Source of the DNA: a virus
Length of the DNA stretch: 64,000 nt
Reading direction: 5' to 3' (one strand)
IMG/VR virus record: IMGVR_UViG_3300050821_002957
Coordinates: 15,192 to 79,191 of that record
Part shown: positions 1 to 64,000 of the stretch, piece after piece
Layout of the letters: each line of letters begins with the position of its first letter
Position numbering within the stretch: position 1 is the stretch's first letter
Position numbers and translations under genes: made by a program
The notes under the pieces: generated by a model
The model's database searches: none
What the model was told of the DNA's origin: nothing
What the model saw: only the letters and a program-made list of their open reading frames with translations

Positions 1-524
1 AAATCACTCTCGAAGAAGGATTCGATTTCATCAATTCCCTCGAAGCTACGGCAGAAATTGACGGCGTAGTATGTAGCATCAAATCTGGTGGTGTGCGCCT
101 GCCGACGTTTGTCAAACATGGCACTACGTGTGTGACGTGCAAGCTCCCGGCGTCGTTCTTTGCGGTCGAGCGCCGGGGTGGACAGACTACTCGTTATCAC
201 CTGAACCTGTACGGCGTGAACGACAAAGGAATGGACGTGCTCTTTACGCATGACCATATCCTAGCTCGCTCTGCTGGTGGTCTGGACACACTGGAGAACA
301 CACAGACCATGTGCAGTCCATGCAACTCACACAAGTCTACTTACGAGCCGAGAAACACAAAACGACAGGCGGCAAAAGAGATCGCCAAACTCACCCAGAA
401 GTTGTACGACGGAAATCATGCTGCTGCGATCACTGGAGAGATTTATCGTGAAATTCGTATCGGCGCATCCCACGAATCTTCCGAAGTTTTTGACTACTCC
501 GTAAAGGAACAACATGCCAGCTAA
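1..524 (+). CDS. HNH endonuclease, 5'-partial (frame stays open to the window start; the track's first start at 93 is GTG)
   Basis: HNH motif DHILARSAGGLDTLENTQTMCSPCNSHK. Frame 3 has no stop between position 3 and 93, so the gene most likely begins upstream of the window. Confidence 0.55.
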   Translation, partial: ITLEEGFDFINSLEATAEIDGVVCSIKSGGVRLPTFVKHGTTCVTCKLPASFFAVERRGGQTTRYHLNLYGVNDKGMDVLFTHDHILARSAGGLDTLENTQTMCSPCNSHKSTYEPRNTKRQAAKEIAKLTQKLYDGNHAAAITGEIYREIRIGASHESSEVFDYSVKEQHAS

Positions 525-750
525 GAAACTTGTGTTGACCGAGAATCTGGCGTATCGAGACATCCAAAAGGTTCCGAAGCGCCTCACTAAAGAACAGCGA
601 GGCATTGCTTTGATGCACATCAGTGCCAAGATCATGTTGAACATTTACGACATGCAAGATCAAGCCGGAATTACAGACCTCGAATTGCTTATGATCTTAT
701 CGGAAGAAGTCAGCCGAACCACTCGACGTTTAGTGAAAGGGAAGAAATGA
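514..750 (+). CDS. hypothetical early protein
   Basis: ORF with AAGGAACAAC Shine-Dalgarno-like sequence upstream of the ATG; packed tightly in the plus-strand early cluster. Confidence 0.4.
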   Translation: MPAKKLVLTENLAYRDIQKVPKRLTKEQRGIALMHISAKIMLNIYDMQDQAGITDLELLMILSEEVSRTTRRLVKGKK

Positions 751-983
751 TTATCTCAGCGACCGTCGTCAACTCGAATACATTTGTCGGCAATGGACTA
801 CAACCGAACGTACTCATCATTCAGCCGACATTCGAGGCGCAAACTGTCGGATATAACTACGAAAATCGAAATGCTCAGGAAGCCGCCGAAGTTTTCATGT
901 GGTTACAAGCTGCATTCTGCAACAAAACACTGGCGGAACTTGCCGAACGTCTGAGCGTCTACAATCAAAAGGAACCAAAATGA
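747..983 (+). CDS. hypothetical early protein
   Basis: ORF whose start overlaps the stop of the previous gene. Confidence 0.4.
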   Translation: MIISATVVNSNTFVGNGLQPNVLIIQPTFEAQTVGYNYENRNAQEAAEVFMWLQAAFCNKTLAELAERLSVYNQKEPK

Positions 984-1489
984 CCACAACTTTTCATGCC
1001 TATATTCCCGATTCCATGAGCGCACGCCCGGAATTTTACAGCGGACGTGGCGCAACGACTTCAGACTTGAATTCACAACATCTTGAAGACATTCACGCCA
1101 ACATTCTGAAGCTGCACGGACCTAAAGCCGCTGCTCAATTCGTCAAAATGGTGGCCGATATTCCGGTACTTTCGGCGACCGATTTTCTGATAGCCCTTCA
1201 AAACCTGGACCGGAGCGGATGGAAATGGACCAGTCGCAAGCGCCCGACCAATAAGGGCATTGAAGTGGTCAACAATGGCAATGCTGGAGACTACGTGTCG
1301 AATTTGGGCACGATTGCAAGTGTCTTAGGTGGCATGGGACGACACTCCGACCAAACTGAATCGATCCGGTATCCTTTCATCCGACAACACTTTAATGAAC
1401 TCCCAAAGGCAGTTCAAAAGAAGCTGAAGGAACCTCGTTGGGATCGAATGGATGTCTTCGGGTGCCGCTACTACCCTTCTCACTATTGA
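980..1489 (+). CDS. hypothetical protein (start taken at the MTTTFHAYIP ATG)
   Basis: ATG at 980 preceded by AGGAACCAAA; start overlaps the previous stop. Confidence 0.45.
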   Translation: MTTTFHAYIPDSMSARPEFYSGRGATTSDLNSQHLEDIHANILKLHGPKAAAQFVKMVADIPVLSATDFLIALQNLDRSGWKWTSRKRPTNKGIEVVNNGNAGDYVSNLGTIASVLGGMGRHSDQTESIRYPFIRQHFNELPKAVQKKLKEPRWDRMDVFGCRYYPSHY

Positions 1490-1514
1490 CAGTAGCCTTA
1501 GACCCCTGTAGACT
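1486..1514 (+). promoter_or_regulatory. sigma70-like promoter: cTATTGACA, 17-nt spacer, TAGACT; ATG at 1524
   Basis: TTGACA 1486-1491, 17-nt spacer, TAGACT 1509-1514. Same geometry as the other early promoters, giving a very short leader. Confidence 0.45.
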
Positions 1515-1523
1515 GGTCATGAA

Positions 1524-1826
1524 ATGAAATACAGAGAGATAGGACCAAAACACGCTTTCAGTGGCGACATTGATGAACCGATTCCTTCCGACATCAAGCA
1601 TGAGCGCATGTTTCATCCAGCAAATAACGAGTGGCCGTTGTACAGTATCGCTATCTGGACACCAACACCTAAAGCCAGCCGTCCTGCCGGGTTCTTTGTT
1701 TCTTTGAACGTCAAGACAAGCATCAAATCTGACTGGGTGGCTTGTGGTTTGATGACCGCACAATCCATTCCGTTCGAGCTTCTCCCTGAAGTCATAAAAT
1801 TACTTGAAGAGGCCGCATCAGCATGA
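1524..1826 (+). CDS. hypothetical protein
   Basis: ORF immediately downstream of the promoter-like element. Confidence 0.45.
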   Translation: MKYREIGPKHAFSGDIDEPIPSDIKHERMFHPANNEWPLYSIAIWTPTPKASRPAGFFVSLNVKTSIKSDWVACGLMTAQSIPFELLPEVIKLLEEAASA

Positions 1827-2368
1827 AATTCAATCTCAAAAATCTCGACAACATTCTAGGAAATTTGATTTTTTCTTCTCGATGGATTTTGTATCCGATG
1901 AATGTTGGTCTGGCCGTCGCCGGGATTTTGTATGGAACCAAGTTCATGATGGACCTGTGGACGCTCCTTCATCATGGTCTGGGGATGGAGACGGAGGGCG
2001 TGATGTTGGGTGTACTGGGCCTTGTCGATATGCTTATGGTGGCGAATCTGGTGGACATGATTTACATGGGTTCGCACCAAATTTTCATTCAACGCTTTGT
2101 CATCACCGACACCACAGCCCGTCCTCAGTGGCTTGATCACGTCGATTCGGGAATTTTGAAAGTGAAGATGGCATCGTCTGTCGGAGGCATCATGATCATT
2201 CGGATACTCAAAGATTTTGTGAACGTCGAACATACCGACTGGATTTTTATTCAACGTCGGTGCTATATTCTAGGAGTTGCCCTTGGTACGGTATTAATCA
2301 TGGCTGTCATTTGGCGACTGACTCATTCTCCAATCGAAGCACCACAGCACAAAGAGGAACAACACTAA
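1823..2368 (+). CDS. YqhA/UPF0114-family inner-membrane protein homologue
   Basis: N-terminus ...NLIFSSRWILYPMNVGLAVAGILYGTKFMMDLW... matches the bacterial YqhA pattern (ASRWLLAPVYFGL...); several hydrophobic helices. Confidence 0.55.
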   Translation: MKFNLKNLDNILGNLIFSSRWILYPMNVGLAVAGILYGTKFMMDLWTLLHHGLGMETEGVMLGVLGLVDMLMVANLVDMIYMGSHQIFIQRFVITDTTARPQWLDHVDSGILKVKMASSVGGIMIIRILKDFVNVEHTDWIFIQRRCYILGVALGTVLIMAVIWRLTHSPIEAPQHKEEQH

Positions 2369-2598
2369 TGTCTTTTCAACTAACCTGCTTGCTCTGCGAA
2401 GGCACCAAGCCACATACCAGTAAGTACCTCGTGCCCATGCAGGAACACGTCATGACCACGCATGGATACACTCAAACCGATCTCCAGAAGCAGACCAAAC
2501 GTGAGACCGATGCTGGGTACATCTATACCATGCCTGACGGTAAGGATTGGCTGGACGCTGCACGAGGCGGCAACTACATAGGCGGCGGCAATGTCTAG
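2368..2598 (+). CDS. hypothetical small protein (CxxC-containing)
   Basis: ATG at 2368 overlaps the previous stop; preceded by AGAGGAACAACAC. Confidence 0.4.
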   Translation: MSFQLTCLLCEGTKPHTSKYLVPMQEHVMTTHGYTQTDLQKQTKRETDAGYIYTMPDGKDWLDAARGGNYIGGGNV

Positions 2599-2959
2599 AA
2601 ATCCACACTATCTGTCCAAGGTGTTGAATGGTGTTTCTGTTGCCAAAGAAGAATTAGAAGAAGCCGAACGGAAGCGAGACCAGTTTTTAGAGCCTATCCT
2701 TACGATTCTAGGAGCAACCGGAGGCGGCATTGATTCTGTTTACCAGCACGATGAAATTCTCTTTGTAAACAGAACAGGAAGTTGTCGAGGATGTCGTTGG
2801 GACGATGACTACGAGTTTCCGATGTCCATCTTCACTGCTGATGATCCAATTGCGGCTGCACACAAATACGTCATTGAGAAAAAAGCAGCCGAAGCTGAAG
2901 CGGAGAAACAACGAAAACTAGCGGAAATTCAACGCTTACAAAAAGAACTAGGTGTCTGA
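2591..2959 (+). CDS. hypothetical protein
   Basis: ORF; start overlaps the previous gene. Confidence 0.45.
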   Translation: MSRNPHYLSKVLNGVSVAKEELEEAERKRDQFLEPILTILGATGGGIDSVYQHDEILFVNRTGSCRGCRWDDDYEFPMSIFTADDPIAAAHKYVIEKKAAEAEAEKQRKLAEIQRLQKELGV

Positions 2960-3120
2960 TGAAAAAGCTGTGTCCGAAATGTGAGGGGTTTGGTTTCACG
3001 TTTCCTAATCCTGCGTGTTGGGCCTTACGTGATGATTACTGGAACAGTCCTCATAGGATTCCTTGTGAATTTTGTAAGAGAACCGGAGAGATAGATGAAA
3101 GACCCCAAACCAAAGCCTGA
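2959..3120 (+). CDS. small zinc-ribbon protein (53 aa, two CxxC pairs)
   Basis: TGATG overlap with the upstream stop; sequence MKKLCPKCEG...CEFCKRTG. Below the 60-aa cutoff of the ORF track. Confidence 0.35.
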   Translation: MKKLCPKCEGFGFTFPNPACWALRDDYWNSPHRIPCEFCKRTGEIDERPQTKA

Positions 3121-3229
3121 GCCTTGCTATCACAAATTGAAACGAATTTCGGAGCCACCCTATCGTTACATCTGTGAAATCTGCGGAAAGAAATTGAAAA
3201 TTGCAAGCGGATGGGTAGGGCCAAAATGA
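3095..3229 (+). CDS. small zinc-ribbon protein (44 aa)
   Basis: MKDPKPKPEPCYHKL...YICEICGKKL; overlaps its neighbours in coupling-type fashion. Confidence 0.3.
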   Translation: MKDPKPKPEPCYHKLKRISEPPYRYICEICGKKLKIASGWVGPK

Positions 3230-3447
3230 AAGAATTTGATGCTTATGCTGTTGGCTTGATCTCTGCGAGTGTCTGTACCTCGATGTCGATTGAAGAAGCA
3301 ACTCGCCAACTTAACATCGAACATCCGACCGGCATTAACAGCAAGTGGGTGTTCAGTGACGATCCGACCTTCGCAACAGGTGAGACCAATCCGTGTCCGT
3401 GCGATCACAGCCCAACGACACACCAGCACATGCTTTTCAACTGTTAG
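3226..3447 (+). CDS. hypothetical protein
   Basis: ATGA overlap with the preceding small ORF. Confidence 0.35.
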   Translation: MKEFDAYAVGLISASVCTSMSIEEATRQLNIEHPTGINSKWVFSDDPTFATGETNPCPCDHSPTTHQHMLFNC

Positions 3448-3459
3448 GAAGGGATTGAA

Positions 3460-3672
3460 ATGATAGACCCCATAGCATTTACCGGACTGAAGATCGAAGA
3501 CGACAAGCTCATCGGCATCATGGCCTCTCAAATATTTGCGATGAATCCGAACATGCAAATATCAAGCGCCGTCCGATACTCATTGGCGATTTTAGAGGAG
3601 ATCAAACTTCAAAAGGACGAGATCGAACGTCAGAATAAAATTCGAGAAAAGAACAAACGTAAGAACAAATGA
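3460..3672 (+). CDS. hypothetical protein
   Basis: ORF with GGAAGGGATTGAA upstream of the ATG. Confidence 0.4.
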   Translation: MIDPIAFTGLKIEDDKLIGIMASQIFAMNPNMQISSAVRYSLAILEEIKLQKDEIERQNKIREKNKRKNK

Positions 3673-3676
3673 AAAC

Positions 3677-3714
3677 GGAGGCCACACACGGCAGATCATT
3701 TGTGTGCAGCCTCC
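3677..3714 (-). terminator. long hairpin followed on the minus strand by GTTTTCATTT: rho-independent terminator for gene 3743-4036
   Basis: GGAGGCCACACA ... TGTGTGCAGCCTCC, about 12 bp of stem with a 2-nt bulge; the U-rich tract is on the minus strand only. Confidence 0.5.
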
Positions 3715-3742
3715 AAGTGACCAGGGCTACCGAAAACTTCTT

Positions 3743-4036
3743 CTATGAACCTGTGTGCGACGACGTGTGGGTGCCTGGGGTGGATTGAATCGCCGCTTCG
3801 ACCAACGGCTGATTGGCTTCACACCACTCGACGTACTGACTCAGATCGTGAATGAACTGCGAAAGATTGAACGTGCTGTTGTGATGCAGCTTCTCCTTCA
3901 CAGTCTCGATCTTGATGTTAGTACTGGACTGCTGTTTTGGATTCGCCTCCAGAGATGTCTCAAGCGTGGTTGCGACGGCTTGAATCCTTCGGGCATCCTT
4001 AGAGTACTCGGCAGGTGACTGCTGTTCTTGTTTCAT
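3743..4036 (-). CDS. hypothetical early protein
   Basis: ORF with its own sigma70-like promoter (4043-4072, minus strand) and a downstream terminator. Confidence 0.45.
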   Translation of the reverse strand: MKQEQQSPAEYSKDARRIQAVATTLETSLEANPKQQSSTNIKIETVKEKLHHNSTFNLSQFIHDLSQYVEWCEANQPLVEAAIQSTPGTHTSSHTGS

Positions 4037-4042
4037 GACTCA

Positions 4043-4072
4043 AGTTCTAACATACTCGATTAAGGCTGTCAA
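4043..4072 (-). promoter_or_regulatory. sigma70-like promoter on the minus strand: TTGACA, 17-nt spacer, TAGAAC; ATG 7 nt downstream (leaderless geometry)
   Basis: The reverse complement of 4043-4072 reads TTGACAGCCTTAATCGAGTATGTTAGAAC, followed by TTGAGTC and then ATG. Confidence 0.4.
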
Positions 4073-4102
4073 GGCCATAGAACGAAGAATCGCTGAAATG
4101 TT

Positions 4103-5173
4103 TTATACCCAACGCTCGATATAAATTGCATTTCGGCGTAATTCGGCTATTTGATCCGGTTTCAAAATGTAAGTTGAGCCACTGGTTTCATCTTTTTTCA
4201 TTTTGTATCCACGACTGAACAGCGTCGAAGTGCTCAAGAAAATTTCAATATTACGGACTCCCGGCTCATAATAAGGTCTCCATTTATCTCTGAGCTTCAC
4301 CATCTTGGTCATATCTCTGGCGATGGTAGGCACCAGAAACACGGCATAGATTGTATTGCGCTGAAGATTCGTCTGAAGTACGACAAGAGCCTGCTTGGTC
4401 GGGAGCTTATTCATAGCTTCTTCGTCAGAGACACTATTTGGTAGGATCTTTCTAATAACTTGTCCCCGGCGCATGATGTCTTCTTCTTCTGATGGTGACA
4501 GGGGATGCCAAGTAACCTGTCGAACTGTTTTTGATAGACCGTATTTGATCGCTAGGTTGGTTTCAATTTTGATTACTAGCATTTCTTGACCGGGCTTTAG
4601 ACGATCTTCAGAACCCCAAAATGCTACTAGTTCGTCCATCTTTTTGGGTGTGTCGAATGCGGTTCCCGAGTAATAGTTCGCATACCATCCATCTCGACCA
4701 GTGAAGCCAGATTGACCTTTGTGATTGTACATGACGACAGTGGTCATCTTCTTTTCATCGTTAGTCAATTCGAGATCGTTAATGGTGTCACCAAGTGGAA
4801 TTTGGAATCCGACAATACTCGAACAACGATGCGCCTGAGACTGAAATCTCCAACCATGTCTTCCATCTCCGTCGCCAGTGGTCACAGCAAGAAATGCATG
4901 AACCAATTCGTGGATGACAAGTGCGTCTAGTCCTTGTTCAGTACGTTTAAACTTGGTATTCATTACGATTCGCAAAGAGCCAGGAAGTATTGTTCGACCA
5001 TTTGTGCTATAATATGTCGTTCCGCCAGCAGATTTTAGTTCGCCCCAGGTAATTGGACATCTTGGGATGCGACCATCGAACAACAGACGATTGTACGTGT
5101 CGAATTTGTGCTCTAGGCTATAGTCACCTTCGATCACAGGAGATTCAGCCAGCCATTGTTGGAATTTTAGCAT
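4103..5173 (-). CDS. SprT-like zinc metalloprotease domain protein with a ~230-aa C-terminal extension
   Basis: LVIHELVHAF...GHGWRF matches the SprT/Wss1 HExxH...GHG(K/W) signature; the N-terminal FDGRIP...W motif resembles SprT. Confidence 0.55.
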   Translation of the reverse strand: MLKFQQWLAESPVIEGDYSLEHKFDTYNRLLFDGRIPRCPITWGELKSAGGTTYYSTNGRTILPGSLRIVMNTKFKRTEQGLDALVIHELVHAFLAVTTGDGDGRHGWRFQSQAHRCSSIVGFQIPLGDTINDLELTNDEKKMTTVVMYNHKGQSGFTGRDGWYANYYSGTAFDTPKKMDELVAFWGSEDRLKPGQEMLVIKIETNLAIKYGLSKTVRQVTWHPLSPSEEEDIMRRGQVIRKILPNSVSDEEAMNKLPTKQALVVLQTNLQRNTIYAVFLVPTIARDMTKMVKLRDKWRPYYEPGVRNIEIFLSTSTLFSRGYKMKKDETSGSTYILKPDQIAELRRNAIYIERWV

Positions 5174-5664
5174 TATAAAACTCGAATTTGTTCAATAAAA
5201 CTTTGAATTTGCTCTTTGCTCGACTCAGTATTTCTAAGCAAATCTAGCAAATATTTTATCTGTGCTTTACCTTCACTGATGTCGATGATGATCCCGTACA
5301 TGATGTGGGTTCCAGGATACACTCGACCAGTCGCCCGGACCCACATCACCTTGTCTGAACCAATCGGTGTGACTCGATATTCGGCGACATACTCGGTGAC
5401 TTCTCCGGTTAAAATTTTGTCGATACGCTTGCGAATAATTACTACATCACCTGAGTCAACTTGATCAAGATAACGATCCAATGTGATTTCTTCTACGTCG
5501 TTGTAGCCCATTAAATGCCGTAAGACACTGTTCCAACGAGTTTCATTCTTGTCGATATCAAATGCGAACGTACCAATTTTTGAACTCTCACATGCCATCA
5601 ACAATTGGTCAGCGGTCATTTGTTCGATAAGTTTAGGCATAGAGGTATTTAGAGTTAGCACCAA
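5173..5664 (-). CDS. hypothetical late protein
   Basis: ATGA overlap with the downstream gene; a CTCTAAATACC late motif lies 5 nt upstream of the ATG. Confidence 0.5.
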   Translation of the reverse strand: MVLTLNTSMPKLIEQMTADQLLMACESSKIGTFAFDIDKNETRWNSVLRHLMGYNDVEEITLDRYLDQVDSGDVVIIRKRIDKILTGEVTEYVAEYRVTPIGSDKVMWVRATGRVYPGTHIMYGIIIDISEGKAQIKYLLDLLRNTESSKEQIQSFIEQIRVL

Positions 5665-5667
5665 ATG

Positions 5668-5700
5668 AAAAAGCCCACCAAGATTTCTCTCAGTGGGCCT
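5668..5700 (-). terminator. rho-independent terminator after the major capsid gene
   Basis: GCCCAC/GTGGGC 6-bp stem (5673-5678 and 5693-5698) followed on the minus strand by TTTTTCATTT. Confidence 0.5.
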
Positions 5701-5729
5701 TAATGCTGATCTCGAAAAGCAATTCCAGG

Positions 5730-7043
5730 TTACTGGAGGTTTGCAATCTTGACGAGGCGGTAGTACGGGTTGCTGGTTGCGGTGATTGCACCAGTGCTGT
5801 TTGTGTAGTAAGGATTTGCTACCAAGCCATAACGGGTTTTGAAACCAATCTTCGGCTGGAACGAATTCTCACCAACTGCACGGACCATCTGCAACGGAAT
5901 GTATGGGCAGTAGAAGAAACCTGCGTCATACGGCGAGCTACCCTTGTAACCGACCATCATAAGTTCGGTATTCAAGTCGCCAGTGTTGTTGAAGTACGGA
6001 TCGATGAAGACCTTTGTGTTGTTCTTGAGAACGCCAGCGAAAGTGTTTCCTGTGTCATCGACATTGAGGTTCGTTGCGAGAGCAGGTGCATAGCTCAAAA
6101 TACCTGTCATTGCGAGTGCCGAAGCTACGTCGCTGGAGCAGATAATGAAGTTACCCTTGCCTCTACGAGTCTCACGAGCGATCTGGTTAGCATCACGCTC
6201 GACTTGGAACAACATACCCTTGAACTTTTCTTCCAACCAACGGCCATTGGAATCTGTGTCAAGATCAAACGTGCCAGGGGTCGTTACCGACTTCTGAGCA
6301 CCCGGCTTTGCGATGTAATACAGAGTACGGATGATCTCACGATTGATTTCTGCAAGGATTTCAGTCGAGAGGATGTTTGCCAACTCTGTTTCAGCATCCA
6401 AGCCATGAATTGCCTTCAAGTCTTGTGCCAATTCCATCGTGTATTCTGCTTTCAATGCACGGCTGTTGGCAGTGACCGTAACTTTGTCAATGCTCAATGC
6501 CATTTCATTGAATGCGAAACCGACGCCATCACCCAAGGCTTCTGCCTGACCTGTGGTCATTGCAATACCTGTGGTGTATGGAGACAAGAACGGATCGCTG
6601 CCCTGCGCCTGAACGTATCCAGACATACCGGACTGACGACCTGCAAAGTCTGTGTCAGCTTCGTTGAAGAATGCTTCGTTGTTTGCTACGCCGTTTGTGA
6701 TCGAAGAAGAACTCATCGTGCTGTACTTCGAGCGCATTGCGAAGATCAATCCCGTAGGACCAGTCATCGGCTGTACGCCACAAACGTCATATGCAATCAA
6801 GTTAGGCATTGCACGACGAACGAGACTGATCAAAATCGGGTCCCATGCGCCAACGTTGCCAGAACTGATGTTGTTGGTCGGTGCCGCTTCCATCAATTGC
6901 TGCTTTTCTTCTTTGATTGCTCTCTGCTGGTTCTCAAGAATCTGGATAGTCACATCACGACGGTGACTGTCAGCAATCTTGGGAAGAGCTTCATGGTCGA
7001 TAACTACTGACCATTTCTGTCTTAGGTTTTCGGAAATATTCAT
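5730..7043 (-). CDS. 23: major capsid protein, T4 gp23 family
   Basis: LVRRAMPNLIAYDVCGVQPMTGPTGLIFAMR corresponds to T4 gp23 MVRRAIPNLIAFDICGVQPMNSPTGQVFALR; the C-terminal GFKTRYG is conserved. Start taken at MNISEN, preceded by GGAGAGAGACGGTAT. Confidence 0.9.
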   Translation of the reverse strand: MNISENLRQKWSVVIDHEALPKIADSHRRDVTIQILENQQRAIKEEKQQLMEAAPTNNISSGNVGAWDPILISLVRRAMPNLIAYDVCGVQPMTGPTGLIFAMRSKYSTMSSSSITNGVANNEAFFNEADTDFAGRQSGMSGYVQAQGSDPFLSPYTTGIAMTTGQAEALGDGVGFAFNEMALSIDKVTVTANSRALKAEYTMELAQDLKAIHGLDAETELANILSTEILAEINREIIRTLYYIAKPGAQKSVTTPGTFDLDTDSNGRWLEEKFKGMLFQVERDANQIARETRRGKGNFIICSSDVASALAMTGILSYAPALATNLNVDDTGNTFAGVLKNNTKVFIDPYFNNTGDLNTELMMVGYKGSSPYDAGFFYCPYIPLQMVRAVGENSFQPKIGFKTRYGLVANPYYTNSTGAITATSNPYYRLVKIANLQ

Positions 7044-7084
7044 ATACCGTCTCTCTCCAGTTTCTCTTTGAAACTTGCTGTATC

Positions 7085-7118
7085 TATTTAGAAGCCGCCG
7101 TATTTTCACACGGCGGCT
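7085..7118 (-). promoter_or_regulatory. late-promoter-like CTTCTAAATAG motif with an adjacent perfect 8-bp hairpin, upstream of the capsid gene
   Basis: tatttag at 7085-7091 on the plus strand (CTAAATA on the minus strand); hairpin AGCCGCCG-N10-CGGCGGCT at 7093-7118. Confidence 0.45.
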
Positions 7119-7130
7119 ATCTTGTACTTG

Positions 7131-8645
7131 TTAGTCCTTCTTACCCATTTTTGAGATGGTCTTTGTATACACATCCATCTCACCGGATACTGGTGCATTG
7201 GTCTTTGCTGATTCCATCAAAGGTTGCTCTTCTTCTTTCTTAGGAGCGCCCTTCTTTGGGAAATAGCTTTCTTTGAGAGTGTTGAGCTTCTCGGCAAATT
7301 CCTTGCGAGTGGTGTACTCGACGCCTTCTGCCAACTTCTTCAACTTCTCACGCTGCGTATCTGCCAAGCCGCTGGATACTGCACGGACAACTTCTTCCTT
7401 GCGGTATGCATTCAAACTTGCACGCATCTTTACGTTCGATTCGACCGACTCATTGAGCTTTGCTTCAAGAGTGCTGACCTTCTTTCCGAGGGTTGCAAGA
7501 ACATCAACTTTGGACTCAGGAACTTCGATGTAGTGTTCGACAAAGAGGTTCTTCAAGCCCTTGATAAAGTCTTCTGCAAGTTCGGCACGAATGCCACGCT
7601 CGACAGCCAAACGATTTTCCTTCATCCAGTTCTCGACGACGTAATTGAGGTAGTTGTCAACCTGTCCAGTCAACTTCTGCTCTGTGATTGCCAGCTTCTT
7701 TTCAGAACGTGCCTTCAATACAGCAAATGCTTCCTTCAACTTCTTCGTTGCGACCTTCTGGACACGCTGCTTCTCTTCGTTCACACGGCGAGTTACAGCA
7801 GCCTTGTAGATCGTGGTTGCCTTGGTCTTTGCAGCTTCGGACAACTTGGTGCCTGCGAAAATTGCGTTAATGTCTTCGGCGACCGATTTCTTGTCGTCGT
7901 TCTGATCAGCAGTACCAACCGAAGAGTCAGCCGAAAATTTCTGGTTCGGTGTCTTTGCGCCAACTGCTGGTCGGGTCAACTTGTCAGGGGTGTCAAGCAT
8001 CGAGTCAACATCAGGAAGAGTCTCATCCGGCGTACCGAAATCATCGTCCGAATCCTTCAAGCTGGTCTCGCCTTCTTCTTCCTCAGCGACCTTAATTCCA
8101 GGTGCCTTGCTGACGAGCTTGTCCGGGGACTCCAACTTTGAATCGACATCAGGAAGAGTTTCATCGGGAGTACCGAAGTCATCATCCTTGTCCTTCAAAC
8201 TTGTTTCGCCTTCTTCCTCTTCACCAAGACCGTCTTTGTGAGAATCAGGACCGTTGTCGCCTTCCTCTTCCCCGGCTGCGTCTTCGTCTTCACCTTCAGC
8301 TAACTTTGCAAGAAGAGATGCAAAGGTTTCGTCAAGGTCATCCTTCTCGTCCTTGTCGTCTTCCTTGTCCTTGCCATCGCCGTCTTCTTCGTCTTCGCTC
8401 ATGCCATCAAGACCGAAACCCTTGGTGATCGGCTCATCTTTTGCTGCATCATCGACACCGATTTCGCCGACGCCTGGAACCGGCCATGCCTGCGGTACGT
8501 GTGCTTTCTGTACATTCTTTGCGTAGTCCAGAGGGCCTTTCAGCGTAGCGCTGGGTGAAGGACCGCCCACGATTTCATAGGCCACTTCCTCATTCAAGTC
8601 AGACTTGTTGAGGATGTCCAAAATTTTGTCTTCAATTCTTCCCAT
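7131..8645 (-). CDS. 22: prohead core scaffold protein (gp22-like), highly acidic, with an internal ~40-aa duplication
   Basis: Position between the gp21 and gp23 homologues; D/E-rich; C-terminal coiled-coil-like region. Start taken at MGRIEDK, preceded by AGGAGA; the track's start at 8696 is probably too far upstream. Confidence 0.6.
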   Translation of the reverse strand: MGRIEDKILDILNKSDLNEEVAYEIVGGPSPSATLKGPLDYAKNVQKAHVPQAWPVPGVGEIGVDDAAKDEPITKGFGLDGMSEDEEDGDGKDKEDDKDEKDDLDETFASLLAKLAEGEDEDAAGEEEGDNGPDSHKDGLGEEEEGETSLKDKDDDFGTPDETLPDVDSKLESPDKLVSKAPGIKVAEEEEGETSLKDSDDDFGTPDETLPDVDSMLDTPDKLTRPAVGAKTPNQKFSADSSVGTADQNDDKKSVAEDINAIFAGTKLSEAAKTKATTIYKAAVTRRVNEEKQRVQKVATKKLKEAFAVLKARSEKKLAITEQKLTGQVDNYLNYVVENWMKENRLAVERGIRAELAEDFIKGLKNLFVEHYIEVPESKVDVLATLGKKVSTLEAKLNESVESNVKMRASLNAYRKEEVVRAVSSGLADTQREKLKKLAEGVEYTTRKEFAEKLNTLKESYFPKKGAPKKEEEQPLMESAKTNAPVSGEMDVYTKTISKMGKKD

Positions 8646-8724
8646 TTTTGTGTGTCTCCTGGTAAACCAGATATTTCTAGAGGTATTTAGAAGCAAATTG
8701 ATTTTGGTGGTGTAGATCGAAGTG

Positions 8725-9318
8725 ATGGATATCGTCTATATAGTGGTACGAATGATGACACTCGAAACACTTGAATCGGAATGGCATGAAGGAAACGAAA
8801 AAGCATTCTCTGCCTATGGAAGAACCAGTCACATCAAAGCTCTATGGCGCTGCTCTAAATGCGGTCATGAGTGGCAAGCTACAAAAAGTAATCGAGTAAG
8901 CAAGGGTAGTGGATGTCCTAAGTGTAGAAAACAAAATTTCAAAGGTTCCAGCAATCCAAAATGGACAGGTTACGGTGAAATCAGTGGAAAGCAATGGTCA
9001 GGAATTCGACGTAATTCTATTCAACCATTTGAAATTACTATCGAATATGCCTGGGAACTGTTTCTCATACAAAACAGAAAATGTGTTTTCACTGGTAGGG
9101 AATTAACAGTAAGCACAGCATCACTAGACTGCATAGACCTATCTAAAGGCTATGTCGAAGGTAATGTCCGATGGATCGATAAAAGATTGAATAACATCCT
9201 ACCAGACGAAACCTTTATTGCGTTATGTCAAGAAGTAGCTGCCTACCAGACCAAGAAAGAGTTGGAAGAGCGAGGCATTCCTTCGTTTACAGAATGGAAA
9301 TCGAAAGGTTCTTCATGA
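8725..9318 (+). CDS. free-standing HNH-family homing endonuclease (zinc-ribbon plus HNH)
   Basis: WRCSKCGHEW...CPKCRK zinc ribbon and SLDCIDLSKGYVEGNVRWI HNH-like motif; opposite strand to the flanking head genes, inserted between gp21 and gp22. Confidence 0.6.
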   Translation: MDIVYIVVRMMTLETLESEWHEGNEKAFSAYGRTSHIKALWRCSKCGHEWQATKSNRVSKGSGCPKCRKQNFKGSSNPKWTGYGEISGKQWSGIRRNSIQPFEITIEYAWELFLIQNRKCVFTGRELTVSTASLDCIDLSKGYVEGNVRWIDKRLNNILPDETFIALCQEVAAYQTKKELEERGIPSFTEWKSKGSS

Positions 9319-9979
9319 AAGCATCAAACGACTCCATCATCTCTCTTTCGGATGGAGCTTTCTTTTTGAACTGCTTCTGAATGGTTGCAACCTGAGCTTC
9401 GACTTTGGTGTTCTTCTGGATCTTTGCTTCGGTCAAAATGCCGCCGCTCCAGACCCACTCTTTGCCTTCCATGATTCCTTGGACAAATGCTGAGGGCGCA
9501 CTAGGATCAGCTACAATGTCAGCAGCGGTCGCAAGATAGAAATCGTCCTGGACTTCTTGGATGCCAGAATCGTTTTGTTTCAGGCTCCCCATGCCACGGC
9601 TAGAGACACCTAATTTGACGCCAGCATCCATTAAGTTCTGGACGATTTTGCCATTTGGTGTATTGAGAATTTTTGCCTTGCCGATGAAGTTGTTGCCGTC
9701 ACGATAAAGTTCGGTAATCAAGTGGCTGACCTTATCGAGATTTAAAGTCGGCCCGTCAGGATGTCCCAATTCTCCGAGAGCACGATTCTGAGATACGTAG
9801 GCTTGATGATAACGGGAAACTTCACGCTCTAAAATATCGATTGGATAAACACGACCATTACGATTTTGAAGATTGGCTTGAAGGAAGACACCTTGGATGT
9901 GATATGACTTATTAGGTCCGTTGCCTTCGGTGACTGCTTCGACAATGATGTTTTCGTTCTGCTCACAAATTAGCTTCAT
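9287..9979 (-). CDS. 21: prohead core protease, T4 gp21 family
   Basis: GELGHP and GVSSRGMGSL correspond to T4 gp21 GELNHP and GVSSRGLGSL. Start taken at MKLICEQ, preceded by AGAGGATAAT. Confidence 0.85.
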   Translation of the reverse strand: MKLICEQNENIIVEAVTEGNGPNKSYHIQGVFLQANLQNRNGRVYPIDILEREVSRYHQAYVSQNRALGELGHPDGPTLNLDKVSHLITELYRDGNNFIGKAKILNTPNGKIVQNLMDAGVKLGVSSRGMGSLKQNDSGIQEVQDDFYLATAADIVADPSAPSAFVQGIMEGKEWVWSGGILTEAKIQKNTKVEAQVATIQKQFKKKAPSEREMMESFDAFMKNLSISIL

Positions 9980-9980
9980 A

Positions 9981-10643
9981 TTATCCTCTCTTCTTAGCTG
10001 CTGGTGGGTGTCCAATGAAATTATCTACGACATGCTTTGCGATCATGTGCATGAATGGATTCTTTCCTGCAAACTTCTTAATCGACGTATGGATTGCTTT
10101 GTACCGTGCTCTCTGCTTCTTGTCGATCTTTTTCTTGGCGGTATTTTCTGCGCCACGTTTCGATTTCAATACTGCGGTGCCTGCGGCCAATTCGTTTGAG
10201 ATGGCTTTCAACTCAGGCGTCTTTTTGTCGCTTGCTGCTTTGCTCCACCGTTCCCGAGTGCTCTTCAGCATGGTTTCGATGTGAGATGCAGCCATTCCGT
10301 CAAAGTATTGTTGGAACTGTGCTCTGGAAGGAACTACAGGTTTACCATTGATGTCTTTTTCGACTCTTGGCTTGGGATCGGACTCAGCCAAAATTTGAAG
10401 GTCTCCCCAAAAATTTGCTGATTCTTGTAGACGAATGGATTCGATCATGTCGGCTGCTTTGGCATAGAGCACAGCCTCCAATCCTTCATCTACACGATTT
10501 GCTGCACCATTGGCCTGTCTAATTGCAGAGGCATCGTCGCCGGTTTTAGACAGCACACTATTAGCTACCGCCACCCATACTTTCTTTTGGTGGTCTGATA
10601 GTCCTTTGTGGTGTTTATCTACATCGGCAACGGTCCAAGGCAT
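9981..10643 (-). CDS. hypothetical head-module protein (possible ChaB-like N-terminus), basic C-terminus
   Basis: Located between the portal and the protease gene, where T4 has gp67/gp68; only a weak ChaB-like pattern. Confidence 0.4.
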   Translation of the reverse strand: MPWTVADVDKHHKGLSDHQKKVWVAVANSVLSKTGDDASAIRQANGAANRVDEGLEAVLYAKAADMIESIRLQESANFWGDLQILAESDPKPRVEKDINGKPVVPSRAQFQQYFDGMAASHIETMLKSTRERWSKAASDKKTPELKAISNELAAGTAVLKSKRGAENTAKKKIDKKQRARYKAIHTSIKKFAGKNPFMHMIAKHVVDNFIGHPPAAKKRG

Positions 10644-10645
10644 TG

Positions 10646-10909
10646 TTAGTTCATCTGTCCCAATTCAGCTTTCATCAAGGTTAACTTGTCTTTCATGACC
10701 GCTAGTGATTTGGTCATTTCAGGTGACTTATTGCCCTTTGACTGTGCTGCTTGAATTTTCTGTTGCATGACCGAAATTTGTTTGGATTTGCTCTGCTTTG
10801 CCATGCCGGGAGTGCTGGCCTCGACGATTAGTTCTGCCGCAATTCGACGCTTCTCTTCGGCGAGCTTCTCTTTCAATTTTGTACGAATCAATTCTTCGAC
10901 TGATGACAT
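10646..10909 (-). CDS. hypothetical small head-module protein
   Basis: 87-aa charged and helical protein in the head module. Confidence 0.4.
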   Translation of the reverse strand: MSSVEELIRTKLKEKLAEEKRRIAAELIVEASTPGMAKQSKSKQISVMQQKIQAAQSKGNKSPEMTKSLAVMKDKLTLMKAELGQMN

Positions 10910-10910
10910 G

Positions 10911-11408
10911 TTATTTGCCCTTCTTTTTTACTACTTTTTTCTTTGCAGCAAGTGCCTCTCTTTTGTTGTGTGCCAGTTGAGCATCGTGATACTTTTTGAT
11001 AGCTTCTGGTGAGGATTTTCCACACTGCCAGCAATTTTCATGTTGTCCAAAATGGGATTCTGCTTCATCCATTTCGCCATGAGATGCAGCAGCACGAGCG
11101 GCATTGCCCATTCTCGATGAAGATTCACCATTACCATGCTTCACATAATCTTTCGGCCACGGCATACGAACGTCGTTTTCCCAGTCCTTACGCTTCTGGC
11201 TCTTTGCCTTTGCAGATACCGGAGCTTTGTCACCTGCCCTGCGATGTTCCTGGTGTGGTGCTTCTGTAAGATCACCGAAAATTTCAACGGCGACTTGTTT
11301 GCGTGCTTCGTTAATCGCAGCCACAGTTTTCTGTCTCAATGCCTTTGTAAGAGCATTGGTTGCGCTCGTAGCATTCTTGTTTTGAATGTCTTCCAATAAT
11401 GTCTTCAT
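10911..11408 (-). CDS. prohead core protein, gp67-like N-terminus
   Basis: MKTLLEDIQNK...ALRQKTVAAINEARK resembles the T4 gp67 N-terminus MEGLIEAIKSND...; the position fits. Confidence 0.4.
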   Translation of the reverse strand: MKTLLEDIQNKNATSATNALTKALRQKTVAAINEARKQVAVEIFGDLTEAPHQEHRRAGDKAPVSAKAKSQKRKDWENDVRMPWPKDYVKHGNGESSSRMGNAARAAASHGEMDEAESHFGQHENCWQCGKSSPEAIKKYHDAQLAHNKREALAAKKKVVKKKGK

Positions 11409-11417
11409 ATGATCCTC

Positions 11418-13217
11418 TTAGAATTGTTCCTTATGCTTTTTGTGACTGTGACCACCAACTTTTCCGGTGTAGGCAGCTTTGGTTCTTCTCGCCATCTTAA
11501 TGTGGTGCTTCATATCTGCCTTTGCGGTAGCAGAAATATGTTGCTTGGTTGCCATCTTCTGTTCAGGCGAAAGAGACGGATCTTTGTTGATCATTGCAGC
11601 CTGTTTCTTGAAAGCTGAAAGGTTACGACGGCCATGAACTTTGAATTGACCGAGATGTTGTTTTGCCATCTGGTACTTCTTATTTTTTACAGGATCGGTC
11701 TTCGCTGTTTGCTTAATCAATGGGTTTAATACTTCGGTAATGAACTTTTGGTTGGCTTCTACTTCAGCTTTGAAACCAAAATCTTCATTACGGACGAACG
11801 ATTTCTTTTTAGCCGGTGGAGGAACAACTACTTCTTCGTCACCATCATCGTCTTCGTCGTCGTAAGGATCGTCATCATCATCCGAATCATCATCGACTAC
11901 TTCTTCGTCGTCATCACCATCGTCATCACCATCTTCGTCATCAGAGTCATCGTCATCAGAGTCATCGTCATCAGAGTCATCGTCATCAGAGTCATCATCT
12001 GTTGAGAAATCTCCGTCAGAATCCTCGTCGTCATCGTCCTGGTCGTCATCATCATCATCATCATCTTCATCGTCGGAATCGTTATCTGAATTGAAGTCGT
12101 CTGGTGATACACTGTACGGATCGCTTAACGGATCGTCGTCATCTTCATCGTCTTCGTCGTCGCCATCTTGGTCTTCGTCTTCATCGCCGTCTTCAGAATC
12201 ATCATCGTCGCCAATGCCTTGTGGATCGCCCTGGTCATCATTGCCGTCTTCAAGATCGTCTCCGGTGTCTACGGTCTGTTCACCATCAGGAACATCACCA
12301 TCGCCGCCGAAATCGCCTTGATCACCATTCTCGTCGCCAGCAATGCCAGTTTCGTCGCCATTGTCTGCGTCACCGAATCCACTGTTTTGTTCGTCATCTG
12401 GATTCTGGCCGAAATCACCGTTGTCATCGACTTGATCGGTATCTCCAATTTCGAGATCAGGATCAGAATTGTCATCGCCCATGTCTGCACCCGGCTGGAC
12501 TTGCTGACCAGGAGCAGGCTGACCTGGGAGACCGCCTTGATTGCCTGCGAGAACAGTCTGGCCGCACGCCTGACAAGTCTTTGGCTCTGGCATTGCTTGA
12601 CCGCATGACTGACAAGTGCCACCGCCCATTTGCTGAGACTGGCCCATTGCATTAAGGGTCGGATCGCTACCTTGAGGACTGGTAACTGCTGCGTCAGGAC
12701 CACCCGATGCAGACATGTCGCCAAGAGAAGGCTGACCACCGCCACCAGTTTGCATCGGTGAGGTAGTGTCAGAACCCGGCTGCATTGGCATCTGAGGCGC
12801 TTGGTTGAACGTGGCAGTCGGCGGTAATTGTGTGCCGGTGCCCTGGTCCATTGTTGCGCCAGGAGTTGCCTGAGACGCCATTCCTTGAACAGAGTCTTGT
12901 GCCTTCCAGTTATTGTCTACGTATTGAAAAAATTGCTTTTTGGTTGCTTCGTCTCTGAAATCTTCAGGACCATTGACACCAAACTTTTTTAGAGCATTTG
13001 CGAAGAATACCGCATATGTGTTATCGCTAGGATTCACGAACTCGGGCTGCTCATCGGCACCAAAACTTTCCTGGACGGTGCCGTAAGTCTTCCGTGCAAC
13101 CGATGTTGCTTGTTCGGAGATCGCCTTTAGGAGCTTTCTTCCAAGCGTTTTCTCTACTACTGAGACAGCTTTAGCAGATTGTTCGCTCGTGATTAGCTCG
13201 ATGATAGATTTGTTCAT
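11418..13217 (-). CDS. extremely acidic low-complexity protein (poly-D/E/S) with a CxxC...CxxC motif and a basic C-terminal tail; possible internal head protein
   Basis: 599 aa with about 250 aa of poly-Asp/Glu/Ser; CQSCGQAMPEPKTCQACGQ; 15-nt tandem DNA repeats at about 11926-11995. Confidence 0.6.
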   Translation of the reverse strand: MNKSIIELITSEQSAKAVSVVEKTLGRKLLKAISEQATSVARKTYGTVQESFGADEQPEFVNPSDNTYAVFFANALKKFGVNGPEDFRDEATKKQFFQYVDNNWKAQDSVQGMASQATPGATMDQGTGTQLPPTATFNQAPQMPMQPGSDTTSPMQTGGGGQPSLGDMSASGGPDAAVTSPQGSDPTLNAMGQSQQMGGGTCQSCGQAMPEPKTCQACGQTVLAGNQGGLPGQPAPGQQVQPGADMGDDNSDPDLEIGDTDQVDDNGDFGQNPDDEQNSGFGDADNGDETGIAGDENGDQGDFGGDGDVPDGEQTVDTGDDLEDGNDDQGDPQGIGDDDDSEDGDEDEDQDGDDEDDEDDDDPLSDPYSVSPDDFNSDNDSDDEDDDDDDDDQDDDDEDSDGDFSTDDDSDDDDSDDDDSDDDDSDDEDGDDDGDDDEEVVDDDSDDDDDPYDDEDDDGDEEVVVPPPAKKKSFVRNEDFGFKAEVEANQKFITEVLNPLIKQTAKTDPVKNKKYQMAKQHLGQFKVHGRRNLSAFKKQAAMINKDPSLSPEQKMATKQHISATAKADMKHHIKMARRTKAAYTGKVGGHSHKKHKEQF

Positions 13218-13253
13218 GAATATAGCTCCCCTAAAGATAGATATTTATGACAA

Positions 13254-13721
13254 TCAATGAGTTGCGGTGTTCGTGCTGACATATGCCACCAAACATCTGG
13301 CAAATTCAAGTACATCGGAATCAGCGTACTTATTTTTGCAAGTATTGTAGATCCAAACTACCAATTGACAATTATCCGGGGTATAGCCTTTGGTTCTGTC
13401 AATTCGATCAATACTAGGGGCACATTTCGATTCCGTGGTCTCTCGATCAAACAGCATTCCGGTTCTTTCACAATGACCTTTTTCTAATCTGTCAATACAC
13501 CACTGACGGTCGATAGTGACCTCCAACCCACTTCCTTTGGCTCGAAATTTAGCACCACTGATTAGTTTACTGGCTTGTCCCTTAACAGTTTTTCTGTATT
13601 TTTGTAGGGATTTTTTGTGGCTCTCTTTATAACGCTTATTAGTACGTTGATATTCCTTCATGTACTCTTTCATACGAGCGTTGACTTTGGCCTTTTTTGC
13701 TTCGGGACTCTTTTTCATCAT
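13254..13721 (-). CDS. HNH-family homing endonuclease (paralogue of 19615-20127)
   Basis: APSIDRIDRTKGYTPDNCQLVVWIYN motif; about 45 % identical over the C-terminal half to the protein encoded at 19615-20127. Confidence 0.55.
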   Translation of the reverse strand: MMKKSPEAKKAKVNARMKEYMKEYQRTNKRYKESHKKSLQKYRKTVKGQASKLISGAKFRAKGSGLEVTIDRQWCIDRLEKGHCERTGMLFDRETTESKCAPSIDRIDRTKGYTPDNCQLVVWIYNTCKNKYADSDVLEFARCLVAYVSTNTATH

Positions 13722-13751
13722 CGCAAGATATTTAGCGATGTATTGAAAGAC

Positions 13752-14087
13752 CTATTCTGATGTTTCTTCAGAGGTTGACTGTTGATCGCCTTGAAACTCA
13801 GAACTTGCTTTTTTCTTATTCTGTTTTGCCTTCCAAGCACCTTCAACTTTTGGCTGTTCAATGATGACTTCTTCTTGCTGTTGAACCTTTGGTTGATCGA
13901 TGTCAAACACAGGTTCCGGCATTACAATTTTTGGTTCTTCAATGACTTGGACCGGCTTTTTCTTTTCGATATACGGACAACCAACATTTGCGCCGTATCG
14001 TTTGGAGACAGGTTTATCTGTAGTGGCCTTTGGAGCAGGCTTTACTTTTGGTTTGTGTAGTGGTGTTCCAATCTTTGCTTTGTACAT
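13752..14087 (-). CDS. hypothetical Lys/Glu/Pro-rich protein
   Basis: ORF directly downstream of the portal gene. Confidence 0.4.
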   Translation of the reverse strand: MYKAKIGTPLHKPKVKPAPKATTDKPVSKRYGANVGCPYIEKKKPVQVIEEPKIVMPEPVFDIDQPKVQQQEEVIIEQPKVEGAWKAKQNKKKASSEFQGDQQSTSEETSE

Positions 14088-14088
14088 A

Positions 14089-15939
14089 TTATCTTCTCCA
14101 GAGTGCTTCTACGTTACGTGTTGCACGCTCTGTCGGTAGATCATCAACGTCTACGTGAGCGTCTTCATCTTCGTCTTCATCATCAGACACGCCTGCGGCT
14201 CCCGGCTGGGGCTGTAGACCGGCTGGCTGTGGTGGGCCTTGTTGCTGTTCGTCATCGTCCTCTTCTCCACCGCCTTCCTCTTCATCATCTGATTGCTGTT
14301 GTCCCGGAGGCATTCCACCACCTGGACCACCCATTCCTCCACCAGGACCGCCCATCATGGCATTAGGATCATTTGGATCGCCACCGCCCATTGCGTTTGG
14401 ATCTTGTCCCATCGAAGGGTCCATTCCACCCGGCATACCCATCATTCCACCGCTTGTCATTGCTTCAAGCGCCTGATAGCGAGGATCACTCTTTTCACGA
14501 AGCATCCGAGCATCTTCTGCTTTCATCTCTTGGTCGGTCTGCATTAGAACGCCACGACGAATCGATTCCCAAGAGAACAACTTGCCAGCATATTGAACCA
14601 TGTGATCTACGACAGCAAGACGATTCTGGATGATTTCGAGATTTTTCTGTTCCGAATAATATGTATCTTTTAGGAAGCTGTAGTAAATCTTCTGTCTGAT
14701 CGTCGTCCAATCTTCCTTGGTGATAATGCCTTTGAGCATCAATTGAGTCGATAGTAAATCATCGAACAATTGGGTGAAACGATTGCGAATACGATGGATG
14801 AACTTTCCAAATTTCACTTCTTCACGAGTGATTGAAGCTCCATCTCCAAAGCTCATGGTCGATTCTGATTTAAGACGACTGACCGGCACATTCAATGCCT
14901 GATAGAGTTTCTCTTTGAAGTATTCTACGTCGGCCATTTCGCCAAGATTTTCACCGCCCGGAAGCGTAGTGATTTCTGTACCTCGACCACCTTCACGACG
15001 AGGGAGCCAGTAGTCTTCCATGAACGAAAGAAACTTTTTGTCTTCACGAATTTCGCCGGTCGATGCATCATAGACCATCTTGTTCCGATACTTGGACATG
15101 ATGTCTTTCAAATACTGTTCTGCTTTCTGCTTCGGCAGGTTTCCTACGTCAATGTAAAACACACGACGCTCAGGCGCACGAGAAAGACGATAGATGACTG
15201 TTGCGTCCTCGACCATCGACAACATGTTAGAAGCCTTAAGTGCCTTGTGTAGGTAACCCAGGATCATCGTATTGTTGGTCTCACGAATGCCAGAGTGAAC
15301 ATAACAAATTGAATCCCAAGCGATCTTTACCCCTGTCGTAGTCGTCGTCGCATCCGATCCAAATTGGTTATAGACGTAGTAGCGCTGCTTTTCAATTTGC
15401 ATCGGCACGCCTTCTTGCGAAACATAAGATTCAGTTTCGATGACCGGCTTGATGCGGCGTGGATCGATAGGACGAAGCTCTTGAATACCATCACGAGGAT
15501 TCTGCGTGTCAATGATAATGTGATAGTAAAGACGGCCATCGACATACCATTGACGATAGATGTCTTGACCTTCATTGTTAAAATCGAGAAGGTTCAATAT
15601 GTTGTCGAACTCTTCTTGAATTTTTTGAATGATGTCGTCGGAGTAACTTAGTTTATCGGTTACAAGGGCGATTGGTGGTTTCTGTTCTTCGGTGACAATT
15701 GATTCATTGATAATCTCACTAACAGCACCTTCGACTTCAGGTCTGGTAGCCATTTCACGATACTTGGTGATAAGCTCGATTTCGTTTTTGACGATTCCAT
15801 CGAGGTCTACAACAGTTGTAAATGCGCCGCCTTGTTCGACAACCACTGCTCCGTCATCATTCTGTGGCGGGGCAAAAGATAGTGGATCTTTATCTTGTTT
15901 CTTGTCTTTGAACAGGAAACCAAAGAGATTATAGGCCAT
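14089..15939 (-). CDS. 20: portal vertex protein, T4 gp20 family, with a Gly/Pro-rich acidic C-terminal extension
   Basis: GQDIYRQWYVDGRLYYHIIIDTQNPRDGIQELRPIDPRRI corresponds to T4 gp20 [40 protein letters not shown], with further conserved blocks. Confidence 0.9.
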   Translation of the reverse strand: MAYNLFGFLFKDKKQDKDPLSFAPPQNDDGAVVVEQGGAFTTVVDLDGIVKNEIELITKYREMATRPEVEGAVSEIINESIVTEEQKPPIALVTDKLSYSDDIIQKIQEEFDNILNLLDFNNEGQDIYRQWYVDGRLYYHIIIDTQNPRDGIQELRPIDPRRIKPVIETESYVSQEGVPMQIEKQRYYVYNQFGSDATTTTTGVKIAWDSICYVHSGIRETNNTMILGYLHKALKASNMLSMVEDATVIYRLSRAPERRVFYIDVGNLPKQKAEQYLKDIMSKYRNKMVYDASTGEIREDKKFLSFMEDYWLPRREGGRGTEITTLPGGENLGEMADVEYFKEKLYQALNVPVSRLKSESTMSFGDGASITREEVKFGKFIHRIRNRFTQLFDDLLSTQLMLKGIITKEDWTTIRQKIYYSFLKDTYYSEQKNLEIIQNRLAVVDHMVQYAGKLFSWESIRRGVLMQTDQEMKAEDARMLREKSDPRYQALEAMTSGGMMGMPGGMDPSMGQDPNAMGGGDPNDPNAMMGGPGGGMGGPGGGMPPGQQQSDDEEEGGGEEDDDEQQQGPPQPAGLQPQPGAAGVSDDEDEDEDAHVDVDDLPTERATRNVEALWRR

Positions 15940-15983
15940 AATTACTTGTATTTAGCAAAGTAGATATGCAGGAAGAATCCAGC

Positions 15984-16580
15984 CTACTTCTTTGCAGCTT
16001 TGGCTTCTTGACTTTTTATGTATTCGGGAGTTTGCTGGTACTCAATAATGGTAGAAGCGATCTTTCTCCAGCGAATTTCATGGACATTTCTTGGTGCAGG
16101 TAGGATGGATCTTAGCTCGCCCATTTTCACAGTTCCGTCACCAATTGCTTTCAGACGTTCTTGTGTTCTAACTTCAATTGCGCCTTCTAGATCGGTGTTG
16201 GTGACGTGTTTTCTGCCCTGAACTTTTGAAATCAAAAATGCAAGATGGTAGACCGGACCAAGTTCAGCGACAGTTATTTCCTGATCGACGACAGCTTTGA
16301 CCATTGTGCGAATCATGGTAGGATCGACAAAGAAATCAGGACGGAAGAGTGATGCTGCTTTTTCGTCGCTAACCGGCCCTTCAATAGGCCGTATACGTGG
16401 AACAAACCCATTACGCTTTTTCTTGGCGAATGGGTTTGTTGTAGTTGACTGATCTCCGTTTGCTGTGGTGATCGTCACTGGACCTGTTGGCTTAGAAGGT
16501 GTCTTCTGTCTAATAGCTACAGATGCTTTTGTAGACCGTAACGGAGTAATGGTCTTCGGACGATGAAAACTATGTCTCAT
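15984..16580 (-). CDS. hypothetical protein between the tail tube and portal genes (no T4 counterpart at this position)
   Basis: 198-aa ORF co-oriented with its neighbours; its stop overlaps the tube gene start region. Confidence 0.5.
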   Translation of the reverse strand: MRHSFHRPKTITPLRSTKASVAIRQKTPSKPTGPVTITTANGDQSTTTNPFAKKKRNGFVPRIRPIEGPVSDEKAASLFRPDFFVDPTMIRTMVKAVVDQEITVAELGPVYHLAFLISKVQGRKHVTNTDLEGAIEVRTQERLKAIGDGTVKMGELRSILPAPRNVHEIRWRKIASTIIEYQQTPEYIKSQEAKAAKK

Positions 16581-17128
16581 TAAAGAGTGTTGGCGTTAGT
16601 CCAGTAGTCGTACTGCATTGTGACCTGGAATTCTTCGATCTGATCGTTTGCGTCCCATGCGAGATCCTGAGGAGAAACAGCAGACGGCCAAGAATTTTTC
16701 AAAACGTAAGTTGCGATTTGTGACGCACCCGTTTTGCTCCACTGAATGACAGTTGCATCGGCTGCATAACCTACGCTGGTTACAGAGTTGATTGCACGAA
16801 TGTTTTGCAAGTGAGCGTTGATGCCATTCGACCATGCCTCGAAAGCGCCACGGACATCGAATGTTTCATCGTTGATAACCGTGATGCTCCACTCTGGGAA
16901 TGTGCGATTTCCAGGAACTTTGATTTGACGACCAAAGTAAGGAACAGGAACAACACCGACTTCTTCCGGTGGCAACGAAGCCGCCTTACAGAAAAAGGTA
17001 AGATTCTGCTGGGCTGTACCTGCTGCACCAGCCGCCGCTGCCGGGAATACCAAGTCAACTTCAAAAAGATTTTGACGTGCGCCATCGCCAACTAGAGCGG
17101 AGCGGAATGTTGAGATATTAAATGCCAT
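16580..17128 (-). CDS. 19: tail tube protein, T4 gp19 family
   Basis: ARQNLFEVDL...FFCKAASLP...GNRTFPEWSITVINDETFDVRGAFEAW corresponds to T4 gp19 ARPNLFQVEI...FQCKATALP...GDRTFDDWTVTVMNDEAHDARQKFVDW. Confidence 0.8.
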   Translation of the reverse strand: MAFNISTFRSALVGDGARQNLFEVDLVFPAAAAGAAGTAQQNLTFFCKAASLPPEEVGVVPVPYFGRQIKVPGNRTFPEWSITVINDETFDVRGAFEAWSNGINAHLQNIRAINSVTSVGYAADATVIQWSKTGASQIATYVLKNSWPSAVSPQDLAWDANDQIEEFQVTMQYDYWTNANTL

Positions 17129-17150
17129 GTTGTTGTTTTCCTCTTGTACT

Positions 17151-17157
17151 TATTTAG
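17151..17157 (-). promoter_or_regulatory. late-promoter-like CTTCTAAATAAG motif upstream of the tail tube gene, with an adjacent small hairpin
   Basis: tatttag on the plus strand; AAGGGG...CCCTT hairpin abuts the motif; GAGGAAAACAAC Shine-Dalgarno sequence follows. Confidence 0.4.
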
Positions 17158-17177
17158 AAGGGAGTTGGAACCCCTTA

Positions 17178-19562
17178 TTAATCGAATGTTCCAACTACCT
17201 CTGAGAAGTCAACTCCCGTTCTGACAGCTACGAAATTAAGCTGAATGAAGTTGATCGAACGAGCAGGCTTGATATAGATGTCACCAACGAATTGGTTTGC
17301 ATCAATAACTGTCGGCGTGTTGTTTGTAGAGTCACAGACCACACGGAAGTCGTAGATACCACGCTGGCCTTCAACCTGACGAAGGTACGGCTCGACCATG
17401 CTGACGAATGATGCCTGAGTAAACTGATCGTTGAACTCAAACAACGTGAATTTCGCAGCAGTTGCAATTGCCTTTTCTAGCGTAATGAACAAGCGACGAA
17501 CGTTGATACGGTCGAATGCGCTTGGTTTCGCCAAGAATGTTTTGTCGCCGAAAAGAACAGTGCCAAGACCTGGGCTAGTGATAACCGGGTTGACCGACGA
17601 CTGATACAACAAGTCACGGTAGGCTTGACGAGGATTCCAAGCAAGGCGAACAACGTTCTGAATATTTCCACGGTTATAGCCAGCCGGGGACCACCAAGGA
17701 GCATTCGTCTTGTCTGTACGAGCACAAAGACCAGCGATGTCACCATTGAGCGGAACCCAACGGTAAATGTCATTGTACTGATCGTACTGATACTTCCAAC
17801 CGCTGTCCATGAATGCGTACGACGAATCAGGAAGCGTATTGGCGTAAGCAATAATGTCAGTTGCTTCGTTGCCAGCATTGTTCAAAACAGTCTCAAGCGG
17901 CGGCGACATGAAAGTCACACAGTCGAGACGGGATTCAGCAATGTCATTGATCAAGAATGTCGTGACCGTTGAATCATTGTCTGCGGCAAGAAGAAGCGTA
18001 ATGTCGATGTCTTCTGCGGACTGGAAGTAGGTGTAACCGTTAATGATGTCGCCATCAAGAATTGCTGCGTTACCATCTACACCACCAGAGAGCGGGATAG
18101 TCAGAGCGCCACCTGCCACAACACTGACAGTACCAGCAGCACTTGAAGATACGCCGGTTACAGAGTCAGTTGCTACGAAAGATCCAGAGACCGGAGCAAT
18201 TTCCAATTCAGGAGAAGCCCAAGAGATGACCTTACCAGAGATTGTCGAATAACCTGTACCAGCGGCAACGATAGTGTAAGAGACAACCTCAGTTGCCGTT
18301 CCACCAGTTCCAAGAACTGCTGTGATTGTTGCGCCAGAACCCGGTCCAGTGACATGAACAACAGGTGCAGCCGTGTATCCTGTACCAGCAGCCGTAGGTG
18401 TGACTGCGATAACTGCTCCACTGCCATTTACTGTGATCGATGCTGTTGCACCAGTGCCAGGAGATGTAATTGTGATTGTCGGTGCGGTTACAGTGTATGC
18501 GCCGGTGACCGTTACGTTGATGGCTGTTACTCCACCACCAGAAACAGTTGCGACTGCGCTCGAATAAGTTCCGTTTCCACCTACAACGGTGACGGTTGGA
18601 GCAGCAAGATAACCAGTACCAGGAGCAGTGACGGTTAAGGAAATAACTCCCGTTCCGCCGCCGACCAAAGCTGTACCAGTTGCGGTTGCGCCAGTGCCAG
18701 AAGGTGTGACGGTAACTGCTGCGGCGTCACGAACTGTTTCGCCAACTGTGAATGTTCCTGTGATGCCGGTCAAGGTCAACTTGGTGGACATCGTGTCATA
18801 ATCTACGGTTGCATCGCCGCCCCAATTTACTGCGGTCGAGATTCCCAAATCATCTTCAGACGGGAAATCCATCCACCAGATGTAATTGGATTGACGATTC
18901 AAAACTTCAGCATAGTAAATCGTGCTGCCATCTTCATATGTTGCAACTGCCGATTTTGACAAGAATGGAAAGCGCTCAAGAACCTGACCAGGAGTGCCGG
19001 TCCAATATCCGAGGCTGTCTACCGTTACGACGTGAATTTCGTCGTTCGATCCGCCGCCATTTGCAATGACTGTCGAAGTGTTTGGTGGTCCATCGAAGGA
19101 CGTTGCATATTGCCAATTTGCAAAGCTGTTAACGTCGGCCATCGAAACGGTGACGCTGTTTCCAGGTGTACCGGCGTACTTTGCTGCGAACTGTCCTACG
19201 TCACCTTGACCCATGCTATAGGTTGCAAGATAAGTGTCTTCGTTGTCGATCAGCAAACCAGTGCCATCGGCGGTCGCATTTTTATGTGCGCCCTCACCTG
19301 TTGCACGAATTACACGAACCGTTTGGAGTGCATTTGCATAAGCCAAGAAGTTGTAACAAGTGAACCAAGTGTTTGCCGTCTCATTGTCTGGATTACCGAA
19401 TTCGGAAATGAGCGTAATTGCGCTATCGATTAACTGAGGCTTGTTAGCGGGTCCCCATTGAAATTTTCCAGCGATTGCACCGATTGTCGTCGCAACAGCG
19501 GGTACAATAGTGGTCAGGTCGATTTCGGTTACGCTTACGCCTGGACTGAGTTGAAATCCCAT
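17178..19562 (-). CDS. 18: tail sheath protein, T4 gp18 family
   Basis: The N-terminus LSPGV...AGKFQWGPA and the C-terminus WVPL..DIAGLCARTD...WMSPAGYNRG...DRINVRRLF...YEFRVVCD.TNNTP.VID.N.FV....I.PARSINFI.LNFVA are near-identical in pattern to T4 gp18. Confidence 0.9.
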   Translation of the reverse strand: MGFQLSPGVSVTEIDLTTIVPAVATTIGAIAGKFQWGPANKPQLIDSAITLISEFGNPDNETANTWFTCYNFLAYANALQTVRVIRATGEGAHKNATADGTGLLIDNEDTYLATYSMGQGDVGQFAAKYAGTPGNSVTVSMADVNSFANWQYATSFDGPPNTSTVIANGGGSNDEIHVVTVDSLGYWTGTPGQVLERFPFLSKSAVATYEDGSTIYYAEVLNRQSNYIWWMDFPSEDDLGISTAVNWGGDATVDYDTMSTKLTLTGITGTFTVGETVRDAAAVTVTPSGTGATATGTALVGGGTGVISLTVTAPGTGYLAAPTVTVVGGNGTYSSAVATVSGGGVTAINVTVTGAYTVTAPTITITSPGTGATASITVNGSGAVIAVTPTAAGTGYTAAPVVHVTGPGSGATITAVLGTGGTATEVVSYTIVAAGTGYSTISGKVISWASPELEIAPVSGSFVATDSVTGVSSSAAGTVSVVAGGALTIPLSGGVDGNAAILDGDIINGYTYFQSAEDIDITLLLAADNDSTVTTFLINDIAESRLDCVTFMSPPLETVLNNAGNEATDIIAYANTLPDSSYAFMDSGWKYQYDQYNDIYRWVPLNGDIAGLCARTDKTNAPWWSPAGYNRGNIQNVVRLAWNPRQAYRDLLYQSSVNPVITSPGLGTVLFGDKTFLAKPSAFDRINVRRLFITLEKAIATAAKFTLFEFNDQFTQASFVSMVEPYLRQVEGQRGIYDFRVVCDSTNNTPTVIDANQFVGDIYIKPARSINFIQLNFVAVRTGVDFSEVVGTFD

Positions 19563-19614
19563 GTAATTTGTTCTCCTTCGATTGGTTCTTTATCCAAAAG
19601 GCTTCTCAACCTAT

Positions 19615-20127
19615 TTAGAGGTTTGAAGCATTTGCGGTGACAGCTATATTGGTGGAAACCAAAATTTGAGCGAACTCCAACAATTCGTTGTGAGTGTTCT
19701 CTCCTTTTGCTGAGTTATAAATCCAAACCACAAGTCTGACGTTTGTTTTTGTATATCCTTTTGCCGGATCTTCACGATCAAGCGATGGAGCATATTTATT
19801 CTTTGCTGTCGCCGCTGACTCAAAATCAAAAGCTATGCCAGTCACGTCACACTTACCAGCTTGAAGTTTGGGTAGAAGCCACTCGAATGTAAGATCAAAT
19901 GGAACTCCAATTTTCTTAGCTCGACTTTCTGCGTTATACAATAATCGTTTTGCCCTTCGGTCCAAAGATGTCAAATTTACTCTTTTCAATTTTTTATATG
20001 AAGGTTGACTTCTTTTTGACAAACGGAAGGCTTCCATTTCAACTTCTGTCACTGGTAAACCCTTCCGCAGCTTTACTCCGGTAGAATATTCAGATTTTCC
20101 TTTATAGGGTTTACATTTGCGTATCAT
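19615..20127 (-). CDS. HNH-family homing endonuclease (paralogue of 13254-13721) inserted between the terminase and sheath genes
   Basis: KYAPSLDREDPAKGYTKTNVRLVVWIYN motif. Confidence 0.55.
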   Translation of the reverse strand: MIRKCKPYKGKSEYSTGVKLRKGLPVTEVEMEAFRLSKRSQPSYKKLKRVNLTSLDRRAKRLLYNAESRAKKIGVPFDLTFEWLLPKLQAGKCDVTGIAFDFESAATAKNKYAPSLDREDPAKGYTKTNVRLVVWIYNSAKGENTHNELLEFAQILVSTNIAVTANASNL

Positions 20128-21803
20128 AACCTTGGACCCCAGTTAGTATCTGGCTCGTCAAATGCCGAAGAGATGAAGCCAAAAGGAACAATGTCTTCTT
20201 CGAGTGCAGCATTATAATCACGTTTTAATTGGCTATACACATCGGTATCAGTCAACTCTTTAAAGTACTTCTGATTGACCAACCATCCAAAATTCACTAG
20301 ACACATTGCCAAGTCATCATGCTTACCTTCTTCAGCAGCGTATGAATTCCGCACCGAAATAAACGATGTCAACTCTTGAATGATCTGGTAATCATAAACG
20401 AGCAGCTTGTCCGCTTCGATCAACGTCTTCAAGTTGCCGCAGCCAATTCGTTTGGTTCCCTTGTTCGAGCGAAGACCAAACTCTACATTCTTAGTGAAGC
20501 CGCCGCCGACCTGAGTACCTTTTCCCTTCGTCGTCGTCGTAATAATATTCTCGTACTCCTGTTCCATCTGGAGTGACTTCGCAACGTCATTGTCGTTTGT
20601 CTCAACCATCACGTATGCGCTATTGTATTTAGTCGCTGCCTGAGCTATTACATCCGGGAACAACATGGGGGTAATCTTGTCGGACTGATACTTCGCCACA
20701 ACCTGATAAGGCATAGTTGTGATGTCAAAAATGATGAAAGCCGAAGCGTCCAATTCCTTTCCGCCTGCCACGTCCGCTGTCAGAACGTACTGATGTCCAT
20801 TGGCTGGTGGAGTGTGAACATCCAGCTTTGCTTCTGAACCATCTATAAACTGCGAATAACGAAGTTGAATGGTGCCTAATGGTGACTTCCATGTCTTCAT
20901 CATCAATTCCAATTTGTTATGATCGATGAGAGTGTTGCTTGAACCAATAAATTCGCATTCAAACTCTTGGCGGAATTGAGAATCGCTGGTCAAAGAAATT
21001 GTTTTCTGTTTCCATTTTTGGTCACGCAGTCCAGTGCCGTCAGGTTTGGGAACCATACTCCAATGAATGGCGAACGGTTCATAACCATTCCATTTGATTT
21101 GTGGATCGGGTGAGTTTCGAGGATTATTTGCCTGCGTCCACATGGCGTGAAACATGTTCATACCATTTGGTGTCGAGACGATGATGACCTTTGTGGTTTC
21201 ACCAGACGAAATTGTCGGATAGACCGATTTGAAGAAGTCATCGGCAATGTGCGCCGGAACGAATGCGAACTCATCAAGGAAGATCAGGTTGAAAGCGTTA
21301 CCACGTATTGCATCGGATGCTGTGGACGATGCCATGATCTTGCATCCGTTCTCAAGTTCGATGTTTCCTTTGTTCCATTCAATGACGCCCTGCTGCATCC
21401 ACTTCGGAATTCCCATGTACGATTTCTTGAGATCGCTGAGGAGCTTCTGGGCTGTCTTGTATTTGTTTGCCAGGATTGCTATGTTCTGCTGCTCTTTGAA
21501 TAAGATGGTCCAGAGTAAGAACGCACAAGTAGTAATTGACTTTCCTACCTGACGAGGACACTTGACGATGTTGAATCGGTTATGGACAAACTTAAGAACC
21601 ATCTTCTCTTGAAAGTCGTACAACTCGAAAGGAATCTCGCCTCGATCTACGTTCACGATCTTGACGTAATGTTTGATGAAGTAAATTGGATCTTCCGAAC
21701 ACTTCTGATATTCTGTTAGCTGCTGTAATGTAAACTGCTGACTGACGCCTTCTGCCTTGAGCTTCGGATTTCCAAGGTAAGACGTTGAGGTACTTCTAGG
21801 CAT
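20124..21803 (-). CDS. 17: terminase large subunit, T4 gp17 family
   Basis: Walker A CPRQVGKSIT; GVIEWNKGNIELENGC corresponds to T4 gp17 GIVEWNKGSIELDNGS; the nuclease-domain motifs (DxxxGxGxDxxA, EEGxHDD) align. Confidence 0.9.
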   Translation of the reverse strand: MPRSTSTSYLGNPKLKAEGVSQQFTLQQLTEYQKCSEDPIYFIKHYVKIVNVDRGEIPFELYDFQEKMVLKFVHNRFNIVKCPRQVGKSITTCAFLLWTILFKEQQNIAILANKYKTAQKLLSDLKKSYMGIPKWMQQGVIEWNKGNIELENGCKIMASSTASDAIRGNAFNLIFLDEFAFVPAHIADDFFKSVYPTISSGETTKVIIVSTPNGMNMFHAMWTQANNPRNSPDPQIKWNGYEPFAIHWSMVPKPDGTGLRDQKWKQKTISLTSDSQFRQEFECEFIGSSNTLIDHNKLELMMKTWKSPLGTIQLRYSQFIDGSEAKLDVHTPPANGHQYVLTADVAGGKELDASAFIIFDITTMPYQVVAKYQSDKITPMLFPDVIAQAATKYNSAYVMVETNDNDVAKSLQMEQEYENIITTTTKGKGTQVGGGFTKNVEFGLRSNKGTKRIGCGNLKTLIEADKLLVYDYQIIQELTSFISVRNSYAAEEGKHDDLAMCLVNFGWLVNQKYFKELTDTDVYSQLKRDYNAALEEDIVPFGFISSAFDEPDTNWGPRL

Positions 21804-21808
21804 GTTTT

Positions 21809-21846
21809 CTCCACTTCGTAAACTGTTGATTATTTAGGAAGTGGAG
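21809..21846 (-). promoter_or_regulatory. 10-bp inverted repeat whose loop holds the late CTAAATA motif and whose 3' arm supplies the terminase gene's Shine-Dalgarno sequence
   Basis: TCTCCACTTC (21809-21818) and GAAGTGGAGA (21837-21846) are perfect complements; tatttag at 21831-21837; the minus-strand RNA would read ...CTAAATAATCAACAGTTTACGAAGTGGAGAAAACATG. Confidence 0.4.
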
Positions 21847-21887
21847 AATTTTGCCGTCTATATTTTGACCGTTTTGATATGCGGGAA

Positions 21888-22508
21888 CTACGGTTTTACA
21901 AGTTCGATGAGAGCGATCTGAACTTTAAAAGATGAGGTCGCCGCCGTTGTGAGTGCCGTCAACTCAACAAGATTACTTACAGTCGAATTGAACGCACTCG
22001 TGTTACATCTGTTGTTAAACACAAAATCACTACTGCAAAATCCTGTGGAAACCGGGCCGGATGACAAAGTTTGGAAACTTCCAATGCCATTAGCTGAACT
22101 GCCAATCGATGTTACTGTGACTACAGATTCAATTTTGAACGGCGCTCCCCCAGTAAAACTATTCAACGGCAAAATTCCTGAGTCAACAATCACAGATCCG
22201 GTCAGCGTGGTAGGTCCGATTCTAAGTTTGAATTGAAAGCTATCAGTGTTGACGATGGTAATAGCTTCACCATGTGCTGTGATGCGATAGGTTGTGCCTA
22301 CTTGAAACGTATTGGCCGGAACTGTTGTTGAGAGAACTGAAATCTCCGAATTGGTAACAGTTACAGGCGTCGTGAGTGTGGCTTGACCGGGAAATGATGA
22401 AGCTGGTGTCCATTGTGAAGTGGTAGAATTCCATACCAAAGACTGTTTATTGACCGGAGCAGTTGGTGCTACTGCATTTCCTTGAAGACCAGTAATTGTA
22501 ATATCCAT
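21888..22508 (-). CDS. Thr/Ser-rich fibre-like structural protein
   Basis: 206 aa, beta-rich composition, co-oriented in the fibre block; CTAAATA motif upstream. Confidence 0.45.
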   Translation of the reverse strand: MDITITGLQGNAVAPTAPVNKQSLVWNSTTSQWTPASSFPGQATLTTPVTVTNSEISVLSTTVPANTFQVGTTYRITAHGEAITIVNTDSFQFKLRIGPTTLTGSVIVDSGILPLNSFTGGAPFKIESVVTVTSIGSSANGIGSFQTLSSGPVSTGFCSSDFVFNNRCNTSAFNSTVSNLVELTALTTAATSSFKVQIALIELVKP

Positions 22509-22533
22509 GTTTCCTCCTAAATTGCCTTAATAT

Positions 22534-23862
22534 TTAGATGTCAGTCTGAATTTGCGTGAGGCGATAAAGGTTCGTGCCGTCACAATAAAAGGCTTGAATA
22601 TTATGTTTTGATGCAGCCACGCCGACGTTCGTTCCGCCGCCGAAAACATTTCCCGGCCACGTCAGTGCATAGTTGGTTGTCGTGCCATCATGGATGAAAT
22701 CGAACACGACCATTTGTCCTGTACCGAGACCCGATAATGCAATAGTCGTTGCCGATGTAATGGTCATCTGCTGAATCGATCCGAGAGTCAAATTGAAAGT
22801 TGGCGTAGCGCTCGAAGAAACTACGTTGATGTTATGGAATACTGCGCCGATTCCTGCGTTGCCTGCGCCATCACGAAGAACAATTTCTGATGCAACTGCT
22901 GAGGGAGTTGCATTATTTGCAAGTGTGACACCATCAGCAACAACGGAGGCTCCAAGGCCACCCACTGAAACAATTATAGGATTAGGATAATTAGAACCTA
23001 AATCGCCACCTGCTCCACCGCTAGGAGAAACACCAGAAATTGCGACTGCCGATGCTGCTGTAATTCGACCCTTTGCATCTACTGTAATATGAGCTACATG
23101 AGTGGCGTCACCGTAAGTATTTGCGGTCACACCTGATGCTGAAAGAGTAGTGACCATACCAGACGAAGTGACATCACCAGTCAAATTTCCAGTGATGGTT
23201 GCTGCTGATCCATTGCAATTTCCAGTTACGTTTCCGATGAACGATGCTGTAATGACGTTCGCCGAGAAGTTACCCGAAGAATCACGTTTGACAATGGTGC
23301 TGGCGGTTGCTGAGTTTGTCGCATTGTTTGTCAACGAAGTCGCATTGGCAATGTTCGATGCCGTCTGTCCACCTACTGTGACAACTGACGGACTAGGATA
23401 GTTTGATCCAAGATCGCCTGATGCTGCACCAGCCGGAACAACACCAGCAATAGTAACCGGCGAAATCGAAGTGATCAATCCTTGAGCATTGACAGCAATT
23501 ACAGCGGATTGAGTTGCTGAACCTACTGTGCCTGCGCCCGAGGTATTGTTATTTGCCAATGAGACCGTAGTTCTGTTGTTCGGTGTGTCGTTGGATGCCG
23601 TAAATAAATTTGAAAGGTTAAGGATTGGCTGGACGGTTTGCAGTGTACCAGCGATTTCTAAACTCTGATACCCAAGACCAGAGACATCGGTTTCTACGTG
23701 AGTATGACCAACTTTGGAAAGATAATGACCACCATTTGTAGAACCATCTTGGACAGAAATCGTATACTGCGTCGTATCAATTAATAATTCGCCGTTTTGT
23801 CCTGCGTATGTAGAAAGTTGGGTGGTTGTTCCACGCCGAAATTGGAGTACTGTTGATGACAT
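22534..23862 (-). CDS. tail fibre protein (family A: FRRGTT...DT...DG.T.GG N-terminus)
   Basis: N-terminal motif shared with the proteins encoded at 23897-25558 and 42621-43043; GDLGSNYPxP and GVTANTYGDATHVAHITVDAKGRITAA fibre motifs. Confidence 0.6.
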   Translation of the reverse strand: MSSTVLQFRRGTTTQLSTYAGQNGELLIDTTQYTISVQDGSTNGGHYLSKVGHTHVETDVSGLGYQSLEIAGTLQTVQPILNLSNLFTASNDTPNNRTTVSLANNNTSGAGTVGSATQSAVIAVNAQGLITSISPVTIAGVVPAGAASGDLGSNYPSPSVVTVGGQTASNIANATSLTNNATNSATASTIVKRDSSGNFSANVITASFIGNVTGNCNGSAATITGNLTGDVTSSGMVTTLSASGVTANTYGDATHVAHITVDAKGRITAASAVAISGVSPSGGAGGDLGSNYPNPIIVSVGGLGASVVADGVTLANNATPSAVASEIVLRDGAGNAGIGAVFHNINVVSSSATPTFNLTLGSIQQMTITSATTIALSGLGTGQMVVFDFIHDGTTTNYALTWPGNVFGGGTNVGVAASKHNIQAFYCDGTNLYRLTQIQTDI

Positions 23863-23896
23863 TGTTCCTCTTCGTCAAATATATAGGCCATTCGTT

Positions 23897-25558
23897 TTAA
23901 GGAACAGTGCCCAAATCCGTGACGAATGCAAGAGTGACGTTATTCCCTGCGCCGCCATCTGTCAACGTAAGTCCAGACCCAACTGCAAGAACACGTTCGC
24001 CGGTCAAAGAACCATTCGTTGCCAAAGTCACATACTGTGCTGTTGTAGGTGCGCCACCGCCTCCACCAGATGCCGACAGAGTGATGTCTACTCGATTTGC
24101 TCCAGAATTATCAGTGATAGTTTGTGTGATTCCGCTTCCAGCGATGAAATTCAAATATGAGCGAGTGCCGACTGCCGAGCCAGCGTTCAAAATGTTTACT
24201 TGTTCATAGGTCGAATCTGGCGTCATTCCAATGGTAACGTTTCCTGCAACACCATCTCCGTTTGTGATTGAGATGCCTGTGCCGGGATTGAGAACTCTGG
24301 AAATGTACGATCCTGATCCGGTACGAACTGCAAAGCCATTTGTCACGATAGACGCAATGGACGACAAATTAGGATTTGAAACTTGGTAGACCGTATTTGT
24401 AGTGGCCGTAATGCGTCCATAAGCGTCCACAGTGAAGTTTCCATACGTTCCTGGGGTCAAACCACCGATGGTCGCTAAATCAACGCCACTGCTGCCTACA
24501 GCGATGCGGCTAGAACTTACCGTCTGGACGCTTACTGTGCTGCCAGAGACAGTAATACCATTTCCAGCGGTAACCGATCCGCCGCCACTAGAAAATGCGA
24601 CGAAGCTCAAATTCGTTGTTCCGAGAGTGATTGTTCCTGTTGTTGCCAAGACAAAACCGACATCCGCATTAACTGTACCTGAAGTAACTAGGACAAATAA
24701 TCCTGGCGAAACTTCAGCGGAACTGTTTGCATCCAACGAACGAGTCATTGGGGTGGACGCTCCGTTGAAAATGTAAATTCCGTTCGTTGTCTGATCTGTC
24801 TGATTTTTGACAAGTACTCGGTCGCCATTGTTTAGACTGACCGAATCGATTGTCGTACCAGGAGCCGTCAAATTAACATTGGCTGTCGTTGCTACTCGAC
24901 AAGCATCTTTAAACGTCAAGCCGGTTGCTGTAGCATCGACATACTCTTTTGTTGCTGCATCTGTTGCTGAAACTGGATCAGCCAAATTAATGATTTTGTG
25001 CCCATTCAAACTTACGTCTGCACTTGGTGCTGTAAGTTGATCCAATCGAGTTGACTGAACCGCAGCAGCAAATCCTGTTACCTGGGATGTTGTGATGTTT
25101 GGAATATCGCCAGCACTCAACAAAGTTGCCGATGTGACACGCCCGACCGAATTTACTGTAAGTTTGGTGTACGTGCCGCCTGTTACACCAGAAGGAGACA
25201 AGTCAATAGAAGTTCTGTTTCCTGCACCATCATCAGTGACAGAGAAATTTGCTGAGACGTTCAAAATTCCACGTTGAGTCTGTGGGGTGCCGTTAGCCTG
25301 AACCGTTTGATACTCTACCGTTCCACCAGTGATTCCGTCCAATTTTGTCTTATCTGCTGCCGACAAAAAACCTGCGGTACTGTCAGTTGCATTTGGGTGA
25401 GTATGATCAAAACGAGACATTGCCCAACCACCGGCAGTCGTTCCGTCATGGACCCGAACTACTTGGGCTGTCGTATCAACTGTGACTTCACCGACTTTTC
25501 CTGTGAAGGATGTGTGTTGAGAAGTAGTTCCTCTACGAAATTGTATTCCGATTCCCAT
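23897..25558 (-). CDS. tail fibre protein (family A)
   Basis: MGIGIQFRRGTTSQHTSFTG..GEVTVDTT...HDGTTAGG; FLSAADKTKLDGI; TPGTYGNFTVDAYGRITATT. Confidence 0.6.
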   Translation of the reverse strand: MGIGIQFRRGTTSQHTSFTGKVGEVTVDTTAQVVRVHDGTTAGGWAMSRFDHTHPNATDSTAGFLSAADKTKLDGITGGTVEYQTVQANGTPQTQRGILNVSANFSVTDDGAGNRTSIDLSPSGVTGGTYTKLTVNSVGRVTSATLLSAGDIPNITTSQVTGFAAAVQSTRLDQLTAPSADVSLNGHKIINLADPVSATDAATKEYVDATATGLTFKDACRVATTANVNLTAPGTTIDSVSLNNGDRVLVKNQTDQTTNGIYIFNGASTPMTRSLDANSSAEVSPGLFVLVTSGTVNADVGFVLATTGTITLGTTNLSFVAFSSGGGSVTAGNGITVSGSTVSVQTVSSSRIAVGSSGVDLATIGGLTPGTYGNFTVDAYGRITATTNTVYQVSNPNLSSIASIVTNGFAVRTGSGSYISRVLNPGTGISITNGDGVAGNVTIGMTPDSTYEQVNILNAGSAVGTRSYLNFIAGSGITQTITDNSGANRVDITLSASGGGGGAPTTAQYVTLATNGSLTGERVLAVGSGLTLTDGGAGNNVTLAFVTDLGTVP

Positions 25559-26535
25559 TAGCTTAAATCTCCATAATCAAGGATCAAATCAGCGCTTCCT
25601 GTAAAGCTGAATGATGTTCCATTTGTCACGAGGTAAGACAAGAAACCATCAAAACCGCCCGAGCGAACCGATGCCCCACTGATATAGTTGTAATTGGTTG
25701 CTGTTCCGAGGTACGTATTGCTGCCATTTATGGTCGCCAAGGCAATATCAAAATTTTTGTCCGTCGCAGAAGTACACGCTGTAGTTACCAAAAGACGATA
25801 CCAACCGCCACTCACCGGAACGATAGAAGCATTTGCCAAAGCACCTATTGTGCCAAGCAAACCATTTTCAATATCAAACCACGCCCAACGATGTTCTGAA
25901 CCTGCAAGATTCTGCCCGATCAACATATATTGGACAGAATTGTACTTGGCATAGACTGAGAACGTATAGGTGTTGCCGATGACCAAATTATCAGGTGTAG
26001 CAGAAACCATGTTGATTCCGCTCGAAGTTCCTTCAAGCATCTTTGTTCCTGGAGACCCATTCGGAAGAGAACCAGAAGTAGTCGGTACAGTAACACCGCT
26101 TGCCTTACTCCAATAGCTTTGAGTGAAATCCTCGCTCCATTCCAACAAATTTTCATTCGTCGCAAATCCAGTGAAATTCGCCTGTGTCAAAAATGAGCCG
26201 ACACTTTCAATTTCCGCCGATACTTGGTTGTGTTGATATGAAAGAATATAGCCGAAGACATTGGTTGCGCTAGTATGAGACGCTGCGGTCGATCCAGCGA
26301 ATCCACGGACACAACTAGTGAAGTTATTGCTGGACGTGCTTTGTGCCAGAATGATTTCACTGTCGATCACAATAAGACAAGGTGTGTTGAAACTAGCCAC
26401 CGATGTTACACCAATGGTCGTGTCACCTGTTCCGATATTTGCAGTAAGCGTTGTTTCGGCATTGTCGCTGGCAACGCTCAGAATGGTGTCATTCGGGACC
26501 ACGTAAGGGAATGCAGGAGTATTTGGATTAGACAT
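25558..26535 (-). CDS. tail fibre protein (family E N-terminal domain shared with 39267-40328)
   Basis: PCLIVIDSEIILAQS...CVRGFAGSTAASH...GYILSYQHNQV parallels CLVQIDTEIILVGS...CTRGYNLTSPTSH...GYVLAYHHNQI. Confidence 0.55.
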   Translation of the reverse strand: MSNPNTPAFPYVVPNDTILSVASDNAETTLTANIGTGDTTIGVTSVASFNTPCLIVIDSEIILAQSTSSNNFTSCVRGFAGSTAASHTSATNVFGYILSYQHNQVSAEIESVGSFLTQANFTGFATNENLLEWSEDFTQSYWSKASGVTVPTTSGSLPNGSPGTKMLEGTSSGINMVSATPDNLVIGNTYTFSVYAKYNSVQYMLIGQNLAGSEHRWAWFDIENGLLGTIGALANASIVPVSGGWYRLLVTTACTSATDKNFDIALATINGSNTYLGTATNYNYISGASVRSGGFDGFLSYLVTNGTSFSFTGSADLILDYGDLS

Positions 26536-26557
26536 ATGCGTTTGTATTTAGTACACT

Positions 26558-29362
26558 CTACAGGAAGTAATGCGGGTTGTTAATCATGCTTCCAACTGTT
26601 CCGTCAAATCCAGGTTTCACTAGCATTTCTATCGCAATTTGGTTGACACCAGCCGGGGTGATAGCGGCATTATTCAGTGTCGCAAGAGCAACTTCTTGAA
26701 TTGCAGCGTCAGAATTACCATTTCCTAGACCTTCAATGGCGACTGATTCTAATCTTGAGTTTCCGCCGTTCGTGTACAATTCTTCGATTGCTACCTGGGC
26801 AACCACTGCGTTCGGATGTCCAGAACAAACTGAAGCGATAGCAACTTGTTGAATATATGCAGAAGAAAATTCGACTAATTGGTTCAGAGTCAAAACTTCC
26901 ATTGTGATTTGGGTTGTCAGACCACTCGGATCGCCTGGACCTTGTAACATTTCCAAGGTTGCCTGAGTCATTAAGACGAACGCTTTGATCGAATAAATTG
27001 CTTCAATAGCAACTTGATCAAGCAAAGCCTCTCCTCCATCGCCACCACCTAGACCTTCGATTGCGGCCTGTTGAATTGCAGCCAGATTTGCCAGATATAA
27101 TACTTCTTCTACAACTTGAGTGTTTCGACAGTGTGAAGTGGGAATCCACAACATTTCATAGTTGATTGCCGTAACTCTGACATTTGGATTTCCGGTCGCC
27201 AACACTTCCATCACTTCTTGTGTCAACAAAGCGTGTGTAAGGATCGAGAAAGTGACATAATCGTTGATCTCTTCTCCGAGAACACCATCTCCACCGATAG
27301 CCGCAATTCCACTGTTAGTAAACCCAACACTATTGCTGATCTGAGTGTTGTTAAGCGCTTCTCCAACGAACAATGGTAGCAAATCCCATTCTGCTCTTGT
27401 ATTGTCTTCGAGTGGTTGGTTGAGAGCCGTTTCCATACTTCGATTAAATCCGAAGACATATTCGACATCGATACAACCAAGATAATTTGGACCACCTGCA
27501 CTGCTAGATGTTGTACCAGACATTGTAAAACTGCCACTGAAGATCGAAGCAAAATCAGGAGATCCAAAGAGTGTCTGATTAGCAATGATACCGAACAAAT
27601 AATCTGGACCGAGCAAGAAATTTGTGTTGGCAAGAGATACGTCAGATGCAGCCGGGAAAGTAACGCCATCTGCAAAGATAAACGAGCCAACACAATTTAA
27701 TTCCGAATCTGGTAAGAAAATTACAGTTCCAAATTGATCTGTCGAGGTCGAAATAAAGACGGACGTGTTGCCATTGCAAGTAAACGTAGCATTGACTTGT
27801 CGAAACGGCGTGATAGCAACTGTGGTTTCTCCATTGCAAGTGATGAATCCACTTTGATTGAGATTCACTTTGCCTGTAAGAGTGCTGACGCCGATCAAAT
27901 TTGCTGTAACGAAGTGAACACCTGTAATGCTTGACTGACCATTGATCGATTGGGTCGTCGAATTTTGAATGACACCAATTCCCAAGATGGTTTGGATAGT
28001 AAGCAGTCCAACACTTGTCTGACCGGAAATGGTTTGTATGGTAGAATTTTGAATATCACCAGCACCAGTGATCGTCTTAGTCGTATCATTTTGAAGATCA
28101 GATTGGCCGGTGATCGTCTGGACTGTAAGTGTACCGATGTCAGATTGACCAGTGATCGTCTTGGTCGTATTATTTTCAAGATCAGCCGCACCAGGAATGG
28201 TCTGTATCGTATTTTTTGCAACACACGACTCACCATTGATCGTTTGTGTGGTGAGATTACCTACGTTTGCCTGACCAGTGATCGTATGTGTCGTTGTGGT
28301 TATGATGTCGCCAGCACCCAGAATAGTCTGTAGAGTATTGGCTTTGATATCCGATGTACCTTGAATGGTCGATACAAAGATGCCACCGATGTCCGAATAA
28401 CCTTGAATGGTTTGCGTGGTCGTCTTTTGAATATCCGACTGACCAGTAAGCGTCTTAGTCGTCGTTACGGCAATGACGCTCTGACCAGTAAGTGTCTTGG
28501 TTGTGAGACTTCCAATGCTTGTTTGACCAGTGAGCGTCTTAGTCGTCGTGATCTGAATGCTACCCTGACCAGTGATAGTCTGGGTGCGAGTGGACTGAAT
28601 GTCACCTTGTCCAGTAATTGTCTTGGTTGTGAGGCTTCCGATGCTTGATTGACCAAGAATGGTTTTGGTTGTCGAAAGTTGAATGTCCGACTGACCAGTA
28701 ATAGTCTGAGTTGTGGTTATACCGCCCGTCGAAGGCTGATAAAAGAATAATGTTTTCTTAAGAACCAGACCATCACTGGCGTTGCCGATGATGGTATGAC
28801 GAAAAAGATCAGCAAAGTGACCATACCCTCCTCTTGAAGTTGCCGAGGAAATGGTAAAAACAACTGATGCATCAACGGGGGTCCAGGTATCAGTTAGAAC
28901 TGGACTATTCGGAGTCGGAGTTTGTCCGCTATATTGAGTCTCACTTGCTATCGTTACTTTACTGTACGTGTCGGTATTGAGATTAACGACTTCTTTGCGA
29001 GGAAGAGGAGCAGTTTCGGTTACGTCATATTGAATCGGATGACGAAAAAGATCAGCAAAGTGACCATATCCTCCTCTCGATTCTGCTGAAGAAATGGTAA
29101 AGATGACAGATGAACTGACAGGAGGCCAAGTGTCATCTAAAAAAGTTGGATTGAGAGTTCCGTGAAGGATTGAACCAGCACCAGAAAGTGTCTGGACAGT
29201 ATTTGCAGCGATATCGGACTGACCCGTAATCGTCGATGTAAATGTGCCAAGAAGATACGACTGGCCATTGATGCTCTTAGAAGTGAGTGTGCTTCCGCCG
29301 CTCGTACTTCCTAGTTGAGCACCACCTAACTGTAAATTTCCTAATTGCGATTGTTGGGGCAT
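26558..29362 (-). CDS. large repeat-containing fibre protein (934 aa) with three distinct internal repeat types
   Basis: About 20 copies of a 13-aa repeat (T.TITGQSDI...); a duplicated ~50-aa segment (...SRGGYGHFADLFRH...); about seven C-terminal (Q/S)VAIE.L repeats. Confidence 0.6.
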   Translation of the reverse strand: MPQQSQLGNLQLGGAQLGSTSGGSTLTSKSINGQSYLLGTFTSTITGQSDIAANTVQTLSGAGSILHGTLNPTFLDDTWPPVSSSVIFTISSAESRGGYGHFADLFRHPIQYDVTETAPLPRKEVVNLNTDTYSKVTIASETQYSGQTPTPNSPVLTDTWTPVDASVVFTISSATSRGGYGHFADLFRHTIIGNASDGLVLKKTLFFYQPSTGGITTTQTITGQSDIQLSTTKTILGQSSIGSLTTKTITGQGDIQSTRTQTITGQGSIQITTTKTLTGQTSIGSLTTKTLTGQSVIAVTTTKTLTGQSDIQKTTTQTIQGYSDIGGIFVSTIQGTSDIKANTLQTILGAGDIITTTTHTITGQANVGNLTTQTINGESCVAKNTIQTIPGAADLENNTTKTITGQSDIGTLTVQTITGQSDLQNDTTKTITGAGDIQNSTIQTISGQTSVGLLTIQTILGIGVIQNSTTQSINGQSSITGVHFVTANLIGVSTLTGKVNLNQSGFITCNGETTVAITPFRQVNATFTCNGNTSVFISTSTDQFGTVIFLPDSELNCVGSFIFADGVTFPAASDVSLANTNFLLGPDYLFGIIANQTLFGSPDFASIFSGSFTMSGTTSSSAGGPNYLGCIDVEYVFGFNRSMETALNQPLEDNTRAEWDLLPLFVGEALNNTQISNSVGFTNSGIAAIGGDGVLGEEINDYVTFSILTHALLTQEVMEVLATGNPNVRVTAINYEMLWIPTSHCRNTQVVEEVLYLANLAAIQQAAIEGLGGGDGGEALLDQVAIEAIYSIKAFVLMTQATLEMLQGPGDPSGLTTQITMEVLTLNQLVEFSSAYIQQVAIASVCSGHPNAVVAQVAIEELYTNGGNSRLESVAIEGLGNGNSDAAIQEVALATLNNAAITPAGVNQIAIEMLVKPGFDGTVGSMINNPHYFL
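27900..28720. repeat. tandem coding repeats of ~39 nt period inside the 934-aa fibre gene
   Basis: Recurring gaccagtgatcgtct(t/g)g... units visible in the DNA; they generate the spurious overlapping ORFs 27950-28333 and 28361-28648. Confidence 0.55.
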
Positions 29363-29460
29363 ATTTTTAGCCCCGTTACATCAAAGACCGAATTGAGGCA
29401 ATGTAGGACACGTTGAATATTTATCCTGCACTGGGTTACCTGCAAACTTTCTCAAAACGG

Positions 29461-30723
29461 TTAGGTGATAGTGACAAAAAGCGTTCCTCTAGCTCCTAAA
29501 CTGTTATTGCCGCCAGCACCAAAATTGTTGTGTGTGATTGCAACCCAGTTGTGACTGTCCAAAGAATTGATCGTTGTTTCACAAGGGTATCCGTCATTGG
29601 AGACAAAGGCATTCCACAACTGTCCACGGAAATAACTTGTATCACCTACCCCAGTGAGTCCCCAGCCAATTAATGGATCACTCATAACAGCACTCATGTC
29701 ATGCCATAGAGAACTACCGGGACTTTCTGCTGCCATCATATATGTTGCAGTCTGAGTTGATGCTAGAGATTGATAGCCTGGGCCGTCGCTATTATCACTT
29801 GTTTGGTCTACTAAGTTTCCATTACAAAGATGTTGAAAACTTGGACTTGGTTCTGTTCCATTCCAAATCGAACAAGCTAATCGTGTCCGAAATGAAATCC
29901 TAGGCTGCGATGGAACGTCTGAATCTGAAGCAGCATTTCCTTGCAGCCACATGGCTTCCCAAATTGCACCTTGAAGTGAAGTTGGAATAAATGGCACACC
30001 AAAGGCAGCATAATCCCGAGACTGAACAGATCCAGGAACAACAATAAATGCTTGGTATTTGTTGCCATACATTTTGAAACCTTTTCCTGCGGCAGGGAGA
30101 AGCATTGTTCCGTTGCTATTTCCATTGGCTCCCACCTTTGAACCTGAAACATTTTGAAGGCTGATGCCAACTGTATTTGAGTTTGTTGTGGTGATTGTCA
30201 CCTGCATCCGTAAATTTTGTGAAGCTGGTGAGCATGAAGACATACAGACAATCGAACTTGAATGATGGCCCGATACTGTAATCCACCCAGAAGCAACTAA
30301 ATTATCCTCAATACCGGATGCCAAATCCTGTTTTGTATCGCCGATGAAAGAATTGGCTACAACCGAACCACCTGTATAGGTTTGATAAGAATTTCCACCC
30401 GAAACGAACCCCAAAATTGTATTGGAATTGTTAGATGGAGAATTGAACAAAATGGTTGAAGACAGTCCGAGAGACGATCCATCACGAATGCGAACGTAGT
30501 TGATTCCGTTGATCGTACAAACTGATGCTGTGGCTCCAGCCAAACCAGAAAGATCAGTAACGATTTGTGCGGCAGTTCGAGCAGAACCGTTCGTAAGCGT
30601 AAAGACTTGAGCCGATCCACCATCAATACTTACGGAGAATTGATTGTTAGACGAAGTTATGTTGTAAGGCTCTGGGAGCGTATTTACAGCATCAGCGACA
30701 GAATCAGCAAATTGAATAGACAT
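29461..30723 (-). CDS. fibre-like protein (family D; paralogue of 30732-31940)
   Basis: MSIQFADSVADAV...SVSIDGGSAQVFTLTNGS parallels MSIQFMDLNADAV...SVTIDGGSAQVFTLTHGS; C-terminal GQLWNAFVSN domain. Confidence 0.55.
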   Translation of the reverse strand: MSIQFADSVADAVNTLPEPYNITSSNNQFSVSIDGGSAQVFTLTNGSARTAAQIVTDLSGLAGATASVCTINGINYVRIRDGSSLGLSSTILFNSPSNNSNTILGFVSGGNSYQTYTGGSVVANSFIGDTKQDLASGIEDNLVASGWITVSGHHSSSIVCMSSCSPASQNLRMQVTITTTNSNTVGISLQNVSGSKVGANGNSNGTMLLPAAGKGFKMYGNKYQAFIVVPGSVQSRDYAAFGVPFIPTSLQGAIWEAMWLQGNAASDSDVPSQPRISFRTRLACSIWNGTEPSPSFQHLCNGNLVDQTSDNSDGPGYQSLASTQTATYMMAAESPGSSLWHDMSAVMSDPLIGWGLTGVGDTSYFRGQLWNAFVSNDGYPCETTINSLDSHNWVAITHNNFGAGGNNSLGARGTLFVTIT

Positions 30724-30731
30724 AATTTTAT

Positions 30732-31940
30732 TTAGGTGACAACGAAGAAAGATCCCCGACCTGTAGTTGATGTGCCAGTATTACTAGATGTGAGATTTTG
30801 CCAATTGGCTCCATCAATCGAAGTCAAAGTAGAATCGATAGTATATGATTCATTTGAGACGAAAGCATCCCAAAGCTGTCCACGACCCATTGCTTCGTCG
30901 GTAGCGGCTGTCAAACCGTACATAATGATGGGGTCTCCTAACATTGCACTTGCATCGTGCCATCTGTACCAACTAGCTGTTGTGCCGGGAAAAATATTTC
31001 CAAACTGGTTCAACAGACACATCATACCTGCGCCGCCGCCTGTAGGATTATTTGCAATTTCCCAAAGATTGTTATTCGTGATGAAGGTACAATTTCCAAT
31101 TCCCGGACTACCGCCCCAACCTAAAGCAGTCCTAAATGAACCTCGTACCGATGTATCTGAATCTGATGCCGCATTCCCATTAAGCCAGATTGCTTCGTAA
31201 ATGACCGTTTGCAAAAATGAAGGAAGACAAGGTACACCGAAACCAACATAACCTCGTGCCGTACTAGAACCAGGAACAAAAGCAAACGCCTGATACTTGT
31301 CAGCGATTACCTGATATGAACCATTTGATGGCAGCAAAAATCCACCATTGCTTGTGCCCTGTGTGCCTGCTTTTGTTCCCGTCACATTGGAGATTGTCAC
31401 ACCAAGACAATTCGTACTTGCGTATAAGCTGACCCTCATTCTCAAATTTGAAGGATAGGGCGTCATGGACGATTGCAGAACGGTAGGTATCGAATGATGT
31501 CCCGAAATTGTAATCCATCCGGCACTGTTAAGAGCATCCTCAATACCAGAGGCTACAGTCTGCTTGGTCGAAGTCGAAAATGTAGAACTGACATTCGCAC
31601 CACCAGTATATGTGGTCGCCACGAATCCTAAAGTTGAATTAGCATTGCTAGATGGAGCATTTATCAAAATTGTCGAACTTGATCCAAGTGCCGAAGTATC
31701 ACGAATACGGACGTAATTTGCACCGTTGACTGTTGCTACTGATGCTGTTGCTCCAGTCAAAGCGGAAAGGTTTGACACAACCGTAGCAGCAGAAACCGTA
31801 GAACCATGTGTAAGAGTAAAGACCTGGGCTGAACCACCATCAATGGTCACCGACAATTGATCATTTGACGACGAGATATTATATGTGTCGTTCACCGTGC
31901 CTACTGCATCGGCATTGAGGTCCATAAATTGAATTGACAT
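30732..31940 (-). CDS. fibre-like protein (family D)
   Basis: Tandem paralogue of the preceding gene; the C-terminal domain is also shared with the protein encoded at 35201-36106. Confidence 0.55.
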   Translation of the reverse strand: MSIQFMDLNADAVGTVNDTYNISSSNDQLSVTIDGGSAQVFTLTHGSTVSAATVVSNLSALTGATASVATVNGANYVRIRDTSALGSSSTILINAPSSNANSTLGFVATTYTGGANVSSTFSTSTKQTVASGIEDALNSAGWITISGHHSIPTVLQSSMTPYPSNLRMRVSLYASTNCLGVTISNVTGTKAGTQGTSNGGFLLPSNGSYQVIADKYQAFAFVPGSSTARGYVGFGVPCLPSFLQTVIYEAIWLNGNAASDSDTSVRGSFRTALGWGGSPGIGNCTFITNNNLWEIANNPTGGGAGMMCLLNQFGNIFPGTTASWYRWHDASAMLGDPIIMYGLTAATDEAMGRGQLWDAFVSNESYTIDSTLTSIDGANWQNLTSSNTGTSTTGRGSFFVVT

Positions 31941-32335
31941 TAACTCACCATTGCGACATGCTGAAATTCCTTATCATCAATGATCGCTTTCCATCCAGCA
32001 ATAAATCCAGAGCATTGTGGAACTGTACTTTGATTACTCATCGACATCATACGCCAATAGACGATTTCTTTTTTGGTATCTGGTGGAACGATTTGATTGA
32101 TCGGTTGAAGTACGCCATCTACGACAATATCTCCGGTCTTCAAATTTACAATAACCTTGTTTGCTTCGGTTGGTGAAGCCAAAACAAAGGTCTCCAGATC
32201 AGAACGATTCAAGACATCATAGAATGCACTTGGACCATTGCCTTGTTCATCAGGAGGAATCAATGTTGACGTGTCTTCATGTGTCTGTGCAACCACATGA
32301 CCATCTGAAAAAGTGGCTGTAAAAAGGTACTTCAT
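31940..32335 (-). CDS. hypothetical structural-block protein
   Basis: ATGA overlap with the upstream gene. Confidence 0.45.
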   Translation of the reverse strand: MKYLFTATFSDGHVVAQTHEDTSTLIPPDEQGNGPSAFYDVLNRSDLETFVLASPTEANKVIVNLKTGDIVVDGVLQPINQIVPPDTKKEIVYWRMMSMSNQSTVPQCSGFIAGWKAIIDDKEFQHVAMVS

Positions 32336-32336
32336 T

Positions 32337-32867
32337 TTAATTCTCCAAGTATTGAAGGCTCATCGTCGCTGTTGCCGTCAAGCCTGCGGCCACGCTACCT
32401 GTCGTCTGAAGCTGGGACGCCAAATATTGAGTATATGCTGGATTTGCCGTTGTCGATGAAGAAGGACTTGCACCTTGTGGACCCACTGAACTAAACAATA
32501 CCGTCTGACCTGAACCAATTGAAATCGTCGAAGTCATGTTCACTGTGAGACTGGCATTTGTTGTGGTTGAAGGAGTCGCATACGTGCTCGTTACAACACC
32601 ATCCAAAGTGATGCCTGTTCCAAATGTTCCTGAAGTATGTGCCCATAGTCCATTTTGGATTTGAGTGTAGGTGCCCGAGAACTTACCGAACATGTAGATC
32701 GTGTAACTGTTGTTTCCAGCCGAAATTGGTGCAGCGGTATTAGCTGTCGTTGCGTCGTCGGCGTTCTTCCAATTTGTTTCAGTGCGGCCTGTGGCTCTTG
32801 TGGTTCCTTGTGCAGGCGATCCGGTCGCTACGCCGTGGTCGGATTCCCAATCAAATGTTGCTGGCAT
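32337..32867 (-). CDS. hypothetical Thr/Ser-rich fibre-associated protein
   Basis: ORF with a CTAAATAGCC motif upstream. Confidence 0.45.
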   Translation of the reverse strand: MPATFDWESDHGVATGSPAQGTTRATGRTETNWKNADDATTANTAAPISAGNNSYTIYMFGKFSGTYTQIQNGLWAHTSGTFGTGITLDGVVTSTYATPSTTTNASLTVNMTSTISIGSGQTVLFSSVGPQGASPSSSTTANPAYTQYLASQLQTTGSVAAGLTATATMSLQYLEN

Positions 32868-32909
32868 GTTTTTGTAAACTCCTATGTAAAATACACTCTC
32901 TGCGGCTAT

Positions 32910-33971
32910 TTAGGAAAACGGTTCCCAATAGTTGGTCGGTGTGGTTCCGGTTTCGACTTCAAGCGAAAGAAGTTCGGCGAACATCGTTAAGCTGCTCCAT
33001 TCACCCAAATAGACTCCCATGTGAGTAGGGCGATTCGGGAGAAAGTCCGTCTGTGAGTAAGCGTTATCGGCTGGCCACATGGAACCATCGCCTGAGATTG
33101 CAAGGTAAATGTCGCTATTGTGATACCCAAGCGCAAGATAATGAGGTACGCCGTTGTTGAACCCTTGGATACTAGCACCTCGACCCGTCGAATACTTCGT
33201 AGTGCTGAGATTTTGTGTGGTGATATCGTTCCAGTAGTAGTAATTCACGGTGCCGTTTGTGTCGGTGTTCCAGCAGACCGCCTTGCCCGATGCGGCGTCA
33301 TAGAGGTAGATACCAAATCTAGAGGTGCCCGCCGCTGAGTGAGACGACCGACGAAGGTACAATCTTGCTCTGAAGTCGCCGCTGCCTGGAAGATTGCTTG
33401 ATGGCGGGTGGAAGAAGGCATCGCCGTTATTAGTTCCGCCGTTGCCAAGACGGGTCACACCGCCTAGACTTGTGTACACATGGAAGTCACTACCGCTTGT
33501 CTTGTACAGCGTGTAAGTCGAACCATTAACAGGCGTACACAGGTGACCGAATGCGTAAGCGTCCCAAGACGTACCGTTGAAATAGTACTCGTAGGGGCTG
33601 GCATCGGTCGCTTTGTAGCGGTCACCTGTGTACGCAACCGTCGTAGAAGGCAGGTTGGCGTAGGTGCCTGTCTGGTTCTGATTCGCACGAATTGTTGTAA
33701 TGGCACCAGCCGTCAAAACAGCACCTACGGCTGTACCACTAGTATGAGTTGCTGCGGTGGTAGATTCGTAACCACGAGTGACCGTCCAAGTTGTTCCTGA
33801 AACTGCCGTTACTAACATGATCTCGTTATCGATTTTGATTCGGAAATTTCCTGTTGTAGGATAGCCAGTCGATGTGTTTACACTGATACTCGTGGACGAT
33901 GTTGAGGTAATCGCCGAGGCAAGGTAATTACTGATATTGAAATCGTTGCAATATTGTTCTGAAAGTGCCAT
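32910..33971 (-). CDS. fibre-like protein
   Basis: 353-aa beta-rich ORF in the fibre block. Confidence 0.5.
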   Translation of the reverse strand: MALSEQYCNDFNISNYLASAITSTSSTSISVNTSTGYPTTGNFRIKIDNEIMLVTAVSGTTWTVTRGYESTTAATHTSGTAVGAVLTAGAITTIRANQNQTGTYANLPSTTVAYTGDRYKATDASPYEYYFNGTSWDAYAFGHLCTPVNGSTYTLYKTSGSDFHVYTSLGGVTRLGNGGTNNGDAFFHPPSSNLPGSGDFRARLYLRRSSHSAAGTSRFGIYLYDAASGKAVCWNTDTNGTVNYYYWNDITTQNLSTTKYSTGRGASIQGFNNGVPHYLALGYHNSDIYLAISGDGSMWPADNAYSQTDFLPNRPTHMGVYLGEWSSLTMFAELLSLEVETGTTPTNYWEPFS

Positions 33972-33975
33972 TTGC

Positions 33976-34374
33976 TTATGTCAATTGAACTGTGAGATTA
34001 CCAGACAAAATTTTAACTTCTTCTGTAGCGTTAACTGTGATGCTTGAATTCAGCGCTCCATAATACAGAAGATTGCCAGTGGTCAAAGCATCCCATATGC
34101 TTATATAGGCAACAGTTCCCCAACCTGCTGGTGTTGCTCCACCCCAAACAATTAAAGCATTTGTGCTGATCGAACCACCAGAGACAGAAGCCCATGAGAT
34201 GGCTTGCCGAGCGTATGCGTTACCACTGATCTCGTTTGCAAGAGCCGTAGACGTAGACGCAGTTGGATTCGTCGCATGAAGTCCAGCGTAGACTGTTGTC
34301 GGTGGAGTGTACGCTGAATTGTTGAGCGTCCCATTCAACAGGGCGTTCTGTAAGTAAGTGCTGAATGCTCCCAT
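33976..34374 (-). CDS. small fibre-associated protein (family C, copy 1 of 3 tandem paralogues)
   Basis: Shared pattern L.AtnPtas....E.sg..Y.RQ.I.....G.....n.....G.....WG.V...I.DA.T.GNLL.YG.L. Confidence 0.5.
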   Translation of the reverse strand: MGAFSTYLQNALLNGTLNNSAYTPPTTVYAGLHATNPTASTSTALANEISGNAYARQAISWASVSGGSISTNALIVWGGATPAGWGTVAYISIWDALTTGNLLYYGALNSSITVNATEEVKILSGNLTVQLT

Positions 34375-34800
34375 TTAACTCTCTGTCAGCACTAAACCAG
34401 CATTTGGGATTCGGAATCCATCACCTGTATTAATAGTCTTTGCTACCGTAAGTGTGCCGAAATACAAAATGTATCCTCCGGTCGAAGCTGACATGATGGC
34501 TCCTGCTACTACCGTTCCCCAATTTCCCGTTGCCGTTCCAAAATCAATGAGATTCTGATTTGATTTGACCCCGGCTGTTGTGACAGTCCAATTTTGTGTA
34601 TAAGGTGTTCCCAAGTCGTTGGAAATTGCTTGACGAGTATACCCGGTTCCTGACGTGCTTACCTCTGTTCCACCGCCTGTCCAAGTTGGTGCTGCGGTGT
34701 ACAGTGCCACGTAGACGGTTGTGAGCCGAGTATAACTTGGACCACCGAGTACATGATCCAAAATGTCGTCTGCGAGTGTCTGTCCTTTACCTGATGCCAT
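34375..34800 (-). CDS. small fibre-associated protein (family C, copy 2)
   Basis: Tandem paralogue. Confidence 0.5.
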   Translation of the reverse strand: MASGKGQTLADDILDHVLGGPSYTRLTTVYVALYTAAPTWTGGGTEVSTSGTGYTRQAISNDLGTPYTQNWTVTTAGVKSNQNLIDFGTATGNWGTVVAGAIMSASTGGYILYFGTLTVAKTINTGDGFRIPNAGLVLTES

Positions 34801-34814
34801 CTTATGGTATATAG

Positions 34815-35201
34815 CTACGAAACTGTAGCCGTGACGTTTCCGGTCAAAAATTTCAATACGTCACCAGCACCCACGTATTGAGGCGAAACCAAAGGTCCAA
34901 AGAACAACAAATTACCGCCTGTCGATGCATCTAGAATTGCTGCATAAACCACGTTGCCCCAGACACTCCCAGCGTAAGGGAAGGCAATATCCGTAGTGTT
35001 TGAGACGCTGCCGCCTGAGGGCGTACCAAATATGATTGGCTGGCGTACATAACTGACACCACTGATTTCTGTTCCGGTATCTGAAGCCGTAGGATTGGTC
35101 AAATAAAGAGCGAGAAACCAACTTGTAGGTAATGTAAACGAAGCATCGGTCAACAATGCGCCAATGACCTTGTTCGCTGTGGTCGTTCCAAGTGCTGCCA
35201 T
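34815..35201 (-). CDS. small fibre-associated protein (family C, copy 3)
   Basis: Tandem paralogue. Confidence 0.5.
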   Translation of the reverse strand: MAALGTTTANKVIGALLTDASFTLPTSWFLALYLTNPTASDTGTEISGVSYVRQPIIFGTPSGGSVSNTTDIAFPYAGSVWGNVVYAAILDASTGGNLLFFGPLVSPQYVGAGDVLKFLTGNVTATVS

Positions 35202-36106
35202 TATGCGCTCACATGGAAAAGCGTTCCTCTCATTGATGCTGGGAGAGTAACGTTTCCGTTATTGTTATTTGTTAAACTATAGTAAGTATGCGAATCGACC
35301 AAAGAAGTTGTGTCTGCTGGATACGATTCAGTTGCAATGAACGAATCCCAAAGTTGTCCAGTGAGTTTTCCTTCATTATCGATAGTCGGAGCACCCCATG
35401 CAATTAGCGGTTCGACTATCAACGCTGAATCGTCAACCCAACGGTATCCTGTAATCACATGAGTAGCCGTCGATTGAAAACAAACCAATGATGGAAGACC
35501 GGGGTGAGTTGAACTGTCTGCTGCGATTGCATTATACTCTACCGCTGTGCTATTGATGATCGACCATCCTTGTGAAGGTGCATACCCAACCAAACCTCGT
35601 GCATTTAATGATGTTCTAAAACTTCCTACCGTGTTACTTGTATCCGTATCAGACTGACCATCGCCCATAATGAATGCAGCGGTTGTCACTCCAAAGGTCA
35701 CCAAGTTTGGCGGAAGATAGACGGCGCTCGCCATACAAAAATTTCGACTTGAAACCGATCCCGGAACAAAAATCACAAATTGATACTTGTCTGCGATGAT
35801 ACGATAATTCGCACTCGATGATGGATACAAAAAACAACCAACCGATTGGCTGAGTGTTTGTGTTGTATTCATCATACGAAGGCAAATACTCTGTGTACTG
35901 CCACCTGGATCAAAAACTCGTACCTTGATCTGATTGCTCTGAGGCGTAAGAGCACTTTGATAGATTTTGTCTACGGAACTGTTGGTCGTCGTGATGCTCC
36001 AACCGGCTCCTGTAATTGCCGAATCAATCGCTGCGAATAATGATGCCTTATCCACAACGGTAGTAAGTGTGTTGACGAGTGTGCCGCCTGCGTATTGAAT
36101 TGCCAT
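35201..36106 (-). CDS. fibre-like protein sharing the family D C-terminal domain
   Basis: GQLWDSFIATESYPADTT...SMRGTLFHVSA parallels GQLWNAFVSNDGYPCETT...GARGTLFVTIT. Confidence 0.5.
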   Translation of the reverse strand: MAIQYAGGTLVNTLTTVVDKASLFAAIDSAITGAGWSITTTNSSVDKIYQSALTPQSNQIKVRVFDPGGSTQSICLRMMNTTQTLSQSVGCFLYPSSSANYRIIADKYQFVIFVPGSVSSRNFCMASAVYLPPNLVTFGVTTAAFIMGDGQSDTDTSNTVGSFRTSLNARGLVGYAPSQGWSIINSTAVEYNAIAADSSTHPGLPSLVCFQSTATHVITGYRWVDDSALIVEPLIAWGAPTIDNEGKLTGQLWDSFIATESYPADTTSLVDSHTYYSLTNNNNGNVTLPASMRGTLFHVSA

Positions 36107-36107
36107 G

Positions 36108-37187
36108 TTAGCTTGTAATCTCTATTCCAAATTCTGCGTCGTTCAAATCCACCAATGCCCACGGAGCCGATGTCGCAGGATTGTACTCCCAGATGTCTCC
36201 CATGTACGTGTATGAAGAGTAACAAACAAAATCTGGACCTTGATAATTGGTAGATCCTAATCTTAGCAAGGGACAGACGCTTCGGCTTCCCGTATTGTCC
36301 CGTCTCACTGACATGTGTTCTTGAACTGCAAAAATATTGCCAGTGATAGCAAAAGGAGTGATCGAATAAAGATCGATTGCACCCACGTTTCCATTGTAAT
36401 TATATAGTCCAGTCTCTACGTAGTTCGTCACACCATCGACGTTCAAAGCATTGACAGAGCCAGTAGAACGTAAGAAATCATTTTCGTATCCATCTGCATC
36501 AGGATAGTTCGTCTGGACTCTGACCTCTCCTAAGAAAGTCGTGTGTCTTAGACCATCGTTAGGGTCGATCATGTAAAAATCATCGACAATCACGGATGGT
36601 CCAAGTCCACCCATTTGAGACAAGTGAAAAATATTCCAAGTTGGATTGCTACTCTGTTGTGTTGTGATGCCGCCGACATTGCATAAAGTTGCTCCATCGA
36701 CACGAATTTCTACGCTGCCAGGACTACCGACTGTAATTGCAATTTCGATATAAAACCACAATGTCAAAGGAGGGACAAATGTGGTTGTTGCTAGAATCGT
36801 ATCTGTAATTTGATCGCCATAGCCGGTCCTAACTTCGATCACATAAGTTGTAGGGTTAACCCACACCGAACACTGAATTGTTTCTACTGATGACTGAAAG
36901 TCACCCAAAAACATAAATGGCTCAGTGATGCCGCTATTGAAACCCTGAAAAGAATTAATCAAAACCGCAAATCCTACGATCACACCGGCACGGCTTGACG
37001 TAAATTGTTTATGAAGTCCATTCTGGATACCTTCGGTCGTACCAGTGCTTGAACCAAGAGACACACAACCACCGCCCCATCTTCCCACACCACCGTTTAT
37101 GGCATTCGTCGCTTGATCCCATAGACGACCACCAGGACCATAGACGTTTTGTGTGAAATCGAACCCATCAAAGAAAATTATGCTCAT
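36108..37187 (-). CDS. fibre/receptor-binding-like protein (family B, copy 1 of 3)
   Basis: MSIIFFDGFDF... N-terminus and a conserved C-terminus ...W.LVDLN.A.FGI.ITS shared by the three copies. Confidence 0.5.
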   Translation of the reverse strand: MSIIFFDGFDFTQNVYGPGGRLWDQATNAINGGVGRWGGGCVSLGSSTGTTEGIQNGLHKQFTSSRAGVIVGFAVLINSFQGFNSGITEPFMFLGDFQSSVETIQCSVWVNPTTYVIEVRTGYGDQITDTILATTTFVPPLTLWFYIEIAITVGSPGSVEIRVDGATLCNVGGITTQQSSNPTWNIFHLSQMGGLGPSVIVDDFYMIDPNDGLRHTTFLGEVRVQTNYPDADGYENDFLRSTGSVNALNVDGVTNYVETGLYNYNGNVGAIDLYSITPFAITGNIFAVQEHMSVRRDNTGSRSVCPLLRLGSTNYQGPDFVCYSSYTYMGDIWEYNPATSAPWALVDLNDAEFGIEITS

Positions 37188-37189
37188 AC

Positions 37190-38236
37190 TTAACTGGTGA
37201 TATCAATTCCAAATTGTGCTATGTTCAAATCCACCAAGTCCCACGGTACGTTGCCATTTGGATTGTTCTCCCAAATTTTTCCCGCCCAAGTATAAGTCGA
37301 ATAACATGGCACCGATGTACCTTGGTAGTTGGTCGAGGCAGTTCTGAGCAACGGAGCAATTTGTCGATTACCTACGTCGTCTTTTCGGAATGACAAATTC
37401 TCTTGAACCGCAAAAATGGTTCCTGAAATCGTAAAATTTCCAATTGAATAGAGATCAACTGCGCCAACCGTGCCGCTATAGTTGTAGACACCGTGCTCTG
37501 CATAATCAGTCGGAGTTGTGTTGACATTGGCCGAATTGTTAGTGCCAACCGAAGGAAAGAAATCATTTTCAAAACCATCGGCATCTGGGTATTGCGTCTG
37601 TACTCTGACTTCTCCCAAAAAATCTACATTATTCGTTGCGTCTGTTGTATCGATGATGTAAAGATCGTCAATCGAAATATTAGTGCTAAAGGATTGAAGC
37701 GAACTGAGGGCAATCTTGTTTGTAGAGGCATTGGTGCTTTTTTGGGTTTGTACGCCGGTCACCGTAATCTGTGGCGTTCCAGCTACGTTAATTTGAAAGC
37801 TGCCGGGATTTCCAATTTGCATCTTTACTTCGATATAAAACCATAGAGTAAGAGGCGGAACGAAACCTGAATCACCAAGTGTCGAATCACCGAGATTTTG
37901 TCCTAACTCCTGACGTACTGTGATTGTGTTCGTTGTGGGATCAACCCAAAGCGAACACTGTGGAGTTGTACCATCAAAGAAAGCAAGAAATGGCTTGTTA
38001 ATTCCACTGAAATTTGCTACATTCATTGCGAAACCAACAATCACTTCACTTGAGCTAGTAAAAGTTTTGGTTGTCGGAGAATAACCGCCAGTTACACCAC
38101 CACTAGGCAACAAGCCTTGACCTCCAAAACGCCCACCTGTGACAAGACCGCCCGAACCTTGATCCCACTTGCGGCCACCAGGACCAAAACCAGCACTATT
38201 GTAAAAATCGAAACCATCAAAAAAGATAATTGACAT
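37190..38236 (-). CDS. fibre/receptor-binding-like protein (family B, copy 2)
   Basis: Tandem paralogue. Confidence 0.5.
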   Translation of the reverse strand: MSIIFFDGFDFYNSAGFGPGGRKWDQGSGGLVTGGRFGGQGLLPSGGVTGGYSPTTKTFTSSSEVIVGFAMNVANFSGINKPFLAFFDGTTPQCSLWVDPTTNTITVRQELGQNLGDSTLGDSGFVPPLTLWFYIEVKMQIGNPGSFQINVAGTPQITVTGVQTQKSTNASTNKIALSSLQSFSTNISIDDLYIIDTTDATNNVDFLGEVRVQTQYPDADGFENDFFPSVGTNNSANVNTTPTDYAEHGVYNYSGTVGAVDLYSIGNFTISGTIFAVQENLSFRKDDVGNRQIAPLLRTASTNYQGTSVPCYSTYTWAGKIWENNPNGNVPWDLVDLNIAQFGIDITS

Positions 38237-38239
38237 TGA

Positions 38240-39265
38240 TCACCCCACGATCTTAATTCCGGCGAAGCTGGCGTTCAACTCAGTGTTGGTCCATGTTCCC
38301 GCTGTGTTGGGATTTTGCTGCCATAATGTTTGTGCAACGCTATATTGACTTAAACAGGTCACTGAGCTACCCAAATATGTCGTGCTACCTGTATTAATAA
38401 GCGGAGCGATGACACGAGAACCTACGTCATCCTTTCTTTGTGTACAGTTTACCTGGACACCATAAATTGTTCCTGTTAGTGCCAGGGTTCCCATCGTATA
38501 GTTGTCGATGTTACCAACTACTGCCGAACGGATATAAGTTGCATCGTCATCGGCTACTGGACTATCATCGACAGCTTGATAGTTGCTCCCTGCTCCAAAG
38601 GCAGTAAAATCATTCTCATTACCGTTTGCTGTAGGATACTGCGTCTGGATTCGACATTCACCCAAGAAATCTGTATTGAACGATCCTGTGTCATTTAGAA
38701 CGTACAGATCATCGATCATGAATTCAAAAGCGCCACTACTACCGAACGGTTGAAGGCGAATCGAATTGACATAATTGTTGCCAGTGTATTTTGTGTTGAG
38801 ACCTGTGGCGTTTAAATAAGTTGAACCATTGAGGCGAATCTGAACGTAGCCACTGGAATTATTAATGAACACTTTGATTTCCATATAGTTCCAGAAACCA
38901 AACGTAAATAGACCAGGAAGGCTCGTCGCAATGGTTGTACCGTTTCTTGTGACCTGAAAACCGGCATCACTAGTCACTCGAACATCTACTTGCGTAATCG
39001 GACTACTTGGACTGCCTGTTCCATCACCAAAAACGATAATAGGATTCGTCGGATCACCATATGCCAACGAAAAAGCTACACCCAAAACCACAGTCGATGA
39101 ATTAGCGATTGGTGTGGCAAGATACCCAGGTTGATTGTTCCAACCATATCCCATTCCACCAAAACGTCCAGGCACAATGCTAAGACCATTTTGGTAATAA
39201 GGCCAGACACGCTGGACTTGTGATTGATTATAGTAATCGAATCCTGTCATGAATAGAAGAGACAT
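38240..39265 (-). CDS. fibre/receptor-binding-like protein (family B, copy 3, most divergent)
   Basis: Tandem paralogue. Confidence 0.5.
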   Translation of the reverse strand: MSLLFMTGFDYYNQSQVQRVWPYYQNGLSIVPGRFGGMGYGWNNQPGYLATPIANSSTVVLGVAFSLAYGDPTNPIIVFGDGTGSPSSPITQVDVRVTSDAGFQVTRNGTTIATSLPGLFTFGFWNYMEIKVFINNSSGYVQIRLNGSTYLNATGLNTKYTGNNYVNSIRLQPFGSSGAFEFMIDDLYVLNDTGSFNTDFLGECRIQTQYPTANGNENDFTAFGAGSNYQAVDDSPVADDDATYIRSAVVGNIDNYTMGTLALTGTIYGVQVNCTQRKDDVGSRVIAPLINTGSTTYLGSSVTCLSQYSVAQTLWQQNPNTAGTWTNTELNASFAGIKIVG

Positions 39266-39266
39266 G

Positions 39267-40328
39267 TTAGCTCCCTAATGCAAAGTCACGATGAATGTTA
39301 AATTTGATCGAAATCATCTCTGCATCGGCGGCAGCAGTATCGCCTGCACTTCTTGCAAATTTGAAGAAAAATTCATCACCCGGCTGCAAACTACCCAAGA
39401 ACAACGGAGTGATACGACTCTTTACAATTGTGTCTGCTACACCAGGGACCGTAGTCGTAATTGAGGCGATGCTACCAAATGTAAAATCGTCAGTGCTTCC
39501 CGGCGAAATATATCCAGTCTGGCATTGCCATGTGACTGTTCCTGTCGTTGCTGCTGTGCGCCAATAAATGTCGAGTGATACTGTATCTCCTACCCAGTCA
39601 TCCGGCCAATAAAAGTGATCTTGAACCCAATAGTTGTTTCCAGCCGTGAAAGCAGCGACCGCATAAATTTCACCGTTCGTGCCTGTATAAGGAACAGCGT
39701 TCGGGGCATTTGTCAGACCAAAAGAGAAACCTAGAACTGCATTGGACCCCTGAAAGATTGCACCCTTGTAAAAGACCGGATAGTTAATGTTGCCAGTCGC
39801 AGGCTCAATGCTAGTGATTCGACCAGTGGCATCTACGGTGATTGTATCGAATCGATTGAATCCACCATAGGTTCCGGCTGTGACTCCGTTCGGCTTCAGA
39901 TACAAATTGGAAAACAATCCGCCGATGGTCGATCCACCTGCCTGATCGTTCTGCATGACAACGTTTCCAAAGTTCGCACCAAGACCAGCTTCAATCGCTT
40001 TGATTTCTGCGGCGATTTGATTGTGATGATAGGCCAACACGTAGCCCTTTACCGGAGCGTTTTGACCGTGGCTTGTGGGAGAAGTAAGATTATAACCACG
40101 AGTGCAACTCATCATGACGTTGCCAGAAATAGATCCTACAAGAATAATTTCGGTGTCAATCTGGACAAGACATGGAGCATTGTACTTCGTGCCATCGACA
40201 ACAGTAAACTGTGTCTGGGAGCCATCAATCGAGAACGTCAGATAACTAAGCGCACGATTAGCTGCGACAGTCAAGTTAATATCAGCGGCAACACCAGCAG
40301 GGAAAATTGGATTTTGTGGATTTGGCAT
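39267..40328 (-). CDS. tail fibre protein (family E N-terminus), immediately downstream of the small terminase gene
   Basis: N-terminal domain shared with the protein encoded at 25558-26535; GVTAGTYGGFNRFDTITVDATGRITSIE fibre motif. Confidence 0.55.
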   Translation of the reverse strand: MPNPQNPIFPAGVAADINLTVAANRALSYLTFSIDGSQTQFTVVDGTKYNAPCLVQIDTEIILVGSISGNVMMSCTRGYNLTSPTSHGQNAPVKGYVLAYHHNQIAAEIKAIEAGLGANFGNVVMQNDQAGGSTIGGLFSNLYLKPNGVTAGTYGGFNRFDTITVDATGRITSIEPATGNINYPVFYKGAIFQGSNAVLGFSFGLTNAPNAVPYTGTNGEIYAVAAFTAGNNYWVQDHFYWPDDWVGDTVSLDIYWRTAATTGTVTWQCQTGYISPGSTDDFTFGSIASITTTVPGVADTIVKSRITPLFLGSLQPGDEFFFKFARSAGDTAAADAEMISIKFNIHRDFALGS

Positions 40329-40330
40329 TT

Positions 40331-40828
40331 TTATTCTTCATCCGTATTTAGGGTCTCTGAAGTAACGTCAATGACCCGAAGAGCATCTTTCAAAGCTCCG
40401 TTAGCATTCAGTTCTTTCATCTGCTTCAATAATTCTCCGGTCGAACCGATAAATACAGCATTATTCTGCGTAATAGTATCTCCACCCGACTTCCCAGATT
40501 CACGTTCAATCTCTTTCTTGGTTTTCCGTAGACCAATCAGAGCCAAAGCAGTATCTCGGGCTTCTTTTTGTGCCATTGCTGCTGCTTCGACAGACCTAGA
40601 GTCCTGTTTTTCTTTGGCAAAAAAATTGGCATTATCTACCAATTCATTTCCCTTTTCTACTAGATTGTGAAGTGTGCGACGAGCGACATCAAAATCGTAT
40701 TCCATGTCCTTGTCGTCATTGCCGGTAGAGACAACTTCAGCAGGTTGGACGGTTACAATCTCTTGTGAGGCTGGCGAAGGTTCCAAATTAAAAGTGGCAT
40801 CAAGTTTTTCATTCACTGTTGGTTTCAT
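40331..40828 (-). CDS. 16: terminase small subunit, T4 gp16-like
   Basis: DDKDMEYDFDVARRTLHNLVEKGNELVD and NAVFIGSTGELLKQMKE parallel T4 gp16 [24 protein letters not shown] and NATVFMGSPTELMDEIGD. Similar size (165 aa) and an acidic C-terminus. Confidence 0.55.
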   Translation of the reverse strand: MKPTVNEKLDATFNLEPSPASQEIVTVQPAEVVSTGNDDKDMEYDFDVARRTLHNLVEKGNELVDNANFFAKEKQDSRSVEAAAMAQKEARDTALALIGLRKTKKEIERESGKSGGDTITQNNAVFIGSTGELLKQMKELNANGALKDALRVIDVTSETLNTDEE

Positions 40829-40830
40829 AA

Positions 40831-41304
40831 TTACATTGGTCTGATCTGGACCGTAACTTCTAAAACTCCTGCTGAGAGCGTGCTTAACAAAGCTCCTGTG
40901 CTCGTGAAGTATGCAGCCAAATCATGTGCTCCGTTAAAATATAATCCTGTCACCGGGGCGAATGATTCACTTTCTCCCAGACTCAAATTATTTGCGGGAG
41001 GGCCGGATTGTGAAAATGCTGTCGGTGTGACAAACTGAGTTAGTTCCATCGACAAGCCATAATAATTCAAATTTGAAAGAATCGTGTTAGGAACGAATGC
41101 TGCCAAAGTGACCGTTAGACTAGAAAGTCCAGCGGCAGCGAACGAGGTAAGCAGGCGCATATTTGTTCCACAGACCACGTAGTTAATGGGTAGACCAACG
41201 ATCAGAAATGAAAAAGTATTTTGAGGCGTCGAAAGGGCTGTGTACGGAATATTCGTCTTGTATTCGATGATCTCGTTAGGAGGTACTGTAGGAAGAGTTA
41301 TCAT
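40831..41304 (-). CDS. small protein, family F copy 3 (start taken at MITLPT so that it overlaps the upstream gene by ATGA)
   Basis: FLIVGLPINYVVCGTNMRLLTSFAAAGLSS parallels the two genes immediately upstream of it. Confidence 0.45.
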   Translation of the reverse strand: MITLPTVPPNEIIEYKTNIPYTALSTPQNTFSFLIVGLPINYVVCGTNMRLLTSFAAAGLSSLTVTLAAFVPNTILSNLNYYGLSMELTQFVTPTAFSQSGPPANNLSLGESESFAPVTGLYFNGAHDLAAYFTSTGALLSTLSAGVLEVTVQIRPM

Positions 41305-41813
41305 AATGCTGTATATTGAGTCGTAATCTCGACCACCCCACCAGAGACTTGAGAAATATTTGGGCCACCTGCTACCATGACTCTTGCAATTACGTCGTGT
41401 GCATCCAATCTTTGTGGAAGGCACAATGCACTATTGATGGTAGTATTCGATCCCGGAGTAGCGAGACTAAACCAACGAAAAGACCCATATTCATAGCTAT
41501 CGCCTGAACCACTAGGAACCGTAAGCAGACCGCTGCCATACAAATTATTGACATTGGTTACATAAGGTGATCCTGAAAGCGGAAGGTTATTCGACTCTCC
41601 CACATAAATCGTCACATTATTGGTTGTGCCTGCATCGAAATTTTCCAAAGTTACAATTTTTACGCCTAAGACAATATGATTTGCTGGGATACCAAACAAC
41701 AAAAAATCCTGAAACAAATTTGTCGATGTAAAGTTTGTTCCCTGTGAAAGAACAACTTTGTGCGTATAGACTGTCGAGTGACCTAGTACAGGTAAGTTCA
41801 TACTGATCTCCAT
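41301..41813 (-). CDS. small protein, family F copy 2
   Basis: FLLFGIPANHIVLGVKIVTLENFDAGTTNNVTI; C-terminal ...GGVVEITTQY. Confidence 0.45.
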   Translation of the reverse strand: MEISMNLPVLGHSTVYTHKVVLSQGTNFTSTNLFQDFLLFGIPANHIVLGVKIVTLENFDAGTTNNVTIYVGESNNLPLSGSPYVTNVNNLYGSGLLTVPSGSGDSYEYGSFRWFSLATPGSNTTINSALCLPQRLDAHDVIARVMVAGGPNISQVSGGVVEITTQYTAL

Positions 41814-42247
41814 AGAACGGTGATCAATATCTCACCGGCTGTCAATGACGCTAACTGAGCACCAAAGGTATTTACGGTCGCTGTGACATCATGTGGATTT
41901 TCTGTATAAGAAGAAAATGGCGTCCAATACATGAAAGTTTTAGGACTCACCGTCTGAACGAGACCAAAAGCTGGTGCATAATAGTTTGCAACTGACGTAG
42001 AAGCGATATTGTCGGTCGCTCCGATAGTCACGTTAGCAGAACTTAGACCGGACCCTGCAAATTCAGTGACAAGTTTAACCATCACACCGACGACAACAGA
42101 TTGAGCAGGAAGTCCAAAAATCGTATACGACTGTGTAGTGGCTGTGGCCGTGAAACTTACAGGCGCAGGCGGATTTTGGCGCAGAACATAATCAAACCTC
42201 TGCGTATTGCCCGGAATTCTCGAAATAGTTTGTGTTGTCGTAGGCAT
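41798..42247 (-). CDS. small protein, family F copy 1
   Basis: TIFGLPAQSVVVGVMVKLVTEFAGSGLSSANVTI; C-terminal LTAGEILITVLWR. Confidence 0.45.
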   Translation of the reverse strand: MPTTTQTISRIPGNTQRFDYVLRQNPPAPVSFTATATTQSYTIFGLPAQSVVVGVMVKLVTEFAGSGLSSANVTIGATDNIASTSVANYYAPAFGLVQTVSPKTFMYWTPFSSYTENPHDVTATVNTFGAQLASLTAGEILITVLWRSV

Positions 42248-42253
42248 GAAATC

Positions 42254-42598
42254 TTAGCTTGTCTCCAGAGTTGCCAGAACGAGTTCAAGAGCTTGATACG
42301 TTCCGCACTGTGCTCTGATTTTGTCACCTGGAGAAAGAACAATTTTTCCAGTTAAGACGCCGATGGAACTTTGCGCCGGGACAGGAACTTGATAGGCAAG
42401 CCTCGTCACTGCGTTTCCATTACTAGAATCTGTCCATAAAACTGTGATTACGTCTGCACGGCTGGTTACGTTTGCGACTTGAATCGTCATGACAACCGAA
42501 GCTGTTACGTTACCGGCTGTGTTTGTAGACGGGCATGTATAGACATCGGTAAGTGAAACATTGCAGATTTGGCCTGCATTTACAAAGGTATTTGGCAT
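42254..42598 (-). CDS. hypothetical small structural protein
   Basis: 114-aa beta-rich ORF. Confidence 0.4.
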   Translation of the reverse strand: MPNTFVNAGQICNVSLTDVYTCPSTNTAGNVTASVVMTIQVANVTSRADVITVLWTDSSNGNAVTRLAYQVPVPAQSSIGVLTGKIVLSPGDKIRAQCGTYQALELVLATLETS

Positions 42599-42620
42599 GT
42601 GTTTTGAGTCCTCTTTCTTT

Positions 42621-43043
42621 TTACGATAGTGCCGTGATTAAAGCGACAGTATCACTTAGCATCTCATTGATGAATGTCGATGAGATCGCAAATTCTGTTC
42701 TTGATGCTCCTGGGTTGTCAGTCAAAGTAAAATCTGTGCTGAAGTTAATAGTGTTTTCAGCCGGAAGGGGAACAGTATTTGATTCAATCGTCTGAATTCC
42801 ACCAGACTCAGACAAAGCATTAAGTTTAGTTTTGTCGCTAGTAGACATGAATCCCGGAGTCATCGTGGTTGCATTGGGGTGCGTATGAACTTTTAGAGCC
42901 AACGGTACGCCACCAGCCGTTACGCCATCACCAATTACCGCTGTGGTTGCTACAGTGTCAACAACAAGTTCTCCTAGTTCGAGTACGAGCGTTGAGAGTT
43001 GGGTTGTCGTGAACCTTCTTTTTCTTACAACTTGATTGGACAT
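42621..43043 (-). CDS. short fibre-like protein with the family A N-terminal motif
   Basis: RKRRFTTTQLSTLVLELGELVVDT...GDGVTAGG...HTHPNATTMTPGFMSTSDKTKLN. Confidence 0.5.
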   Translation of the reverse strand: MSNQVVRKRRFTTTQLSTLVLELGELVVDTVATTAVIGDGVTAGGVPLALKVHTHPNATTMTPGFMSTSDKTKLNALSESGGIQTIESNTVPLPAENTINFSTDFTLTDNPGASRTEFAISSTFINEMLSDTVALITALS

Positions 43044-43059
43044 ATTTTTCCTTTCCTAT

Positions 43060-44112
43060 TTAGGGATTGAGCACGAGAGTAACTGAATTATTTTGTCGTG
43101 GATCTTGAACCGAAACAAACGTGATCGTAATAGTCTCCTGGGTGGCTCTAATACCCGTTCCAGCGGTGTACCTGAACGTGTTATGAACCGAATCTATGGA
43201 GTATGTATCGTTGCCAGATTGGGTCGTTGTTGGAACATCTGCCGTAAAAGCGATATTCGTTGCATTGACGATAGTGATCTGAAAAACCTGCGACTGACCG
43301 CCCGACAAAGTAACTGTCGAAGGTGTGACCAAAACAAGAACAGTAGTTTCTGTGATCGATGTCGTTCCATCTATAACAGCTATTGCATCTGAATTTGGTG
43401 GGTAAGCGATAATTGTCTGTGAAGGAAGCGATGCACCTTGAGTTGCTGTACCACCATCCACATTGAAACGAATCTGAGTCTCAAGGTTTACCATTGTCAT
43501 CTTGACTGGAGGGTAGAGATACGCCTTCGCCGTAAAATTTAGAGTCCATGTAATCATTCGACGATCAAACTGCCCTTCATAGTTGTCTTCCTGAACAATG
43601 TTGCCGCCAAAAAGAAGAACGATGTCTTTTTCTAGATTTAACGCTGGCATATCGTTCACATGGATCGTATAGTCTGGTGTGAAAAATGGAACGATCTGCT
43701 CGACAATCTGAAGACCATCTTCAAACGTCTTTGTCATGATATGGAGATCAATTCCGATGTTGTACGGAACTGGGTTGTACTGAGCGTTCAAGACACCACG
43801 ATTCCCCATGATGGCCTGAACGGTTCGACCAGTACTCGTGATTTTGCGGGAGGGATCGTACTGATAGCTTGTGATTTCATAACTCATGCGTGGCAAAATC
43901 ATTTCAGGCTGGTCATTTACTCCAGGCATTGGGTTCTGCGTATTACGAATGAACCATTTTTCCTTCGGCCCGTATTCACACGGAACCTCAATAGTCTGGT
44001 AGACCGTTCCATCAGCATTCATTCTGGCAATATGAAGATCAGAAAAGACCACACCGAAAGACTCGACAATCTTTCGGATACTTCCCCAATAAAATGGTGC
44101 ATTCTGTAGCAT
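43060..44112 (-). CDS. 15: tail sheath stabiliser / tail completion protein, T4 gp15 family, with a ~100-aa Ig-like C-terminal extension
   Basis: FEDGLQIVEQIVPFFTPDYT...RRMITWTLNFTAKAYLYPPV corresponds to T4 gp15 DDMFQIVEQILPYFQPHFN...RRRIEWSLTFEVNGWMYPPV. Confidence 0.75.
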   Translation of the reverse strand: MLQNAPFYWGSIRKIVESFGVVFSDLHIARMNADGTVYQTIEVPCEYGPKEKWFIRNTQNPMPGVNDQPEMILPRMSYEITSYQYDPSRKITSTGRTVQAIMGNRGVLNAQYNPVPYNIGIDLHIMTKTFEDGLQIVEQIVPFFTPDYTIHVNDMPALNLEKDIVLLFGGNIVQEDNYEGQFDRRMITWTLNFTAKAYLYPPVKMTMVNLETQIRFNVDGGTATQGASLPSQTIIAYPPNSDAIAVIDGTTSITETTVLVLVTPSTVTLSGGQSQVFQITIVNATNIAFTADVPTTTQSGNDTYSIDSVHNTFRYTAGTGIRATQETITITFVSVQDPRQNNSVTLVLNP

Positions 44113-44846
44113 TAGATCGGGTCTCCAAAAATATTCTTCTCAGTCGTACTGGTCTGCGGTGTGGAACCTGACGGAGGATTAAGATTTACCGTCGATTTGT
44201 CAGTAAGGTTTGTCGTCGCTCTAGTCTTGAGTGTGTTATTGTCGGCCAGCGGATCGTTCGCCACACTATCAATATTTTCAAAGACTGACTGGACGGCATC
44301 GATTGCAGGCACGCCCGTCGAAAACTTTTCGCTAGAGTAGTCAAACTTCTGGACATCGACACGCCAAATGTAACGATAGCCAACCTGATAGAACACGCTT
44401 TCATGTTCCGTAAAATTGATTTGGAAGAGATCGTTAGTCAGTGGCAAATAAATCAAGCTGCCTTCCATCGGTCTCTGTTCTGGTAAAGTGTAATTCGTGA
44501 TCGGGACGTTGTTGAAGCCGTCTGATTTCGTCGCTTGATTAAATCTACGTCTCGACACGATGAAATTTGCTGTCTCACGCATTTCAAGACCAAACTTACT
44601 GATCATGTAACGGTCGCCGCCAAAACCTTCAGACGGATTGTCAAAGTACATCTCGATTGGGAAAGAAGTTTTGAACGTGACGAGAGGATCTTCACCGAAC
44701 ACTGGATCAAGTTTCCCTGGAGTGCGAGGAATGTAATAGACCTTCATTCCGTTGATTCGGATCGCTTCGACAATCAAATCTTCGACTAGACGTTGTTCGC
44801 CCTTGCCGCCGAGCGTATTGAAGTAGTGGTTGACATTTCTCGCCAT
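44112..44846 (-). CDS. 14: neck protein, T4 gp14 family
   Basis: GEDPLVTFKTSF and GSLIYLPLTNDLFQINFTEHESVFYQVG correspond to T4 gp14 GEDLKNKFTKAW and [28 protein letters not shown]. Confidence 0.8.
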   Translation of the reverse strand: MARNVNHYFNTLGGKGEQRLVEDLIVEAIRINGMKVYYIPRTPGKLDPVFGEDPLVTFKTSFPIEMYFDNPSEGFGGDRYMISKFGLEMRETANFIVSRRRFNQATKSDGFNNVPITNYTLPEQRPMEGSLIYLPLTNDLFQINFTEHESVFYQVGYRYIWRVDVQKFDYSSEKFSTGVPAIDAVQSVFENIDSVANDPLADNNTLKTRATTNLTDKSTVNLNPPSGSTPQTSTTEKNIFGDPI

Positions 44847-44859
44847 ATCTGCTATTTAG
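44830..44859 (+). promoter_or_regulatory. sigma70-like promoter for Tpt1 (TTGACA, 17 nt, TATTTA; ATG 6 nt downstream) overlapping the divergent minus-strand late CTAAATA motif for gp14
   Basis: TTGACA 44830-44835; TATTTA 44853-44858; the plus-strand TATTTAG at 44853-44859 is the reverse complement of CTAAATA, 6 nt from the gp14 ATG. Confidence 0.45.
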
Positions 44860-44863
44860 AGAT

Positions 44864-45406
44864 ATGAACAAAATTCAAATGAGCAAATTTTTGTCGTATG
44901 TGTTACGGCATAAACCAGATTCCATCGGCATCGTCCTGGACAAAGCCGGATGGATCGATATTGATGAATTGATTGAAAAAAGTATTGCAGATGGCAAAGC
45001 CTTGGACCGCCTGTTACTTTACGATATCGTGGCTGAAGACAACAAACAGCGCTACGCCATCAGCGAGGACGGAAAACGGATTCGAGCAAACCAGGGGCAC
45101 TCTGTAGAAGTCGATCTGGAATTAAAAGCTGCGATTCCTCCTGTCAAATTGTTCCACGGCACCTATGTGGAAGCGGTCGATACGATCCTAAAACAGGGAT
45201 TGAAAAAAATGAAGCGCCACCACGTTCATTTGTCTGCCGATCCTGAAACAGCGGGAAAAGTGGGAAGTCGGCGAGGAAAAGCCGTTGTACTTGAAATCAA
45301 CACCAAAGATATGGTGAAACGAGGCATCAAGTTCTTCATTACGGCAAACGGGGTATGGCTCACAGATTTTGTCGATCCTGAATTCATTTCAGTTCCAACA
45401 ACTTAG
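44864..45406 (+). CDS. kptA: RNA 2'-phosphotransferase, Tpt1/KptA family
   Basis: LSKFLSYVLRHKPDSIGIVLDKAGWIDIDEL...HGT...GLKKMKRHHVHLSAD...NGVWLTDFVDPEFI matches the KptA/Tpt1 signature throughout. Confidence 0.8.
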   Translation: MNKIQMSKFLSYVLRHKPDSIGIVLDKAGWIDIDELIEKSIADGKALDRLLLYDIVAEDNKQRYAISEDGKRIRANQGHSVEVDLELKAAIPPVKLFHGTYVEAVDTILKQGLKKMKRHHVHLSADPETAGKVGSRRGKAVVLEINTKDMVKRGIKFFITANGVWLTDFVDPEFISVPTT

Positions 45407-45438
45407 AGCCTTCCCCGAAAAAATTTTTACAAAAAGTG

Positions 45439-45467
45439 TTGACTTGATACATCAATCTTGCTAGGAT
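45439..45467 (+). promoter_or_regulatory. sigma70-like promoter (TTGACT, 17 nt, TAGGAT); the Ku ATG is 7 nt after the -10 (leaderless)
   Basis: TTGACT 45439-45444; TAGGAT 45462-45467; ATG at 45474; GATACATC motif inside the spacer. Confidence 0.55.
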
Positions 45468-45473
45468 GGGTTC

Positions 45474-46394
45474 ATGGCAACGCATACTAAACCATCCACT
45501 CCCGATACGAACGCTGCTTCTTACCGAGCGTTCAAAACTGTAACCCTTAGCCTGAACGGTATCACCACTTTCCCGGCCAAACTGATTTCTGCGACGAGCG
45601 AAGAAAAGTCTCCCTTCCGACTCTGCGTAGTAAAGGACGGCAAGGCGCTTCCGGTCAGCCAGTTTTACACCGCAGACAACAAGGAATATTTTCCCATCGG
45701 CCAACTTGGTCGTGCAATTGAAATGGGGGAATCTCTAATTCCTCTGACTGCTGAGGAAATCTCCAGCACGAAAAAAATCGACGAAGAAGATGTGGATCAC
45801 GCCAAGAAATCTTTGATCGAACTGACGAGCTTCGTACCGTTGGCGCAGGTTGATCCGGTGTTTTTCCTCAATGGTTACGTAATTCTGCCGAATTTGGACA
45901 CAAAGGGCAAAGGCAATCCTCAGGCGGCGAATCTGTATCACATTCTGCTGCGTGCCCTGCTCAAGTCTGGGCGTGTCGGTGTCGCCAAGATGTACGACCG
46001 TGATCGTGAGTACAACATCATCGTTCGTCCAAGCACCGATGGCAAACGGTTGATGCTCCATACGATCTACACCAGCAATGAAGTGCGTGTGATTGATGTT
46101 CCTTCTCCCACCGTCATTGTGGATGAAATGCTAGTTGACCAGGGTGTCGAACTAATTTCCCTGAATTTTTCCAACTTCGATGCCACGTCGGTGTTTTCTC
46201 AGACGGACAACGCTGTTGCTTCTCTCGTCGCTCGCAAGAAAGCCGAAGCGAATGGCGAGACGGTTCCCGATACCCCTCACAAGACTTCGACTACCAACGT
46301 CGGCAGTTCTTTGCTGGATTCGTTGACGGCTTCCGTGAACATGGCGAAGGCGAAGAAAGCCACGCCTGCCACCACCACTACAGCGTCGGCGTAG
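45474..46394 (+). CDS. ku: Ku-domain DNA end-binding protein homologue
   Basis: YRAFKTVTLSLNGITTFPAKLISATSE, ...FVPLAQVDPVFFLNGYVILP..., ...LYHILLRALLKSGRVGVAKMYDRDREYNIIVRP...RLMLHTIYTSNEVR align with the bacterial Ku core (e.g. Mt-Ku RAIWTGSIAFGLVNVPVKVYSATAD, ...VDPMMFDRSYFLEP..., ...VLLAKTLAETDRMAIVHFTLRNKTRLAALR...VMMVHTLLWPDEIR). Confidence 0.75.
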   Translation: MATHTKPSTPDTNAASYRAFKTVTLSLNGITTFPAKLISATSEEKSPFRLCVVKDGKALPVSQFYTADNKEYFPIGQLGRAIEMGESLIPLTAEEISSTKKIDEEDVDHAKKSLIELTSFVPLAQVDPVFFLNGYVILPNLDTKGKGNPQAANLYHILLRALLKSGRVGVAKMYDRDREYNIIVRPSTDGKRLMLHTIYTSNEVRVIDVPSPTVIVDEMLVDQGVELISLNFSNFDATSVFSQTDNAVASLVARKKAEANGETVPDTPHKTSTTNVGSSLLDSLTASVNMAKAKKATPATTTTASA

Positions 46395-46420
46395 TTTTTT
46401 CTCTCTCCTGTTTTGAAAAG

Positions 46421-46449
46421 AAGCGGCCCCTAAAAAAGGCCGCTTTTTT
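46421..46449 (+). terminator. rho-independent terminator after the Ku gene
   Basis: AAGCGGCC-cctaaaaaa-GGCCGCTT 8-bp stem followed by TTTTTT. Confidence 0.7.
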
Positions 46450-46460
46450 AGATGTATCTA

Positions 46461-46489
46461 TTGACATTGGTGACTGGGTTTGGTAAGAT
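46461..46489 (+). promoter_or_regulatory. sigma70-like promoter (cTATTGACA, 17 nt, TAAGAT); ATG 7 nt downstream (leaderless); AGATGTATCTA motif immediately upstream of the -35
   Basis: TTGACA 46461-46466; TAAGAT 46484-46489; ATG at 46496. Confidence 0.6.
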
Positions 46490-46495
46490 TGGATT

Positions 46496-46954
46496 ATGCA
46501 AACGACACATTTCCCCGCTCCTCCGAAATCGATCCCGGCTCATCTCCTCCCCAAAACAAAAATGACCAAACGAGACCGAGAGTTTCAAGTCATCTACAAT
46601 GAGGCTCGAATCGCTGGCCTAGAGGCCGGTCGTACTTGCGGTGTCGTGCCAATGGTTGTCGAGCAGCACGCCAACCCCGCAAATGATGCATCACCAGTTA
46701 CACAGTCATGGTTCGTCGAGGGCGGCGTCTGCGGTTTCGCCTGGATCAAAATCAAACCGGCAAATTCTCCCTTTGCAAATTGGCTGAAGAAAAACGGCCA
46801 TGTTCGACCGGGCGCAGCGTATGACGGTGGCGTCAATGTGTGGGTGAAAGATTTCGGCCAGTCCATGCAGCGCAAAGAGGCATTTGCTTATGCCTTCGCC
46901 GACGTGTTGAACAAAGCTGGAATCAAGGCTTACGCCCAAAGTCGGATGGACTAA
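46496..46954 (+). CDS. hypothetical early protein
   Basis: Leaderless ATG set by the promoter geometry. No confident family assignment; conserved-looking C-terminus GVCGFAWIKIKP...WLKKNG. Confidence 0.45.
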   Translation: MQTTHFPAPPKSIPAHLLPKTKMTKRDREFQVIYNEARIAGLEAGRTCGVVPMVVEQHANPANDASPVTQSWFVEGGVCGFAWIKIKPANSPFANWLKKNGHVRPGAAYDGGVNVWVKDFGQSMQRKEAFAYAFADVLNKAGIKAYAQSRMD

Positions 46955-46955
46955 T

Positions 46956-47489
46956 ATGGACCTCGAAAAAGCATTCTTTGCCATTCAAGATCAACTTCGT
47001 ATCGCCGAGATGGAATACACCAAAACTCAACTTGGTCTCCGTCAAGAGGTTGAACGAAACATCAATCGCTTCATGGCTACTCTTGACATCACGAAAACTG
47101 TCGCCGATCTACGTGAGGCCCATGTCAAAGCGGGAAAACTCATGATTGAAGAGAAGGAACGCAAAGCACAGGCCGGGGAAAATGCACCGTACCCAATCGG
47201 CACCAAAATGAAATGCACGAAACTAGTTCGTCGTCATGGTCGTTATCGTGGCGACGAAACTACGATCTACGGCGTCGTCGAAGGCGTGACTCGTGATACA
47301 GTTTTGCCTATGACAATGGGATGCCGGTCGTGGCGTAAACCAGCCATCGGCAGCTACATCGTTCGTATTCTGAAAGCTGATGGGACACCTGGGAAAAATT
47401 TTGAAGAACTTTATGATCGCTGGACTCCGATGGACGAAACCATCCAGCGCAACGTGCCGGTTCTTCAAGTCACAGAGGAAATGCTTTAA
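46956..47489 (+). CDS. hypothetical protein
   Basis: TAATATG coupling to the previous gene. Confidence 0.45.
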   Translation: MDLEKAFFAIQDQLRIAEMEYTKTQLGLRQEVERNINRFMATLDITKTVADLREAHVKAGKLMIEEKERKAQAGENAPYPIGTKMKCTKLVRRHGRYRGDETTIYGVVEGVTRDTVLPMTMGCRSWRKPAIGSYIVRILKADGTPGKNFEELYDRWTPMDETIQRNVPVLQVTEEML

Positions 47490-47491
47490 CT

Positions 47492-47698
47492 ATGACACCA
47501 GCACTTACCGAATACCTTAAGACCGATTATCTGACCATTCTCGATCATCCGGCGCTTTCTCTCGACATGAAAGTCGGCTACCTGATGGCCGTCGTCAACA
47601 TCGATCCGGCTGCACACGGAGCGTCTCATCTACCTTTACGGGAACTTGCAAAGGCTATGAGAACGTTCGTCAGTGCATACACGACAGGAAGCTGGTAA
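47492..47698 (+). CDS. hypothetical small protein
   Basis: Start abuts the previous stop (TAACTATG coupling). Confidence 0.35.
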   Translation: MTPALTEYLKTDYLTILDHPALSLDMKVGYLMAVVNIDPAAHGASHLPLRELAKAMRTFVSAYTTGSW

Positions 47699-47699
47699 A

Positions 47700-47936
47700 A
47701 TGCTACTTCATTCCGAATTACAAGGCACACACGACGCCTACGGCCCAGCCATGACGATTCAGGAAATGCTTGACCTCCTGAGATCAATTCCACGGCAGGC
47801 TCGTCAAAATTACTTGTCGATGGTGGACAAAGATGGTAACATTGTCGATGTCACCGGGCTGCATTTTGCCCAGAGCGACCAAGCAGAGAAGTGGGAATTC
47901 AAAGTTTACGTCGTGACATCAAACAGCAAGGAATGA
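47700..47936 (+). CDS. hypothetical small protein (start at MLLHSELQG)
   Basis: ATG immediately after the previous stop. Confidence 0.35.
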   Translation: MLLHSELQGTHDAYGPAMTIQEMLDLLRSIPRQARQNYLSMVDKDGNIVDVTGLHFAQSDQAEKWEFKVYVVTSNSKE

Positions 47937-47937
47937 C

Positions 47938-48411
47938 ATGAAAAAATTATCCAAAGTCCATCTGAACAATCGAGACATCGTTACGGCAGCATTGCGTGAA
48001 ACCTTACAGACGTTCACTGAGGCGGTCGGTGAATACAATACAGAAGAGCAAGAGGCATTTGAGGTTCTTCAGACTGCCATCACTGCCTACAATGAACGCA
48101 TGGTCGAAGCCTGGGAAAAGGTCGAAACAGCACAGACGGCGCACAACGAATCGATAGACGCCGCCAATGAGTGGATGGGCCAGATTGTTTCAGACATCGA
48201 CGAATACATGTCGGGCAAGTCTGAAAAATGGCAAGACGGTGACGCAGCACAGGCGTACTCTGAATGGAAAGCTGCGTTTGAAGAAGACCTCGAACAAGAA
48301 GACATGGAACAACCGGAACAAATCGAAATCGAACAACCGGATGAACTCTCTCTTAACAGCGACGAAGATCCGGCTGATAAACTGGAACAACTACCCGAAG
48401 AATTGGGATGA
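47938..48411 (+). CDS. very acidic helical protein (candidate DNA mimic / anti-restriction type protein)
   Basis: 157 aa with an Asp/Glu-rich C-terminal half (EEDLEQEDMEQPEQIEIEQPDE); AAGGAATGAC Shine-Dalgarno-like sequence. Confidence 0.4.
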   Translation: MKKLSKVHLNNRDIVTAALRETLQTFTEAVGEYNTEEQEAFEVLQTAITAYNERMVEAWEKVETAQTAHNESIDAANEWMGQIVSDIDEYMSGKSEKWQDGDAAQAYSEWKAAFEEDLEQEDMEQPEQIEIEQPDELSLNSDEDPADKLEQLPEELG

Positions 48412-48584
48412 TCTTTCAGAAGAGAAAAGACGGTCTGATTGAAGCCATCATTGCCTGGAAGAGCTATATTGTCGTTGGATATGGCTCTTCGGAAGAAAAG
48501 GCAGCGCTTAATGCATACCGAGCGATTTGCAACTCCATACTTGATTGACAAAAATCCAATCAATGCGACACTAAATACGCATTG

Positions 48585-49082
48585 GTGGATGATCGCATAC
48601 GTCAAAAACTCGCTAATCTAGTTCGTCTGGCGAAGCGACCCGGTAACCCTCATGAGGGCGAAGCCGCTCGACTTGCTGCTATTCGACTGTCTCTGAAATA
48701 TGGGATAGCGTGTGAATTTACTGCAAGCGGTACAAATCATACCAGTACTCGACCCACAGCGAGTGCGCCGCCGCAAAGTTCGACACAGGAGACCCCTGTT
48801 TCTGACGATGTGATCTTCTACCAATGGATCAAAGCTCTAGCCAAACTTGGTTGGGGAATCCACGACTGCATCGACACCAAAATTGGACGCCAGATAAAAT
48901 TCCGCAAAGCTGGTTACAATTCTGAATTACGAGTCACACAGAGGGCCAAGGGCAACGGTCAAGACTTTGAGGCCGAGCACATTAAACGTCCTGATTCAAT
49001 CAATGGCGAGGATGTTTCCTTTTGCATTTTTATGACGATCCATCTTGGCGAACTCATCCGGCATATTTCATACACTAAATAG
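48585..49082 (+). CDS. DUF2786-like protein (N-terminal RIRKLLALAE-type motif); GTG/TTG start
   Basis: VDDRIRQKLANLVRLAKRPGNPHEGEAARLAAIRL; the plus-strand late-type CACTAAATACGC motif at 48569-48580 lies 8 nt upstream. Confidence 0.4.
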   Translation: MDDRIRQKLANLVRLAKRPGNPHEGEAARLAAIRLSLKYGIACEFTASGTNHTSTRPTASAPPQSSTQETPVSDDVIFYQWIKALAKLGWGIHDCIDTKIGRQIKFRKAGYNSELRVTQRAKGNGQDFEAEHIKRPDSINGEDVSFCIFMTIHLGELIRHISYTK

Positions 49083-49086
49083 CATC

Positions 49087-49347
49087 ATGAAATCCAAGTC
49101 TCTAATCCTTTGGGCAGCGATCCTTTTCGCATTGGGGCGCATATTCATTACGCCTCGCCTGACGAACATTCCCACGGTGACGGGAACTTACGAATCACTG
49201 GCGCATTTGTTTGTTGGCTTTTTGATCCTCGTGCCCTTCTATGATCGTAAAGAAGAGCTTGGACCTTCCAAATTGTACGGTTGGATCGGCTGGGGACTAG
49301 CGAGCGGGGAAGCCGTCTGGTTTGCGGTACAAAAAATCCACGGATAA
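49087..49347 (+). CDS. small membrane protein (two predicted transmembrane helices)
   Basis: MKSKSLILWAAILFALGRIFITP...; ACTAAATAG motif 5 nt upstream of the ATG. Confidence 0.4.
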   Translation: MKSKSLILWAAILFALGRIFITPRLTNIPTVTGTYESLAHLFVGFLILVPFYDRKEELGPSKLYGWIGWGLASGEAVWFAVQKIHG

Positions 49348-49354
49348 ATAGGGC

Positions 49355-49867
49355 ATGAAACTGAGAGCCGTATTACCATTCTTGCTTTTACCCCTCCTTC
49401 TCGTATCATCATCCCTATCTGTTGCTGATTCCGAAGCTGCCTCACCACAAGTCATTATGATGATGTATCATCGTGCGTATCCAAAGTACGTACCAGAACA
49501 CATCACACCAGAATTTCTGAAAGAAAAACATGAATTAGAACAGGTCTACAAAAAGTGGGCTGTAATCTTTCATATGGAAGATTGGAATACAGAAGTGACG
49601 CCGGTCCCGCTTTCCTTCCTTAAAGAATTTTGTCCGTCTGAATGTTTTGCCGGAAGCAACTGGAACATCTATGACGAAAGCGGTGTAATGTTCATTCTCC
49701 AACGATCAGAATACACTAACGAAATGAAAAAGAGTTTGCGTCAGCGACATGTAAGTATCTGGTCTGATCAACGAAACAGCGTTCTTCATGAAATTCTTCA
49801 CAATGTAATTGAACATGGATACGAAGAAGCCGTAGTCAGCACACTTGCAAATTTGTTGAATCCCTGA
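49355..49867 (+). CDS. secreted protein with a Sec signal peptide
   Basis: MKLRAVLPFLLLPLLLVSSSLSVADS; GGATAAATAGGGC motif 4 nt upstream of the ATG. Confidence 0.45.
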   Translation: MKLRAVLPFLLLPLLLVSSSLSVADSEAASPQVIMMMYHRAYPKYVPEHITPEFLKEKHELEQVYKKWAVIFHMEDWNTEVTPVPLSFLKEFCPSECFAGSNWNIYDESGVMFILQRSEYTNEMKKSLRQRHVSIWSDQRNSVLHEILHNVIEHGYEEAVVSTLANLLNP

Positions 49868-49879
49868 TAAGCTCGCTAA

Positions 49880-50704
49880 ATGGGCGTAGACGCACGTATT
49901 CTCCTTAAAATCACCGATTCTGCCGCATGGCTCGATGCAGCACAACTTAGGAACATCTCAGCTAGGCTTACTGAGGCCATCGGCTACGACCACTTCTTCA
50001 TCGATACAGATGAAGATCGTCATGCAATTTCATTTGTAATCGACGAGAACAAAAAGTATCCCGCCGACTATGAACAGGAACCCGGCAAACCTTTCGATCC
50101 GACTGGTCCTGCGGTCTACGGACAAGATTCCAATGAAGAACCATATTTGATCGCCAAACCGAACGAACAATTTCTTGAAGTGCATCTATTCTCTCGATAC
50201 TACGGTGAAGACTATGCTCGTGGGGATTGGCCGATGATCTACTTCACGCTGATGTGGTGCTTTCACAATATTCCTCATTGTGAAGTCTGGTACGGTGGTG
50301 ATTCCAGCGGTTGTCTCATGGAACACATGACAGTGGAACGTATGGTCGAAGTGACAAAATTCTTTTTGACAACAGGCTACAAGACATATCGCACTTACGC
50401 CCGAGACCATGAATACATCTGTGAATTTTGTAAGGTCATAGCTATTAGGTCTGGTGGCGGTGGTGGGACAGATTTTTATTCATGCGATTCCTGCGGCCAA
50501 CATTGGAACATCGAACATGTAGGTGCATTCAAACGTTTGGTGACCCGGTTTGGAGATGAGCCGACCGACGACAAACACGACAACAAAATCCCGTCGTTTA
50601 CGATGTCCCAACAAATGCGAGAAGGAAAACGCACACTCTATCCATTCGATGGCATTTTCCGCAAAAGATACGCTCCAAAGGTTGAAAAACAGACCGTTCA
50701 ATAG
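49880..50704 (+). CDS. hypothetical protein with a C-terminal Cys cluster
   Basis: CEFCKV...SCDSCGQHW. Confidence 0.45.
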   Translation: MGVDARILLKITDSAAWLDAAQLRNISARLTEAIGYDHFFIDTDEDRHAISFVIDENKKYPADYEQEPGKPFDPTGPAVYGQDSNEEPYLIAKPNEQFLEVHLFSRYYGEDYARGDWPMIYFTLMWCFHNIPHCEVWYGGDSSGCLMEHMTVERMVEVTKFFLTTGYKTYRTYARDHEYICEFCKVIAIRSGGGGGTDFYSCDSCGQHWNIEHVGAFKRLVTRFGDEPTDDKHDNKIPSFTMSQQMREGKRTLYPFDGIFRKRYAPKVEKQTVQ

Positions 50705-50724
50705 CTCCTATCTGATAGTGCCAC

Positions 50725-50753
50725 TTGACTTTAGCAGCAAAGTGTGGTAAGAT
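50725..50753 (+). promoter_or_regulatory. sigma70-like promoter (TTGACT, 17 nt, TAAGAT) with an AGATGTATCTA motif overlapping the -10; the downstream gene has a conventional AAGGAG leader
   Basis: TTGACT 50725-50730; TAAGAT 50748-50753; ATG at 50786. Confidence 0.55.
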
Positions 50754-50785
50754 GTATCTAGTGGCGCATCTCAGAAAGGAGCAAT

Positions 50786-51286
50786 ATGCTGCTAAAAAAT
50801 ACATCCCAGTACAGTGATCAGATAGTACGGTTCATCGTCAAGCACGCCGCCAGCACTATCGATATAAGCAACGTTGCAATCAACGTCAAGAATTCTACTC
50901 ATCGGTACGCTGGTCGAGCATTTCCGTACATTCCTTCTGAATCACCTTGGCGGGGAACTCCGAAGGCTCGATACCTGATCGTCTGTCGTGTCGGTGGGCC
51001 AAAATTATTCCCCTATCAATGCAAAGGATACCCCGGACGCAAAATTGAAAATGGTCGCTGGCCGACGCCTTTGCTCGCCGATTGGATGGAATGCATGGTC
51101 ATGTTGGTTGCTCATGAACTTTTTCACATTCAGCAATTCCGTGTGAAAGCTCGATGCACCGAACTCGAAACTGAAGCCTTCGGAATGCGCCGCCTGGAAG
51201 CGTGGAGAGAGCTTGTCGCTGCTGGGAAGGTGCCGAGCCTGCCTCTTCAAACGAACGGCTGTAGCGTCTCAGAAGCGCAAGAATGA
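50786..51286 (+). CDS. hypothetical protein with an HExxH motif (possible zinc metallopeptidase)
   Basis: MLVAHELFHIQQF, followed by Glu residues about 20 aa downstream. Confidence 0.4.
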   Translation: MLLKNTSQYSDQIVRFIVKHAASTIDISNVAINVKNSTHRYAGRAFPYIPSESPWRGTPKARYLIVCRVGGPKLFPYQCKGYPGRKIENGRWPTPLLADWMECMVMLVAHELFHIQQFRVKARCTELETEAFGMRRLEAWRELVAAGKVPSLPLQTNGCSVSEAQE

Positions 51287-51420
51287 GGTATTGGCTGCGA
51301 AGCTCGAACATTGCCAAGCCATGCTCCAAAAGAACACGACCAAAATGAAACGTGCCGAGACCATCGTCAAAAAGTGGCGCACCAAAGTCCGATACTACGA
51401 AAAAAAGATTGATACATCTA

Positions 51421-51449
51421 TTGACATCTCGGTCTGAAGTTGCTATCAT
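51421..51449 (+). promoter_or_regulatory. sigma70-like promoter (TGATACATCTATTGACA, 17 nt, TATCAT); ATG 8 nt downstream (leaderless)
   Basis: TTGACA 51421-51426; TATCAT 51444-51449; ATG at 51457. Confidence 0.55.
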
Positions 51450-51456
51450 AGGTTTA

Positions 51457-51576
51457 ATGAAACGCAACGGACACCAAATCAAAAAGATCGGTTACACTCG
51501 CAAGGGCTGGAGCAAAAACTATGCTATCCGTGCCGACCGCCGCAACGGGAAAGCCGCTGCCAAGGACACCAACTAA
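51457..51576 (+). CDS. small basic protein (39 aa)
   Basis: MKRNGHQIKKIGYTRKGWSKNYAIRADRRNGKAAAKDTN; the only ATG at leaderless distance from the promoter. Confidence 0.3.
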   Translation: MKRNGHQIKKIGYTRKGWSKNYAIRADRRNGKAAAKDTN

Positions 51577-51577
51577 C

Positions 51578-51766
51578 ATGAACAACTTCACCAAACCCTT
51601 CATTGTTTGGTCGATTGGTGATTTTGAAGGATGGATTCCGCAAGAATTCGAGTCCCAGGAAGCCATCGTCGAAGCGATCAAGAAGGGCGAAATCCGTGGT
51701 GAATACGCCGTAACTCGATTAATGCCGGTCAAGGTCACCGTCGATTTGCAAGACTGTGTACGATAA
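51578..51766 (+). CDS. hypothetical small protein (start MNNFTKP)
   Basis: TAACATG coupling. Confidence 0.35.
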   Translation: MNNFTKPFIVWSIGDFEGWIPQEFESQEAIVEAIKKGEIRGEYAVTRLMPVKVTVDLQDCVR

Positions 51767-51776
51767 AGGAAAAACC

Positions 51777-51941
51777 ATGCAACCAACCATTCGTGAATCT
51801 CTTAAAAACGCTTTGGAAGCCCTGAAATCCTCAGGCTTCCCTCCGGGCGGCGCAGTGTACGACGATCTGAACCAAGTTCTTCTCGATTTGGGCAACGAAG
51901 ATATGTATGGGACGCTGCTTGAAGATCAGTTGACGGCATAA
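51777..51941 (+). CDS. hypothetical small protein (start MQPTIRE)
   Basis: AAAGGAAAAACC Shine-Dalgarno-like sequence. Confidence 0.35.
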   Translation: MQPTIRESLKNALEALKSSGFPPGGAVYDDLNQVLLDLGNEDMYGTLLEDQLTA

Positions 51942-51957
51942 AAGATACATCTACCCA

Positions 51958-51986
51958 TTGACACCAAACAGAGAAATTGGTACACT
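51958..51986 (+). promoter_or_regulatory. sigma70-like promoter (AGATACATCTAcccaTTGACA, 17 nt, TACACT); ATG 7 nt downstream (leaderless)
   Basis: TTGACA 51958-51963; TACACT 51981-51986; ATG at 51993. Confidence 0.55.
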
Positions 51987-51992
51987 TTACTC

Positions 51993-52238
51993 ATGGGACT
52001 TGGAAACAACAGAGATTATGTCAAGAGCGAACGGAAGATCAAATGCCGTCTCGCTGTCCTCGCACAAAGAACAAAGGAATTGACGGACACTGGCATGGGC
52101 TATGGCACTGCGTTCCGGCAAGCATCCGCAGGACTCAATGCTGGTGAACTGGGAGACCGACTCAAAGCCTGGGTCGATCCGGTCCTAAAGCACAAACGTG
52201 AAATCCGTGCGGCACGAAAGGCGGCAGAAAATGACTAA
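51993..52238 (+). CDS. hypothetical small protein
   Basis: Leaderless geometry. Confidence 0.4.
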   Translation: MGLGNNRDYVKSERKIKCRLAVLAQRTKELTDTGMGYGTAFRQASAGLNAGELGDRLKAWVDPVLKHKREIRAARKAAEND

Positions 52239-52401
52239 GCTCCAACACGTTTCAATTTTGAAGAATGGTCTAAAACAATCCGTGATGACCGCCATCGAAG
52301 AAGCGGTTTTCAGCGGTCTCACACCAGAACAAGTCAGTGACGTTTTGACGGAACTGGGCTACGCTCCCAAACTGAATACGAACGAACTCCCGGCATACTA
52401 A
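52231..52401 (+). CDS. hypothetical small protein (start MTKLQHV)
   Basis: ATGA overlap. Confidence 0.35.
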   Translation: MTKLQHVSILKNGLKQSVMTAIEEAVFSGLTPEQVSDVLTELGYAPKLNTNELPAY

Positions 52402-52402
52402 C

Positions 52403-52594
52403 ATGAAACAATTTCTCCATCTTTCTCTTTCCGGCGACGAAGTTGCTGCGCTCATCATGATCACGCATCAAGCCAGCCAGACAACCTTCATGGATGCTAA
52501 GACCCGAGCCGCCGTCCAACAACTAGGCCAAAAAATCTACAACAAGGCTGGAGTGGACGTAGACAGCACCGACTTACCACTGGGAGATTTTTAA
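52403..52594 (+). CDS. hypothetical small protein
   Basis: TAACATG coupling. Confidence 0.35.
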   Translation: MKQFLHLSLSGDEVAALIMITHQASQTTFMDAKTRAAVQQLGQKIYNKAGVDVDSTDLPLGDF

Positions 52595-52920
52595 TGAAAA
52601 AGTGTCTGACCTGTGATCGCAAGCTGACGCCGCCGACAAGTGTGCCTCGATGGAACAGAGAAACACTGGCGGAATCAAGCCGCAAATTTTACGACGAACA
52701 AGTTGCCACACGCCAAACTGAAATCGCCGACGAAAAACTTGGTCTGTACGGCGAGAGTCAATTCTGCAACAAAGAATGTGCCGCTTTCTTCGGTCGCACT
52801 GCCGTCGCAATTTTCGCTCACATGGACTTCATGCCGCCGACCTTTGCCGAGCGCATCACCATGATTCAGAAACTTGCGGAGCGCATGTTCACCTGGGTTC
52901 GAGAACGGAAGACCAAATGA
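52594..52920 (+). CDS. zinc-ribbon-containing small protein
   Basis: CLTCDRK...CNKEC. Confidence 0.4.
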   Translation: MKKCLTCDRKLTPPTSVPRWNRETLAESSRKFYDEQVATRQTEIADEKLGLYGESQFCNKECAAFFGRTAVAIFAHMDFMPPTFAERITMIQKLAERMFTWVRERKTK

Positions 52921-53183
52921 CCCTCGCCGAAATAATGCCCTACGAATTCATTCGTGGTGAATACAACGATACACCTGCGTACTTGCTGAAAGACTGCCCG
53001 GTGAAGTCTGTTCACTGCATGGTCAAGGATGGTGAGCACTATAAGCGCTGGCCGGGACCGCACAAGAACGTTGTCACCTGGGTAGTGCTCGACAACGGCA
53101 AACTGGTAGGATGGAACGAAAACGTCGCTCGTGGCTGGAGCTTCCCGGTCCTTCCAGCACGACCGTGGTTGATCGAGGAATAA
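52917..53183 (+). CDS. hypothetical protein (start MTLAEIMPYEF)
   Basis: ATGA overlap. Confidence 0.4.
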   Translation: MTLAEIMPYEFIRGEYNDTPAYLLKDCPVKSVHCMVKDGEHYKRWPGPHKNVVTWVVLDNGKLVGWNENVARGWSFPVLPARPWLIEE

Positions 53184-53184
53184 A

Positions 53185-53412
53185 ATGGAACCAATCATCA
53201 TCACTGGCACTGTAGGAGACATCAGCACCGAAGATAGTGGCGCTGCGAAGATTGCCGATCTGGACGACGAAGAATCGACCGGCAGTCCTGAATTTTTCGT
53301 GCGCCTGCAAAGTTATAACGACAATTTTGATAGCACCGACAAGCAAATGCACCCGACGATGGATGCGCTGGCCGGAAAGAAAGTTCGCATCACCGTGGAG
53401 GTAATCGAATGA
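53185..53412 (+). CDS. hypothetical small acidic protein
   Basis: GAGGAATAAA Shine-Dalgarno-like sequence. Confidence 0.35.
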   Translation: MEPIIITGTVGDISTEDSGAAKIADLDDEESTGSPEFFVRLQSYNDNFDSTDKQMHPTMDALAGKKVRITVEVIE

Positions 53413-53586
53413 CCAAATTTTTTGTTATGTGGACCGGAGTGGTCGAAGTCGAAGCAGAGACACATAAAGACGCAGTTGCTTTGGTCAAGAATGATCCAGA
53501 GCGTGTGCTTCATGAAAGTCAATATGGTGCTTCAGATGGAATTACTAGTTACTCTGAGAAACCGGGGCCAATGGCATTCTCATGAA
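53409..53586 (+). CDS. hypothetical small protein (58 aa)
   Basis: ATGA overlap with its neighbours; below the track cutoff. Confidence 0.3.
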
Positions 53587-53803
53587 ACTCGTCCAAAAAA
53601 TGCACAAAGGCGAAATTTGCTGGTTCGCCATATTCGACAACTATCCTAGATGCAATTCTTGGCTTATCGGACGAGTCTGGAAGATGCCAACTGTAGCCGA
53701 TGCTATGCGAATTGTGAACGCTTGGAAAATTCTGGTGATCGATGGACGCCCGTATTACTTCGACAAATGGCGTACAAACACCCGGAAAGCATACGGCACA
53801 TAA
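53582..53803 (+). CDS. hypothetical small protein
   Basis: Last gene of the plus-strand block; ATGA overlap with the previous gene. Confidence 0.35.
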   Translation: MKLVQKMHKGEICWFAIFDNYPRCNSWLIGRVWKMPTVADAMRIVNAWKILVIDGRPYYFDKWRTNTRKAYGT

Positions 53804-53833
53804 AACGCTCCCAGGACATTTCGACATAGAAAA

Positions 53834-53859
53834 GGCCCATCGGTGTCATCCGGTGGGCC
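53834..53859. terminator. 10-bp hairpin between convergent gene blocks; a U-tract on the minus strand (terminator for 53897-56347), weaker on the plus strand
   Basis: GGCCCATCGG-tgtcat-CCGGTGGGCC; the minus-strand RNA continues TTTTCTATG. Confidence 0.55.
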
Positions 53860-53896
53860 AAAATCGTTTATAGAGCGTTTCTGAGCGAAGAAAAGG

Positions 53897-56347
53897 CTAC
53901 TTGGTGAAGTCTGAGAGCTTCATGTTGTCGCCCTGATCCTTCACAAATGGCTTCTTTGCTGCCCCACCATGCTTTGGACAGTTGCCGCCACCCGTTCTGT
54001 AAAGACATTTCTTGTCGCCGCAATACAAATGTGGATTCTTTTCTTTGTTGAGTCGAACTTTCATTGCTGTCGAGTCCCGACCGGCTTCAGCCAAGACAGC
54101 TTTGAGCAGATTCATGTTCACTTCTTCGTAGTATGTTCCGCCCTGTGCGCCTCTGACTCGCTTCAATCCAAGGCTCGTCAGCGCATTATGTCTTGCTTTT
54201 GCATTTCCGGCACTCTTTTTACGAGATGCAATTTTGTTTAAGTGTTGATCAAGAGACTTAGCCGAGCTTCCTTCGTTCGGCGTCAAGCTCTTATTCGGAC
54301 CACGATGTTTCCAGCTTCCTTCTGGTGAAAGATGAACTGACGATGTGTCCTTATGACGATATGTCGAATAGTGTTCTGGATCGCTACTGACGTGACTGTA
54401 ACCATGCTTCTTCAAAACCTCATGATGTTGAGCATTGTACATCGCATGGTGTTCCATTTCCGATTCGTCAAACCGTTCTTTGTACTTCGCTGGTTTATCC
54501 TTTTTCGACCGGATGACTTTCTTTGCAGGTGGCATTCCGACCGCAGCTTTTGATCTACGCTTCATGTCTTCCGGCGTATCTTTGATCGTCATCGTATTGC
54601 TTTTGAACTTGGCGAACTTATTCTTGCCTTCAGACACGTCACCTTTCCAGAAACCAGGATGATGTGTACCAACTTTCTTTTCGTACTTCTCTTGATCATC
54701 TGCATCGGTTGGATGAATTGCTGTTCCGAAAGATCCGTGCTTGACGTGGAGCTTCGATCCATCATGATGACGATATTCTGGTGTCTTATTTTCGTTCGAT
54801 CCCATGTACATGTAATGCTTATCGTCCGAATCCTTTCTGATTAATGGATGCAAAATCGGCTTATCGACACTATGATCATAGTATCTGGTCTCATCGACTT
54901 TTTTGATCGACCCCCAAGCAGCAGAGTCTTTCATCTTGGCTTTGTCGTTGTCGGCGAGGAGCTTCTTATCCGGGCACGGCATATCAACAGCGTGCATTCT
55001 TCCACAGGCTTCACACTTCTCTAGCTTGTTTGCTCTTTGGATGTCCTTCGAGTCAGCTTCTTTTAATTTTTCCCAACCAGTCTTCGCTTTTTTTCGTGCT
55101 TCCTGTCTACGTTCGTTAGCTTTTTCAACATCATCGTCGGACCACATTTCTGGTGTGCTCTTACGATAAGAATCATACGGCGGATAACCAGTTTTGAGAT
55201 GCCGTGTGCGCTCTTGCGTCTTGACATCCGGGTAACCTTCAGTGACAAGCTCATGATGCCATTCATGCCCACCATTTCCCTTTTGTGCAGCGGCTTGACG
55301 ATTCAAATGATCGACATAATCTTGTGGCTTCGGATACTTGTGCTGTACGTTTCCACCAAATTTTTTTGGGAGTTCATGGAAACGATCTTGGTGAGCAATG
55401 CTGTGCAAGTGATCGTTGGTAATGTCAGCAGTACGGCTCTTTCCAGTCGGAACGTGAGTAACTTTCATTTTACCAAGAACAGCCTTGTCATTACTTGTTG
55501 ACTCCTTCAATTCTGCCTTATGCATTTTTGCTTGCTTGTCGTGATGATTCCAACGATTTACGTTAGGTTGGAAATTGGAGCCTTTAGGTGGTTGCGGAGC
55601 AAATTCACTACCTCTCGCTTTCAAATGAGCATTCATTGCCGAACGATGATCTTCTGGCTTGTTAGTTTTGTACGCCAGTCGAGTTGCTTTAGCTGCTAAA
55701 AGAGAATGTCCAGGATTTGCATCTGATCCAATCTCAATAGAGCCATTGCTAAATCCGCCACTTTCATTAACATTGTTCTCTGGGCCGAGCGCACGAGCAG
55801 TGTGAATCGACTGAGGATGATCAGTAGTAGGATGACGGTCGCCGCAGACTGCACAGTGAGTGCTCTGATCTGCTTCTTCAACCTTTTTGACTCGACCACC
55901 ACCATGACAAGTATGACAATCCGTAGCGTCATTCTTGCCTCTGAGTGAACCAACACCATGACACGTCGGACAAGGAGTGTATCCAGGTGCAGCCGTCCAT
56001 GAATTGGTGTGCTTGCTGGCATCTTTCACCCATGCGGTAGCTTCTGACAAAACATTTTTTAACAGAACTTCGGTCTCTTCTCTAACAGTGTGAAAGCGAG
56101 TGTCATGACCGGCTTTTTTCATAGCTGTCTTTGCTGCCTTTTCGGTCGCAGCATGAACGGTATCTACGTGTCTGTTGCTGGTCATGTCAATAACTCTCCA
56201 CGGCTTCTTTGGCGTATTCTCTTTTTCATGCACATGAGTCACATCGCCATAGTCACCAGTAGCGTAGGCTGTATCGTTTTTGAAGCGATGAGCCATACTG
56301 GTCATTTGGGTGTCCGCTTGATTCTTGCGCTTTGAAGTATAGTTCAT
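53897..56347 (-). CDS. giant His/Lys/Asp-rich low-complexity late protein (816 aa) with DnaJ-type CxxCxGxG zinc-finger motifs and further Cys pairs
   Basis: CPTCHGVGS...CHTCHGGGR...CAVCGDRH; CEACGRMH...PCP; C-terminal CGDKKC...CPKHGG. TAAATG junction with the upstream gene. Confidence 0.6.
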   Translation of the reverse strand: MNYTSKRKNQADTQMTSMAHRFKNDTAYATGDYGDVTHVHEKENTPKKPWRVIDMTSNRHVDTVHAATEKAAKTAMKKAGHDTRFHTVREETEVLLKNVLSEATAWVKDASKHTNSWTAAPGYTPCPTCHGVGSLRGKNDATDCHTCHGGGRVKKVEEADQSTHCAVCGDRHPTTDHPQSIHTARALGPENNVNESGGFSNGSIEIGSDANPGHSLLAAKATRLAYKTNKPEDHRSAMNAHLKARGSEFAPQPPKGSNFQPNVNRWNHHDKQAKMHKAELKESTSNDKAVLGKMKVTHVPTGKSRTADITNDHLHSIAHQDRFHELPKKFGGNVQHKYPKPQDYVDHLNRQAAAQKGNGGHEWHHELVTEGYPDVKTQERTRHLKTGYPPYDSYRKSTPEMWSDDDVEKANERRQEARKKAKTGWEKLKEADSKDIQRANKLEKCEACGRMHAVDMPCPDKKLLADNDKAKMKDSAAWGSIKKVDETRYYDHSVDKPILHPLIRKDSDDKHYMYMGSNENKTPEYRHHDGSKLHVKHGSFGTAIHPTDADDQEKYEKKVGTHHPGFWKGDVSEGKNKFAKFKSNTMTIKDTPEDMKRRSKAAVGMPPAKKVIRSKKDKPAKYKERFDESEMEHHAMYNAQHHEVLKKHGYSHVSSDPEHYSTYRHKDTSSVHLSPEGSWKHRGPNKSLTPNEGSSAKSLDQHLNKIASRKKSAGNAKARHNALTSLGLKRVRGAQGGTYYEEVNMNLLKAVLAEAGRDSTAMKVRLNKEKNPHLYCGDKKCLYRTGGGNCPKHGGAAKKPFVKDQGDNMKLSDFTK

Positions 56348-58099
56348 TTACTTCTTCTTGCCCACCATGCCCACGTTCCACTTAACGTGTTGTTTGCATT
56401 TTTCATTCGGATGTTCAGCAGCAACCTTTCCACAATTGTTGCAAATTGGATCTTTGAGCTTCTTCTTTTGATCGGCTGTCAAACCTTCCGCCATCAACTT
56501 GGCGTACTCTTGTGAAATAGTTACCGACTCAGTTTTGACTCCACCCGGTTTGTCGCCCGGAAAGCCAGTTTTCTTTTTTGCTGCGGTATGCTTTACGTAA
56601 TTCTTCTCGTCAACCAAACCAGGAGTGCCATGTTTGCCGCCCATATTGAGAACCCACCCGCCATGACTAGAACGCATGACAGCTTTGCCTCTTTGTGTTT
56701 GACCTTGAGGAGTTTTGATGTGAACTGTGTCACCGTGACCAATTTCATTAAAGGCTTCGACGATTTCTTCTTCGGCCATATCATTGTGCGAGTCTGGTCC
56801 ACTGTAATGCTGACACATTGGGCTGTGCTTCTCATTATCATGGCAAGAGCTTACGCAATCTTTGGTTGGTTTGAATTTTCCAACAGCAAGTCCTTGAGAA
56901 CGAGACGACCGCATAAGTGCTGCTTTGTCGTCAGAAACGTCTTCTACGATTGCACTAACTTTTTTTTTAGGATCTACAGATTCCATAAGACCGGCCACTT
57001 CAGCACGGTGTTTGATGTAACCAGCAGCCGCAGCAATGATCGGATCGACTTCTTCATTCTGAGAAGCAGTATCGTTCATTCCCTTCATGCGATTATTGGC
57101 TTTTTGAATTGCCTTTGGTCCCTTGTCTTCCGGGTCGGCCTGCATGTTTGAAAATGCATTCGCCGGATTGTACATAATTGCTGATGCATGTGAGATCACG
57201 TCCGCATCGCCACCAGGAGTCTGTGGATAAGCAGTAGGAATGTGAGCCTGTTGTGTCACACCGAAATCATCAGCTTCATTCTTTGATGTTGGGCACATGC
57301 ACATCGAGCCATTGCAAGATTTCGGCATATTACCACTGGAGCCACCACATGTCGGGCAATAGCTGCATGGACAATTTTTTGTGGTACAAGTATTTTTTGC
57401 TTTCTCATCTTCAGTCATACCGACCATTGCATCATTGGCATCTTGAAAATTTGCAGCTTCACCCTCGTAGGTTGCGCCTTCTGGGTTATTTGCATAATCA
57501 GCTTGAGGATTGTTGAATCCAATCTCACCTTCGCCCATAACACGCTTTATTTGTGCTTGTGCTCTACGACGCTTCGGGACAACTTTGTTTGCAACTTTGT
57601 TTACGACGCCCTTCATCTTATTCAAAATTTCGCCTTCATAAGTTGCGCCCTTTGGATTTTTTGCATAATCGGCTTCCGGGTCTTTGAATTCAATGTCGGT
57701 CTCACCCATCATGTCAGGAGAGGAAGACTCTTCATCTTCACCAAGAGAATGATGATTCTTGGCTGCGCTCTTCATAGCCTTTGCGCCGTACTTTTCTACA
57801 CCGACCTTGTGAGCGATGGCACCTGCGTAAGCAGCACTCTTTCCACCAGCTTCGAGCTTACCTACGAGCTTCTTGAAACCAATATGCTTCTCAGCTACGA
57901 AGACTTCTACTAACTGTTTTGCCGTTTCAAACGCAATGCCCTGTGCAATACGAATGCCCATACGTTGCTGATTGTTATTGTACACCGATTCATAGATGTC
58001 GTTGACTTCCTTACGAACATCTTCAGGCAAAGAAGCGTAAGCCGGATATTTTGCAATGTCATTGGTCTCGACATCGTTCATGTTTCTAAAAAAGCTCAT
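56348..58099 (-). CDS. giant charged low-complexity late protein (583 aa) with Cys clusters and a C-terminal zinc-knuckle-like CNNCG...H...C..H
   Basis: CPCSYCPTCGGSSGNMPKSCNGSMCMCP; duplicated segment ADYA(K/N)NP(K/E)GATYEGE; late CTCTAAATACGAC motif about 30 nt upstream. Confidence 0.6.
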   Translation of the reverse strand: MSFFRNMNDVETNDIAKYPAYASLPEDVRKEVNDIYESVYNNNQQRMGIRIAQGIAFETAKQLVEVFVAEKHIGFKKLVGKLEAGGKSAAYAGAIAHKVGVEKYGAKAMKSAAKNHHSLGEDEESSSPDMMGETDIEFKDPEADYAKNPKGATYEGEILNKMKGVVNKVANKVVPKRRRAQAQIKRVMGEGEIGFNNPQADYANNPEGATYEGEAANFQDANDAMVGMTEDEKAKNTCTTKNCPCSYCPTCGGSSGNMPKSCNGSMCMCPTSKNEADDFGVTQQAHIPTAYPQTPGGDADVISHASAIMYNPANAFSNMQADPEDKGPKAIQKANNRMKGMNDTASQNEEVDPIIAAAAGYIKHRAEVAGLMESVDPKKKVSAIVEDVSDDKAALMRSSRSQGLAVGKFKPTKDCVSSCHDNEKHSPMCQHYSGPDSHNDMAEEEIVEAFNEIGHGDTVHIKTPQGQTQRGKAVMRSSHGGWVLNMGGKHGTPGLVDEKNYVKHTAAKKKTGFPGDKPGGVKTESVTISQEYAKLMAEGLTADQKKKLKDPICNNCGKVAAEHPNEKCKQHVKWNVGMVGKKK

Positions 58100-58132
58100 T
58101 GTATAGGTCTCCCACGTAGGTGCTAGTCGTAT

Positions 58133-58723
58133 TTAGAGTTTTGACAACCTACAATGTCTGCTATTAAACATTTTTTCTTTTGTAGTTTCTGACAAAATTT
58201 TCCCTTTATGAGCACGACCGATAGCTGCTTTGGCTTCATCTGAGTGCGAATAGGTCATTCCAACTGCGTACTGATTTCCTCTCATCTGTTCCCGTTTTCG
58301 TGCCCGACCTTCTTCAGTGAGCTTTGCTTGCTTTGCCCATTCAGCGGCCTGGAGTCTGGCCTCAGGATGTTTTTGAAAGTAAACCACCCTGCACTCTCGA
58401 AGTTTTTGTTTAGTCGCTTCAGAATGTTTGTGACCGTAACCTTCACCACCCGGCTTCATGTTATAGCCTGTTTCTATTGTGTTGAGTTTAACGATCCAAT
58501 CTCGTTCTTTCTGATTGAGTGATTCTTTATCAGTAGCGACATCTATTGTTTCGATCAGAAAGACTTCAGAACCATATTTTCGGATCGCACGATGAATGGT
58601 AGTTTGAGAGCCTTTTCGTACTTCTGATTTATGTTGCTGAAATCGCTTCATTGCAGTAACCATCGTTTTGCCAACGTACTGCTTTCCATTGATTGTGTTT
58701 GTAAGAGTGTAAATAATCATCAC
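58133..58723 (-). CDS. GIY-YIG homing endonuclease (Seg/I-TevI-like) with NUMOD3-type repeats
   Basis: IYTLTNTINGKQYVGKT...R...H...N GIY-YIG core; HSEATKQKLRE and HSDEAKAAIGRAHKGK NUMOD3-like modules. Confidence 0.7.
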   Translation of the reverse strand: MMIIYTLTNTINGKQYVGKTMVTAMKRFQQHKSEVRKGSQTTIHRAIRKYGSEVFLIETIDVATDKESLNQKERDWIVKLNTIETGYNMKPGGEGYGHKHSEATKQKLRECRVVYFQKHPEARLQAAEWAKQAKLTEEGRARKREQMRGNQYAVGMTYSHSDEAKAAIGRAHKGKILSETTKEKMFNSRHCRLSKL

Positions 58724-58750
58724 TCTTATATAGGCTCAATGAAGAATTGA

Positions 58751-59494
58751 CTACCCCATGATAAAATCTATAGGCAATTGGAATTCGTCGTGAACTTGCT
58801 GTTCTAACTTTTCGATATTGTCGAGTGCTTTTTGGTAAATGTCGGCACCGTTTAAAGTTACACCACCGAGCAGGGCAACTCCTTGATATTTAATCAGGTT
58901 CTCACCCCACTGACGCCGTAGCAATTCAGTCGTATAGGCCATCAGCCAACGATCTCGATAGACATCTGGGTAAACATCCGGGTCCAAAATTCTATAACAT
59001 TCAATAATGTAGTAATCGCCGACAGAGACCGACGACCAATCCAACAGAATGCGAAGTTGCATCTGGTGACGAACAAACAAGATACCAGGGTCCGCATTGA
59101 ACTCAAATTCCAAGAGTGCAAGATGCTTCTGCATGATGTCGTAGTGAATGATCGATGTACTCGTAAAAGTATACAAGTCATTCAAGCGCATCTGATATTG
59201 AACGTCGAACAACCCGATGTTGCTGGCATTTGAATTTGCAGTCGGCAAAACACGAGTAACAGAGATGATCGGGGCCGGAATCGGAATGTACTCATTTGTA
59301 ATATCCTGAGCCGTCATTTGATGGGCAAGATACACTCTTTCTACGCCGTCGAAGTGATAGTCTTGAAAGTAGAGAAAGGCATCATCTACACGGTCTTCAA
59401 TTTGCCCTGGATCGAGGTTAATTTCGATTACAGGAGCACCAAGTCTACGTAAGCAATAGTCGATCAGTTCTTGTCGGTTTGTTGGTAACGCCAT
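58751..59494 (-). CDS. 13: neck protein, T4 gp13 family
   Basis: CLRRLGAPVIEINLDPGQIEDRVDDAFLYFQDYHFDG corresponds to T4 gp13 [37 protein letters not shown]; C-terminal LLGGVTLNGADIYQKALDNIEKLEQQ corresponds to [26 protein letters not shown]. Confidence 0.8.
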   Translation of the reverse strand: MALPTNRQELIDYCLRRLGAPVIEINLDPGQIEDRVDDAFLYFQDYHFDGVERVYLAHQMTAQDITNEYIPIPAPIISVTRVLPTANSNASNIGLFDVQYQMRLNDLYTFTSTSIIHYDIMQKHLALLEFEFNADPGILFVRHQMQLRILLDWSSVSVGDYYIIECYRILDPDVYPDVYRDRWLMAYTTELLRRQWGENLIKYQGVALLGGVTLNGADIYQKALDNIEKLEQQVHDEFQLPIDFIMG

Positions 59495-59502
59495 ATCACT
59501 AT

Positions 59503-60588
59503 TTATTGCCAGCTTACTAAGGTAACAGAAGTAGACAAACCAGTTCCAGTATCAGGGCCAACAAAAAATCCTAACGTTGCAGGCATTCCAGTGTATGTGG
59601 TCCTAGCCAGTGTTCTGAAAGGTAGAAAAACCAAGCCATCCATTGAATAGGTGTATGTGATGTTTACACCATCGTCGGAAACTCTGAACCACATTATTGG
59701 CCCTACATAGTTACCGTTCGGAGCAGTTGCATCTAAACCACCCCAACTATTTGGACCACTCCAATGTTCTGTTGCTAACATATAATTGGTGGTTCCTTGA
59801 TTCACCAATCCCATGCTGAAAAATGCTCCCGTTGAATCTGAGACCATAATACCTAAATTAGACCAGGCTCCGTTCGATTGAGCTAACATGAAACCGGCTG
59901 TTCTTGTATATGGTGTAGACGGCAAAGGAATTGTAGCACCTACAATCATGTTACAAGATGATGCTGTTCCAGTCAGAGTCATAACTCCATTCGTCACCAA
60001 AGTTCCAGCACCACCACAATTACCTGCCAAATTCAAAGGAGTCCACGAAAGGTTGCTAGGAAGAGTTACCGGAAAACCCAACACCCAATCTGCCCAAGTA
60101 AAACCATCGCATTCACTTACATCTGGTATATCAGTTGAATAATACAGAGCACCTGCGGAAGCACATGTAGGACGAGCAGAAAATGTTCCTCTAGTAGCAC
60201 TGGAGCCTCCTCCACCACCACCGGAAGCATTGATCGTAATGCTCGCTAGACCACCGCTAAAAGATGGTGTAAGGGAAATACCAGAACCAGGAACTAAATT
60301 AAAAGTCGTAGCCGTACCCACAGCGGAACCATTACTCTGAATCGGCAAAGAACCAGGAGGCGTAGCAGTGATAATGGTCTGATTGTTTACAGAATCGTCG
60401 GTGCAAGTCGTGCCAGTGCTACAGTTCAACACAGGTCTTGGTGTTAACATGCTACCTGCATTCTTGATGATATAATATGCAGCCTGTGTGATCCCACTTC
60501 CTTTGACTTCAAGATTGACTGCCGCAATCAATACCATAATGCTAACGATGAATGCGATTGTATGTTTGATGTTGAACCGATTTTTCAT
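59503..60588 (-). CDS. structural-region protein with an N-terminal transmembrane / signal-anchor segment
   Basis: MKNRFNIKHTIAFIVSIMVLIAAVNLEV; Gly/Thr-rich beta-type composition. Confidence 0.5.
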   Translation of the reverse strand: MKNRFNIKHTIAFIVSIMVLIAAVNLEVKGSGITQAAYYIIKNAGSMLTPRPVLNCSTGTTCTDDSVNNQTIITATPPGSLPIQSNGSAVGTATTFNLVPGSGISLTPSFSGGLASITINASGGGGGGSSATRGTFSARPTCASAGALYYSTDIPDVSECDGFTWADWVLGFPVTLPSNLSWTPLNLAGNCGGAGTLVTNGVMTLTGTASSCNMIVGATIPLPSTPYTRTAGFMLAQSNGAWSNLGIMVSDSTGAFFSMGLVNQGTTNYMLATEHWSGPNSWGGLDATAPNGNYVGPIMWFRVSDDGVNITYTYSMDGLVFLPFRTLARTTYTGMPATLGFFVGPDTGTGLSTSVTLVSWQ

Positions 60589-60590
60589 AT

Positions 60591-62189
60591 TTAATGTGCT
60601 CCCATTCCGTACACTGCAACATATCCGCTGTTGGTGGTTACGAATATTTTACCATCGGCCACTAAAGGTGATACATATTTAGCCATGCTTCCTAACGCAT
60701 CACCAACTACATTAGTGCTGTTCCAATATTCCGACAACGTTACGGGATTATAAGCGTATAATACTCCCGACCGTATTGAACCGAATGCTCCTCCAGCGGT
60801 CGTGGCTACAAACCACAATATTCCATTGAAGGCACCCATTGAAGAAATCGTCATAGCACTCGCACCAGGGAAAGAAAAATTCGTTCCTGAAATTGTAGGT
60901 GTGGTGTTAAATGTTGTTCCACTATACGTAAAAGCGTAGATTGGACCACCAGTGATTGGAAGGTACAAAGTATTCAAACCAAAAGCGCCGCCATAAGAGC
61001 CGGAAGAACCTCCGTAAATATTATTACCTGTAGTCGTAAAATTCTGTAGCGGACACCCCGAAGAACCTTGCAAATGTCCCATACACGAAGTACTGACATT
61101 ATACACACTAAAATCTTTACCAGCGATCTCTAATTGACCTCCAGGTAACAGCATAACTCGCCCTGAACTAAGGTCTGCATCCGAGCCATTTAAAGCTGCA
61201 TAGTTAGCTGGAGTAAACCAATCCACAACAGCAAGTGTCGGACTCAACTTGACCACCGACTCACCATAATTGGTAGTACCATCATAGGTTCCGTTGCCAG
61301 TTGCTACGTACAAATTCCCTGAGGCATCTACAGCAGGACCACCGCCAGCCATCCAAACCCCGCCGCCATAGCCATTAGGTGTAGAGCACCAAATACCAAT
61401 TTGCGATAAACTGGTAGTCGAATAACCCACTACCCATCCGTGATAAACACCATTGTCTTCTGGCATCCCAGCAAATGCTACATAAACATTTCCGTTAGCC
61501 AAAGTAATGGATGATCTACCGTTTGCAAGAAAGCTGTTTAACACTACATTAGATCCGCTTAGATCATCCCCGCCTCCGGGATTACCACCGCCTACTACCG
61601 TTCCTGACACCACGATTGTATTTAAGAGTGTTCCAGTGGTCAAACTTAAAATTCTGATTTGCCACGAAGGTGAAGTAGCGTCTCCACATAACAAGTAAAG
61701 TTTTTGAGCTACAACATCTACTGCCGGGGTCGCAATACAACCTAAATGTCCTTGATAATAACCTTCAGATCCAGACGAACCTGGATATGAGGCAATAGAG
61801 TTTCCTATCACATTGGTCCAAACAGATGTGAAACGATTGGCATCATAAGCATAGACCCGATTTTCAGCGGTAGCCACGATGATCAAATCTTGTTGACCAG
61901 AAGATGTAACGACACCAGGGACAAACAAAGGCTGAGTCCATGCATCTCCAATTATTGGTAATGTAGTGAGTAGCCCAAAATGTCCTCCAGTGACATTCGC
62001 TGGAGTTAACACAAATTCTAGATTATTCCAACTTCTTCTATTGGTGTCCCAATGCCCTGTAAGCATTGATATGGGGGCTTGAGGTACAGCCACCGGACTA
62101 AAGACATTTGATTGTGCCCCGAGAGGCAAACTATTTGAGTTGGAAAAAATAAGAAGAAAAACGATCCATTTAATAAGAGTACGTGACAA
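60591..62189 (-). CDS. predicted secreted beta-propeller-like protein (Sec signal peptide)
   Basis: [27 protein letters not shown] signal peptide; recurring ...LY.A...G...A.D motifs typical of PQQ/BamB-like propellers. Confidence 0.5.
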
Positions 62190-63450
62190 TGCCGCCTCCT
62201 ACTACTGCACTTCCCAAGTTTACACACACAGCTTGACTAACTGGTGTCGGTTGTAATTGAAATGTGCTATCAATGGTGATACCGCCGAGGGGAGGCATTA
62301 CACCTGTGATGGATGTAGTGCCAGTACCACAATTAGACCCGGTTCCATATACAAGTTGGAAAGAAACTGCACTGGCAAAATTGATCATAATACCACAAAT
62401 CGTAACTGGGTTACCTGTTGACACCGCAATAATCTGAGTCAAACCTGAAGCAGAAAGTGTAATCGGCGCACTGCTTGTACAAGTTACTCCACCGCCGCCA
62501 GCCCCTAAGCCAGCGATTACATCTTGAACATAGTGAGTCGTTGCAAAATTTGTCGAGTCATCGGAGTCCGAAGGATTTGGTCCAGAAACAGTCCCACTAA
62601 ACTGACAGTTGTCATTCAGCGGACAAAGATTGCTACCTGTAGCGCCGACACCTTGAGTTGCTGCTGCTCCTAAACCTAGATTCGTTCTCGCTGTTGCAGC
62701 ATTTGCCAAATCCGAAAGATTGTTTGCTGCGGCTGCAAAATCGGTTGTAGGATGAGTTGCAATGGAACCAAGTCCCAGATTAGTTCTTGCCGTCGATGCT
62801 GATCCCAAATCCGAAAGATTGTTGCTTGCCAAAAGACGAAGACCAAGAGCAGTTTGAAGATCAGTCTGTGAACCAATTGTTCCACCAATCGAACCCCAAT
62901 TTGCACCACCACCACCCCCGGCTGCACCCACCTGAGTAGCCGCTGTAACTCGACCGTCTAGACCAATCGTGATCTGTGGAATATGTGTAGAATCGCCATA
63001 CGTGCCATTGGTGACACCACTGTTGGCAATCGTGGGATTAGGGTAGTTACCCGCCAACGATCCGCCTGCACTCGCTGTAGCACCGAGGAAGGCACTGGTG
63101 TTCTGAACTGCTGCCGATCCCAAACCTAAATTTGTTCTTGCCGTCGATGCTGATCCCAAATCCGAAAGATTATTACCTGCTACCAAGAAATAAGAAGCTG
63201 GATGAATCGCTGCTGTCCCGATTCCCAAATTAGCCAGAGTTGTAGAGACACTTGCTACGTCAGACAAATTGTTCGCAGGGTTCAACGGAGTGTATCCTAG
63301 GAGATTCTGTTTTAGGGCAATAGCATTGAAAGCCGCAGTGATGTTGCTGTTGACAGCCGAAGGAATATTCTTGATTGCAATGTTATTTGGAAGTGGTGTT
63401 TGTGCTGAAAGGGTAGCCACACAAAAAGCTAAGAGTAAGAGTTTTTTCAT
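62170..63450 (-). CDS. fibre-like protein with a classic Sec signal peptide and NLSD(L/V).S..TAR.NLGLG repeats
   Basis: Start taken at [17 protein letters not shown] (TAATG coupling to the upstream gene); at least three copies of the phage tail-fibre repeat; GNYPNPT and [27 protein letters not shown] motifs shared with the other fibres. Confidence 0.55.
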
Positions 63451-63740
63451 TAGAATTGATCCGCCGTCGCTGCTACTATGTTTGCAGCCAATTGTGCTTC
63501 GTCTGCCGTCATATTTAGTGACCGATACAGATACCATGTACCGTTGTAAAAATATCCAACCGATTGCGATCCTGACAAACTTACTGTGTCAGCAGGTGTT
63601 ACGGTTTTCCATGCATTGTTATAAGCTGTTCCCGGATTTGAGTCGTTCCCATTGTAAGGATCGACGTAAAAATTATACGTCGTATTTACGGTGGCCTGTC
63701 CTGAGAACACAGCCTTGACAGCATACAACGGTATAAACAT
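63450..63740 (-). CDS. hypothetical small structural-region protein
   Basis: ORF coupled to the downstream gene. Confidence 0.4.
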
Positions 63741-63742
63741 GA

Positions 63743-63979
63743 TTACAGTGATCCGTAAATCGGAATGACTTGTGTCAAAGAACCTTGATCAACCGGAGAA
63801 CCAGAAAGTCCCGATACCAACTTCAACCATCTCAGCTTGCCTACCGTGGCAATCATATTCGGCGGCAACATAGAAACCATGTACTGTGTATACGACGGAA
63901 TCGTGATGTTAAGCTCATCTCCAGTGTCATCATAAACAGGGCCAAAATTTATACCATCGGTCGATGATTGGAACGCCAA
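63743..63979 (-). CDS. hypothetical protein (may extend beyond the window)
   Basis: ORF at the window edge. Confidence 0.3.
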   Translation of the reverse strand: MAFQSSTDGINFGPVYDDTGDELNITIPSYTQYMVSMLPPNMIATVGKLRWLKLVSGLSGSPVDQGSLTQVIPIYGSL

Positions 63980-64000
63980 GGTTGCCGATGTCCATCCTGT

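What the first reader, a model, noticed from the sequence alone, without database searches (positions are those of the whole stretch)
44830..51995. Sigma70-like promoters positioned to give leaderless mRNAs (ATG 6-8 nt after the -10) in five of six cases
Six plus-strand elements match TTGAC(A/T)-N17-TA(a/g/c)(g/a/c)(a/c)T: 44830-44858, 45439-45467, 46461-46489, 50725-50753, 51421-51449 and 51958-51986. In five of them (all but 50725) the first A of the ATG lies 6-8 nt after the -10, so the transcription start coincides with the start codon (Tpt1, Ku, the 46496 ORF, the 51457 ORF, the 51993 ORF). The same geometry appears at 1486-1524 (plus) and 4043-4072 (minus). A whole class of leaderless early genes is unusual for a T4-like phage and hints at a host, or a phage strategy, that favours leaderless translation.
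Basis: seen in the sequence. Interest (0 to 1): 0.7.

Follow-up and report, generated by a model that had tools for sequence, protein, structure and literature searches.

The report
Leaderless genes in a T4-like phage
In this large T4-like phage and its uncultured relatives, many promoters sit so close to the first gene that the messenger RNA should begin exactly at the start codon, an arrangement known from other phages and bacteria but absent from T4 and a cyanophage examined as controls.

Summary
Six plus-strand elements, TTGAC(A/T)-N14-TGn-TAnnn(T/A), lie at the stated coordinates. In five of them the A of an ORF-opening ATG is 6-8 nt after the -10 hexamer, which is where RNA polymerase normally starts. 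Chance probability is about 3e-6 in the window.

The arrangement is conserved. Across the window and ten related uncultured phage loci, 30 of 50 such promoters have the ATG at +6 to +8 (20 at exactly +7; P about 2e-25), with C or T at -1 in 29 of 30. Ku orthologs keep the same N-terminus whether leaderless (4 lineages) or preceded by a 30-55 nt leader (6 lineages).

The same geometry occurs at late promoters. CTAAATA-N5-ATG puts +1 on the start codon of the neck-protein gene and others. T4 (100 kb) and cyanophage P-SSM7 (41 kb) show none of this.

About 39% of the window's ORFs carry Shine-Dalgarno motifs, so leaderless starts are a promoter-proximal class and not a replacement for SD initiation.

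Weak points:
- No transcript ends have been mapped.
- The 44830 promoter has a poor -10 (TATTTA).
- The 46496 and 51457 starts are not confirmed.
- At 1486 the ATG is at +10.
- The host is unknown.

Verdict: a new member of a known kind, moderately interesting.

The parts
44830..44866 (+). Early promoter TTGACA-17-(TGC)TATTTA with the ATG of Tpt1 (44864) at +6. This is the weakest case. Its -10 is the reverse complement of the late promoter of the divergent neck gene. Its -35 lies in that gene's conserved N-terminal codons.
   Evidence: Pfam PTS_2-RNA 5.5e-51. Tpt1 is leaderless from TTGACW-17-TATATT in L035-L037 but has a 24-nt leader in L001.
45439..45476 (+). Early promoter TTGACT-17-(TGC)TAGGAT with the ATG of Ku (45474) at +7. 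This is the best-supported leaderless start.
   Evidence: The N-terminus M(A/E/P)TQTK is conserved in 10 orthologs. The same geometry is present in L001, L021 and L022.
46417..46449 (+). Intrinsic terminator after Ku (12-bp stem plus U run). It makes Ku a monocistronic unit.
   Evidence: -17.6 kcal/mol, z -2.6
46461..46498 (+). Early promoter TTGACA-17-(TGG)TAAGAT with ATG 46496 at +7. It is the first gene of a roughly 4-kb operon. The first 22 codons are not conserved in distant homologs, and Met23 (46562) is an alternative start.
49845..49882 (+). The -35 is weak.
   Evidence: Orthologs in L035, L036 and L037 are leaderless at +7 from TTGACA promoters.
50725..50788 (+). Early promoter of the same type with a 32-nt leader and AAAGGAG before ATG 50786. 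This is the leadered class.
51421..51459 (+). Early promoter TTGACA-17-(TGC)TATCAT with ATG 51457 at +8, opening only a 39-aa basic ORF. The alternative is an 81-aa ORF from 51521 with GGAG 8 nt upstream.
   Evidence: codon-frame score +1.4 against -2.1; ambiguous
51958..51995 (+). Early promoter TTGACA-17-(TGG)TACACT with ATG 51993 at +7 (81-aa ORF).
   Evidence: the L022 homolog aligns from residue 1; clearly coding
4036..4072 (-). Early-type promoter TTGACA-17-(TGT)TAGAAC with ATG 4036 at +8 (97-aa ORF).
1486..1526 (+). TTGACA-17-TAGACT without the TG extension. The ORF-opening ATG 1524 is at +10, which implies a leader of about 2-3 nt. The ATG at 1519 is a two-codon mini-ORF.
44844..44859 (-). 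Late promoter CTAAATA-N6-ATG of the neck protein gene (gp14-like, 44112-44846).
   Evidence: (PF11649). N5 spacing with ATG or GTG is conserved in L016, L025, L026, L035-L037 and L019.
30721..30735 (-). CTAAATA-N5-ATG before the 420-aa gene 29461-30723. The motif overlaps the stop codon of the upstream paralog, so translational coupling is an alternative.
5638..5652 (-). CTAAATA-N5-ATG before the 155-aa gene 5173-5640.
49075..49089 (+). CTAAATA-N5-ATG before the 86-aa membrane-like ORF 49087-49347, inside the plus-strand block.
13719..13735 (-). CTAAATA-N7-ATG before gene 13254-13721.
15937..15955 (-). CTAAATA-N9-ATG before the portal gene, implying a leader of about 3-4 nt with no SD.
26533..26551 (-). 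CTAAATA-N9-ATG before gene 25558-26535, implying a leader of about 3-4 nt.
45444..45455 (.). 12-bp palindrome TTGATACATCAA in the spacer of the Ku promoter. It is a candidate operator.
   Evidence: conserved in L001
46449..46460 (.). Palindrome TAGATGTATCTA abutting the -35 of the 46461 promoter.
   Evidence: the same arrangement is in L001 at 7163
50749..50760 (.). Palindrome-like AAGATGTATCTA overlapping the -10 and +1 of the 50725 promoter.
51409..51420 (.). Palindrome TTGATACATCTA abutting the -35 of the 51421 promoter.
51942..51953 (.). AAGATACATCTA, 4 nt upstream of the -35 of the 51958 promoter.

Best explanation
The elements are genuine host-type (sigma70 group 1) early promoters of a T4-like jumbo phage. 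They have a consensus -35 (TTGACA), a 17-18 bp spacer and an extended -10 (TGnTAnnnT). In most of them the first gene's ATG lies so that its A is the 7th (sometimes 6th or 8th) base after the -10 hexamer and follows a pyrimidine. This is the position and Y(-1)/R(+1) context at which bacterial RNA polymerase normally starts.

The transcript would therefore begin 5'-pppAUG with no 5' UTR and no Shine-Dalgarno sequence. Its first cistron would be translated by the leaderless pathway, in which a ribosome with fMet-tRNA recognises a 5'-terminal AUG. Downstream cistrons of the same operon would use SD motifs or stop/start coupling.

The same design is used at part of the late promoters. CTAAATA corresponds to positions -12 to -6 of T4-type gp55 promoters. 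With 5 nt to the ATG or GTG, +1 again falls on the start codon.

Shown here:
- the motifs, the distances and their statistical excess
- conservation across relatives
- conserved N-termini
- absence of the geometry in T4 and cyanophage controls
- coexistence with SD-led genes

Inferred:
- the actual +1 positions
- the promoters' activity and timing
- the translation mechanism

The benefit is unknown. The most likely reading is that the unidentified host translates 5'-AUG mRNAs efficiently, as leaderless-rich bacteria do, so promoter-proximal leaders are dispensable.
For: Motif and geometry:
- Enrichment is 7 against 1.19 expected.
- Five of six ATGs lie at +6 to +8, P = 2.8e-6.
- These are the only ATGs in the window with this geometry at high stringency, and each is the first ATG of its ORF.

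Clade-wide conservation:
- There are 50 distinct promoters in the window plus 10 related loci.
- The distance distribution is bimodal: +6:1, +7:20, +8:9, against 18-37 nt for the leadered class.
- P = 2e-25; the -1 base is C 21, T 8, A 1.
- Leadered promoters of the same type do not carry ATG at +7, so the ATG is not part of the promoter itself.

Start-codon confirmation:
- Ku: the N-terminus is conserved in all 10 orthologs. Four are leaderless and six have a 30-55 nt leader with SD.
- The 51993 ORF homolog aligns from residue 1.
- An independent gene caller starts Tpt1, Ku, the 46496 ORF and the 51993 ORF at these ATGs.

Other support:
- A terminator lies between Ku and the next promoter.
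- The 5' AUGs are unpaired in predicted centroid structures.

Late promoters:
- Of 17 CTAAATA motifs upstream of ORF starts, 7 have 5-9 nt to the ATG, with the mode at 5.
- The neck gene keeps CTAAATA-N5-ATG/GTG in L016, L025, L026, L035-L037 and L019.
- Published numbering places T4 TATAAATA at -13 to -6 and Aeh1 CTAAATA from -12 (PMC1524935).

Controls:
- T4, 100 kb: early-type motifs lie 21-44 nt from the ATG and late motifs 14-52 nt.
- P-SSM7: 20-46 nt.

Precedent:
- Thermus phage phiYS40 makes leaderless middle and late mRNAs (PMC3594737).
Against: - No transcript 5' ends or protein N-termini are available. The +1 position is inferred from E. coli-type polymerase geometry.
- The 44830 promoter has -10 TATTTA. 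Its -35 and -10 are explained by other constraints (neck-gene codons and the reverse complement of the late promoter), and the same pair exists in L001, where Tpt1 uses a different, leadered promoter.
- The first 22 codons of the 46496 ORF are absent from distant homologs, and the codon-frame score is ambiguous.
- The 51457 ORF is only 39 aa, and an SD-led 81-aa alternative exists.
- The -10 of the Ku promoter (TAGGAT) contains AGGA 8 nt before the ATG. It could serve as an SD on read-through transcripts.
- At least one late case (30735) overlaps an upstream stop codon, so coupling could explain it.
- 39% of ORFs have SD motifs, so leaderless initiation is not required by the host.
Confidence: 0.75

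Rival explanations
1. The promoters are real, but transcription starts a few bases away from the A. That would give 1-5 nt leaders, or transcripts that lack the AUG and are translated from a downstream start. The genes would then be short-leadered and not strictly leaderless.
For: - Distances vary: +6, +7, +8, and +9 to +12 in a few promoters.
- Late promoters with N7-N9 would give 2-4 nt leaders.
- At 1486 the ATG is at +10.
- The 46496 ORF and the 51457 region each have a plausible downstream start: Met23 in frame for 46496, and the 51521 ATG in another frame for 51457.
Against: - There is a sharp mode at exactly +7 (20 of 50) with a pyrimidine at -1, which is what selection for +1 = A of the ATG predicts.
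- Ku and many long ORFs in relatives have no alternative start.
- Leaders of a few nucleotides behave essentially as leaderless, so this rival differs in degree more than in kind.
Confidence: 0.12
2. The first cistrons are mainly translated from longer read-through or upstream-initiated transcripts. Initiation would then be SD-like, using purine-rich bases within the -10 region, or by coupling. On this view the promoter-to-ATG spacing reflects genome compaction and not a leaderless mechanism.
For: - TAGGAT and TAAGAT -10 hexamers contain AGGA or AAGA at 8-9 nt from the ATG.
- There is no terminator between Tpt1 and Ku.
- The 17-nt divergent intergenic region at 44847-44863 shows strong compaction.
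- The CTAAATA at 30735 overlaps a stop codon.
Against: - Most -10 to ATG segments in the 30 cases have no SD-like tetramer, for example TACACTttactc, TACTCTtaattc and TAGACTtaagac.
- Ku is followed by a terminator immediately before the 46461 promoter, so that ATG cannot be reached by read-through.
- Tpt1 and the 4036 gene head divergent units with no upstream same-strand gene.
- Compaction alone would not fix the distance at exactly +7. A phage whose contig is 405 kb is not obviously under pressure for space.
Confidence: 0.08
3. The pattern is a coincidence or an annotation artefact. On this view the motifs are not promoters and the ATGs are not start codons.
For: - The generic promoter scanner finds no overall excess of loose sigma70-like sites in 44-54 kb (11 against 10.6).
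- The TTGACA and TATTTA at 44830 can be explained by other constraints.
Against: - The strict motif is enriched 6-fold.
- All instances are intergenic and upstream of ORFs on the right strand.
- P is about 1e-6 in the window and about 1e-25 in the clade.
- The promoter sequence and geometry are conserved in phages whose Ku proteins are only 50-66% identical.
Confidence: 0.02

Closest known systems
Leaderless ('TA-led') genes of bacteria such as Mycobacterium, Deinococcus and Thermus
   Same: - A -10 element ends about 6-8 nt before the start codon, with no SD.
- They are typically the first genes of operons and coexist with SD-led internal genes.
- Small ORFs occur at transcript 5' ends.
- Orthologs interconvert between leadered and leaderless forms (PMC3160421; PMC4633059; PMC4007540 abstract).
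   Different: Here the genes belong to a phage of the T4 structural lineage. The promoters have a strong consensus -35 and an extended -10. The host is unknown, so it cannot be said whether the phage mirrors its host.
Thermus phage phiYS40 (and P23-45) leaderless middle/late transcripts
   Same: A large lytic phage in which a whole temporal class of mRNAs lacks leaders (review PMC3594737).
   Different: - In phiYS40 the leaderless class is middle/late and is linked to raised IF2 and lowered IF3.
- Here both early (sigma70-type) and late (CTAAATA) promoters show the geometry.
- No effect on initiation factors can be assessed.
- No sequence relationship was tested.
Lambda cI mRNA from PRM and other leaderless phage repressor mRNAs
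   Same: Transcription starts at the A of the AUG, and translation is by 5'-terminal AUG recognition (PMC9031893; established knowledge).
   Different: Those are single regulatory genes of temperate phages. Here about 13-14 of 82 ORFs in the window are affected, including structural genes of a lytic T4-like phage.
T4 and T4-like early and late promoters
   Same: - Early: -35, spacer and extended -10 recognised by the host sigma70.
- Late: TATAAATA or CTAAATA at -13/-12 to -6 (PMC1524935).
   Different: In T4 and cyanophage P-SSM7 these promoters sit 14-52 nt upstream of start codons with SD sequences. None gives a leaderless geometry.

Membership tests
Leaderless (TA-led) genes | The -10 promoter element ends about 6-8 nt upstream of the start codon. 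| tested here: met
   +6, +7, +7, +8, +7 and +8 in the window; 30 of 50 in the clade
Leaderless (TA-led) genes | No Shine-Dalgarno sequence or 5' UTR precedes the start codon. | tested here: met
   Only 5-7 nt separate the -10 from the ATG. Most of these segments lack AGGA, GGAG or GAGG. The exception is the Ku promoter, whose -10 hexamer TAGGAT contains AGGA.
Leaderless (TA-led) genes | The start codon is a genuine initiation codon (AUG, or GUG in some hosts). | tested here: inconclusive
   - Confirmed by ortholog N-termini for Ku, Tpt1, the 51993 ORF, the 49880 ORF and the neck protein.
- Unresolved for 46496 and 51457.
Leaderless (TA-led) genes | The mapped transcription start coincides with the first base of the start codon. 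| not testable with these tools
   No transcriptome or 5'-end data are available. This is inferred from polymerase geometry and the Y(-1)/A(+1) context.
Leaderless (TA-led) genes | Protein is made from the 5'-terminal AUG. | not testable with these tools
   Needs reporters, ribosome profiling or N-terminal proteomics.
Sigma70-type early promoters of T4-like phages | A -35 hexamer, a 16-18 bp spacer, and a -10 with A at -11 and T at -7, often with an extended TG. | tested here: met
   T at -7 is missing at 44830 (TATTTA) and 4072 (TAGAAC). Relatives also have TACAAA and TACAAC with the TG extension.
Sigma70-type early promoters of T4-like phages | Early temporal expression by unmodified host RNA polymerase. 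| not testable with these tools
   Inferred by analogy with T4 (PMC1524935).
T4-type late (gp55) promoters | A TATAAATA or CTAAATA motif at about -12 to -6, upstream of structural genes. | tested here: met
   There are 21 CTAAATA in the window, 17 of them directly upstream of ORF starts, mostly structural genes.
T4-type late (gp55) promoters | The genome encodes gp55, gp33 and the gp45 clamp. | not tested
   None was identified among the window ORFs scanned, and not all ORFs were scanned. Only 64 kb of a 405-kb contig is available.
phiYS40-like reprogramming of initiation factors | Infection shifts the IF2/IF3 ratio to favour leaderless mRNAs. | not testable with these tools
   Known only from a review. 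Nothing in the window bears on it.

The most novel reading that the evidence does not exclude
This clade of T4-like jumbo phages may have reorganised gene expression around leaderless first cistrons in both the early (sigma70) and late (gp55-type) programmes. This would be coupled to a conserved 12-bp palindromic operator at the early promoters. The phage, and not only the host, would actively favour 5'-AUG initiation, for example by altering initiation factors or ribosomes as proposed for phiYS40, or by escaping SD-targeted mRNA cleavage or a host defence. That would be the first translation-level strategy of this kind in the T4 lineage.
Probability: 0.15. Interest if true: 0.75.

Novelty: new member of a known kind. 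Interest (0 to 1): 0.5.

Why it matters
Leaderless mRNAs are well known in some bacteria, in archaea and in a few phages. The T4 lineage, however, is the textbook case of SD-led, leader-regulated phage translation (RegB, RegA, structured initiation regions).

A T4-like clade in which most early promoters and part of the late promoters abut the start codon would have four consequences.
1. It improves start-codon and small-ORF annotation in uncultured large phages.
2. It gives a sequence signature that may point to a host lineage proficient in leaderless translation.
3. It offers natural ortholog pairs, such as Ku with and without a leader, for studying how leaders are gained or lost.
4. It raises the testable question of whether phages exploit leaderless initiation for timing or for evading host or phage nucleases that target SD regions.

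Tried and rejected
Searches that found nothing useful:
- Megablast of 44-52.5 kb against GenBank phages gave no match.
- The metagenome contigs and genome-contig scans with the Ku alignment found nothing.
- The viral-contig scans with the 51521 ORF and the 4036 ORF found no relatives, so those starts could not be tested by conservation.
- The contig of the closest Ku relative (66% identity) has no DNA on file.
- There are no tRNA genes and no Rfam hits in the window.
- Pfam and PHROGs scans of the small early proteins found no regulator or translation factor.

Host identification failed:
- Portal relatives in GTDB MAGs are only 44-51% identical and sit in bins of mixed taxonomy: Chloroflexota, Actinomycetes, Nitrosarchaeum.
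- Those contigs have ordinary leadered late promoters, so they say nothing about this clade.

Tests that did not resolve:
- The codon-usage frame test could not resolve the 39-aa ORF at 51457 or the first 22 codons of the 46496 ORF.

Ideas rejected:
- That the ATG is part of the promoter's initial transcribed sequence. Leadered promoters of the same type lack it.
- That the -10 doubles as an SD in general. Most cases have no SD-like tetramer.
- That the 8-bp core GATRYAYC alone is significant. It occurs 29 times against about 17 in mononucleotide shuffles (maximum 36), which is not an excess. The 10-mer GATRYATCWA is enriched, with 10 matches against 1.2 expected.

Full report
WHAT THE WINDOW IS. 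The 64-kb window is part of a T4-like myovirus.
- The minus strand between about 4.1 and 44.8 kb encodes portal (PHROG 213, 1.5e-197), tail sheath, large terminase, scaffold and neck proteins.
- The portal is only about 52% identical to those of cyanomyoviruses, and there is no nucleotide match in GenBank phages.
- The identical Ku protein is recorded on a public contig of 405,631 bp. The same phage is present in a Logan assembly (L020).
- From 44,864 to about 53,800 the plus strand carries a block of small, mostly unknown genes that begins with Tpt1/KptA (Pfam 5.5e-51) and Ku (1.2e-18).

THE OBSERVATION.
- The pattern TTGACW-N17-TANNNT occurs 7 times against 1.19 expected, and none of 100 shuffles reached 7.
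- Every element also has the extended -10 dinucleotide TG, so the fuller consensus is TTGAC(A/T)-N14-TGn-TAnnnT.
- The element at 44830 deviates, with -10 TATTTA.
- The A of an ATG that is the first ATG of an ORF lies +6 (44864), +7 (45474), +7 (46496), +8 (51457) and +7 (51993) after the -10.
- The 50725 element is followed by a 32-nt leader with AAAGGAG.
- With the window's ATG frequency, at least five of six at +6 to +8 has P = 2.8e-6.
- Among all 2378 ATGs of the window, the only ones with at most one -35 mismatch and a TG-extended -10 at this distance are these five plus the minus-strand one at 4036. Each is the first ATG of its ORF.
- The minus-strand element (4072-4044, TTGACA-17-TGT-TAGAAC, ATG at +8) is as described.
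- The 1486 element is only approximately so. An ATG at +5 is followed by a stop after two codons, and the ORF-opening ATG is at +10.

CONSERVATION IN RELATIVES. Ku homologs and a neighbouring structural protein led to ten related loci from uncultured phages. Their Ku identity is 49-64%: L001/L016, L021-L026, L035-L037. All loci long enough to show it share the synteny neck protein, then a divergent Tpt1-like gene, then Ku. One relative comes from a hospital wastewater virome (PMC7452251).

The same promoter type recurs in these loci.
- Over the window and these loci there are 50 distinct TTGACN-N13-15-TGn-TAnnnN motifs.
- The distance to the first ORF-opening ATG is bimodal: +6 once, +7 twenty times and +8 nine times, then scattered values from 18 to 37 nt that carry SD motifs (P = 2e-25 for 30 of 50 at +6 to +8).
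- The base before the ATG is C in 21, T in 8 and A in 1. This is the pyrimidine(-1)/purine(+1) context favoured at bacterial start sites (established knowledge).
- Leadered promoters of the same type have no ATG at +7, so the ATG is not a promoter component.

THE START CODONS.
- Ku gives the cleanest test. All ten orthologs begin M(A/E/P)TQTK. In four lineages (window, L001, L021, L022) this ATG is at +7. In six it is preceded by a 30-55 nt leader containing a hairpin and AAAGGA. The ATG at 45474 is therefore the real start, and leaders have been gained or lost during evolution.
- Tpt1 is leaderless (+7) from TTGACW-17-TATATT in L035-L037 but has a 24-nt leader in L001.
- The 51993 ORF has a homolog in L022 that aligns from residue 1.
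- The 274-aa ORF at 49880 has orthologs that are leaderless at +7 in L035-L037.
- An independent gene caller starts Tpt1, Ku, the 46496 ORF and the 51993 ORF at these ATGs.

Two starts stay uncertain.
- The first 22 residues of the 46496 product are absent from 48-54% identical homologs in other phages, which are SD-led.
- The 51457 ORF is only 39 codons, and the gene caller prefers an 81-aa ORF from 51521 with GGAG 8 nt upstream.
- A codon-usage frame test was ambiguous for both.
- Small ORFs starting at +1 are nevertheless typical of leaderless-rich organisms (PMC4633059) and recur in the relatives at 34-60 aa.

TRANSCRIPTION UNITS. A strong terminator (-17.6 kcal/mol) lies between Ku and the 46461 promoter, so read-through cannot supply that ATG. 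Tpt1 and the 4036 gene head divergent units. The predicted 5' ends have an unpaired AUG in the centroid structures of all six mRNAs.

EXTENSION TO LATE PROMOTERS.
- The motif CTAAATA occurs 21 times in the window, and 17 of these are immediately upstream of the first ATG of an ORF.
- Published numbering puts T4 TATAAATA at -13 to -6 and the Aeh1 variant CTAAATA from -12 (PMC1524935). CTAAATA-N5-ATG therefore places +1 on the A.
- Seven late genes have 5-9 nt: N5 at 49075(+), 30735(-) and 5652(-); N6 at the neck gene (44859-); N7 at 13735(-); N9 at the portal and at 26551(-). The other ten have 13-49 nt with SD.
- The neck gene keeps CTAAATA-N5-ATG or -GTG in L016, L025, L026, L035-L037 and L019.
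- One case (30735) overlaps the stop codon of the upstream paralog and could be coupling.
- At 44830-44863 the two systems overlap. The early -10 TATTTA is the reverse complement of the late CTAAATA, and the intergenic space is 17 nt. This makes the Tpt1 promoter the least secure.
- Even so, -10 hexamers without the final T but with the TG extension also occur in conserved leaderless promoters of relatives (TACAAA, TACAAC).

CONTROLS. The same scripts were run on other T4-like phages.
- T4, 100 kb: 18 early-type motifs lie 21-44 nt from the ATG, apart from one chance ATG 2 nt after the -10. TATAAATA lies 14-52 nt from the ATG.
- Cyanophage P-SSM7, 41.5 kb: late motifs lie 20-46 nt from the ATG.
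- More distant T4-like contigs in MAGs are also leadered.
- A T4 review on post-transcriptional control does not mention leaderless mRNAs.
- phiKZ has no leaderless transcripts, and AR9 has 26-491 nt UTRs.

The arrangement is therefore unusual for the T4 lineage, though not for phages in general. Thermus phage phiYS40 has leaderless middle and late mRNAs, and lambda cI is the classic single case.

SD USE. Of 82 ORFs in the window:
- 32 have AGGA, GGAG or GAGG at -18 to -4 (background 6.9%)
- 13 have the leaderless geometry (6 early-type, counting 1524; 7 late)
- 37 have neither, and many of these are coupled

The host ribosome therefore uses SD. Leaderless starts are confined to promoter-proximal cistrons, the same mixed pattern as in leaderless-rich bacteria (PMC3160421).

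MECHANISM AND CONFIDENCE. The best explanation is that host RNA polymerase (early) and the late-promoter machinery start on the A of the ATG, and that the first cistron is translated by 5'-terminal AUG recognition.
- I put 0.75 on this for the class as a whole.
- It is higher for Ku, the 51993 ORF and the neck gene, and lower for Tpt1, 46496 and 51457.
- The rivals are short leaders (0.12), read-through or coupling (0.08) and chance (0.02).
- Nothing here identifies the host or any phage factor acting on translation.

VERDICT. It is a new member of a known kind: leaderless genes, here in a T4-like clade and at both promoter classes. Interest is moderate (0.5). The pattern is robust and clade-wide, but it is computational only, and the phenomenon itself is established elsewhere.

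Noticed in passing
window 45444-45455, 46449-46460, 50749-50760, 51409-51420, 51942-51953; L001 7161-7172; L022 3982-3993, 6004-6015, 6917-6928, 7713-7724; L035 10128-10139, 11224-11235: A 12-bp palindrome, TWGATRYATCWA, accompanies most early promoters of the clade in two fixed registers. It either abuts the -35 on its upstream side or lies in the spacer just after the -35. Once it overlaps the -10 and +1. GATRYATCWA occurs 10 times against 1.2 expected. It looks like the operator of a dimeric regulator of the early promoters. No candidate protein was found.
   Followed up: partly
window 44830-44866: Divergent early and late promoters overlap on opposite strands within a 17-nt intergenic region. 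The early -10 (TATTTA) is the reverse complement of the late CTAAATA of the neck gene. The early -35 lies in the neck gene's conserved codons (MARNVNH). Relatives (L001, L025, L035-L037) keep a separate Tpt1 promoter downstream, so the window version looks like a deletion derivative.
   Followed up: partly
window 44864-46394 and L001, L022, L035-L037: A T4-like phage carries an RNA 2'-phosphotransferase (Tpt1/KptA) and a bacterial-type Ku next to the neck genes. The order neck, Tpt1, Ku is seen in L001, L035-L037 and the gene table of the P0002 contig. In L022 only Tpt1 and Ku are on the contig. In L023-L026 the slot before Ku holds other genes. Ku may protect the linear genome ends, and Tpt1 suggests an RNA repair pathway. 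Neither idea was examined.
   Followed up: no
L023 10104-10150, L025 3248-3277, L035 2840-2885, L036 9955-10000, L037 7398-7447: Where Ku is leadered, most of these leaders contain an inverted repeat (GTAAGC...GCTTAC; L025 has a different one, GTGAGa...cTCAC) followed by an A-rich, SD-like purine tract (AAAGGA in several). This may be a 5' stabiliser or a regulatory hairpin. It is absent from the leaderless lineages.
   Followed up: no
window 48545-48590: The DUF2786 gene appears to start at GTG 48585, which aligns with the ATG of its orthologs in L024 and L035. It is preceded by TTGACA-16-TGC-GACACT, which overlaps a late CTAAATA (48571-48577). This would be a possible dual early/late promoter with a leader of only a few nucleotides (0-6 nt).
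   Followed up: partly
window 29461-31940 and 35201-40328 (minus strand): Tandem arrays of similarly sized genes (301-420 aa). Several of their products begin MSIQ, MAIQ or MSII. They look like a paralogous family within the structural module.
   Followed up: no
(protein P0001): The identical Ku protein is recorded on a contig of 405,631 bp, so this T4-like phage may have a jumbo genome. Only 64 kb was available here.
   Followed up: no
L026 11952-19590: The contig of one relative carries fragmented chemotaxis, two-component and ferrochelatase genes (MCPsignal, HAMP, Hpt, Response_reg, SpoIIE) right after the phage early block. These could be auxiliary genes, a chimeric assembly or a frameshift-rich long-read contig.
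   Followed up: no
window 51457-51576: A 39-codon, very basic ORF (MKRNGHQIKKIGYTRKGW...) starts at the predicted +1 of the 51421 promoter and ends 1 nt before the ATG at 51578. It could be a leaderless small protein or an upstream ORF coupled to the next gene.
   Followed up: partly

What the first reader, a model, noticed from the sequence alone, without database searches (positions are those of the whole stretch)
44864..46394. Early gene pair encoding an RNA 2'-phosphotransferase (Tpt1/KptA) and a Ku homologue in a T4-like phage
Both products act on nucleic-acid ends. Ku binds DNA ends in NHEJ. Tpt1 removes 2'-phosphate at RNA ligation junctions and can ADP-ribosylate 5'-phosphate ends. In a phage with linear, terminally redundant DNA, a Ku homologue could protect ends from RecBCD (analogous to Mu Gam, which is Ku-like) or support end joining. 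Tpt1 could complete a yeast-type RNA-repair pathway for nuclease-cleaved tRNA, or modify ends. I do not recognise this combination from T4-like phages. Each gene has its own sigma70-type promoter, and a strong terminator follows Ku.
Basis: partly seen in the sequence, partly recalled or inferred. Interest (0 to 1): 0.75.

Follow-up and report, generated by a model that had tools for sequence, protein, structure and literature searches.

The report
Ku plus Tpt1 cassette, T4-like phage
An uncultured T4-like phage carries, at the head of its early-gene block, an intact RNA 2'-phosphotransferase (Tpt1) next to a divergent DNA-end-binding Ku protein, and related phages keep the same two-gene cassette, which is new for this phage group though both protein families are known.

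Summary
ORF 44864-45406 is a Tpt1/KptA enzyme that passes curated cut-offs and keeps the Arg-His-Arg-Arg catalytic tetrad. ORF 45474-46394 is a divergent Ku: it passes Pfam, has the bacterial Ku fold, and keeps part of the C-terminal helix that bacterial Ku uses to bind LigD. The window is a T4-like late structural module. The pair opens an 8.9-kb opposite-strand block of sigma70-type, mostly leaderless early genes. Each gene has its own promoter, and a 12-bp hairpin terminator follows Ku.

New here: about 20 metagenomic relatives keep Ku at the same position, next to gp14. In 13 loci examined, the gene just upstream of Ku is Tpt1 in 8, a calcineurin-like phosphoesterase in 3 and probably a fourth, and an uncharacterised 176-aa gene in 1, where Tpt1 lies 3 kb downstream. 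No sequenced phage outside actinophages has a comparable Ku, and 80 bacterial Tpt1 loci have no Ku nearby.

Function is inferred, not shown. The most likely role is an early cassette in which Ku holds or protects DNA ends and the partner enzyme processes terminal phosphates. No RNA ligase, kinase or gp2 was found in the window. Known families, new conserved pairing.

The parts
44830..44858 (+). Early sigma70-type promoter of Tpt1: TTGACA, 17 nt, TATTTA, with an upstream TG. The -10 ends 5 nt before the ATG, so the mRNA is predicted to be leaderless. The promoter lies inside the 5' end of the divergent gp14 gene. Its -10 is the reverse complement of gp14's late-promoter-like TAAATA.
   Evidence: Motif search. 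The same arrangement occurs in front of the slot gene in L008, L009, L010 and L004.
44864..45406 (+). Tpt1/KptA, an NAD+-dependent RNA 2'-phosphotransferase (180 aa). The catalytic tetrad R15, H16, R63, R118 is intact.
   Evidence: Pfam 173.6 bits against a cut-off of 26. NCBIfam equivalog NF002014, 245 bits against 239. Full-length alignment to Runella Tpt1 7kw8, E 1.1e-52. The tetrad is invariant in alignment A3. Its essentiality in the Runella enzyme is from PMC6097658.
45439..45467 (+). Ku's own early promoter: TTGACT, 17 nt, TAGGAT, with an upstream TG. The -10 ends 6 nt before the ATG, so the mRNA is predicted to be leaderless.
   Evidence: A sigma70-like promoter precedes Ku in all six loci whose upstream sequence was inspected.
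45474..46394 (+). Divergent bacterial-type Ku (306 aa). It has a conserved N-terminal octapeptide and a variable linker, then the beta-barrel/bridge core (about residues 18-230), then a C-terminal helix LLDSLTAS (residues 280-287) that aligns with the LigD-binding helix of M. tuberculosis Ku, then a short basic tail.
   Evidence: Pfam PF02735, 68 bits. AF2 model, pLDDT 73. Top Foldseek hits are B. subtilis and M. tuberculosis Ku, E 3e-11 to 1e-9. Profile against M. tuberculosis Ku, E 4.6e-24, aligned through the C-terminus. Clade alignment A1.
46417..46449 (+). Intrinsic terminator hairpin (12-bp stem, 9-nt loop, U-run) that closes the Tpt1-Ku unit.
   Evidence: Fold: dG -17.6 kcal/mol, z = -2.8. 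Hairpins followed by a T-run also follow Ku in L002, L004, L009 and L012.
46461..46489 (+). Promoter of the next early gene (46496-46954). It marks the right-hand boundary of the cassette.
44853..44859 (-). CTAAATA late-promoter-like motif 6 nt upstream of the gp14 start codon. It overlaps the Tpt1 -10 element on the other strand.
   Evidence: The same motif precedes gp13, portal, tube, TerL and other - strand genes.

Best explanation
This is a conserved early-expressed 'nucleic-acid end' cassette of an uncultured clade of T4-like phages. Its layout is [early promoter]-slot enzyme-[early promoter]-Ku-[terminator], placed divergently next to the late gene gp14.

Ku is the fixed component. It most likely forms a homodimeric ring that threads onto the ends of linear phage DNA soon after infection and shields them from host end-dependent exonucleases of the RecBCD/AddAB type, as Mu Gam does. 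It keeps part of the C-terminal helix that bacterial Ku uses to recruit a ligase, so handing ends to a ligase remains possible.

The slot upstream holds an enzyme that removes or transfers phosphate groups on nucleic acids. Here that enzyme is Tpt1, a catalytically intact and otherwise ordinary bacterial-type NAD+-dependent 2'-phosphotransferase. In other clade members it is a calcineurin-like phosphoesterase.

Shown: the family identities, the intact active site, the promoter/terminator architecture, and conservation of the cassette. Inferred: early timing, end binding and protection, and any cooperation between the two proteins.
For: Identity. establish both families. The Tpt1 tetrad R15/H16/R63/R118 matches the essential R16/H17/R64/R119 of Runella Tpt1.

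Early unit. Six sigma70-type promoters with an extended -10 lie on the + strand of the block, while - strand structural genes carry CTAAATA. A terminator follows Ku. In 9 loci, 23 of 40 such promoters have an ATG 5-7 nt after the -10, against 2 expected (P about 4e-20).

Conservation. Twenty Ku homologues at 48-66% identity form a separate clade; the next-best bacterial Ku scores E 1e-11. There are 12 clusters at E <= 1e-30 among 1.84 billion representative proteins.

Position. Ku lies on the opposite strand from gp14, close to it, in every locus that shows that side.

Slot gene. It is Tpt1 in 8 loci: the window, the P0002 contig, L006, L008, L009, L010, L011 and L012. It is phosphoesterase phrog_547 in L002/3, L004/5 and L007, and probably in the P0013 contig. 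One contig has an unknown 176-aa gene, then Ku, then four genes, then Tpt1.

Co-divergence. Tpt1 and Ku have diverged to a similar degree: L008 is 53% and 49% identical to the window, L006 is 69% and 58%. Genes downstream of Ku vary freely, but the slot holds only two enzyme families in 12 of 13 loci.

Ligase-binding helix. The C-terminal helix aligns with M. tuberculosis Ku. The window's S287 corresponds to S258, a strongly conserved residue needed for LigD stimulation.
Against: No biochemistry is available. Ku fails the NCBIfam equivalog cut-off (90.7 bits against 150). The monomer model superposes poorly on solved Ku (TM 0.34-0.45).

The LigD contacts E246, V248 and K260 of M. tuberculosis Ku are not conserved. 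A Gam-like protector would not need the C-terminal helix at all.

T4-type replication depends on resected DNA ends, which a tight end-binder could block.

The closest characterised Tpt1, from Runella, is poor at removing terminal phosphates (PMC6573784), which weakens the idea that Tpt1 and the phosphoesterase are equivalent. The phosphoesterase's only named relative, PdeM, scores 22-25 bits against a cut-off of 150.

The slot borders a module junction where homing endonucleases also insert (L007, L002), so adjacency could reflect an insertion hot spot. Whether the phage also has a gp2 end-protector is unknown.
Confidence: 0.45

Rival explanations
1. Minimal phage NHEJ. Ku binds double-strand breaks made in phage DNA by restriction enzymes, CRISPR nucleases or homing endonucleases. 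Through its C-terminal helix it recruits a ligase, either host LigD or the phage's own ATP-dependent ligase. The slot enzyme (Tpt1 or the phosphoesterase) cleans blocking phosphates from the ends, as the phosphoesterase domain of LigD does. Rejoined genomes escape restriction.
For: The phage clade keeps a C-terminal LLxxLxAS helix that aligns with the LigD-binding helix of M. tuberculosis Ku, and the equivalent of S258 is nearly invariant. Several members have basic C-terminal tails like the extended C-terminus of bacterial Ku. Mycobacteriophage Ku proteins are known to work with host LigD (my own recall of Pitcher et al. 2006, not checked here; those phages are listed as carrying Ku in PMC11936186). 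The only named family the phosphoesterase hits is the ligase-associated DNA-damage endonuclease PdeM, weakly. The window carries many homing endonuclease genes.
Confidence: 0.22
2. Two independent accessory genes that merely sit side by side. Tpt1 completes a tRNA/RNA repair pathway: a 2H cyclic phosphodiesterase and an RNA ligase encoded elsewhere in the genome leave a 2'-PO4, which Tpt1 removes. This counters host anticodon nucleases. Ku does something unrelated with DNA ends.
For: Phage KptA has been interpreted in exactly this way, and calcineurin-like phosphatases occur in analogous phage RNA-repair neighbourhoods (PMC9503650). Tpt1 here is an ordinary, slowly evolving bacterial-type enzyme, 53-60% identical to cellular KptA, whereas Ku is only about 28% identical to cellular Ku. 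That points to separate origins. Eighty bacterial Tpt1 loci have no Ku within 10 kb. In one relative Tpt1 lies 3 kb from Ku rather than adjacent to it. Each gene has its own promoter.
Against: No RNA ligase, kinase, 2H enzyme or tRNA gene is in the 64-kb window. The pair is adjacent in 8 of 13 loci across roughly 50% protein divergence, and the two genes share a unit bounded by one terminator. The slot is limited to two enzyme families, while the rest of the block varies freely.
Confidence: 0.3
3. Chemical plus steric capping. Tpt1 uses NAD+ to ADP-ribosylate the 5'-phosphates of phage DNA ends or of RNA, and Ku rings sit on the same ends. Together they make the ends unrecognisable to host exonucleases or end-sensing defence systems.
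For: Tpt1 family enzymes ADP-ribosylate 5'-phosphorylated DNA and RNA in vitro, and a 5'-p-ADPR-DNA intermediate has been captured in crystals (PMC12678800). The conserved genomic coupling to a DNA-end binder is described under the best explanation.
Against: The activity varies widely between Tpt1 orthologues, and nothing shows that this one has it. The alternative occupant of the slot is a hydrolytic metallophosphoesterase, which cannot make such a cap. That suggests phosphate removal rather than capping is the shared theme.
Confidence: 0.1
4. Ku acts as a decoy or inhibitor. The phage protein forms inactive heterodimers with host Ku, or sequesters host LigD, and so shuts down host NHEJ, which can damage phage genomes by error-prone joining.
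For: Host NHEJ can act as an antiphage factor in mycobacteria by imprecise repair of phage ends (PMC12848934). The phage Ku keeps part of the LigD-binding helix but has a divergent core.
Against: That mechanism was described for cos-site phages. T4-like phages use headful packaging and have no cos ends. No evidence shows that the host has NHEJ.
Confidence: 0.05

Closest known systems
Bacterial Ku (M. tuberculosis Rv0937c, B. subtilis YkoV; TIGR02772, PF02735)
   Same: Single-domain Ku of about 270-310 aa with a beta-barrel/bridge core. It has the same predicted fold. It has a C-terminal helix with the conserved Ser that aligns with the LigD-binding segment, and a short basic tail.
   Different: Only about 20-28% identical. 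It falls below the NCBIfam equivalog cut-off. It has an extra conserved N-terminal octapeptide plus a linker. It is encoded by a lytic T4-like phage, with no LigD gene nearby.
Mycobacteriophage Ku (Omega, Corndog and cluster-J phages such as Ariel and Courthouse)
   Same: A phage-encoded Ku homologue. These are the only phage matches in 50,697 records.
   Different: 23-26% identity over 60-65% of the protein. Those phages are temperate or cos-type siphoviruses of Actinobacteria, and their Ku is thought to help circularise the genome through host LigD. This is a T4-like myovirus with headful packaging, and its Ku is paired with Tpt1.
Phage Mu Gam
   Same: A Ku-related, early-expressed phage protein that binds DNA ends and blocks RecBCD. 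This is the best functional analogy.
   Different: Gam is about 170 aa and core-only. The window protein hits Pfam Ku and not the Mu Gam family, and it keeps a bacterial-type C-terminal region.
Runella slithyformis Tpt1 / E. coli KptA (PF01885, NF002014)
   Same: Full-length alignment with E 1.1e-52. Same length, same catalytic tetrad, and it passes the equivalog cut-off.
   Different: Encoded by a phage, transcribed from a leaderless early promoter, and fixed next to Ku. Eighty bacterial Tpt1 loci show no such neighbour.
KptA-based RNA-repair neighbourhoods of jumbo phages (Iyer, Burroughs, Anantharaman and Aravind 2022, PMC9503650)
   Same: A phage-encoded KptA. Calcineurin-like phosphatases appear as alternative end-cleaning enzymes.
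   Different: Those neighbourhoods contain RNA ligase, 2H, Nudix or Macro genes. Here none of these is nearby, and the partner is a DNA-end binder.
T4 gp2 DNA end-protector
   Same: The proposed role: protecting the ends of a linear, terminally redundant genome from RecBCD.
   Different: Unrelated protein. gp2 is packaged in the virion, while this Ku is predicted to be made early after infection. Whether this phage also has gp2 is unknown.

Membership tests
Tpt1/KptA RNA 2'-phosphotransferase | Profile match above curated cut-offs over the full length | tested here: met
   Pfam PF01885, 173.6 bits against 26, covering model positions 3-176 of 177. NCBIfam equivalog NF002014, 245 bits against 239.
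Tpt1/KptA RNA 2'-phosphotransferase | Catalytic Arg-His-Arg-Arg tetrad | tested here: met
   R15, H16, R63 and R118 align with Runella R16, H17, R64 and R119. These residues are essential in the Runella enzyme (PMC6097658). They are invariant in the 16-sequence alignment A3 and in six phage-clade Tpt1 sequences.
Tpt1/KptA RNA 2'-phosphotransferase | NAD+-dependent removal of an internal RNA 2'-phosphate | not testable with these tools
   Needs an enzyme assay or yeast tpt1-delta complementation.
Bacterial-type Ku | Ku beta-barrel core recognised by sequence profile | tested here: met
   Pfam PF02735, 68.1 bits against 25. Clade profile against M. tuberculosis Ku, E 4.6e-24, and against B. subtilis Ku, E 7e-19.
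Bacterial-type Ku | Equivalog-level similarity to cellular NHEJ Ku (TIGR02772) | tested here: not met
   90.7 bits against a cut-off of 150, although the alignment spans model positions 11-259 of 259. It is a divergent subfamily, not an orthologue-level match.
Bacterial-type Ku | Ku fold (barrel plus bridge/arm) | tested here: met
   AF2 model with pLDDT 73. The top seven Foldseek PDB hits are bacterial Ku chains (9vnq, 9i91, 9ig8, 8v53), E 3e-11 to 1e-8, probability 1.0. TM is only 0.34-0.45, as expected when a monomer model is compared with ring-forming chains.
Bacterial-type Ku | Minimal C-terminal region that binds LigD | tested here: inconclusive
   The helix LLDSLTAS aligns with M. tuberculosis LLAKLEAS, and the equivalent of S258 (S287) is nearly invariant in the clade. 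The equivalents of E246, V248 and K260 differ.
Bacterial-type Ku | Homodimeric ring that binds double-stranded DNA ends | not testable with these tools
   Only single-chain prediction was available. This needs EMSA or a structure.
Bacterial NHEJ system (Ku + LigD) | A LigD-type ligase/polymerase/phosphoesterase encoded with Ku or in the host | tested here: inconclusive
   None was found among the 64 window ORFs scanned with PHROGs.
Mu Gam family | Match to the Gam profile; core-only protein of about 170 aa | tested here: not met
   The Pfam scan at E <= 0.1 returned Ku (plus a sub-threshold AbiU2 hit), not Mu Gam. The protein is 306 aa and has a bacterial-type C-terminus.
Fungal/plant-type RNA repair pathway (ligase leaving 2'-PO4 + cyclic phosphodiesterase + kinase + Tpt1) | RNA ligase, 2H/cyclic phosphodiesterase and polynucleotide kinase encoded by the same genome | tested here: inconclusive
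   None was found in the window (same PHROG scans). There are no tRNA genes.
T4-like phage (T4 core structural module) | Syntenic gp13-gp23 core genes and T4-type late promoters | tested here: met
   gp13, gp14, gp15, TerS, TerL, sheath, tube, portal, protease, scaffold and major capsid protein are present in T4 order on the - strand. The capsid protein is 61-63% identical to those of Pelagibacter phage HTVC008M and Methylophilales phage Melnitz. CTAAATA motifs precede the late genes.

The most novel reading that the evidence does not exclude
Ku and its slot partner (Tpt1 or the calcineurin-like phosphoesterase) act on the same substrate, phage DNA ends. On this reading the cassette is a compact, phage-encoded 'heal-and-hold' or 'cap-and-hold' system. 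It would be the first natural setting that ties the NAD+-dependent chemistry of bacterial-type Tpt1/KptA to DNA ends, either by removing terminal phosphates or by 5'-phospho-ADP-ribosylation. That would give a physiological role to an enzyme whose function outside fungal and plant tRNA splicing has been unclear for two decades.
Probability: 0.15. Interest if true: 0.85.

Novelty: new variant of a known kind. Interest (0 to 1): 0.58.

Why it matters
Ku has been reported in viruses only from actinophages (PMC11936186), where it serves genome circularisation. Finding a distinct, conserved Ku lineage in strictly lytic T4-like phages widens the question of how phages with linear genomes manage their ends.

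The role of Tpt1/KptA in bacteria and phages that lack a ligase generating 2'-phosphates is an acknowledged open problem (PMC6573784). A conserved pairing with a DNA-end binder, together with the fact that a metallophosphoesterase can take Tpt1's place, gives a concrete hypothesis that can be tested cheaply: purify two small proteins and test them on defined DNA and RNA ends, with and without RecBCD or a ligase.

If the genes turn out to be unrelated neighbours, the result is still a useful annotation of a new accessory-gene set in an abundant environmental phage group.

Tried and rejected
- **Nucleotide search.** Megablast of 44000-47500 against 50,697 phage records found no match, so no annotated close relative exists.
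- **Metagenome scan.** The JGI metagenome-contig scan with the Ku profile confirmed no hit. The IMG/VR scan gave only 3 loci.
- **Pathway partners.** I looked for RNA ligase, polynucleotide kinase, 2H phosphodiesterase, DNA ligase, LigD and gp2 by scanning 64 window ORFs with PHROGs, and some with Pfam and NCBIfam. None was found.
- **RNA genes.** There are no tRNA genes in the window and no Rfam family in 44000-54000.
- **A bacterial origin for the pairing.** I tested whether the Tpt1-Ku pairing was inherited from a bacterial operon. Eighty bacterial Tpt1 loci (1.27 Mb) contain no Ku, and the positive controls were found. Rejected.
- **Recent foreign insertion.** GC content of the pair (0.455-0.49) is within the range of the early block (0.44-0.53) and close to the late genes (0.43-0.46). 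There is no clear compositional signal.
- **Prophage or cellular context.** Bacterial-looking genes lie 1 kb beyond Ku in L002. They are fragmented and absent from the second contig carrying the same Ku (L003), so this is most likely a chimeric assembly.
- **The full contig.** The 405,631-bp contig that carries this exact Ku could not be fetched. Only a 21.6-kb Logan contig was returned.
Full report
**Observation.**
- The first ORF matches Pfam PF01885 (Tpt1/KptA) at E 5.5e-51 and PHROG 5470 at E 2.7e-65.
- The second matches Pfam PF02735 (Ku) at E 1.2e-18 and PHROG 4873, 'Ku-like DNA end binding', at E 2.5e-17.

**Genomic setting.**
The window is the late structural module of a T4-like phage, read on the - strand in T4 gene order.
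- The order is gp13 (58751-59494), gp14 (44112-44846), gp15 (43060-44112), TerS (40331-40828) and TerL (20124-21803).
- It continues with sheath (17178-19562), tube (16580-17128), portal (14089-15939), protease (9287-10015), scaffold (7131-8696) and major capsid protein (5730-7109).
- The capsid protein is 61-63% identical to those of Pelagibacter phage HTVC008M and Methylophilales phage Melnitz. It is 56-61% identical to those of cyanobacterial and Sinorhizobium T4-like phages.
- No phage record matches at the nucleotide level, so this is an uncultured lineage.
- In T4, gp13 and gp14 are neighbours (from my general knowledge of the T4 genome). Here an 8.9-kb block of about 21 mostly small + strand ORFs (44864-53803) sits between them, together with two large unknown - strand ORFs and a GIY-YIG homing endonuclease. 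Tpt1 and Ku are the first two genes of that block.

**Regulatory anatomy.**
- A clade-specific sigma70-type motif, TTGAC[AT]-N14-TGnTAnnn[TA], occurs 7 times in the 64 kb. Six of the hits are on the + strand inside the block, at 44830, 45439, 46461, 50725, 51421 and 51958.
- The generic scan had found the Ku promoter but not the Tpt1 promoter, whose -10 is TATTTA.
- In five of the six block promoters an ATG lies 5-7 nt after the -10, so the first gene of each unit is predicted to be translated from a leaderless mRNA. Across the window and eight related loci, 23 of 40 such promoters show this geometry against 2 expected (binomial P about 4e-20), and all 40 lie on the Ku strand.
- Genes internal to operons have ordinary Shine-Dalgarno sequences.
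- Many - strand structural genes are preceded by CTAAATA, which resembles the T4-type late promoter TATAAATA (the T4 consensus is from my general knowledge). gp14's copy lies 6 nt before its ATG and is the reverse complement of the Tpt1 -10 element. This supports calling the + block early and the - strand late.
- After Ku comes a 12-bp hairpin with a U-run (46417-46449, dG -17.6 kcal/mol, z = -2.8), then the next promoter (46461-46489). The unit is therefore P-Tpt1-P-Ku-T.
- Relatives have the same layout. A sigma70-like promoter precedes Ku in all six loci inspected. Leaderless promoters precede the slot gene in L008, L009 and L010. Hairpins followed by a T-run follow Ku in L002, L004, L009 and L012.

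**Tpt1.**
- The protein aligns end to end with Runella slithyformis Tpt1 (PDB 7kw8, E 1.1e-52) and passes the NCBIfam equivalog cut-off (245 bits against 239).
- R15, H16, R63 and R118 correspond to Runella R16, H17, R64 and R119. Each of those is essential in the Runella enzyme (PMC6097658). They are invariant in a 16-sequence alignment and in six phage-clade Tpt1 sequences.
- Its homologues form a small group at 61-73% identity, which on the contexts checked are the phage clade. Below that is a continuum of cellular enzymes at 53-60% identity, for example from Myxococcota.
- It is therefore an ordinary bacterial-type enzyme under purifying selection, not a fast-evolving derivative.

**Ku.**
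- An AF2 model built on the clade alignment has pLDDT 73. Its best PDB matches are the recently solved bacterial Ku structures from B. subtilis (9vnq) and M. tuberculosis (9i91, 9ig8, 8v53), at E 3e-11 to 1e-8. Eukaryotic Ku70/80 chains follow.
- The clade profile matches M. tuberculosis Ku at E 4.6e-24, and the alignment runs through the C-terminus. The window's NVGSSLLDSLTASVNMAK aligns with M. tuberculosis EDVSDLLAKLEASVKARS.
- In M. tuberculosis this segment binds LigD. S258 is strongly conserved there and needed for ligase stimulation (bioRxiv 10.64898/2025.12.12.693941). The equivalent S287 is nearly invariant in the phage clade, but E246, V248 and K260 have no conserved counterparts.
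- Several clade members end in a basic tail.
- The protein is divergent. It scores 90.7 bits against the 150-bit cut-off of TIGR02772 and is about 28% identical to the nearest cellular Ku.
- It also has a conserved N-terminal octapeptide, M-[AP]-T-[QH]-T-K-[AP]-S, followed by a variable Ser/Thr-rich linker. Neither aligns with the solved bacterial Ku chains. The function of this extension is unexplained.

**Comparative evidence.**
- A search of 5.8 billion proteins found 19 homologues at 48-66% identity. The next-best hit is ordinary Ku at E 1e-11.
- An exhaustive profile search of 1.84 billion representative proteins found only 12 clusters at E <= 1e-30. The lineage is rare.
- In every locus that shows the upstream side, Ku lies on the opposite strand from gp14-gp15 and close to them.
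- The gene just upstream of Ku falls into three cases:

| Gene upstream of Ku | Loci |
|---|---|
| Tpt1 | window, P0002 contig, L006, L008, L009, L010, L011, L012 (8 loci) |
| Calcineurin-like phosphoesterase, 185-190 aa | L002/L003, L004/L005, L007 (3 loci); probably also the 192-aa gene of the P0013 contig |
| Uncharacterised 176-aa gene | P0031 contig, where Tpt1 lies four genes downstream of Ku |

- The phosphoesterase matches PHROG 547 at E 1e-29 to 1e-32 and PDB 1xm7 at E 8e-15. The L004/L005 copies pass the Pfam Metallophos threshold.
- A neighbour-joining tree of Ku interleaves the Tpt1-linked and phosphoesterase-linked members, which implies at least two replacements.
- Tpt1 and Ku have diverged to similar extents between lineages: 53% and 49% identity for L008 against the window, and 69% and 58% for L006.
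- Downstream of Ku the gene content differs from locus to locus. Only a 274-aa protein and a protein with a DUF2786-like N-terminus recur.
- The pairing was not inherited from bacteria. The 80 bacterial loci closest to this Tpt1 (1.27 Mb) contain no Ku within 10 kb, and the phage controls were detected.

**Interpretation.**
- The identities are secure; the functions are inferred.
- I think the most likely reading is an early cassette for handling nucleic-acid ends. Ku is the fixed member and binds the ends of linear phage DNA, giving Gam-like protection from RecBCD/AddAB-type nucleases. The partly retained C-terminal helix leaves ligase recruitment open.
- The partner slot is restricted to two unrelated enzymes that both act on phosphate groups of nucleic acids. 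That restriction is the main argument for a functional link rather than chance adjacency.
- Four points argue for caution:
  - The slot sits at a module boundary where homing endonucleases also insert.
  - Each gene has its own promoter.
  - The best-characterised close homologue of this Tpt1 is poor at removing terminal phosphates (PMC6573784).
  - The phosphoesterase's only named relative, the ligase-associated DNA-damage endonuclease PdeM, is a very weak hit (22-25 bits against a cut-off of 150).
- The standard reading of phage KptA is RNA repair together with a 2H enzyme and an RNA ligase (PMC9503650). It cannot be excluded, because only 64 kb of a contig reported as 405,631 bp could be examined. 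Within the window there is no ligase, kinase, 2H enzyme, gp2 or tRNA gene.

**Comparison with what is known.**
- Phage Ku is known from mycobacteriophages and one Streptomyces phage (PMC11936186). Mu Gam is its functional cousin.
- Phage KptA is known mainly from jumbo phages (PMC9503650).
- A full-text search for 'Ku-like', 'T4-like' and 'phage' together returned no paper.
- Three things are new: the phage lineage, the divergent Ku subfamily, and the conserved cassette with Tpt1 or a phosphoesterase.
- I rate this a new variant of a known kind, of moderate to good interest. It would be of high interest only if the two proteins prove to act together on DNA ends.

Noticed in passing
window 44830-51993 (+); also L004, L006-L012: The early sigma70-type promoters of this phage clade are placed so that an ATG lies 5-7 nt after the -10 element. 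This holds for 23 of 40 promoters against 2 expected (P about 4e-20), which implies that the first gene of each early unit is routinely translated from a leaderless mRNA. Genes internal to operons keep Shine-Dalgarno sites.
   Followed up: partly
window 44847-44863: The gap between the divergent genes gp14 and Tpt1 is only 17 bp. The same bases (TATTTA / TAAATA, 44853-44858) serve as the -10 of the early Tpt1 promoter on one strand and as the late-promoter-like CTAAATA of gp14 on the other. This may be a built-in early/late switch.
   Followed up: partly
window 45474-45530 (Ku residues 1-18): The N-terminal octapeptide M-[AP]-T-[QH]-T-K-[AP]-S is nearly invariant across the phage Ku clade and is followed by a variable Ser/Thr-rich linker. 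It does not align with the solved bacterial Ku chains, and it is conserved whether or not the mRNA has a leader. Its function is unknown.
   Followed up: no
[not shown]
   Followed up: partly
window 93-524 (+), 8722-9318 (+), 13254-13721 (-), 19615-20127 (-), 58133-58723 (-): Five homing-endonuclease-like genes (HNH/EndoVII-type and GIY-YIG) are scattered through the structural module. Relatives carry others (GIY-YIG, LAGLIDADG) at different sites, including between gp14 and the slot gene.
   Followed up: no
window 20124-21803 and 40331-40828 (-): The small terminase subunit gene is separated from the large subunit gene by about 18 kb of fibre-like genes and a series of paralogous genes of 340-360 aa (36108-40328, PHROG 2448). 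In T4 the two are adjacent.
   Followed up: no
L002 11900-20900 (ENA ERZ25039529 contig_88707): About 1 kb downstream of Ku this 78.7-kb contig switches to fragmented bacterial chemotaxis, two-component and ferrochelatase genes. The second contig carrying the same Ku (L003) does not. This is probably a chimeric long-read assembly rather than an integrated T4-like element.
   Followed up: partly
whole window (source contig): The exact Ku and Tpt1 proteins are recorded on a contig of 405,631 bp. That is far larger than known T4-like genomes. It is either a jumbo T4-like phage or a concatemer or mis-assembly, and it could not be fetched.
   Followed up: no
window 53897-56347 and 56348-58099 (-): Two large ORFs (816 and 583 aa) lie between the early block and gp13 and have no PHROG or Pfam match. 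One of them is preceded by a CTAAATA motif. They are presumably novel late or structural proteins. Similar large ORFs occupy this position in relatives.
   Followed up: no

Follow-up and report, generated by a model that had tools for sequence, protein, structure and literature searches.

The question raised by this locus is what is encoded by two long, adjacent reading frames that lie among the virion genes of an uncultured phage. The stretch of DNA analysed (64,000 nucleotides, here termed the window) comes from a metagenomic T4-like jumbo phage, with source contigs of 321–405 kb, and is its structural module, encoding capsid protein, scaffold, a gp21-type protease, portal, sheath and terminase. 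Judged from their sequences, the two products, A816 and B583, stand a somewhat better than even chance of being head-targeted polyproteins, each cut into 10–12 small, partly zinc-binding proteins. To our knowledge, packaged polyproteins that are chopped up within the capsid have not been described for phages.

The two genes and the signals that flank them are:

58136..58130, minus strand: CTAAATA, late-promoter-like motif, 31 nt 5′ of the B583 ATG
56348..58099, minus strand: B583, 583 aa, a mosaic of leader M1 and modules M2–M9
53897..56347, minus strand: A816, 816 aa, a basic mosaic of leader A1 and about 11 modules
53828..53859, minus strand: hairpin followed by a U-run, terminator-like end of the two-gene unit

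Both reading frames are real and their coordinates are verified, but the word ‘giant’, used of them in the original prediction, is too strong, as the same window holds a 934-aa reading frame. The A816 start at 56347 is backed by conservation of residues 1–14 among relatives. The B583 stop directly touches this start (AAG TAA ATG), which bears out the proposed TAAATG coupling. The late motif is also where it was said to be, and CTAAATA is enriched in the window, with 21 occurrences against 4.7 expected; 19 of the 21 are on the minus strand, where the copies are mostly immediately 5′ of structural genes. The motif is kept in four related contigs (L001–L004), where it lies 31–59 nt 5′ of the first family gene's called start, and none is present before the second family gene there. 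At the other end, an 86-nt stretch containing the hairpin folds with −21.3 kcal/mol (z = −2.0). B583 and A816 are probably one functional unit, and some relatives hold modules of both in one reading frame.

The unit has a conserved upstream neighbour:

58751..59494, minus strand: gp13-like neck protein (phrog_211, E=2e-38)

PF26809 is called in the gp13 orthologues, and synteny places family genes directly behind gp13 in eight genomes. A variable accessory-gene island adjoins the family genes, and relatives carry Ku, ferritin and Tpt1-like genes there. B583 and A816 sit between neck genes 13 and 14, outside the head-core cluster, and are separated from gp14 by an 8.5-kb opposite-strand island. 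Their place between gp13 and gp14 and their late-promoter control would suit accessory neck, collar or whisker proteins. This is nevertheless very improbable, given the opposite-strand island before gp14, a highly hydrophilic composition and a module content that differs freely even between close relatives, unlike that of fixed structural parts.

The mosaics consist of zinc ribbons, an SH3-like barrel, a small alpha/beta domain and others, at least 10 modules per protein, and module order and content are reshuffled across relatives. B583 has 37 relatives, most of which have just single modules in common with it. Its parts are:

57890..58099, minus strand: M1, conserved N-terminal leader of B-type proteins, aa 1–70
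57737..57889, minus strand: M2 module (KHIGF...KYG...LGE), aa 71–121
57410..57700, minus strand: tandem M3 repeats (..GATYEGE) and M4 module (FQDANDAMVGMTE), aa 134–230
57293..57388, minus strand: cluster of 8 Cys with two candidate zinc sites, aa 238–269
56981..57277, minus strand: M5 and M6 modules, aa 275–373, M6 ending in G-L-M-E|S
56564..56755, minus strand: M8, SH3-like beta-barrel module (AVMRSSHGGWVLNMGGKHGTPGL), aa 449–512

M1 is N-terminal in 20 of 20 instances and ends in L-V-E or V-A-E (M-C-E in relatives); a PDB relative was sought for it and none was found. On its sequence it is a candidate head-targeting propeptide. The place of M2 within proteins differs among family members, and relatives have a CxHCxGxGCxxC knuckle in place of the 8-Cys cluster. 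The parts of A816 that can be set out in the same way are:

56225..56347, minus strand: A1, conserved N-terminal leader of A-type proteins, aa 1–41, ending in V-H-E
55874..56041, minus strand: A3, zinc-knuckle module with two CxxCxGxG motifs, aa 103–158
54086..54628, minus strand: A10–A12, largest piece between motif sites, aa 574–754
53900..54085, minus strand: A13, C-terminal C3H zinc module, aa 755–816

A1 is N-terminal in most relatives and is followed by the motif hhxxh(L/I)xE|A (NVLSE|A at aa 98–102), which resembles the end of the T4 capsid targeting sequence. The A10–A12 piece contains an ‘HGY’ alpha/beta domain and a LGLKRVxGxxGGTYYE hairpin. The mosaic, polyprotein-like architecture is the main feature of the locus, and was overlooked in the original prediction.

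That prediction had described both proteins as His/Lys/Asp-rich, extreme in composition and apparently disordered. The composition fits A816 (K 12.3%, H 7.0%, D 7.0%, pI 9.4, GRAVY −1.16), in which ILVFM amount to 15.6%, against 26–34% in the capsid, sheath and terminase proteins; it does not fit B583, which is neutral (pI 7.0) with 3.1% His. Disorder may be right for aa 574–630 of A816, a low-confidence region in the AlphaFold model, but M8 (pLDDT 88) and A816 aa ~630–745 (pLDDT 76–93) are modelled with confidence. As modelled, the proteins are beads on a string and not featureless disordered chains.

Several of the beads have lives of their own. A13, A2, A5, A10 and A11 occur elsewhere as whole small proteins, and A3 is found within short proteins (P0064, P0095). 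The N-termini of the stand-alone module proteins align with the residue directly after proposed cut sites. A13 is common to about 60 stand-alone small proteins of 43–130 aa. One of these was checked and is complete, inside an array of small reading frames; the A13-type stand-alone proteins have no Pfam match, and a search of phage records with one of them found nothing.

The CxxCxGxG motifs had been read as DnaJ-type. Two are present in A816 (CPTCHGVG at aa 126 and CHTCHGGG at aa 144), and as in the DnaJ cysteine-rich domain (PF00684) such a pair could form one zinc centre. DnaJ, however, has four repeats, two zinc centres and flanking J and C-terminal domains. The Pfam DnaJ_CXXCXGXG model matches A3 with E=0.005 and 17.5 bits, under the cut-off of 32.7, and the NCBIfam DnaJ models reach 14–18 bits against cut-offs above 500. 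Membership of the DnaJ/Hsp40 family is refuted by the two repeats, the sub-threshold score and the missing J and C-terminal domains. That A816 and B583 might be zinc-finger chaperones or co-chaperones for virion assembly is barely credible: the two motifs and sub-threshold matches speak for it, but A3 makes up 56 of about 1400 residues, and the motif is not conserved in orthologues, the closest of which (P0002 and L001_822) lack the A3 knuckle and carry another zinc ribbon instead. This two-repeat knuckle is just one of about eight candidate zinc sites.

Searches of Pfam, PHROGs and NCBIfam revealed no enzymatic domain in A816 or B583, in agreement with the original prediction; besides the DnaJ model, Pfam gave only a single spurious match of 13 bits at E<=0.1. 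A weak PHROG ‘virion structural protein’ match of B583 did not recur in 10 homologues. A tblastn search of 50,697 deposited phage records, T4-like phages included, revealed no relatives of the family, and the notion of a possibly novel class holds.

What joins the modules is more telling. T4 gp21 cleaves after L/I-x-E (PMC9026906). In the phage's own capsid protein, QQLME|AAPT stands where the T4 gp23 cut aligns, and the scaffold protein has PLME|S; the L-M-E that ends M6 recurs at this capsid-protein propeptide junction and near the scaffold C-terminus. With a motif only three residues long, Glu-rich linkers, and break-point sets so dense that 32–51% of positions lie within 2 aa of one, all 11 [LIVM]xE sites of A816 are 0–5 aa from homology break points, and 10 of the 11 are within 2 aa, against a background of 32% (P=1e-4). 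In B583 the figure within 2 aa is 12 of 14 (P=0.008); two off-joint sites are inside leader M1, and V-D-E at aa 498 is within the SH3-like fold. Among 44 tripeptide classes [LIVM]xE is the sole one associated with break points (0/43 controls), with no such association for [LIVM]xD, [AGS]xE or [DE]xE. Predicted cuts in A816 are after E41, E90, E102, E158, E195, E282, E370, E430, E486, E573 and E754, and the residue after a proposed cut is mostly A, S, G or T. At three A816 joints the motif is missing, the residues there being S-I-E (near aa 205), E-M-E (aa 631) and Y-Y-E (aa 741).

The motif also travels with individual modules. Of 17 M4 instances, 16 close with M-T-E and one with M-S-E. [LIVMF]-x-E stands immediately before M2 in 17/17 instances, in about nine different upstream contexts, and the motif precedes M8 in 19/19 family members, compared with 2/15 proteins from elsewhere (Fisher 1e-7); as family members share descent, neither the 17/17 nor the 19/19 is a tally of independent events. 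Because the motif is absent before most M8-type domains outside the family, it is not part of the M8 fold.

These data bear on whether A816 and B583 enter the head at all. They could be late cytoplasmic multi-domain proteins that are never packaged, acting as hubs or adaptors or as nucleic-acid or metal binders, with [LIVM]-x-E a favoured helix-end or linker sequence. The motif is short and the linkers acidic, packaging is deduced from sequence, the genes adjoin the variable accessory island, and an SH3/KOW/Tudor-like barrel and zinc ribbons are typical binding modules. We consider this unlikely, as the gp21 motif alone among the tripeptide classes follows the joints, accompanies M8 in the lineage but not the same domain in proteins from outside it, and goes together with leaders that are strictly N-terminal. 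The distant relative P0130, a mosaic protein, moreover shares a gene run with a gp21-type protease gene.

The link to a protease extends to the window itself, where the following features are found:

7131-8696: gp22-like scaffold, already present in the window
9287..10015, minus strand: gp21-type prohead protease, the proposed processing enzyme (phrog_207, E=4e-81)
9981..10643, minus strand: p220, directly upstream of the protease gene (gp67/gp68 slot), with a module in common with P0015

P0015 is a family member whose gene follows gp13 and a GIY-YIG gene, and p220 is 64% identical to it over 69 aa. The P0130 gene is 2.8 kb downstream of a Peptidase_S77 (gp21-type protease) gene in the same run, and cutting P0130 at its own [LIVM]xE sites would leave at most one recognisable mini-domain per longer piece. 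The module shared by p220 and P0015 beside the protease, and the location of P0130, fit the polyprotein model.

The same evidence for targeting and cleavage would serve an auxiliary prohead core or scaffold, whose fragments, as with T4 gp22, are driven out ahead of DNA packaging or in the course of it, with no host role for the modules. T4 gp22, gp67 and gp68 are also cut into short fragments, and a jumbo capsid may need extra core mass. Such a role is quite improbable, however: the pieces are conserved, fold independently and exist as free-standing genes in other phages, which is unexpected for disposable scaffold; the window already has its gp22-like scaffold; and A816 is basic, as are DNA-associated internal proteins.

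Chains of unrelated mini-proteins with gp21-type joints are thus probably packaged polyproteins that are cut inside the capsid. B583 and A816 would be expressed late and destined for the prohead interior. A leader, either M1 with its roughly 70 aa or A1 with roughly 41 (then ..V-L-x-E|A), would bring them to the scaffolding core like the T4 capsid targeting sequence, and the gp21-type protease would cleave every [LIVM]-x-E joint behind its Glu. A816 would yield about 10–12 small proteins of 37–181 aa and B583 a similar number, among them zinc ribbons or knuckles, the SH3-like barrel and the small alpha/beta domain. The freed proteins would remain beside the packed DNA and most likely pass into the host along with it. 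Targeting, cleavage, head retention, ejection and host roles of the modules are steps that we infer. Packaging in the manner of T4 internal proteins, as suggested in the original prediction, has real but indirect support, in the N-terminal leaders, the conserved late-promoter control, the fixed place in the virion cluster and, most of all, the gp21 motif at the joints. The model is directly testable, since eleven exact cut sites are given for A816 alone.

A broader proposal is more speculative, and we rate it below an even chance. The T4-like jumbo lineage and distant T4-like phages (such as the source of P0130) may share a cassette system for pre-made effectors. Small proteins for which other phages have individual small genes would be strung behind a head-targeting leader with prohead-protease joints, expressed late and cut in the capsid. 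At least 20 of them would then reach the host as a mixture together with the DNA and act ahead of any phage transcription, and modules would pass rapidly from phage to phage. Such a system would amount to an operon at the protein level and to the first true effector polyprotein of a bacteriophage.

If the polyprotein model is right, the T4 principle of targeting peptide, cargo and gp21 cut is extended to the polyprotein, so that one or two genes suffice to load a capsid with many unrelated mini-proteins. The model would account for the diversification of the injected arsenal in jumbo T4-like phages. It would also assign function by location to widespread tiny ‘dark matter’ families (the SH3-like AVMRSSHGGWVLNMGG domain, the LYCxxxCLWRTGGGxCPxHGG zinc protein and the HGY domain), and provide a multi-cargo design, taken from nature, for protein delivery vectors built on T4.

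Among known systems, polyvalent proteins combine 2–15 disparate domains, are encoded beside virion genes and are predicted to be co-injected; solo domains exist, and proteolytic release has been suggested (PMC5512222, Iyer et al. 2017). A816 and B583 likewise have several disparate domains in one polypeptide and a virion-gene neighbourhood. Polyvalent proteins are defined largely by enzymatic effectors, however, whereas here the domains are tiny and of the binding type, with release proposed to be by prohead protease at regular joints; Pfam, NCBIfam and PHROGs show none of the polyvalent effector or anchor domains (MuF, zincin-like peptidase, ADP-ribosyltransferases, nucleases) in either protein.

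Giant phages have long propeptides and multiple cuts (PMC5694885). The inner-body and ejection proteins of phiKZ, 201phi2-1 and SPN3US resemble the present case in belonging to jumbo phages, in long propeptides with several post-Glu cuts, and in the many head-internal proteins of unknown function. They differ in an (S/A/G)-x-E motif, a diverged protease and paralogous families of large proteins in place of mini-domain chains. Neither tblastn nor PHROGs gave homology to phiKZ or SPN3US head protein families, and [AGS]xE is unlinked to the joints here. The T4 core proteins gp22, gp67 and gp68 are processed to short fragments (PMC5694885), with multiple L/I-x-E cuts that yield small peptides, and p220, in the gp67/gp68 slot, has a family module; the T4 proteins are, however, helical or acidic scaffolds without independent folded domains, and no homology to them was detected.

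Another close parallel is with the T-even internal proteins, whose cargos are diverse, whose targeting sequence is the sole common part and whose lysines touch DNA (PMC3012670). No homology of A816 or B583 to IPI, IPII, IPIII or Alt was found by tblastn of the 50,697 phage records, nor was there a PHROG internal-protein match. The likeness is one of pattern, here read from the genes alone: late or virion-associated cargo behind a conserved N-terminal peptide ending in hydrophobic-x-Glu (M1 with M-C-E or L-V-E; A1, then hhxxh(L/I)xE|A), basic, Lys-rich and hypervariable between related phages, in a phage that has its own gp21-family prohead protease. The differences are leaders of 41–70 aa compared with 10–20 aa, far larger proteins, and about ten different tandem cargos per gene with cut sites between them, where T4 internal proteins have one.

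The virion module of a T4-like myovirus makes up the window and includes the genes for two adjacent mosaic proteins of 583 and 816 aa (B583 and A816).

Features of the window
5730-7109, capsid protein
7131-8696, minus strand, scaffold, gp22-like
9287-10015, gp21-type prohead protease
9981-10643, minus strand, p220, gene in the gp67/gp68 slot, immediately 5′ of the protease gene
10911-11408, minus strand, p165, gene in the gp67/gp68 slot beside the protease
13254-13721, minus strand, EndoVII/HNH-like gene, homing-endonuclease type, inserted in the structural module
14089-15939, minus strand, portal
16580-17128, tail tube
17178-19562, tail sheath
19615-20127, minus strand, EndoVII/HNH-like gene, homing-endonuclease type, inserted in the structural module
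20124-21803, large terminase
43060-44112, gp15
44112-44846, gp14
53859-53828, minus strand, hairpin, then U-run, 3′ of A816
53897-56347, minus strand, A816 ORF
56348-58099, minus strand, B583 ORF
58136-58130, minus strand, CTAAATA, 31 nt upstream of the B583 ATG
58133-58723, minus strand, GIY-YIG/NUMOD3 gene, homing-endonuclease type, inserted in the structural module
58751-59494, gp13

T4-like cyanophages are the best known relatives of the portal (52% identity). Contigs with exactly these two proteins span 321-405 kb, and the source is therefore an uncultured jumbo phage. The stop codon of B583 directly abuts the start of A816 (AAG TAA ATG). The CTAAATA sequence, which we take to be the late-promoter motif of T4-like cyanophages, is found 21 times in the window (4.7 expected); 19 copies are on the minus strand, mainly directly 5′ of structural genes, and it is retained 5′ of the first family gene in four loci of relatives (L001-L004). 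Because of the upstream CTAAATA, the abutting ORFs, and the hairpin and U-run that follow A816, the pair looks like a single late transcription unit. Both ORFs, their TAA/ATG coupling and the late motif before B583 are as the original prediction had them.

In the window, as well as in L001-L004, L010, L011 and L012, the family genes are always 3′ of gp13, and a GIY-YIG homing endonuclease gene often intervenes. This gene is present again between gp13 and the mosaic gene in L003, L004, L011 and L012, and it might favour module exchange in its neighbour. An opposite-strand island of small ORFs (44864-53412, plus strand) separates the neck genes gp13 and gp14; the matching island in relatives has Ku, ferritin-like, Tpt1-like (PTS_2-RNA) and HNH genes.

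Both proteins had been described as extremely rich in His, Lys and Asp and as having DnaJ-type CxxCxGxG motifs. The composition holds for A816 (K 12.3%, H 7.0%, D 7.0%, ILVFM just 15.6%, pI 9.4), but B583 is less extreme (H 3.1%, pI 7.0). Two CxxCxGxG motifs are present in A816, at aa 126 and 144, and these might suggest a DnaJ-like chaperone. However, Pfam DnaJ_CXXCXGXG scores 17.5 bits on A816 against a cut-off of 32.7, NCBIfam DnaJ matches are far under threshold, and Pfam detects no J domain in B583 or A816. In addition, the closest orthologues have another zinc ribbon in place of the A816 knuckle; the two proteins together have about eight candidate zinc sites, and this knuckle is one of them. 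The motifs thus stand without the DnaJ label, and a chaperone of this type is scarcely credible.

Searches of Pfam, PHROGs and NCBIfam with B583 and A816 gave only sub-threshold zinc-finger matches. A PHROG ‘virion structural protein’ match of B583 (E=0.002) is absent in 10 homologues and was rejected as chance. By megablast and tblastn, 50,697 deposited phage records contain no match to the two proteins, to the SH3-like module of B583 (M8) or to one stand-alone protein consisting of A13, the C-terminal zinc module of A816. Profile searches of the PDB with M8, A10-A12 and the B583 leader M1 gave no credible match. The ‘Moraphage’ jumbo-phage paper (PMC12619734) appears to describe a different lineage.

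In B583, modules M2-M9 follow leader M1 (aa 1-70); in A816, some 11 modules follow leader A1 (aa 1-41). Relatives share both proteins piecewise, module content and order vary, and in some relatives B-type and A-type modules are fused in one ORF (e.g. P0014, 949 aa). An exhaustive HMMER search with A816 yielded 96 cluster representatives, the majority of which match a single module. A13 (aa 757-800, window 53948-54079) is found in about 60 proteins or clusters of 43-130 aa (P0066-P0133), and the one stand-alone A13 protein checked is complete and belongs to a run of 17 small ORFs that all point the same way (L007). The A13 copies share the motif xxAKKVRxxKExxPxLYCxxxCLWRTGGGxCPxHGG, and the family is uncharacterised. 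A2 is a whole small protein elsewhere (P0075, complete, on a contig of <600 bp). Small proteins also represent A5 (P0050, P0052, P0063), A10 (P0073) and A11 (P0074), and the CxxCxGxG module A3 is found in the short proteins P0064, seen within 588 bases only, and P0095. None of 10 stand-alone small proteins scanned exceeds a Pfam family threshold.

Structure prediction is confident for an alpha/beta domain at A816 aa ~630-745 (pLDDT 76-93), whose matches are generic only; aa 574-630 are predicted with low confidence. Given the autonomous modules and this domain, the proteins are beads on a string and not the disordered chains they had appeared to be. Whole-protein alignments from fragments (alignment A1) were discarded and single regions modelled instead (alignments A2 and A3), because MAFFT misplaced the fragments, 107 of 131 in a local test. 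M8 (B583 aa 449-512, window 56564-56755) has the near-invariant core AVMRSSHGGWVLNMGGxHGTPGL and recurs in 15 or more proteins that are unrelated in other respects (P0024-P0040), e.g. next to VWA and AAA_5 genes in L005. It has no match in Pfam (searched via B583), PDB sequences or deposited phage records, and is a candidate new domain family.

The joints between modules carry a recurrent motif. T4 gp21 cleaves after the Glu of L/I-x-E, and an Asp at P1 prevents cleavage in T4 (PMC9026906). The phage capsid protein has QQLME/AAPT (a slash marks the proposed cut) where it aligns to the T4 gp23 cut position, and the scaffold contains PLME/S. A816 has 11 [LIVM]xE sites, with Glu at 41, 90, 102, 158, 195, 282, 370, 430, 486, 573 and 754, all 0-5 residues from homology break points determined by the searches. 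Ten are within two residues of a break point, as are 32% of positions (binomial P=1e-4), and [LIVM]xE is alone in this association among 44 tripeptide classes tested alike; [LIVM]xD, [AGS]xE, [KRH]xE and [DE]xE are at background. In B583, 12 of 14 sites are within two residues of a break point against a background of 51% (P=0.008). This test replaced one on mean distance, in which two of the remaining sites, deep within leader M1, kept the result from significance (P=0.30). It should be pointed out that all these joint tests compare a short motif with dense sets of break points.

Among relatives, which are related by descent, [LIVMF]xE precedes M2 in 17 of 17 instances and in about nine distinct upstream contexts. 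The motif likewise precedes M8 in 19/19 family members and in 2/15 non-family proteins with the same domain (Fisher 1e-7), and is therefore a property of the joint in the family lineage, not of the M8 fold. Residues following the proposed cuts are chiefly A, S, G and T, the N-termini of stand-alone homologues align directly after the cuts, and orthologue L001_822 retains sites 486, 573 and 754. The predicted A816 pieces are 41, 49, 12, 56, 37, 87, 88, 60, 56, 87, 181 and 62 aa. Three A816 joints lack the motif, however, and one [LIVM]xE site falls within the SH3-like fold. Both count against a polyprotein; that B583 and A816 are instead multi-domain proteins that are never packaged seems unlikely.

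A second joint-like motif, G-(P/A/G/K)-(T/S)-Y-(E/WE/YE), is found at A816 aa 736-742, at B583 aa 151-155 and 208-212, and at 46 more places in relatives. It always precedes variable sequence, and ...GGTYWE is the exact C-terminus of four proteins. The motif might serve for docking or as a second cut site.

There are also links to the head genes. p220 and the family member P0015 have a common 69-aa module (64% identity) that ends L-Q-E in both. A distant 653-aa mosaic, P0130 (L013 4739-6700), combines zinc ribbons and an SH3-like unit with two copies of A13. V-S-E or V-N-E precedes each A13 copy, and most joints of the protein carry [LIVM]xE. Cutting it at [LIVM]xE leaves at most one recognisable mini-domain per longer piece. 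A Peptidase_S77 gene lies 2.8 kb upstream on the same strand and in the same gene run, and the polyprotein-like architecture may therefore extend beyond the gp13-adjacent family to other T4-like phages.

Several neighbouring products are unusual. p220 and p165 are basic (pI 9.7-9.9) and low in hydrophobic residues, and the p165 N-terminus, MKTLLE/D, resembles the T4 capsid targeting sequence. Between the portal and protease genes, a 599-aa ORF (11418-13217, minus strand) has 25.9% D+E, long poly-Asp tracts, two CQxCGQ motifs and several [LIVM]xE sites close to the N-terminus. No family matches this ORF, whose product may be a giant acidic protein of the prohead core. The scaffold is extended at its N-terminus by a long acidic stretch, in which a ~45-aa direct repeat, EEEEGETSLKDxDDDFGTPDETLPDVDSxLxxPDKL, is present twice (aa ~150-250). 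The portal has a C-terminal extension of ~100 aa (aa ~495-600), G/M/P-rich and then strongly acidic, outside the PHROG portal profile. Directly downstream of the capsid gene, a 356-aa protein (4103-5173, minus strand) has a SprT-like metalloprotease domain (PF10263, E=3.5e-11).

On balance, we lean towards B583 and A816 being polyproteins of the head, targeted to the prohead and processed there by the protease. Their leaders would direct them to the prohead, where cleavage by the gp21-type protease would yield numerous small proteins, some of them zinc-binding. That the two are targeted and cut, and their products retained and ejected, is what we infer from the sequences. Should the pieces not be retained, the two would be disposable core proteins, which share the joints with our reading and which we consider rather improbable. 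The long leaders and the locus between neck genes count against a polyprotein; the latter might suggest accessory neck proteins, a role that we consider very improbable.

No account of a polyprotein like B583/A816 was found in the literature. The nearest published idea is that of polyvalent proteins, in which many domains are found in a single injected polypeptide (PMC5512222), but their hallmark enzymatic domains are absent from B583 and A816. Giant phages have long propeptides and multiple cuts (PMC5694885), and in both respects are similar to the model proposed here. The T4 internal proteins are diverse, with the capsid targeting sequence as the sole common part, and their lysines touch DNA (PMC3012670); these provide a parallel in leader-targeted diverse cargo. 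Internal head proteins that the prohead protease cleaves are a known kind; what would be new in B583 and A816 is that unrelated mini-proteins are strung into a polyprotein, with regular protease joints between them.
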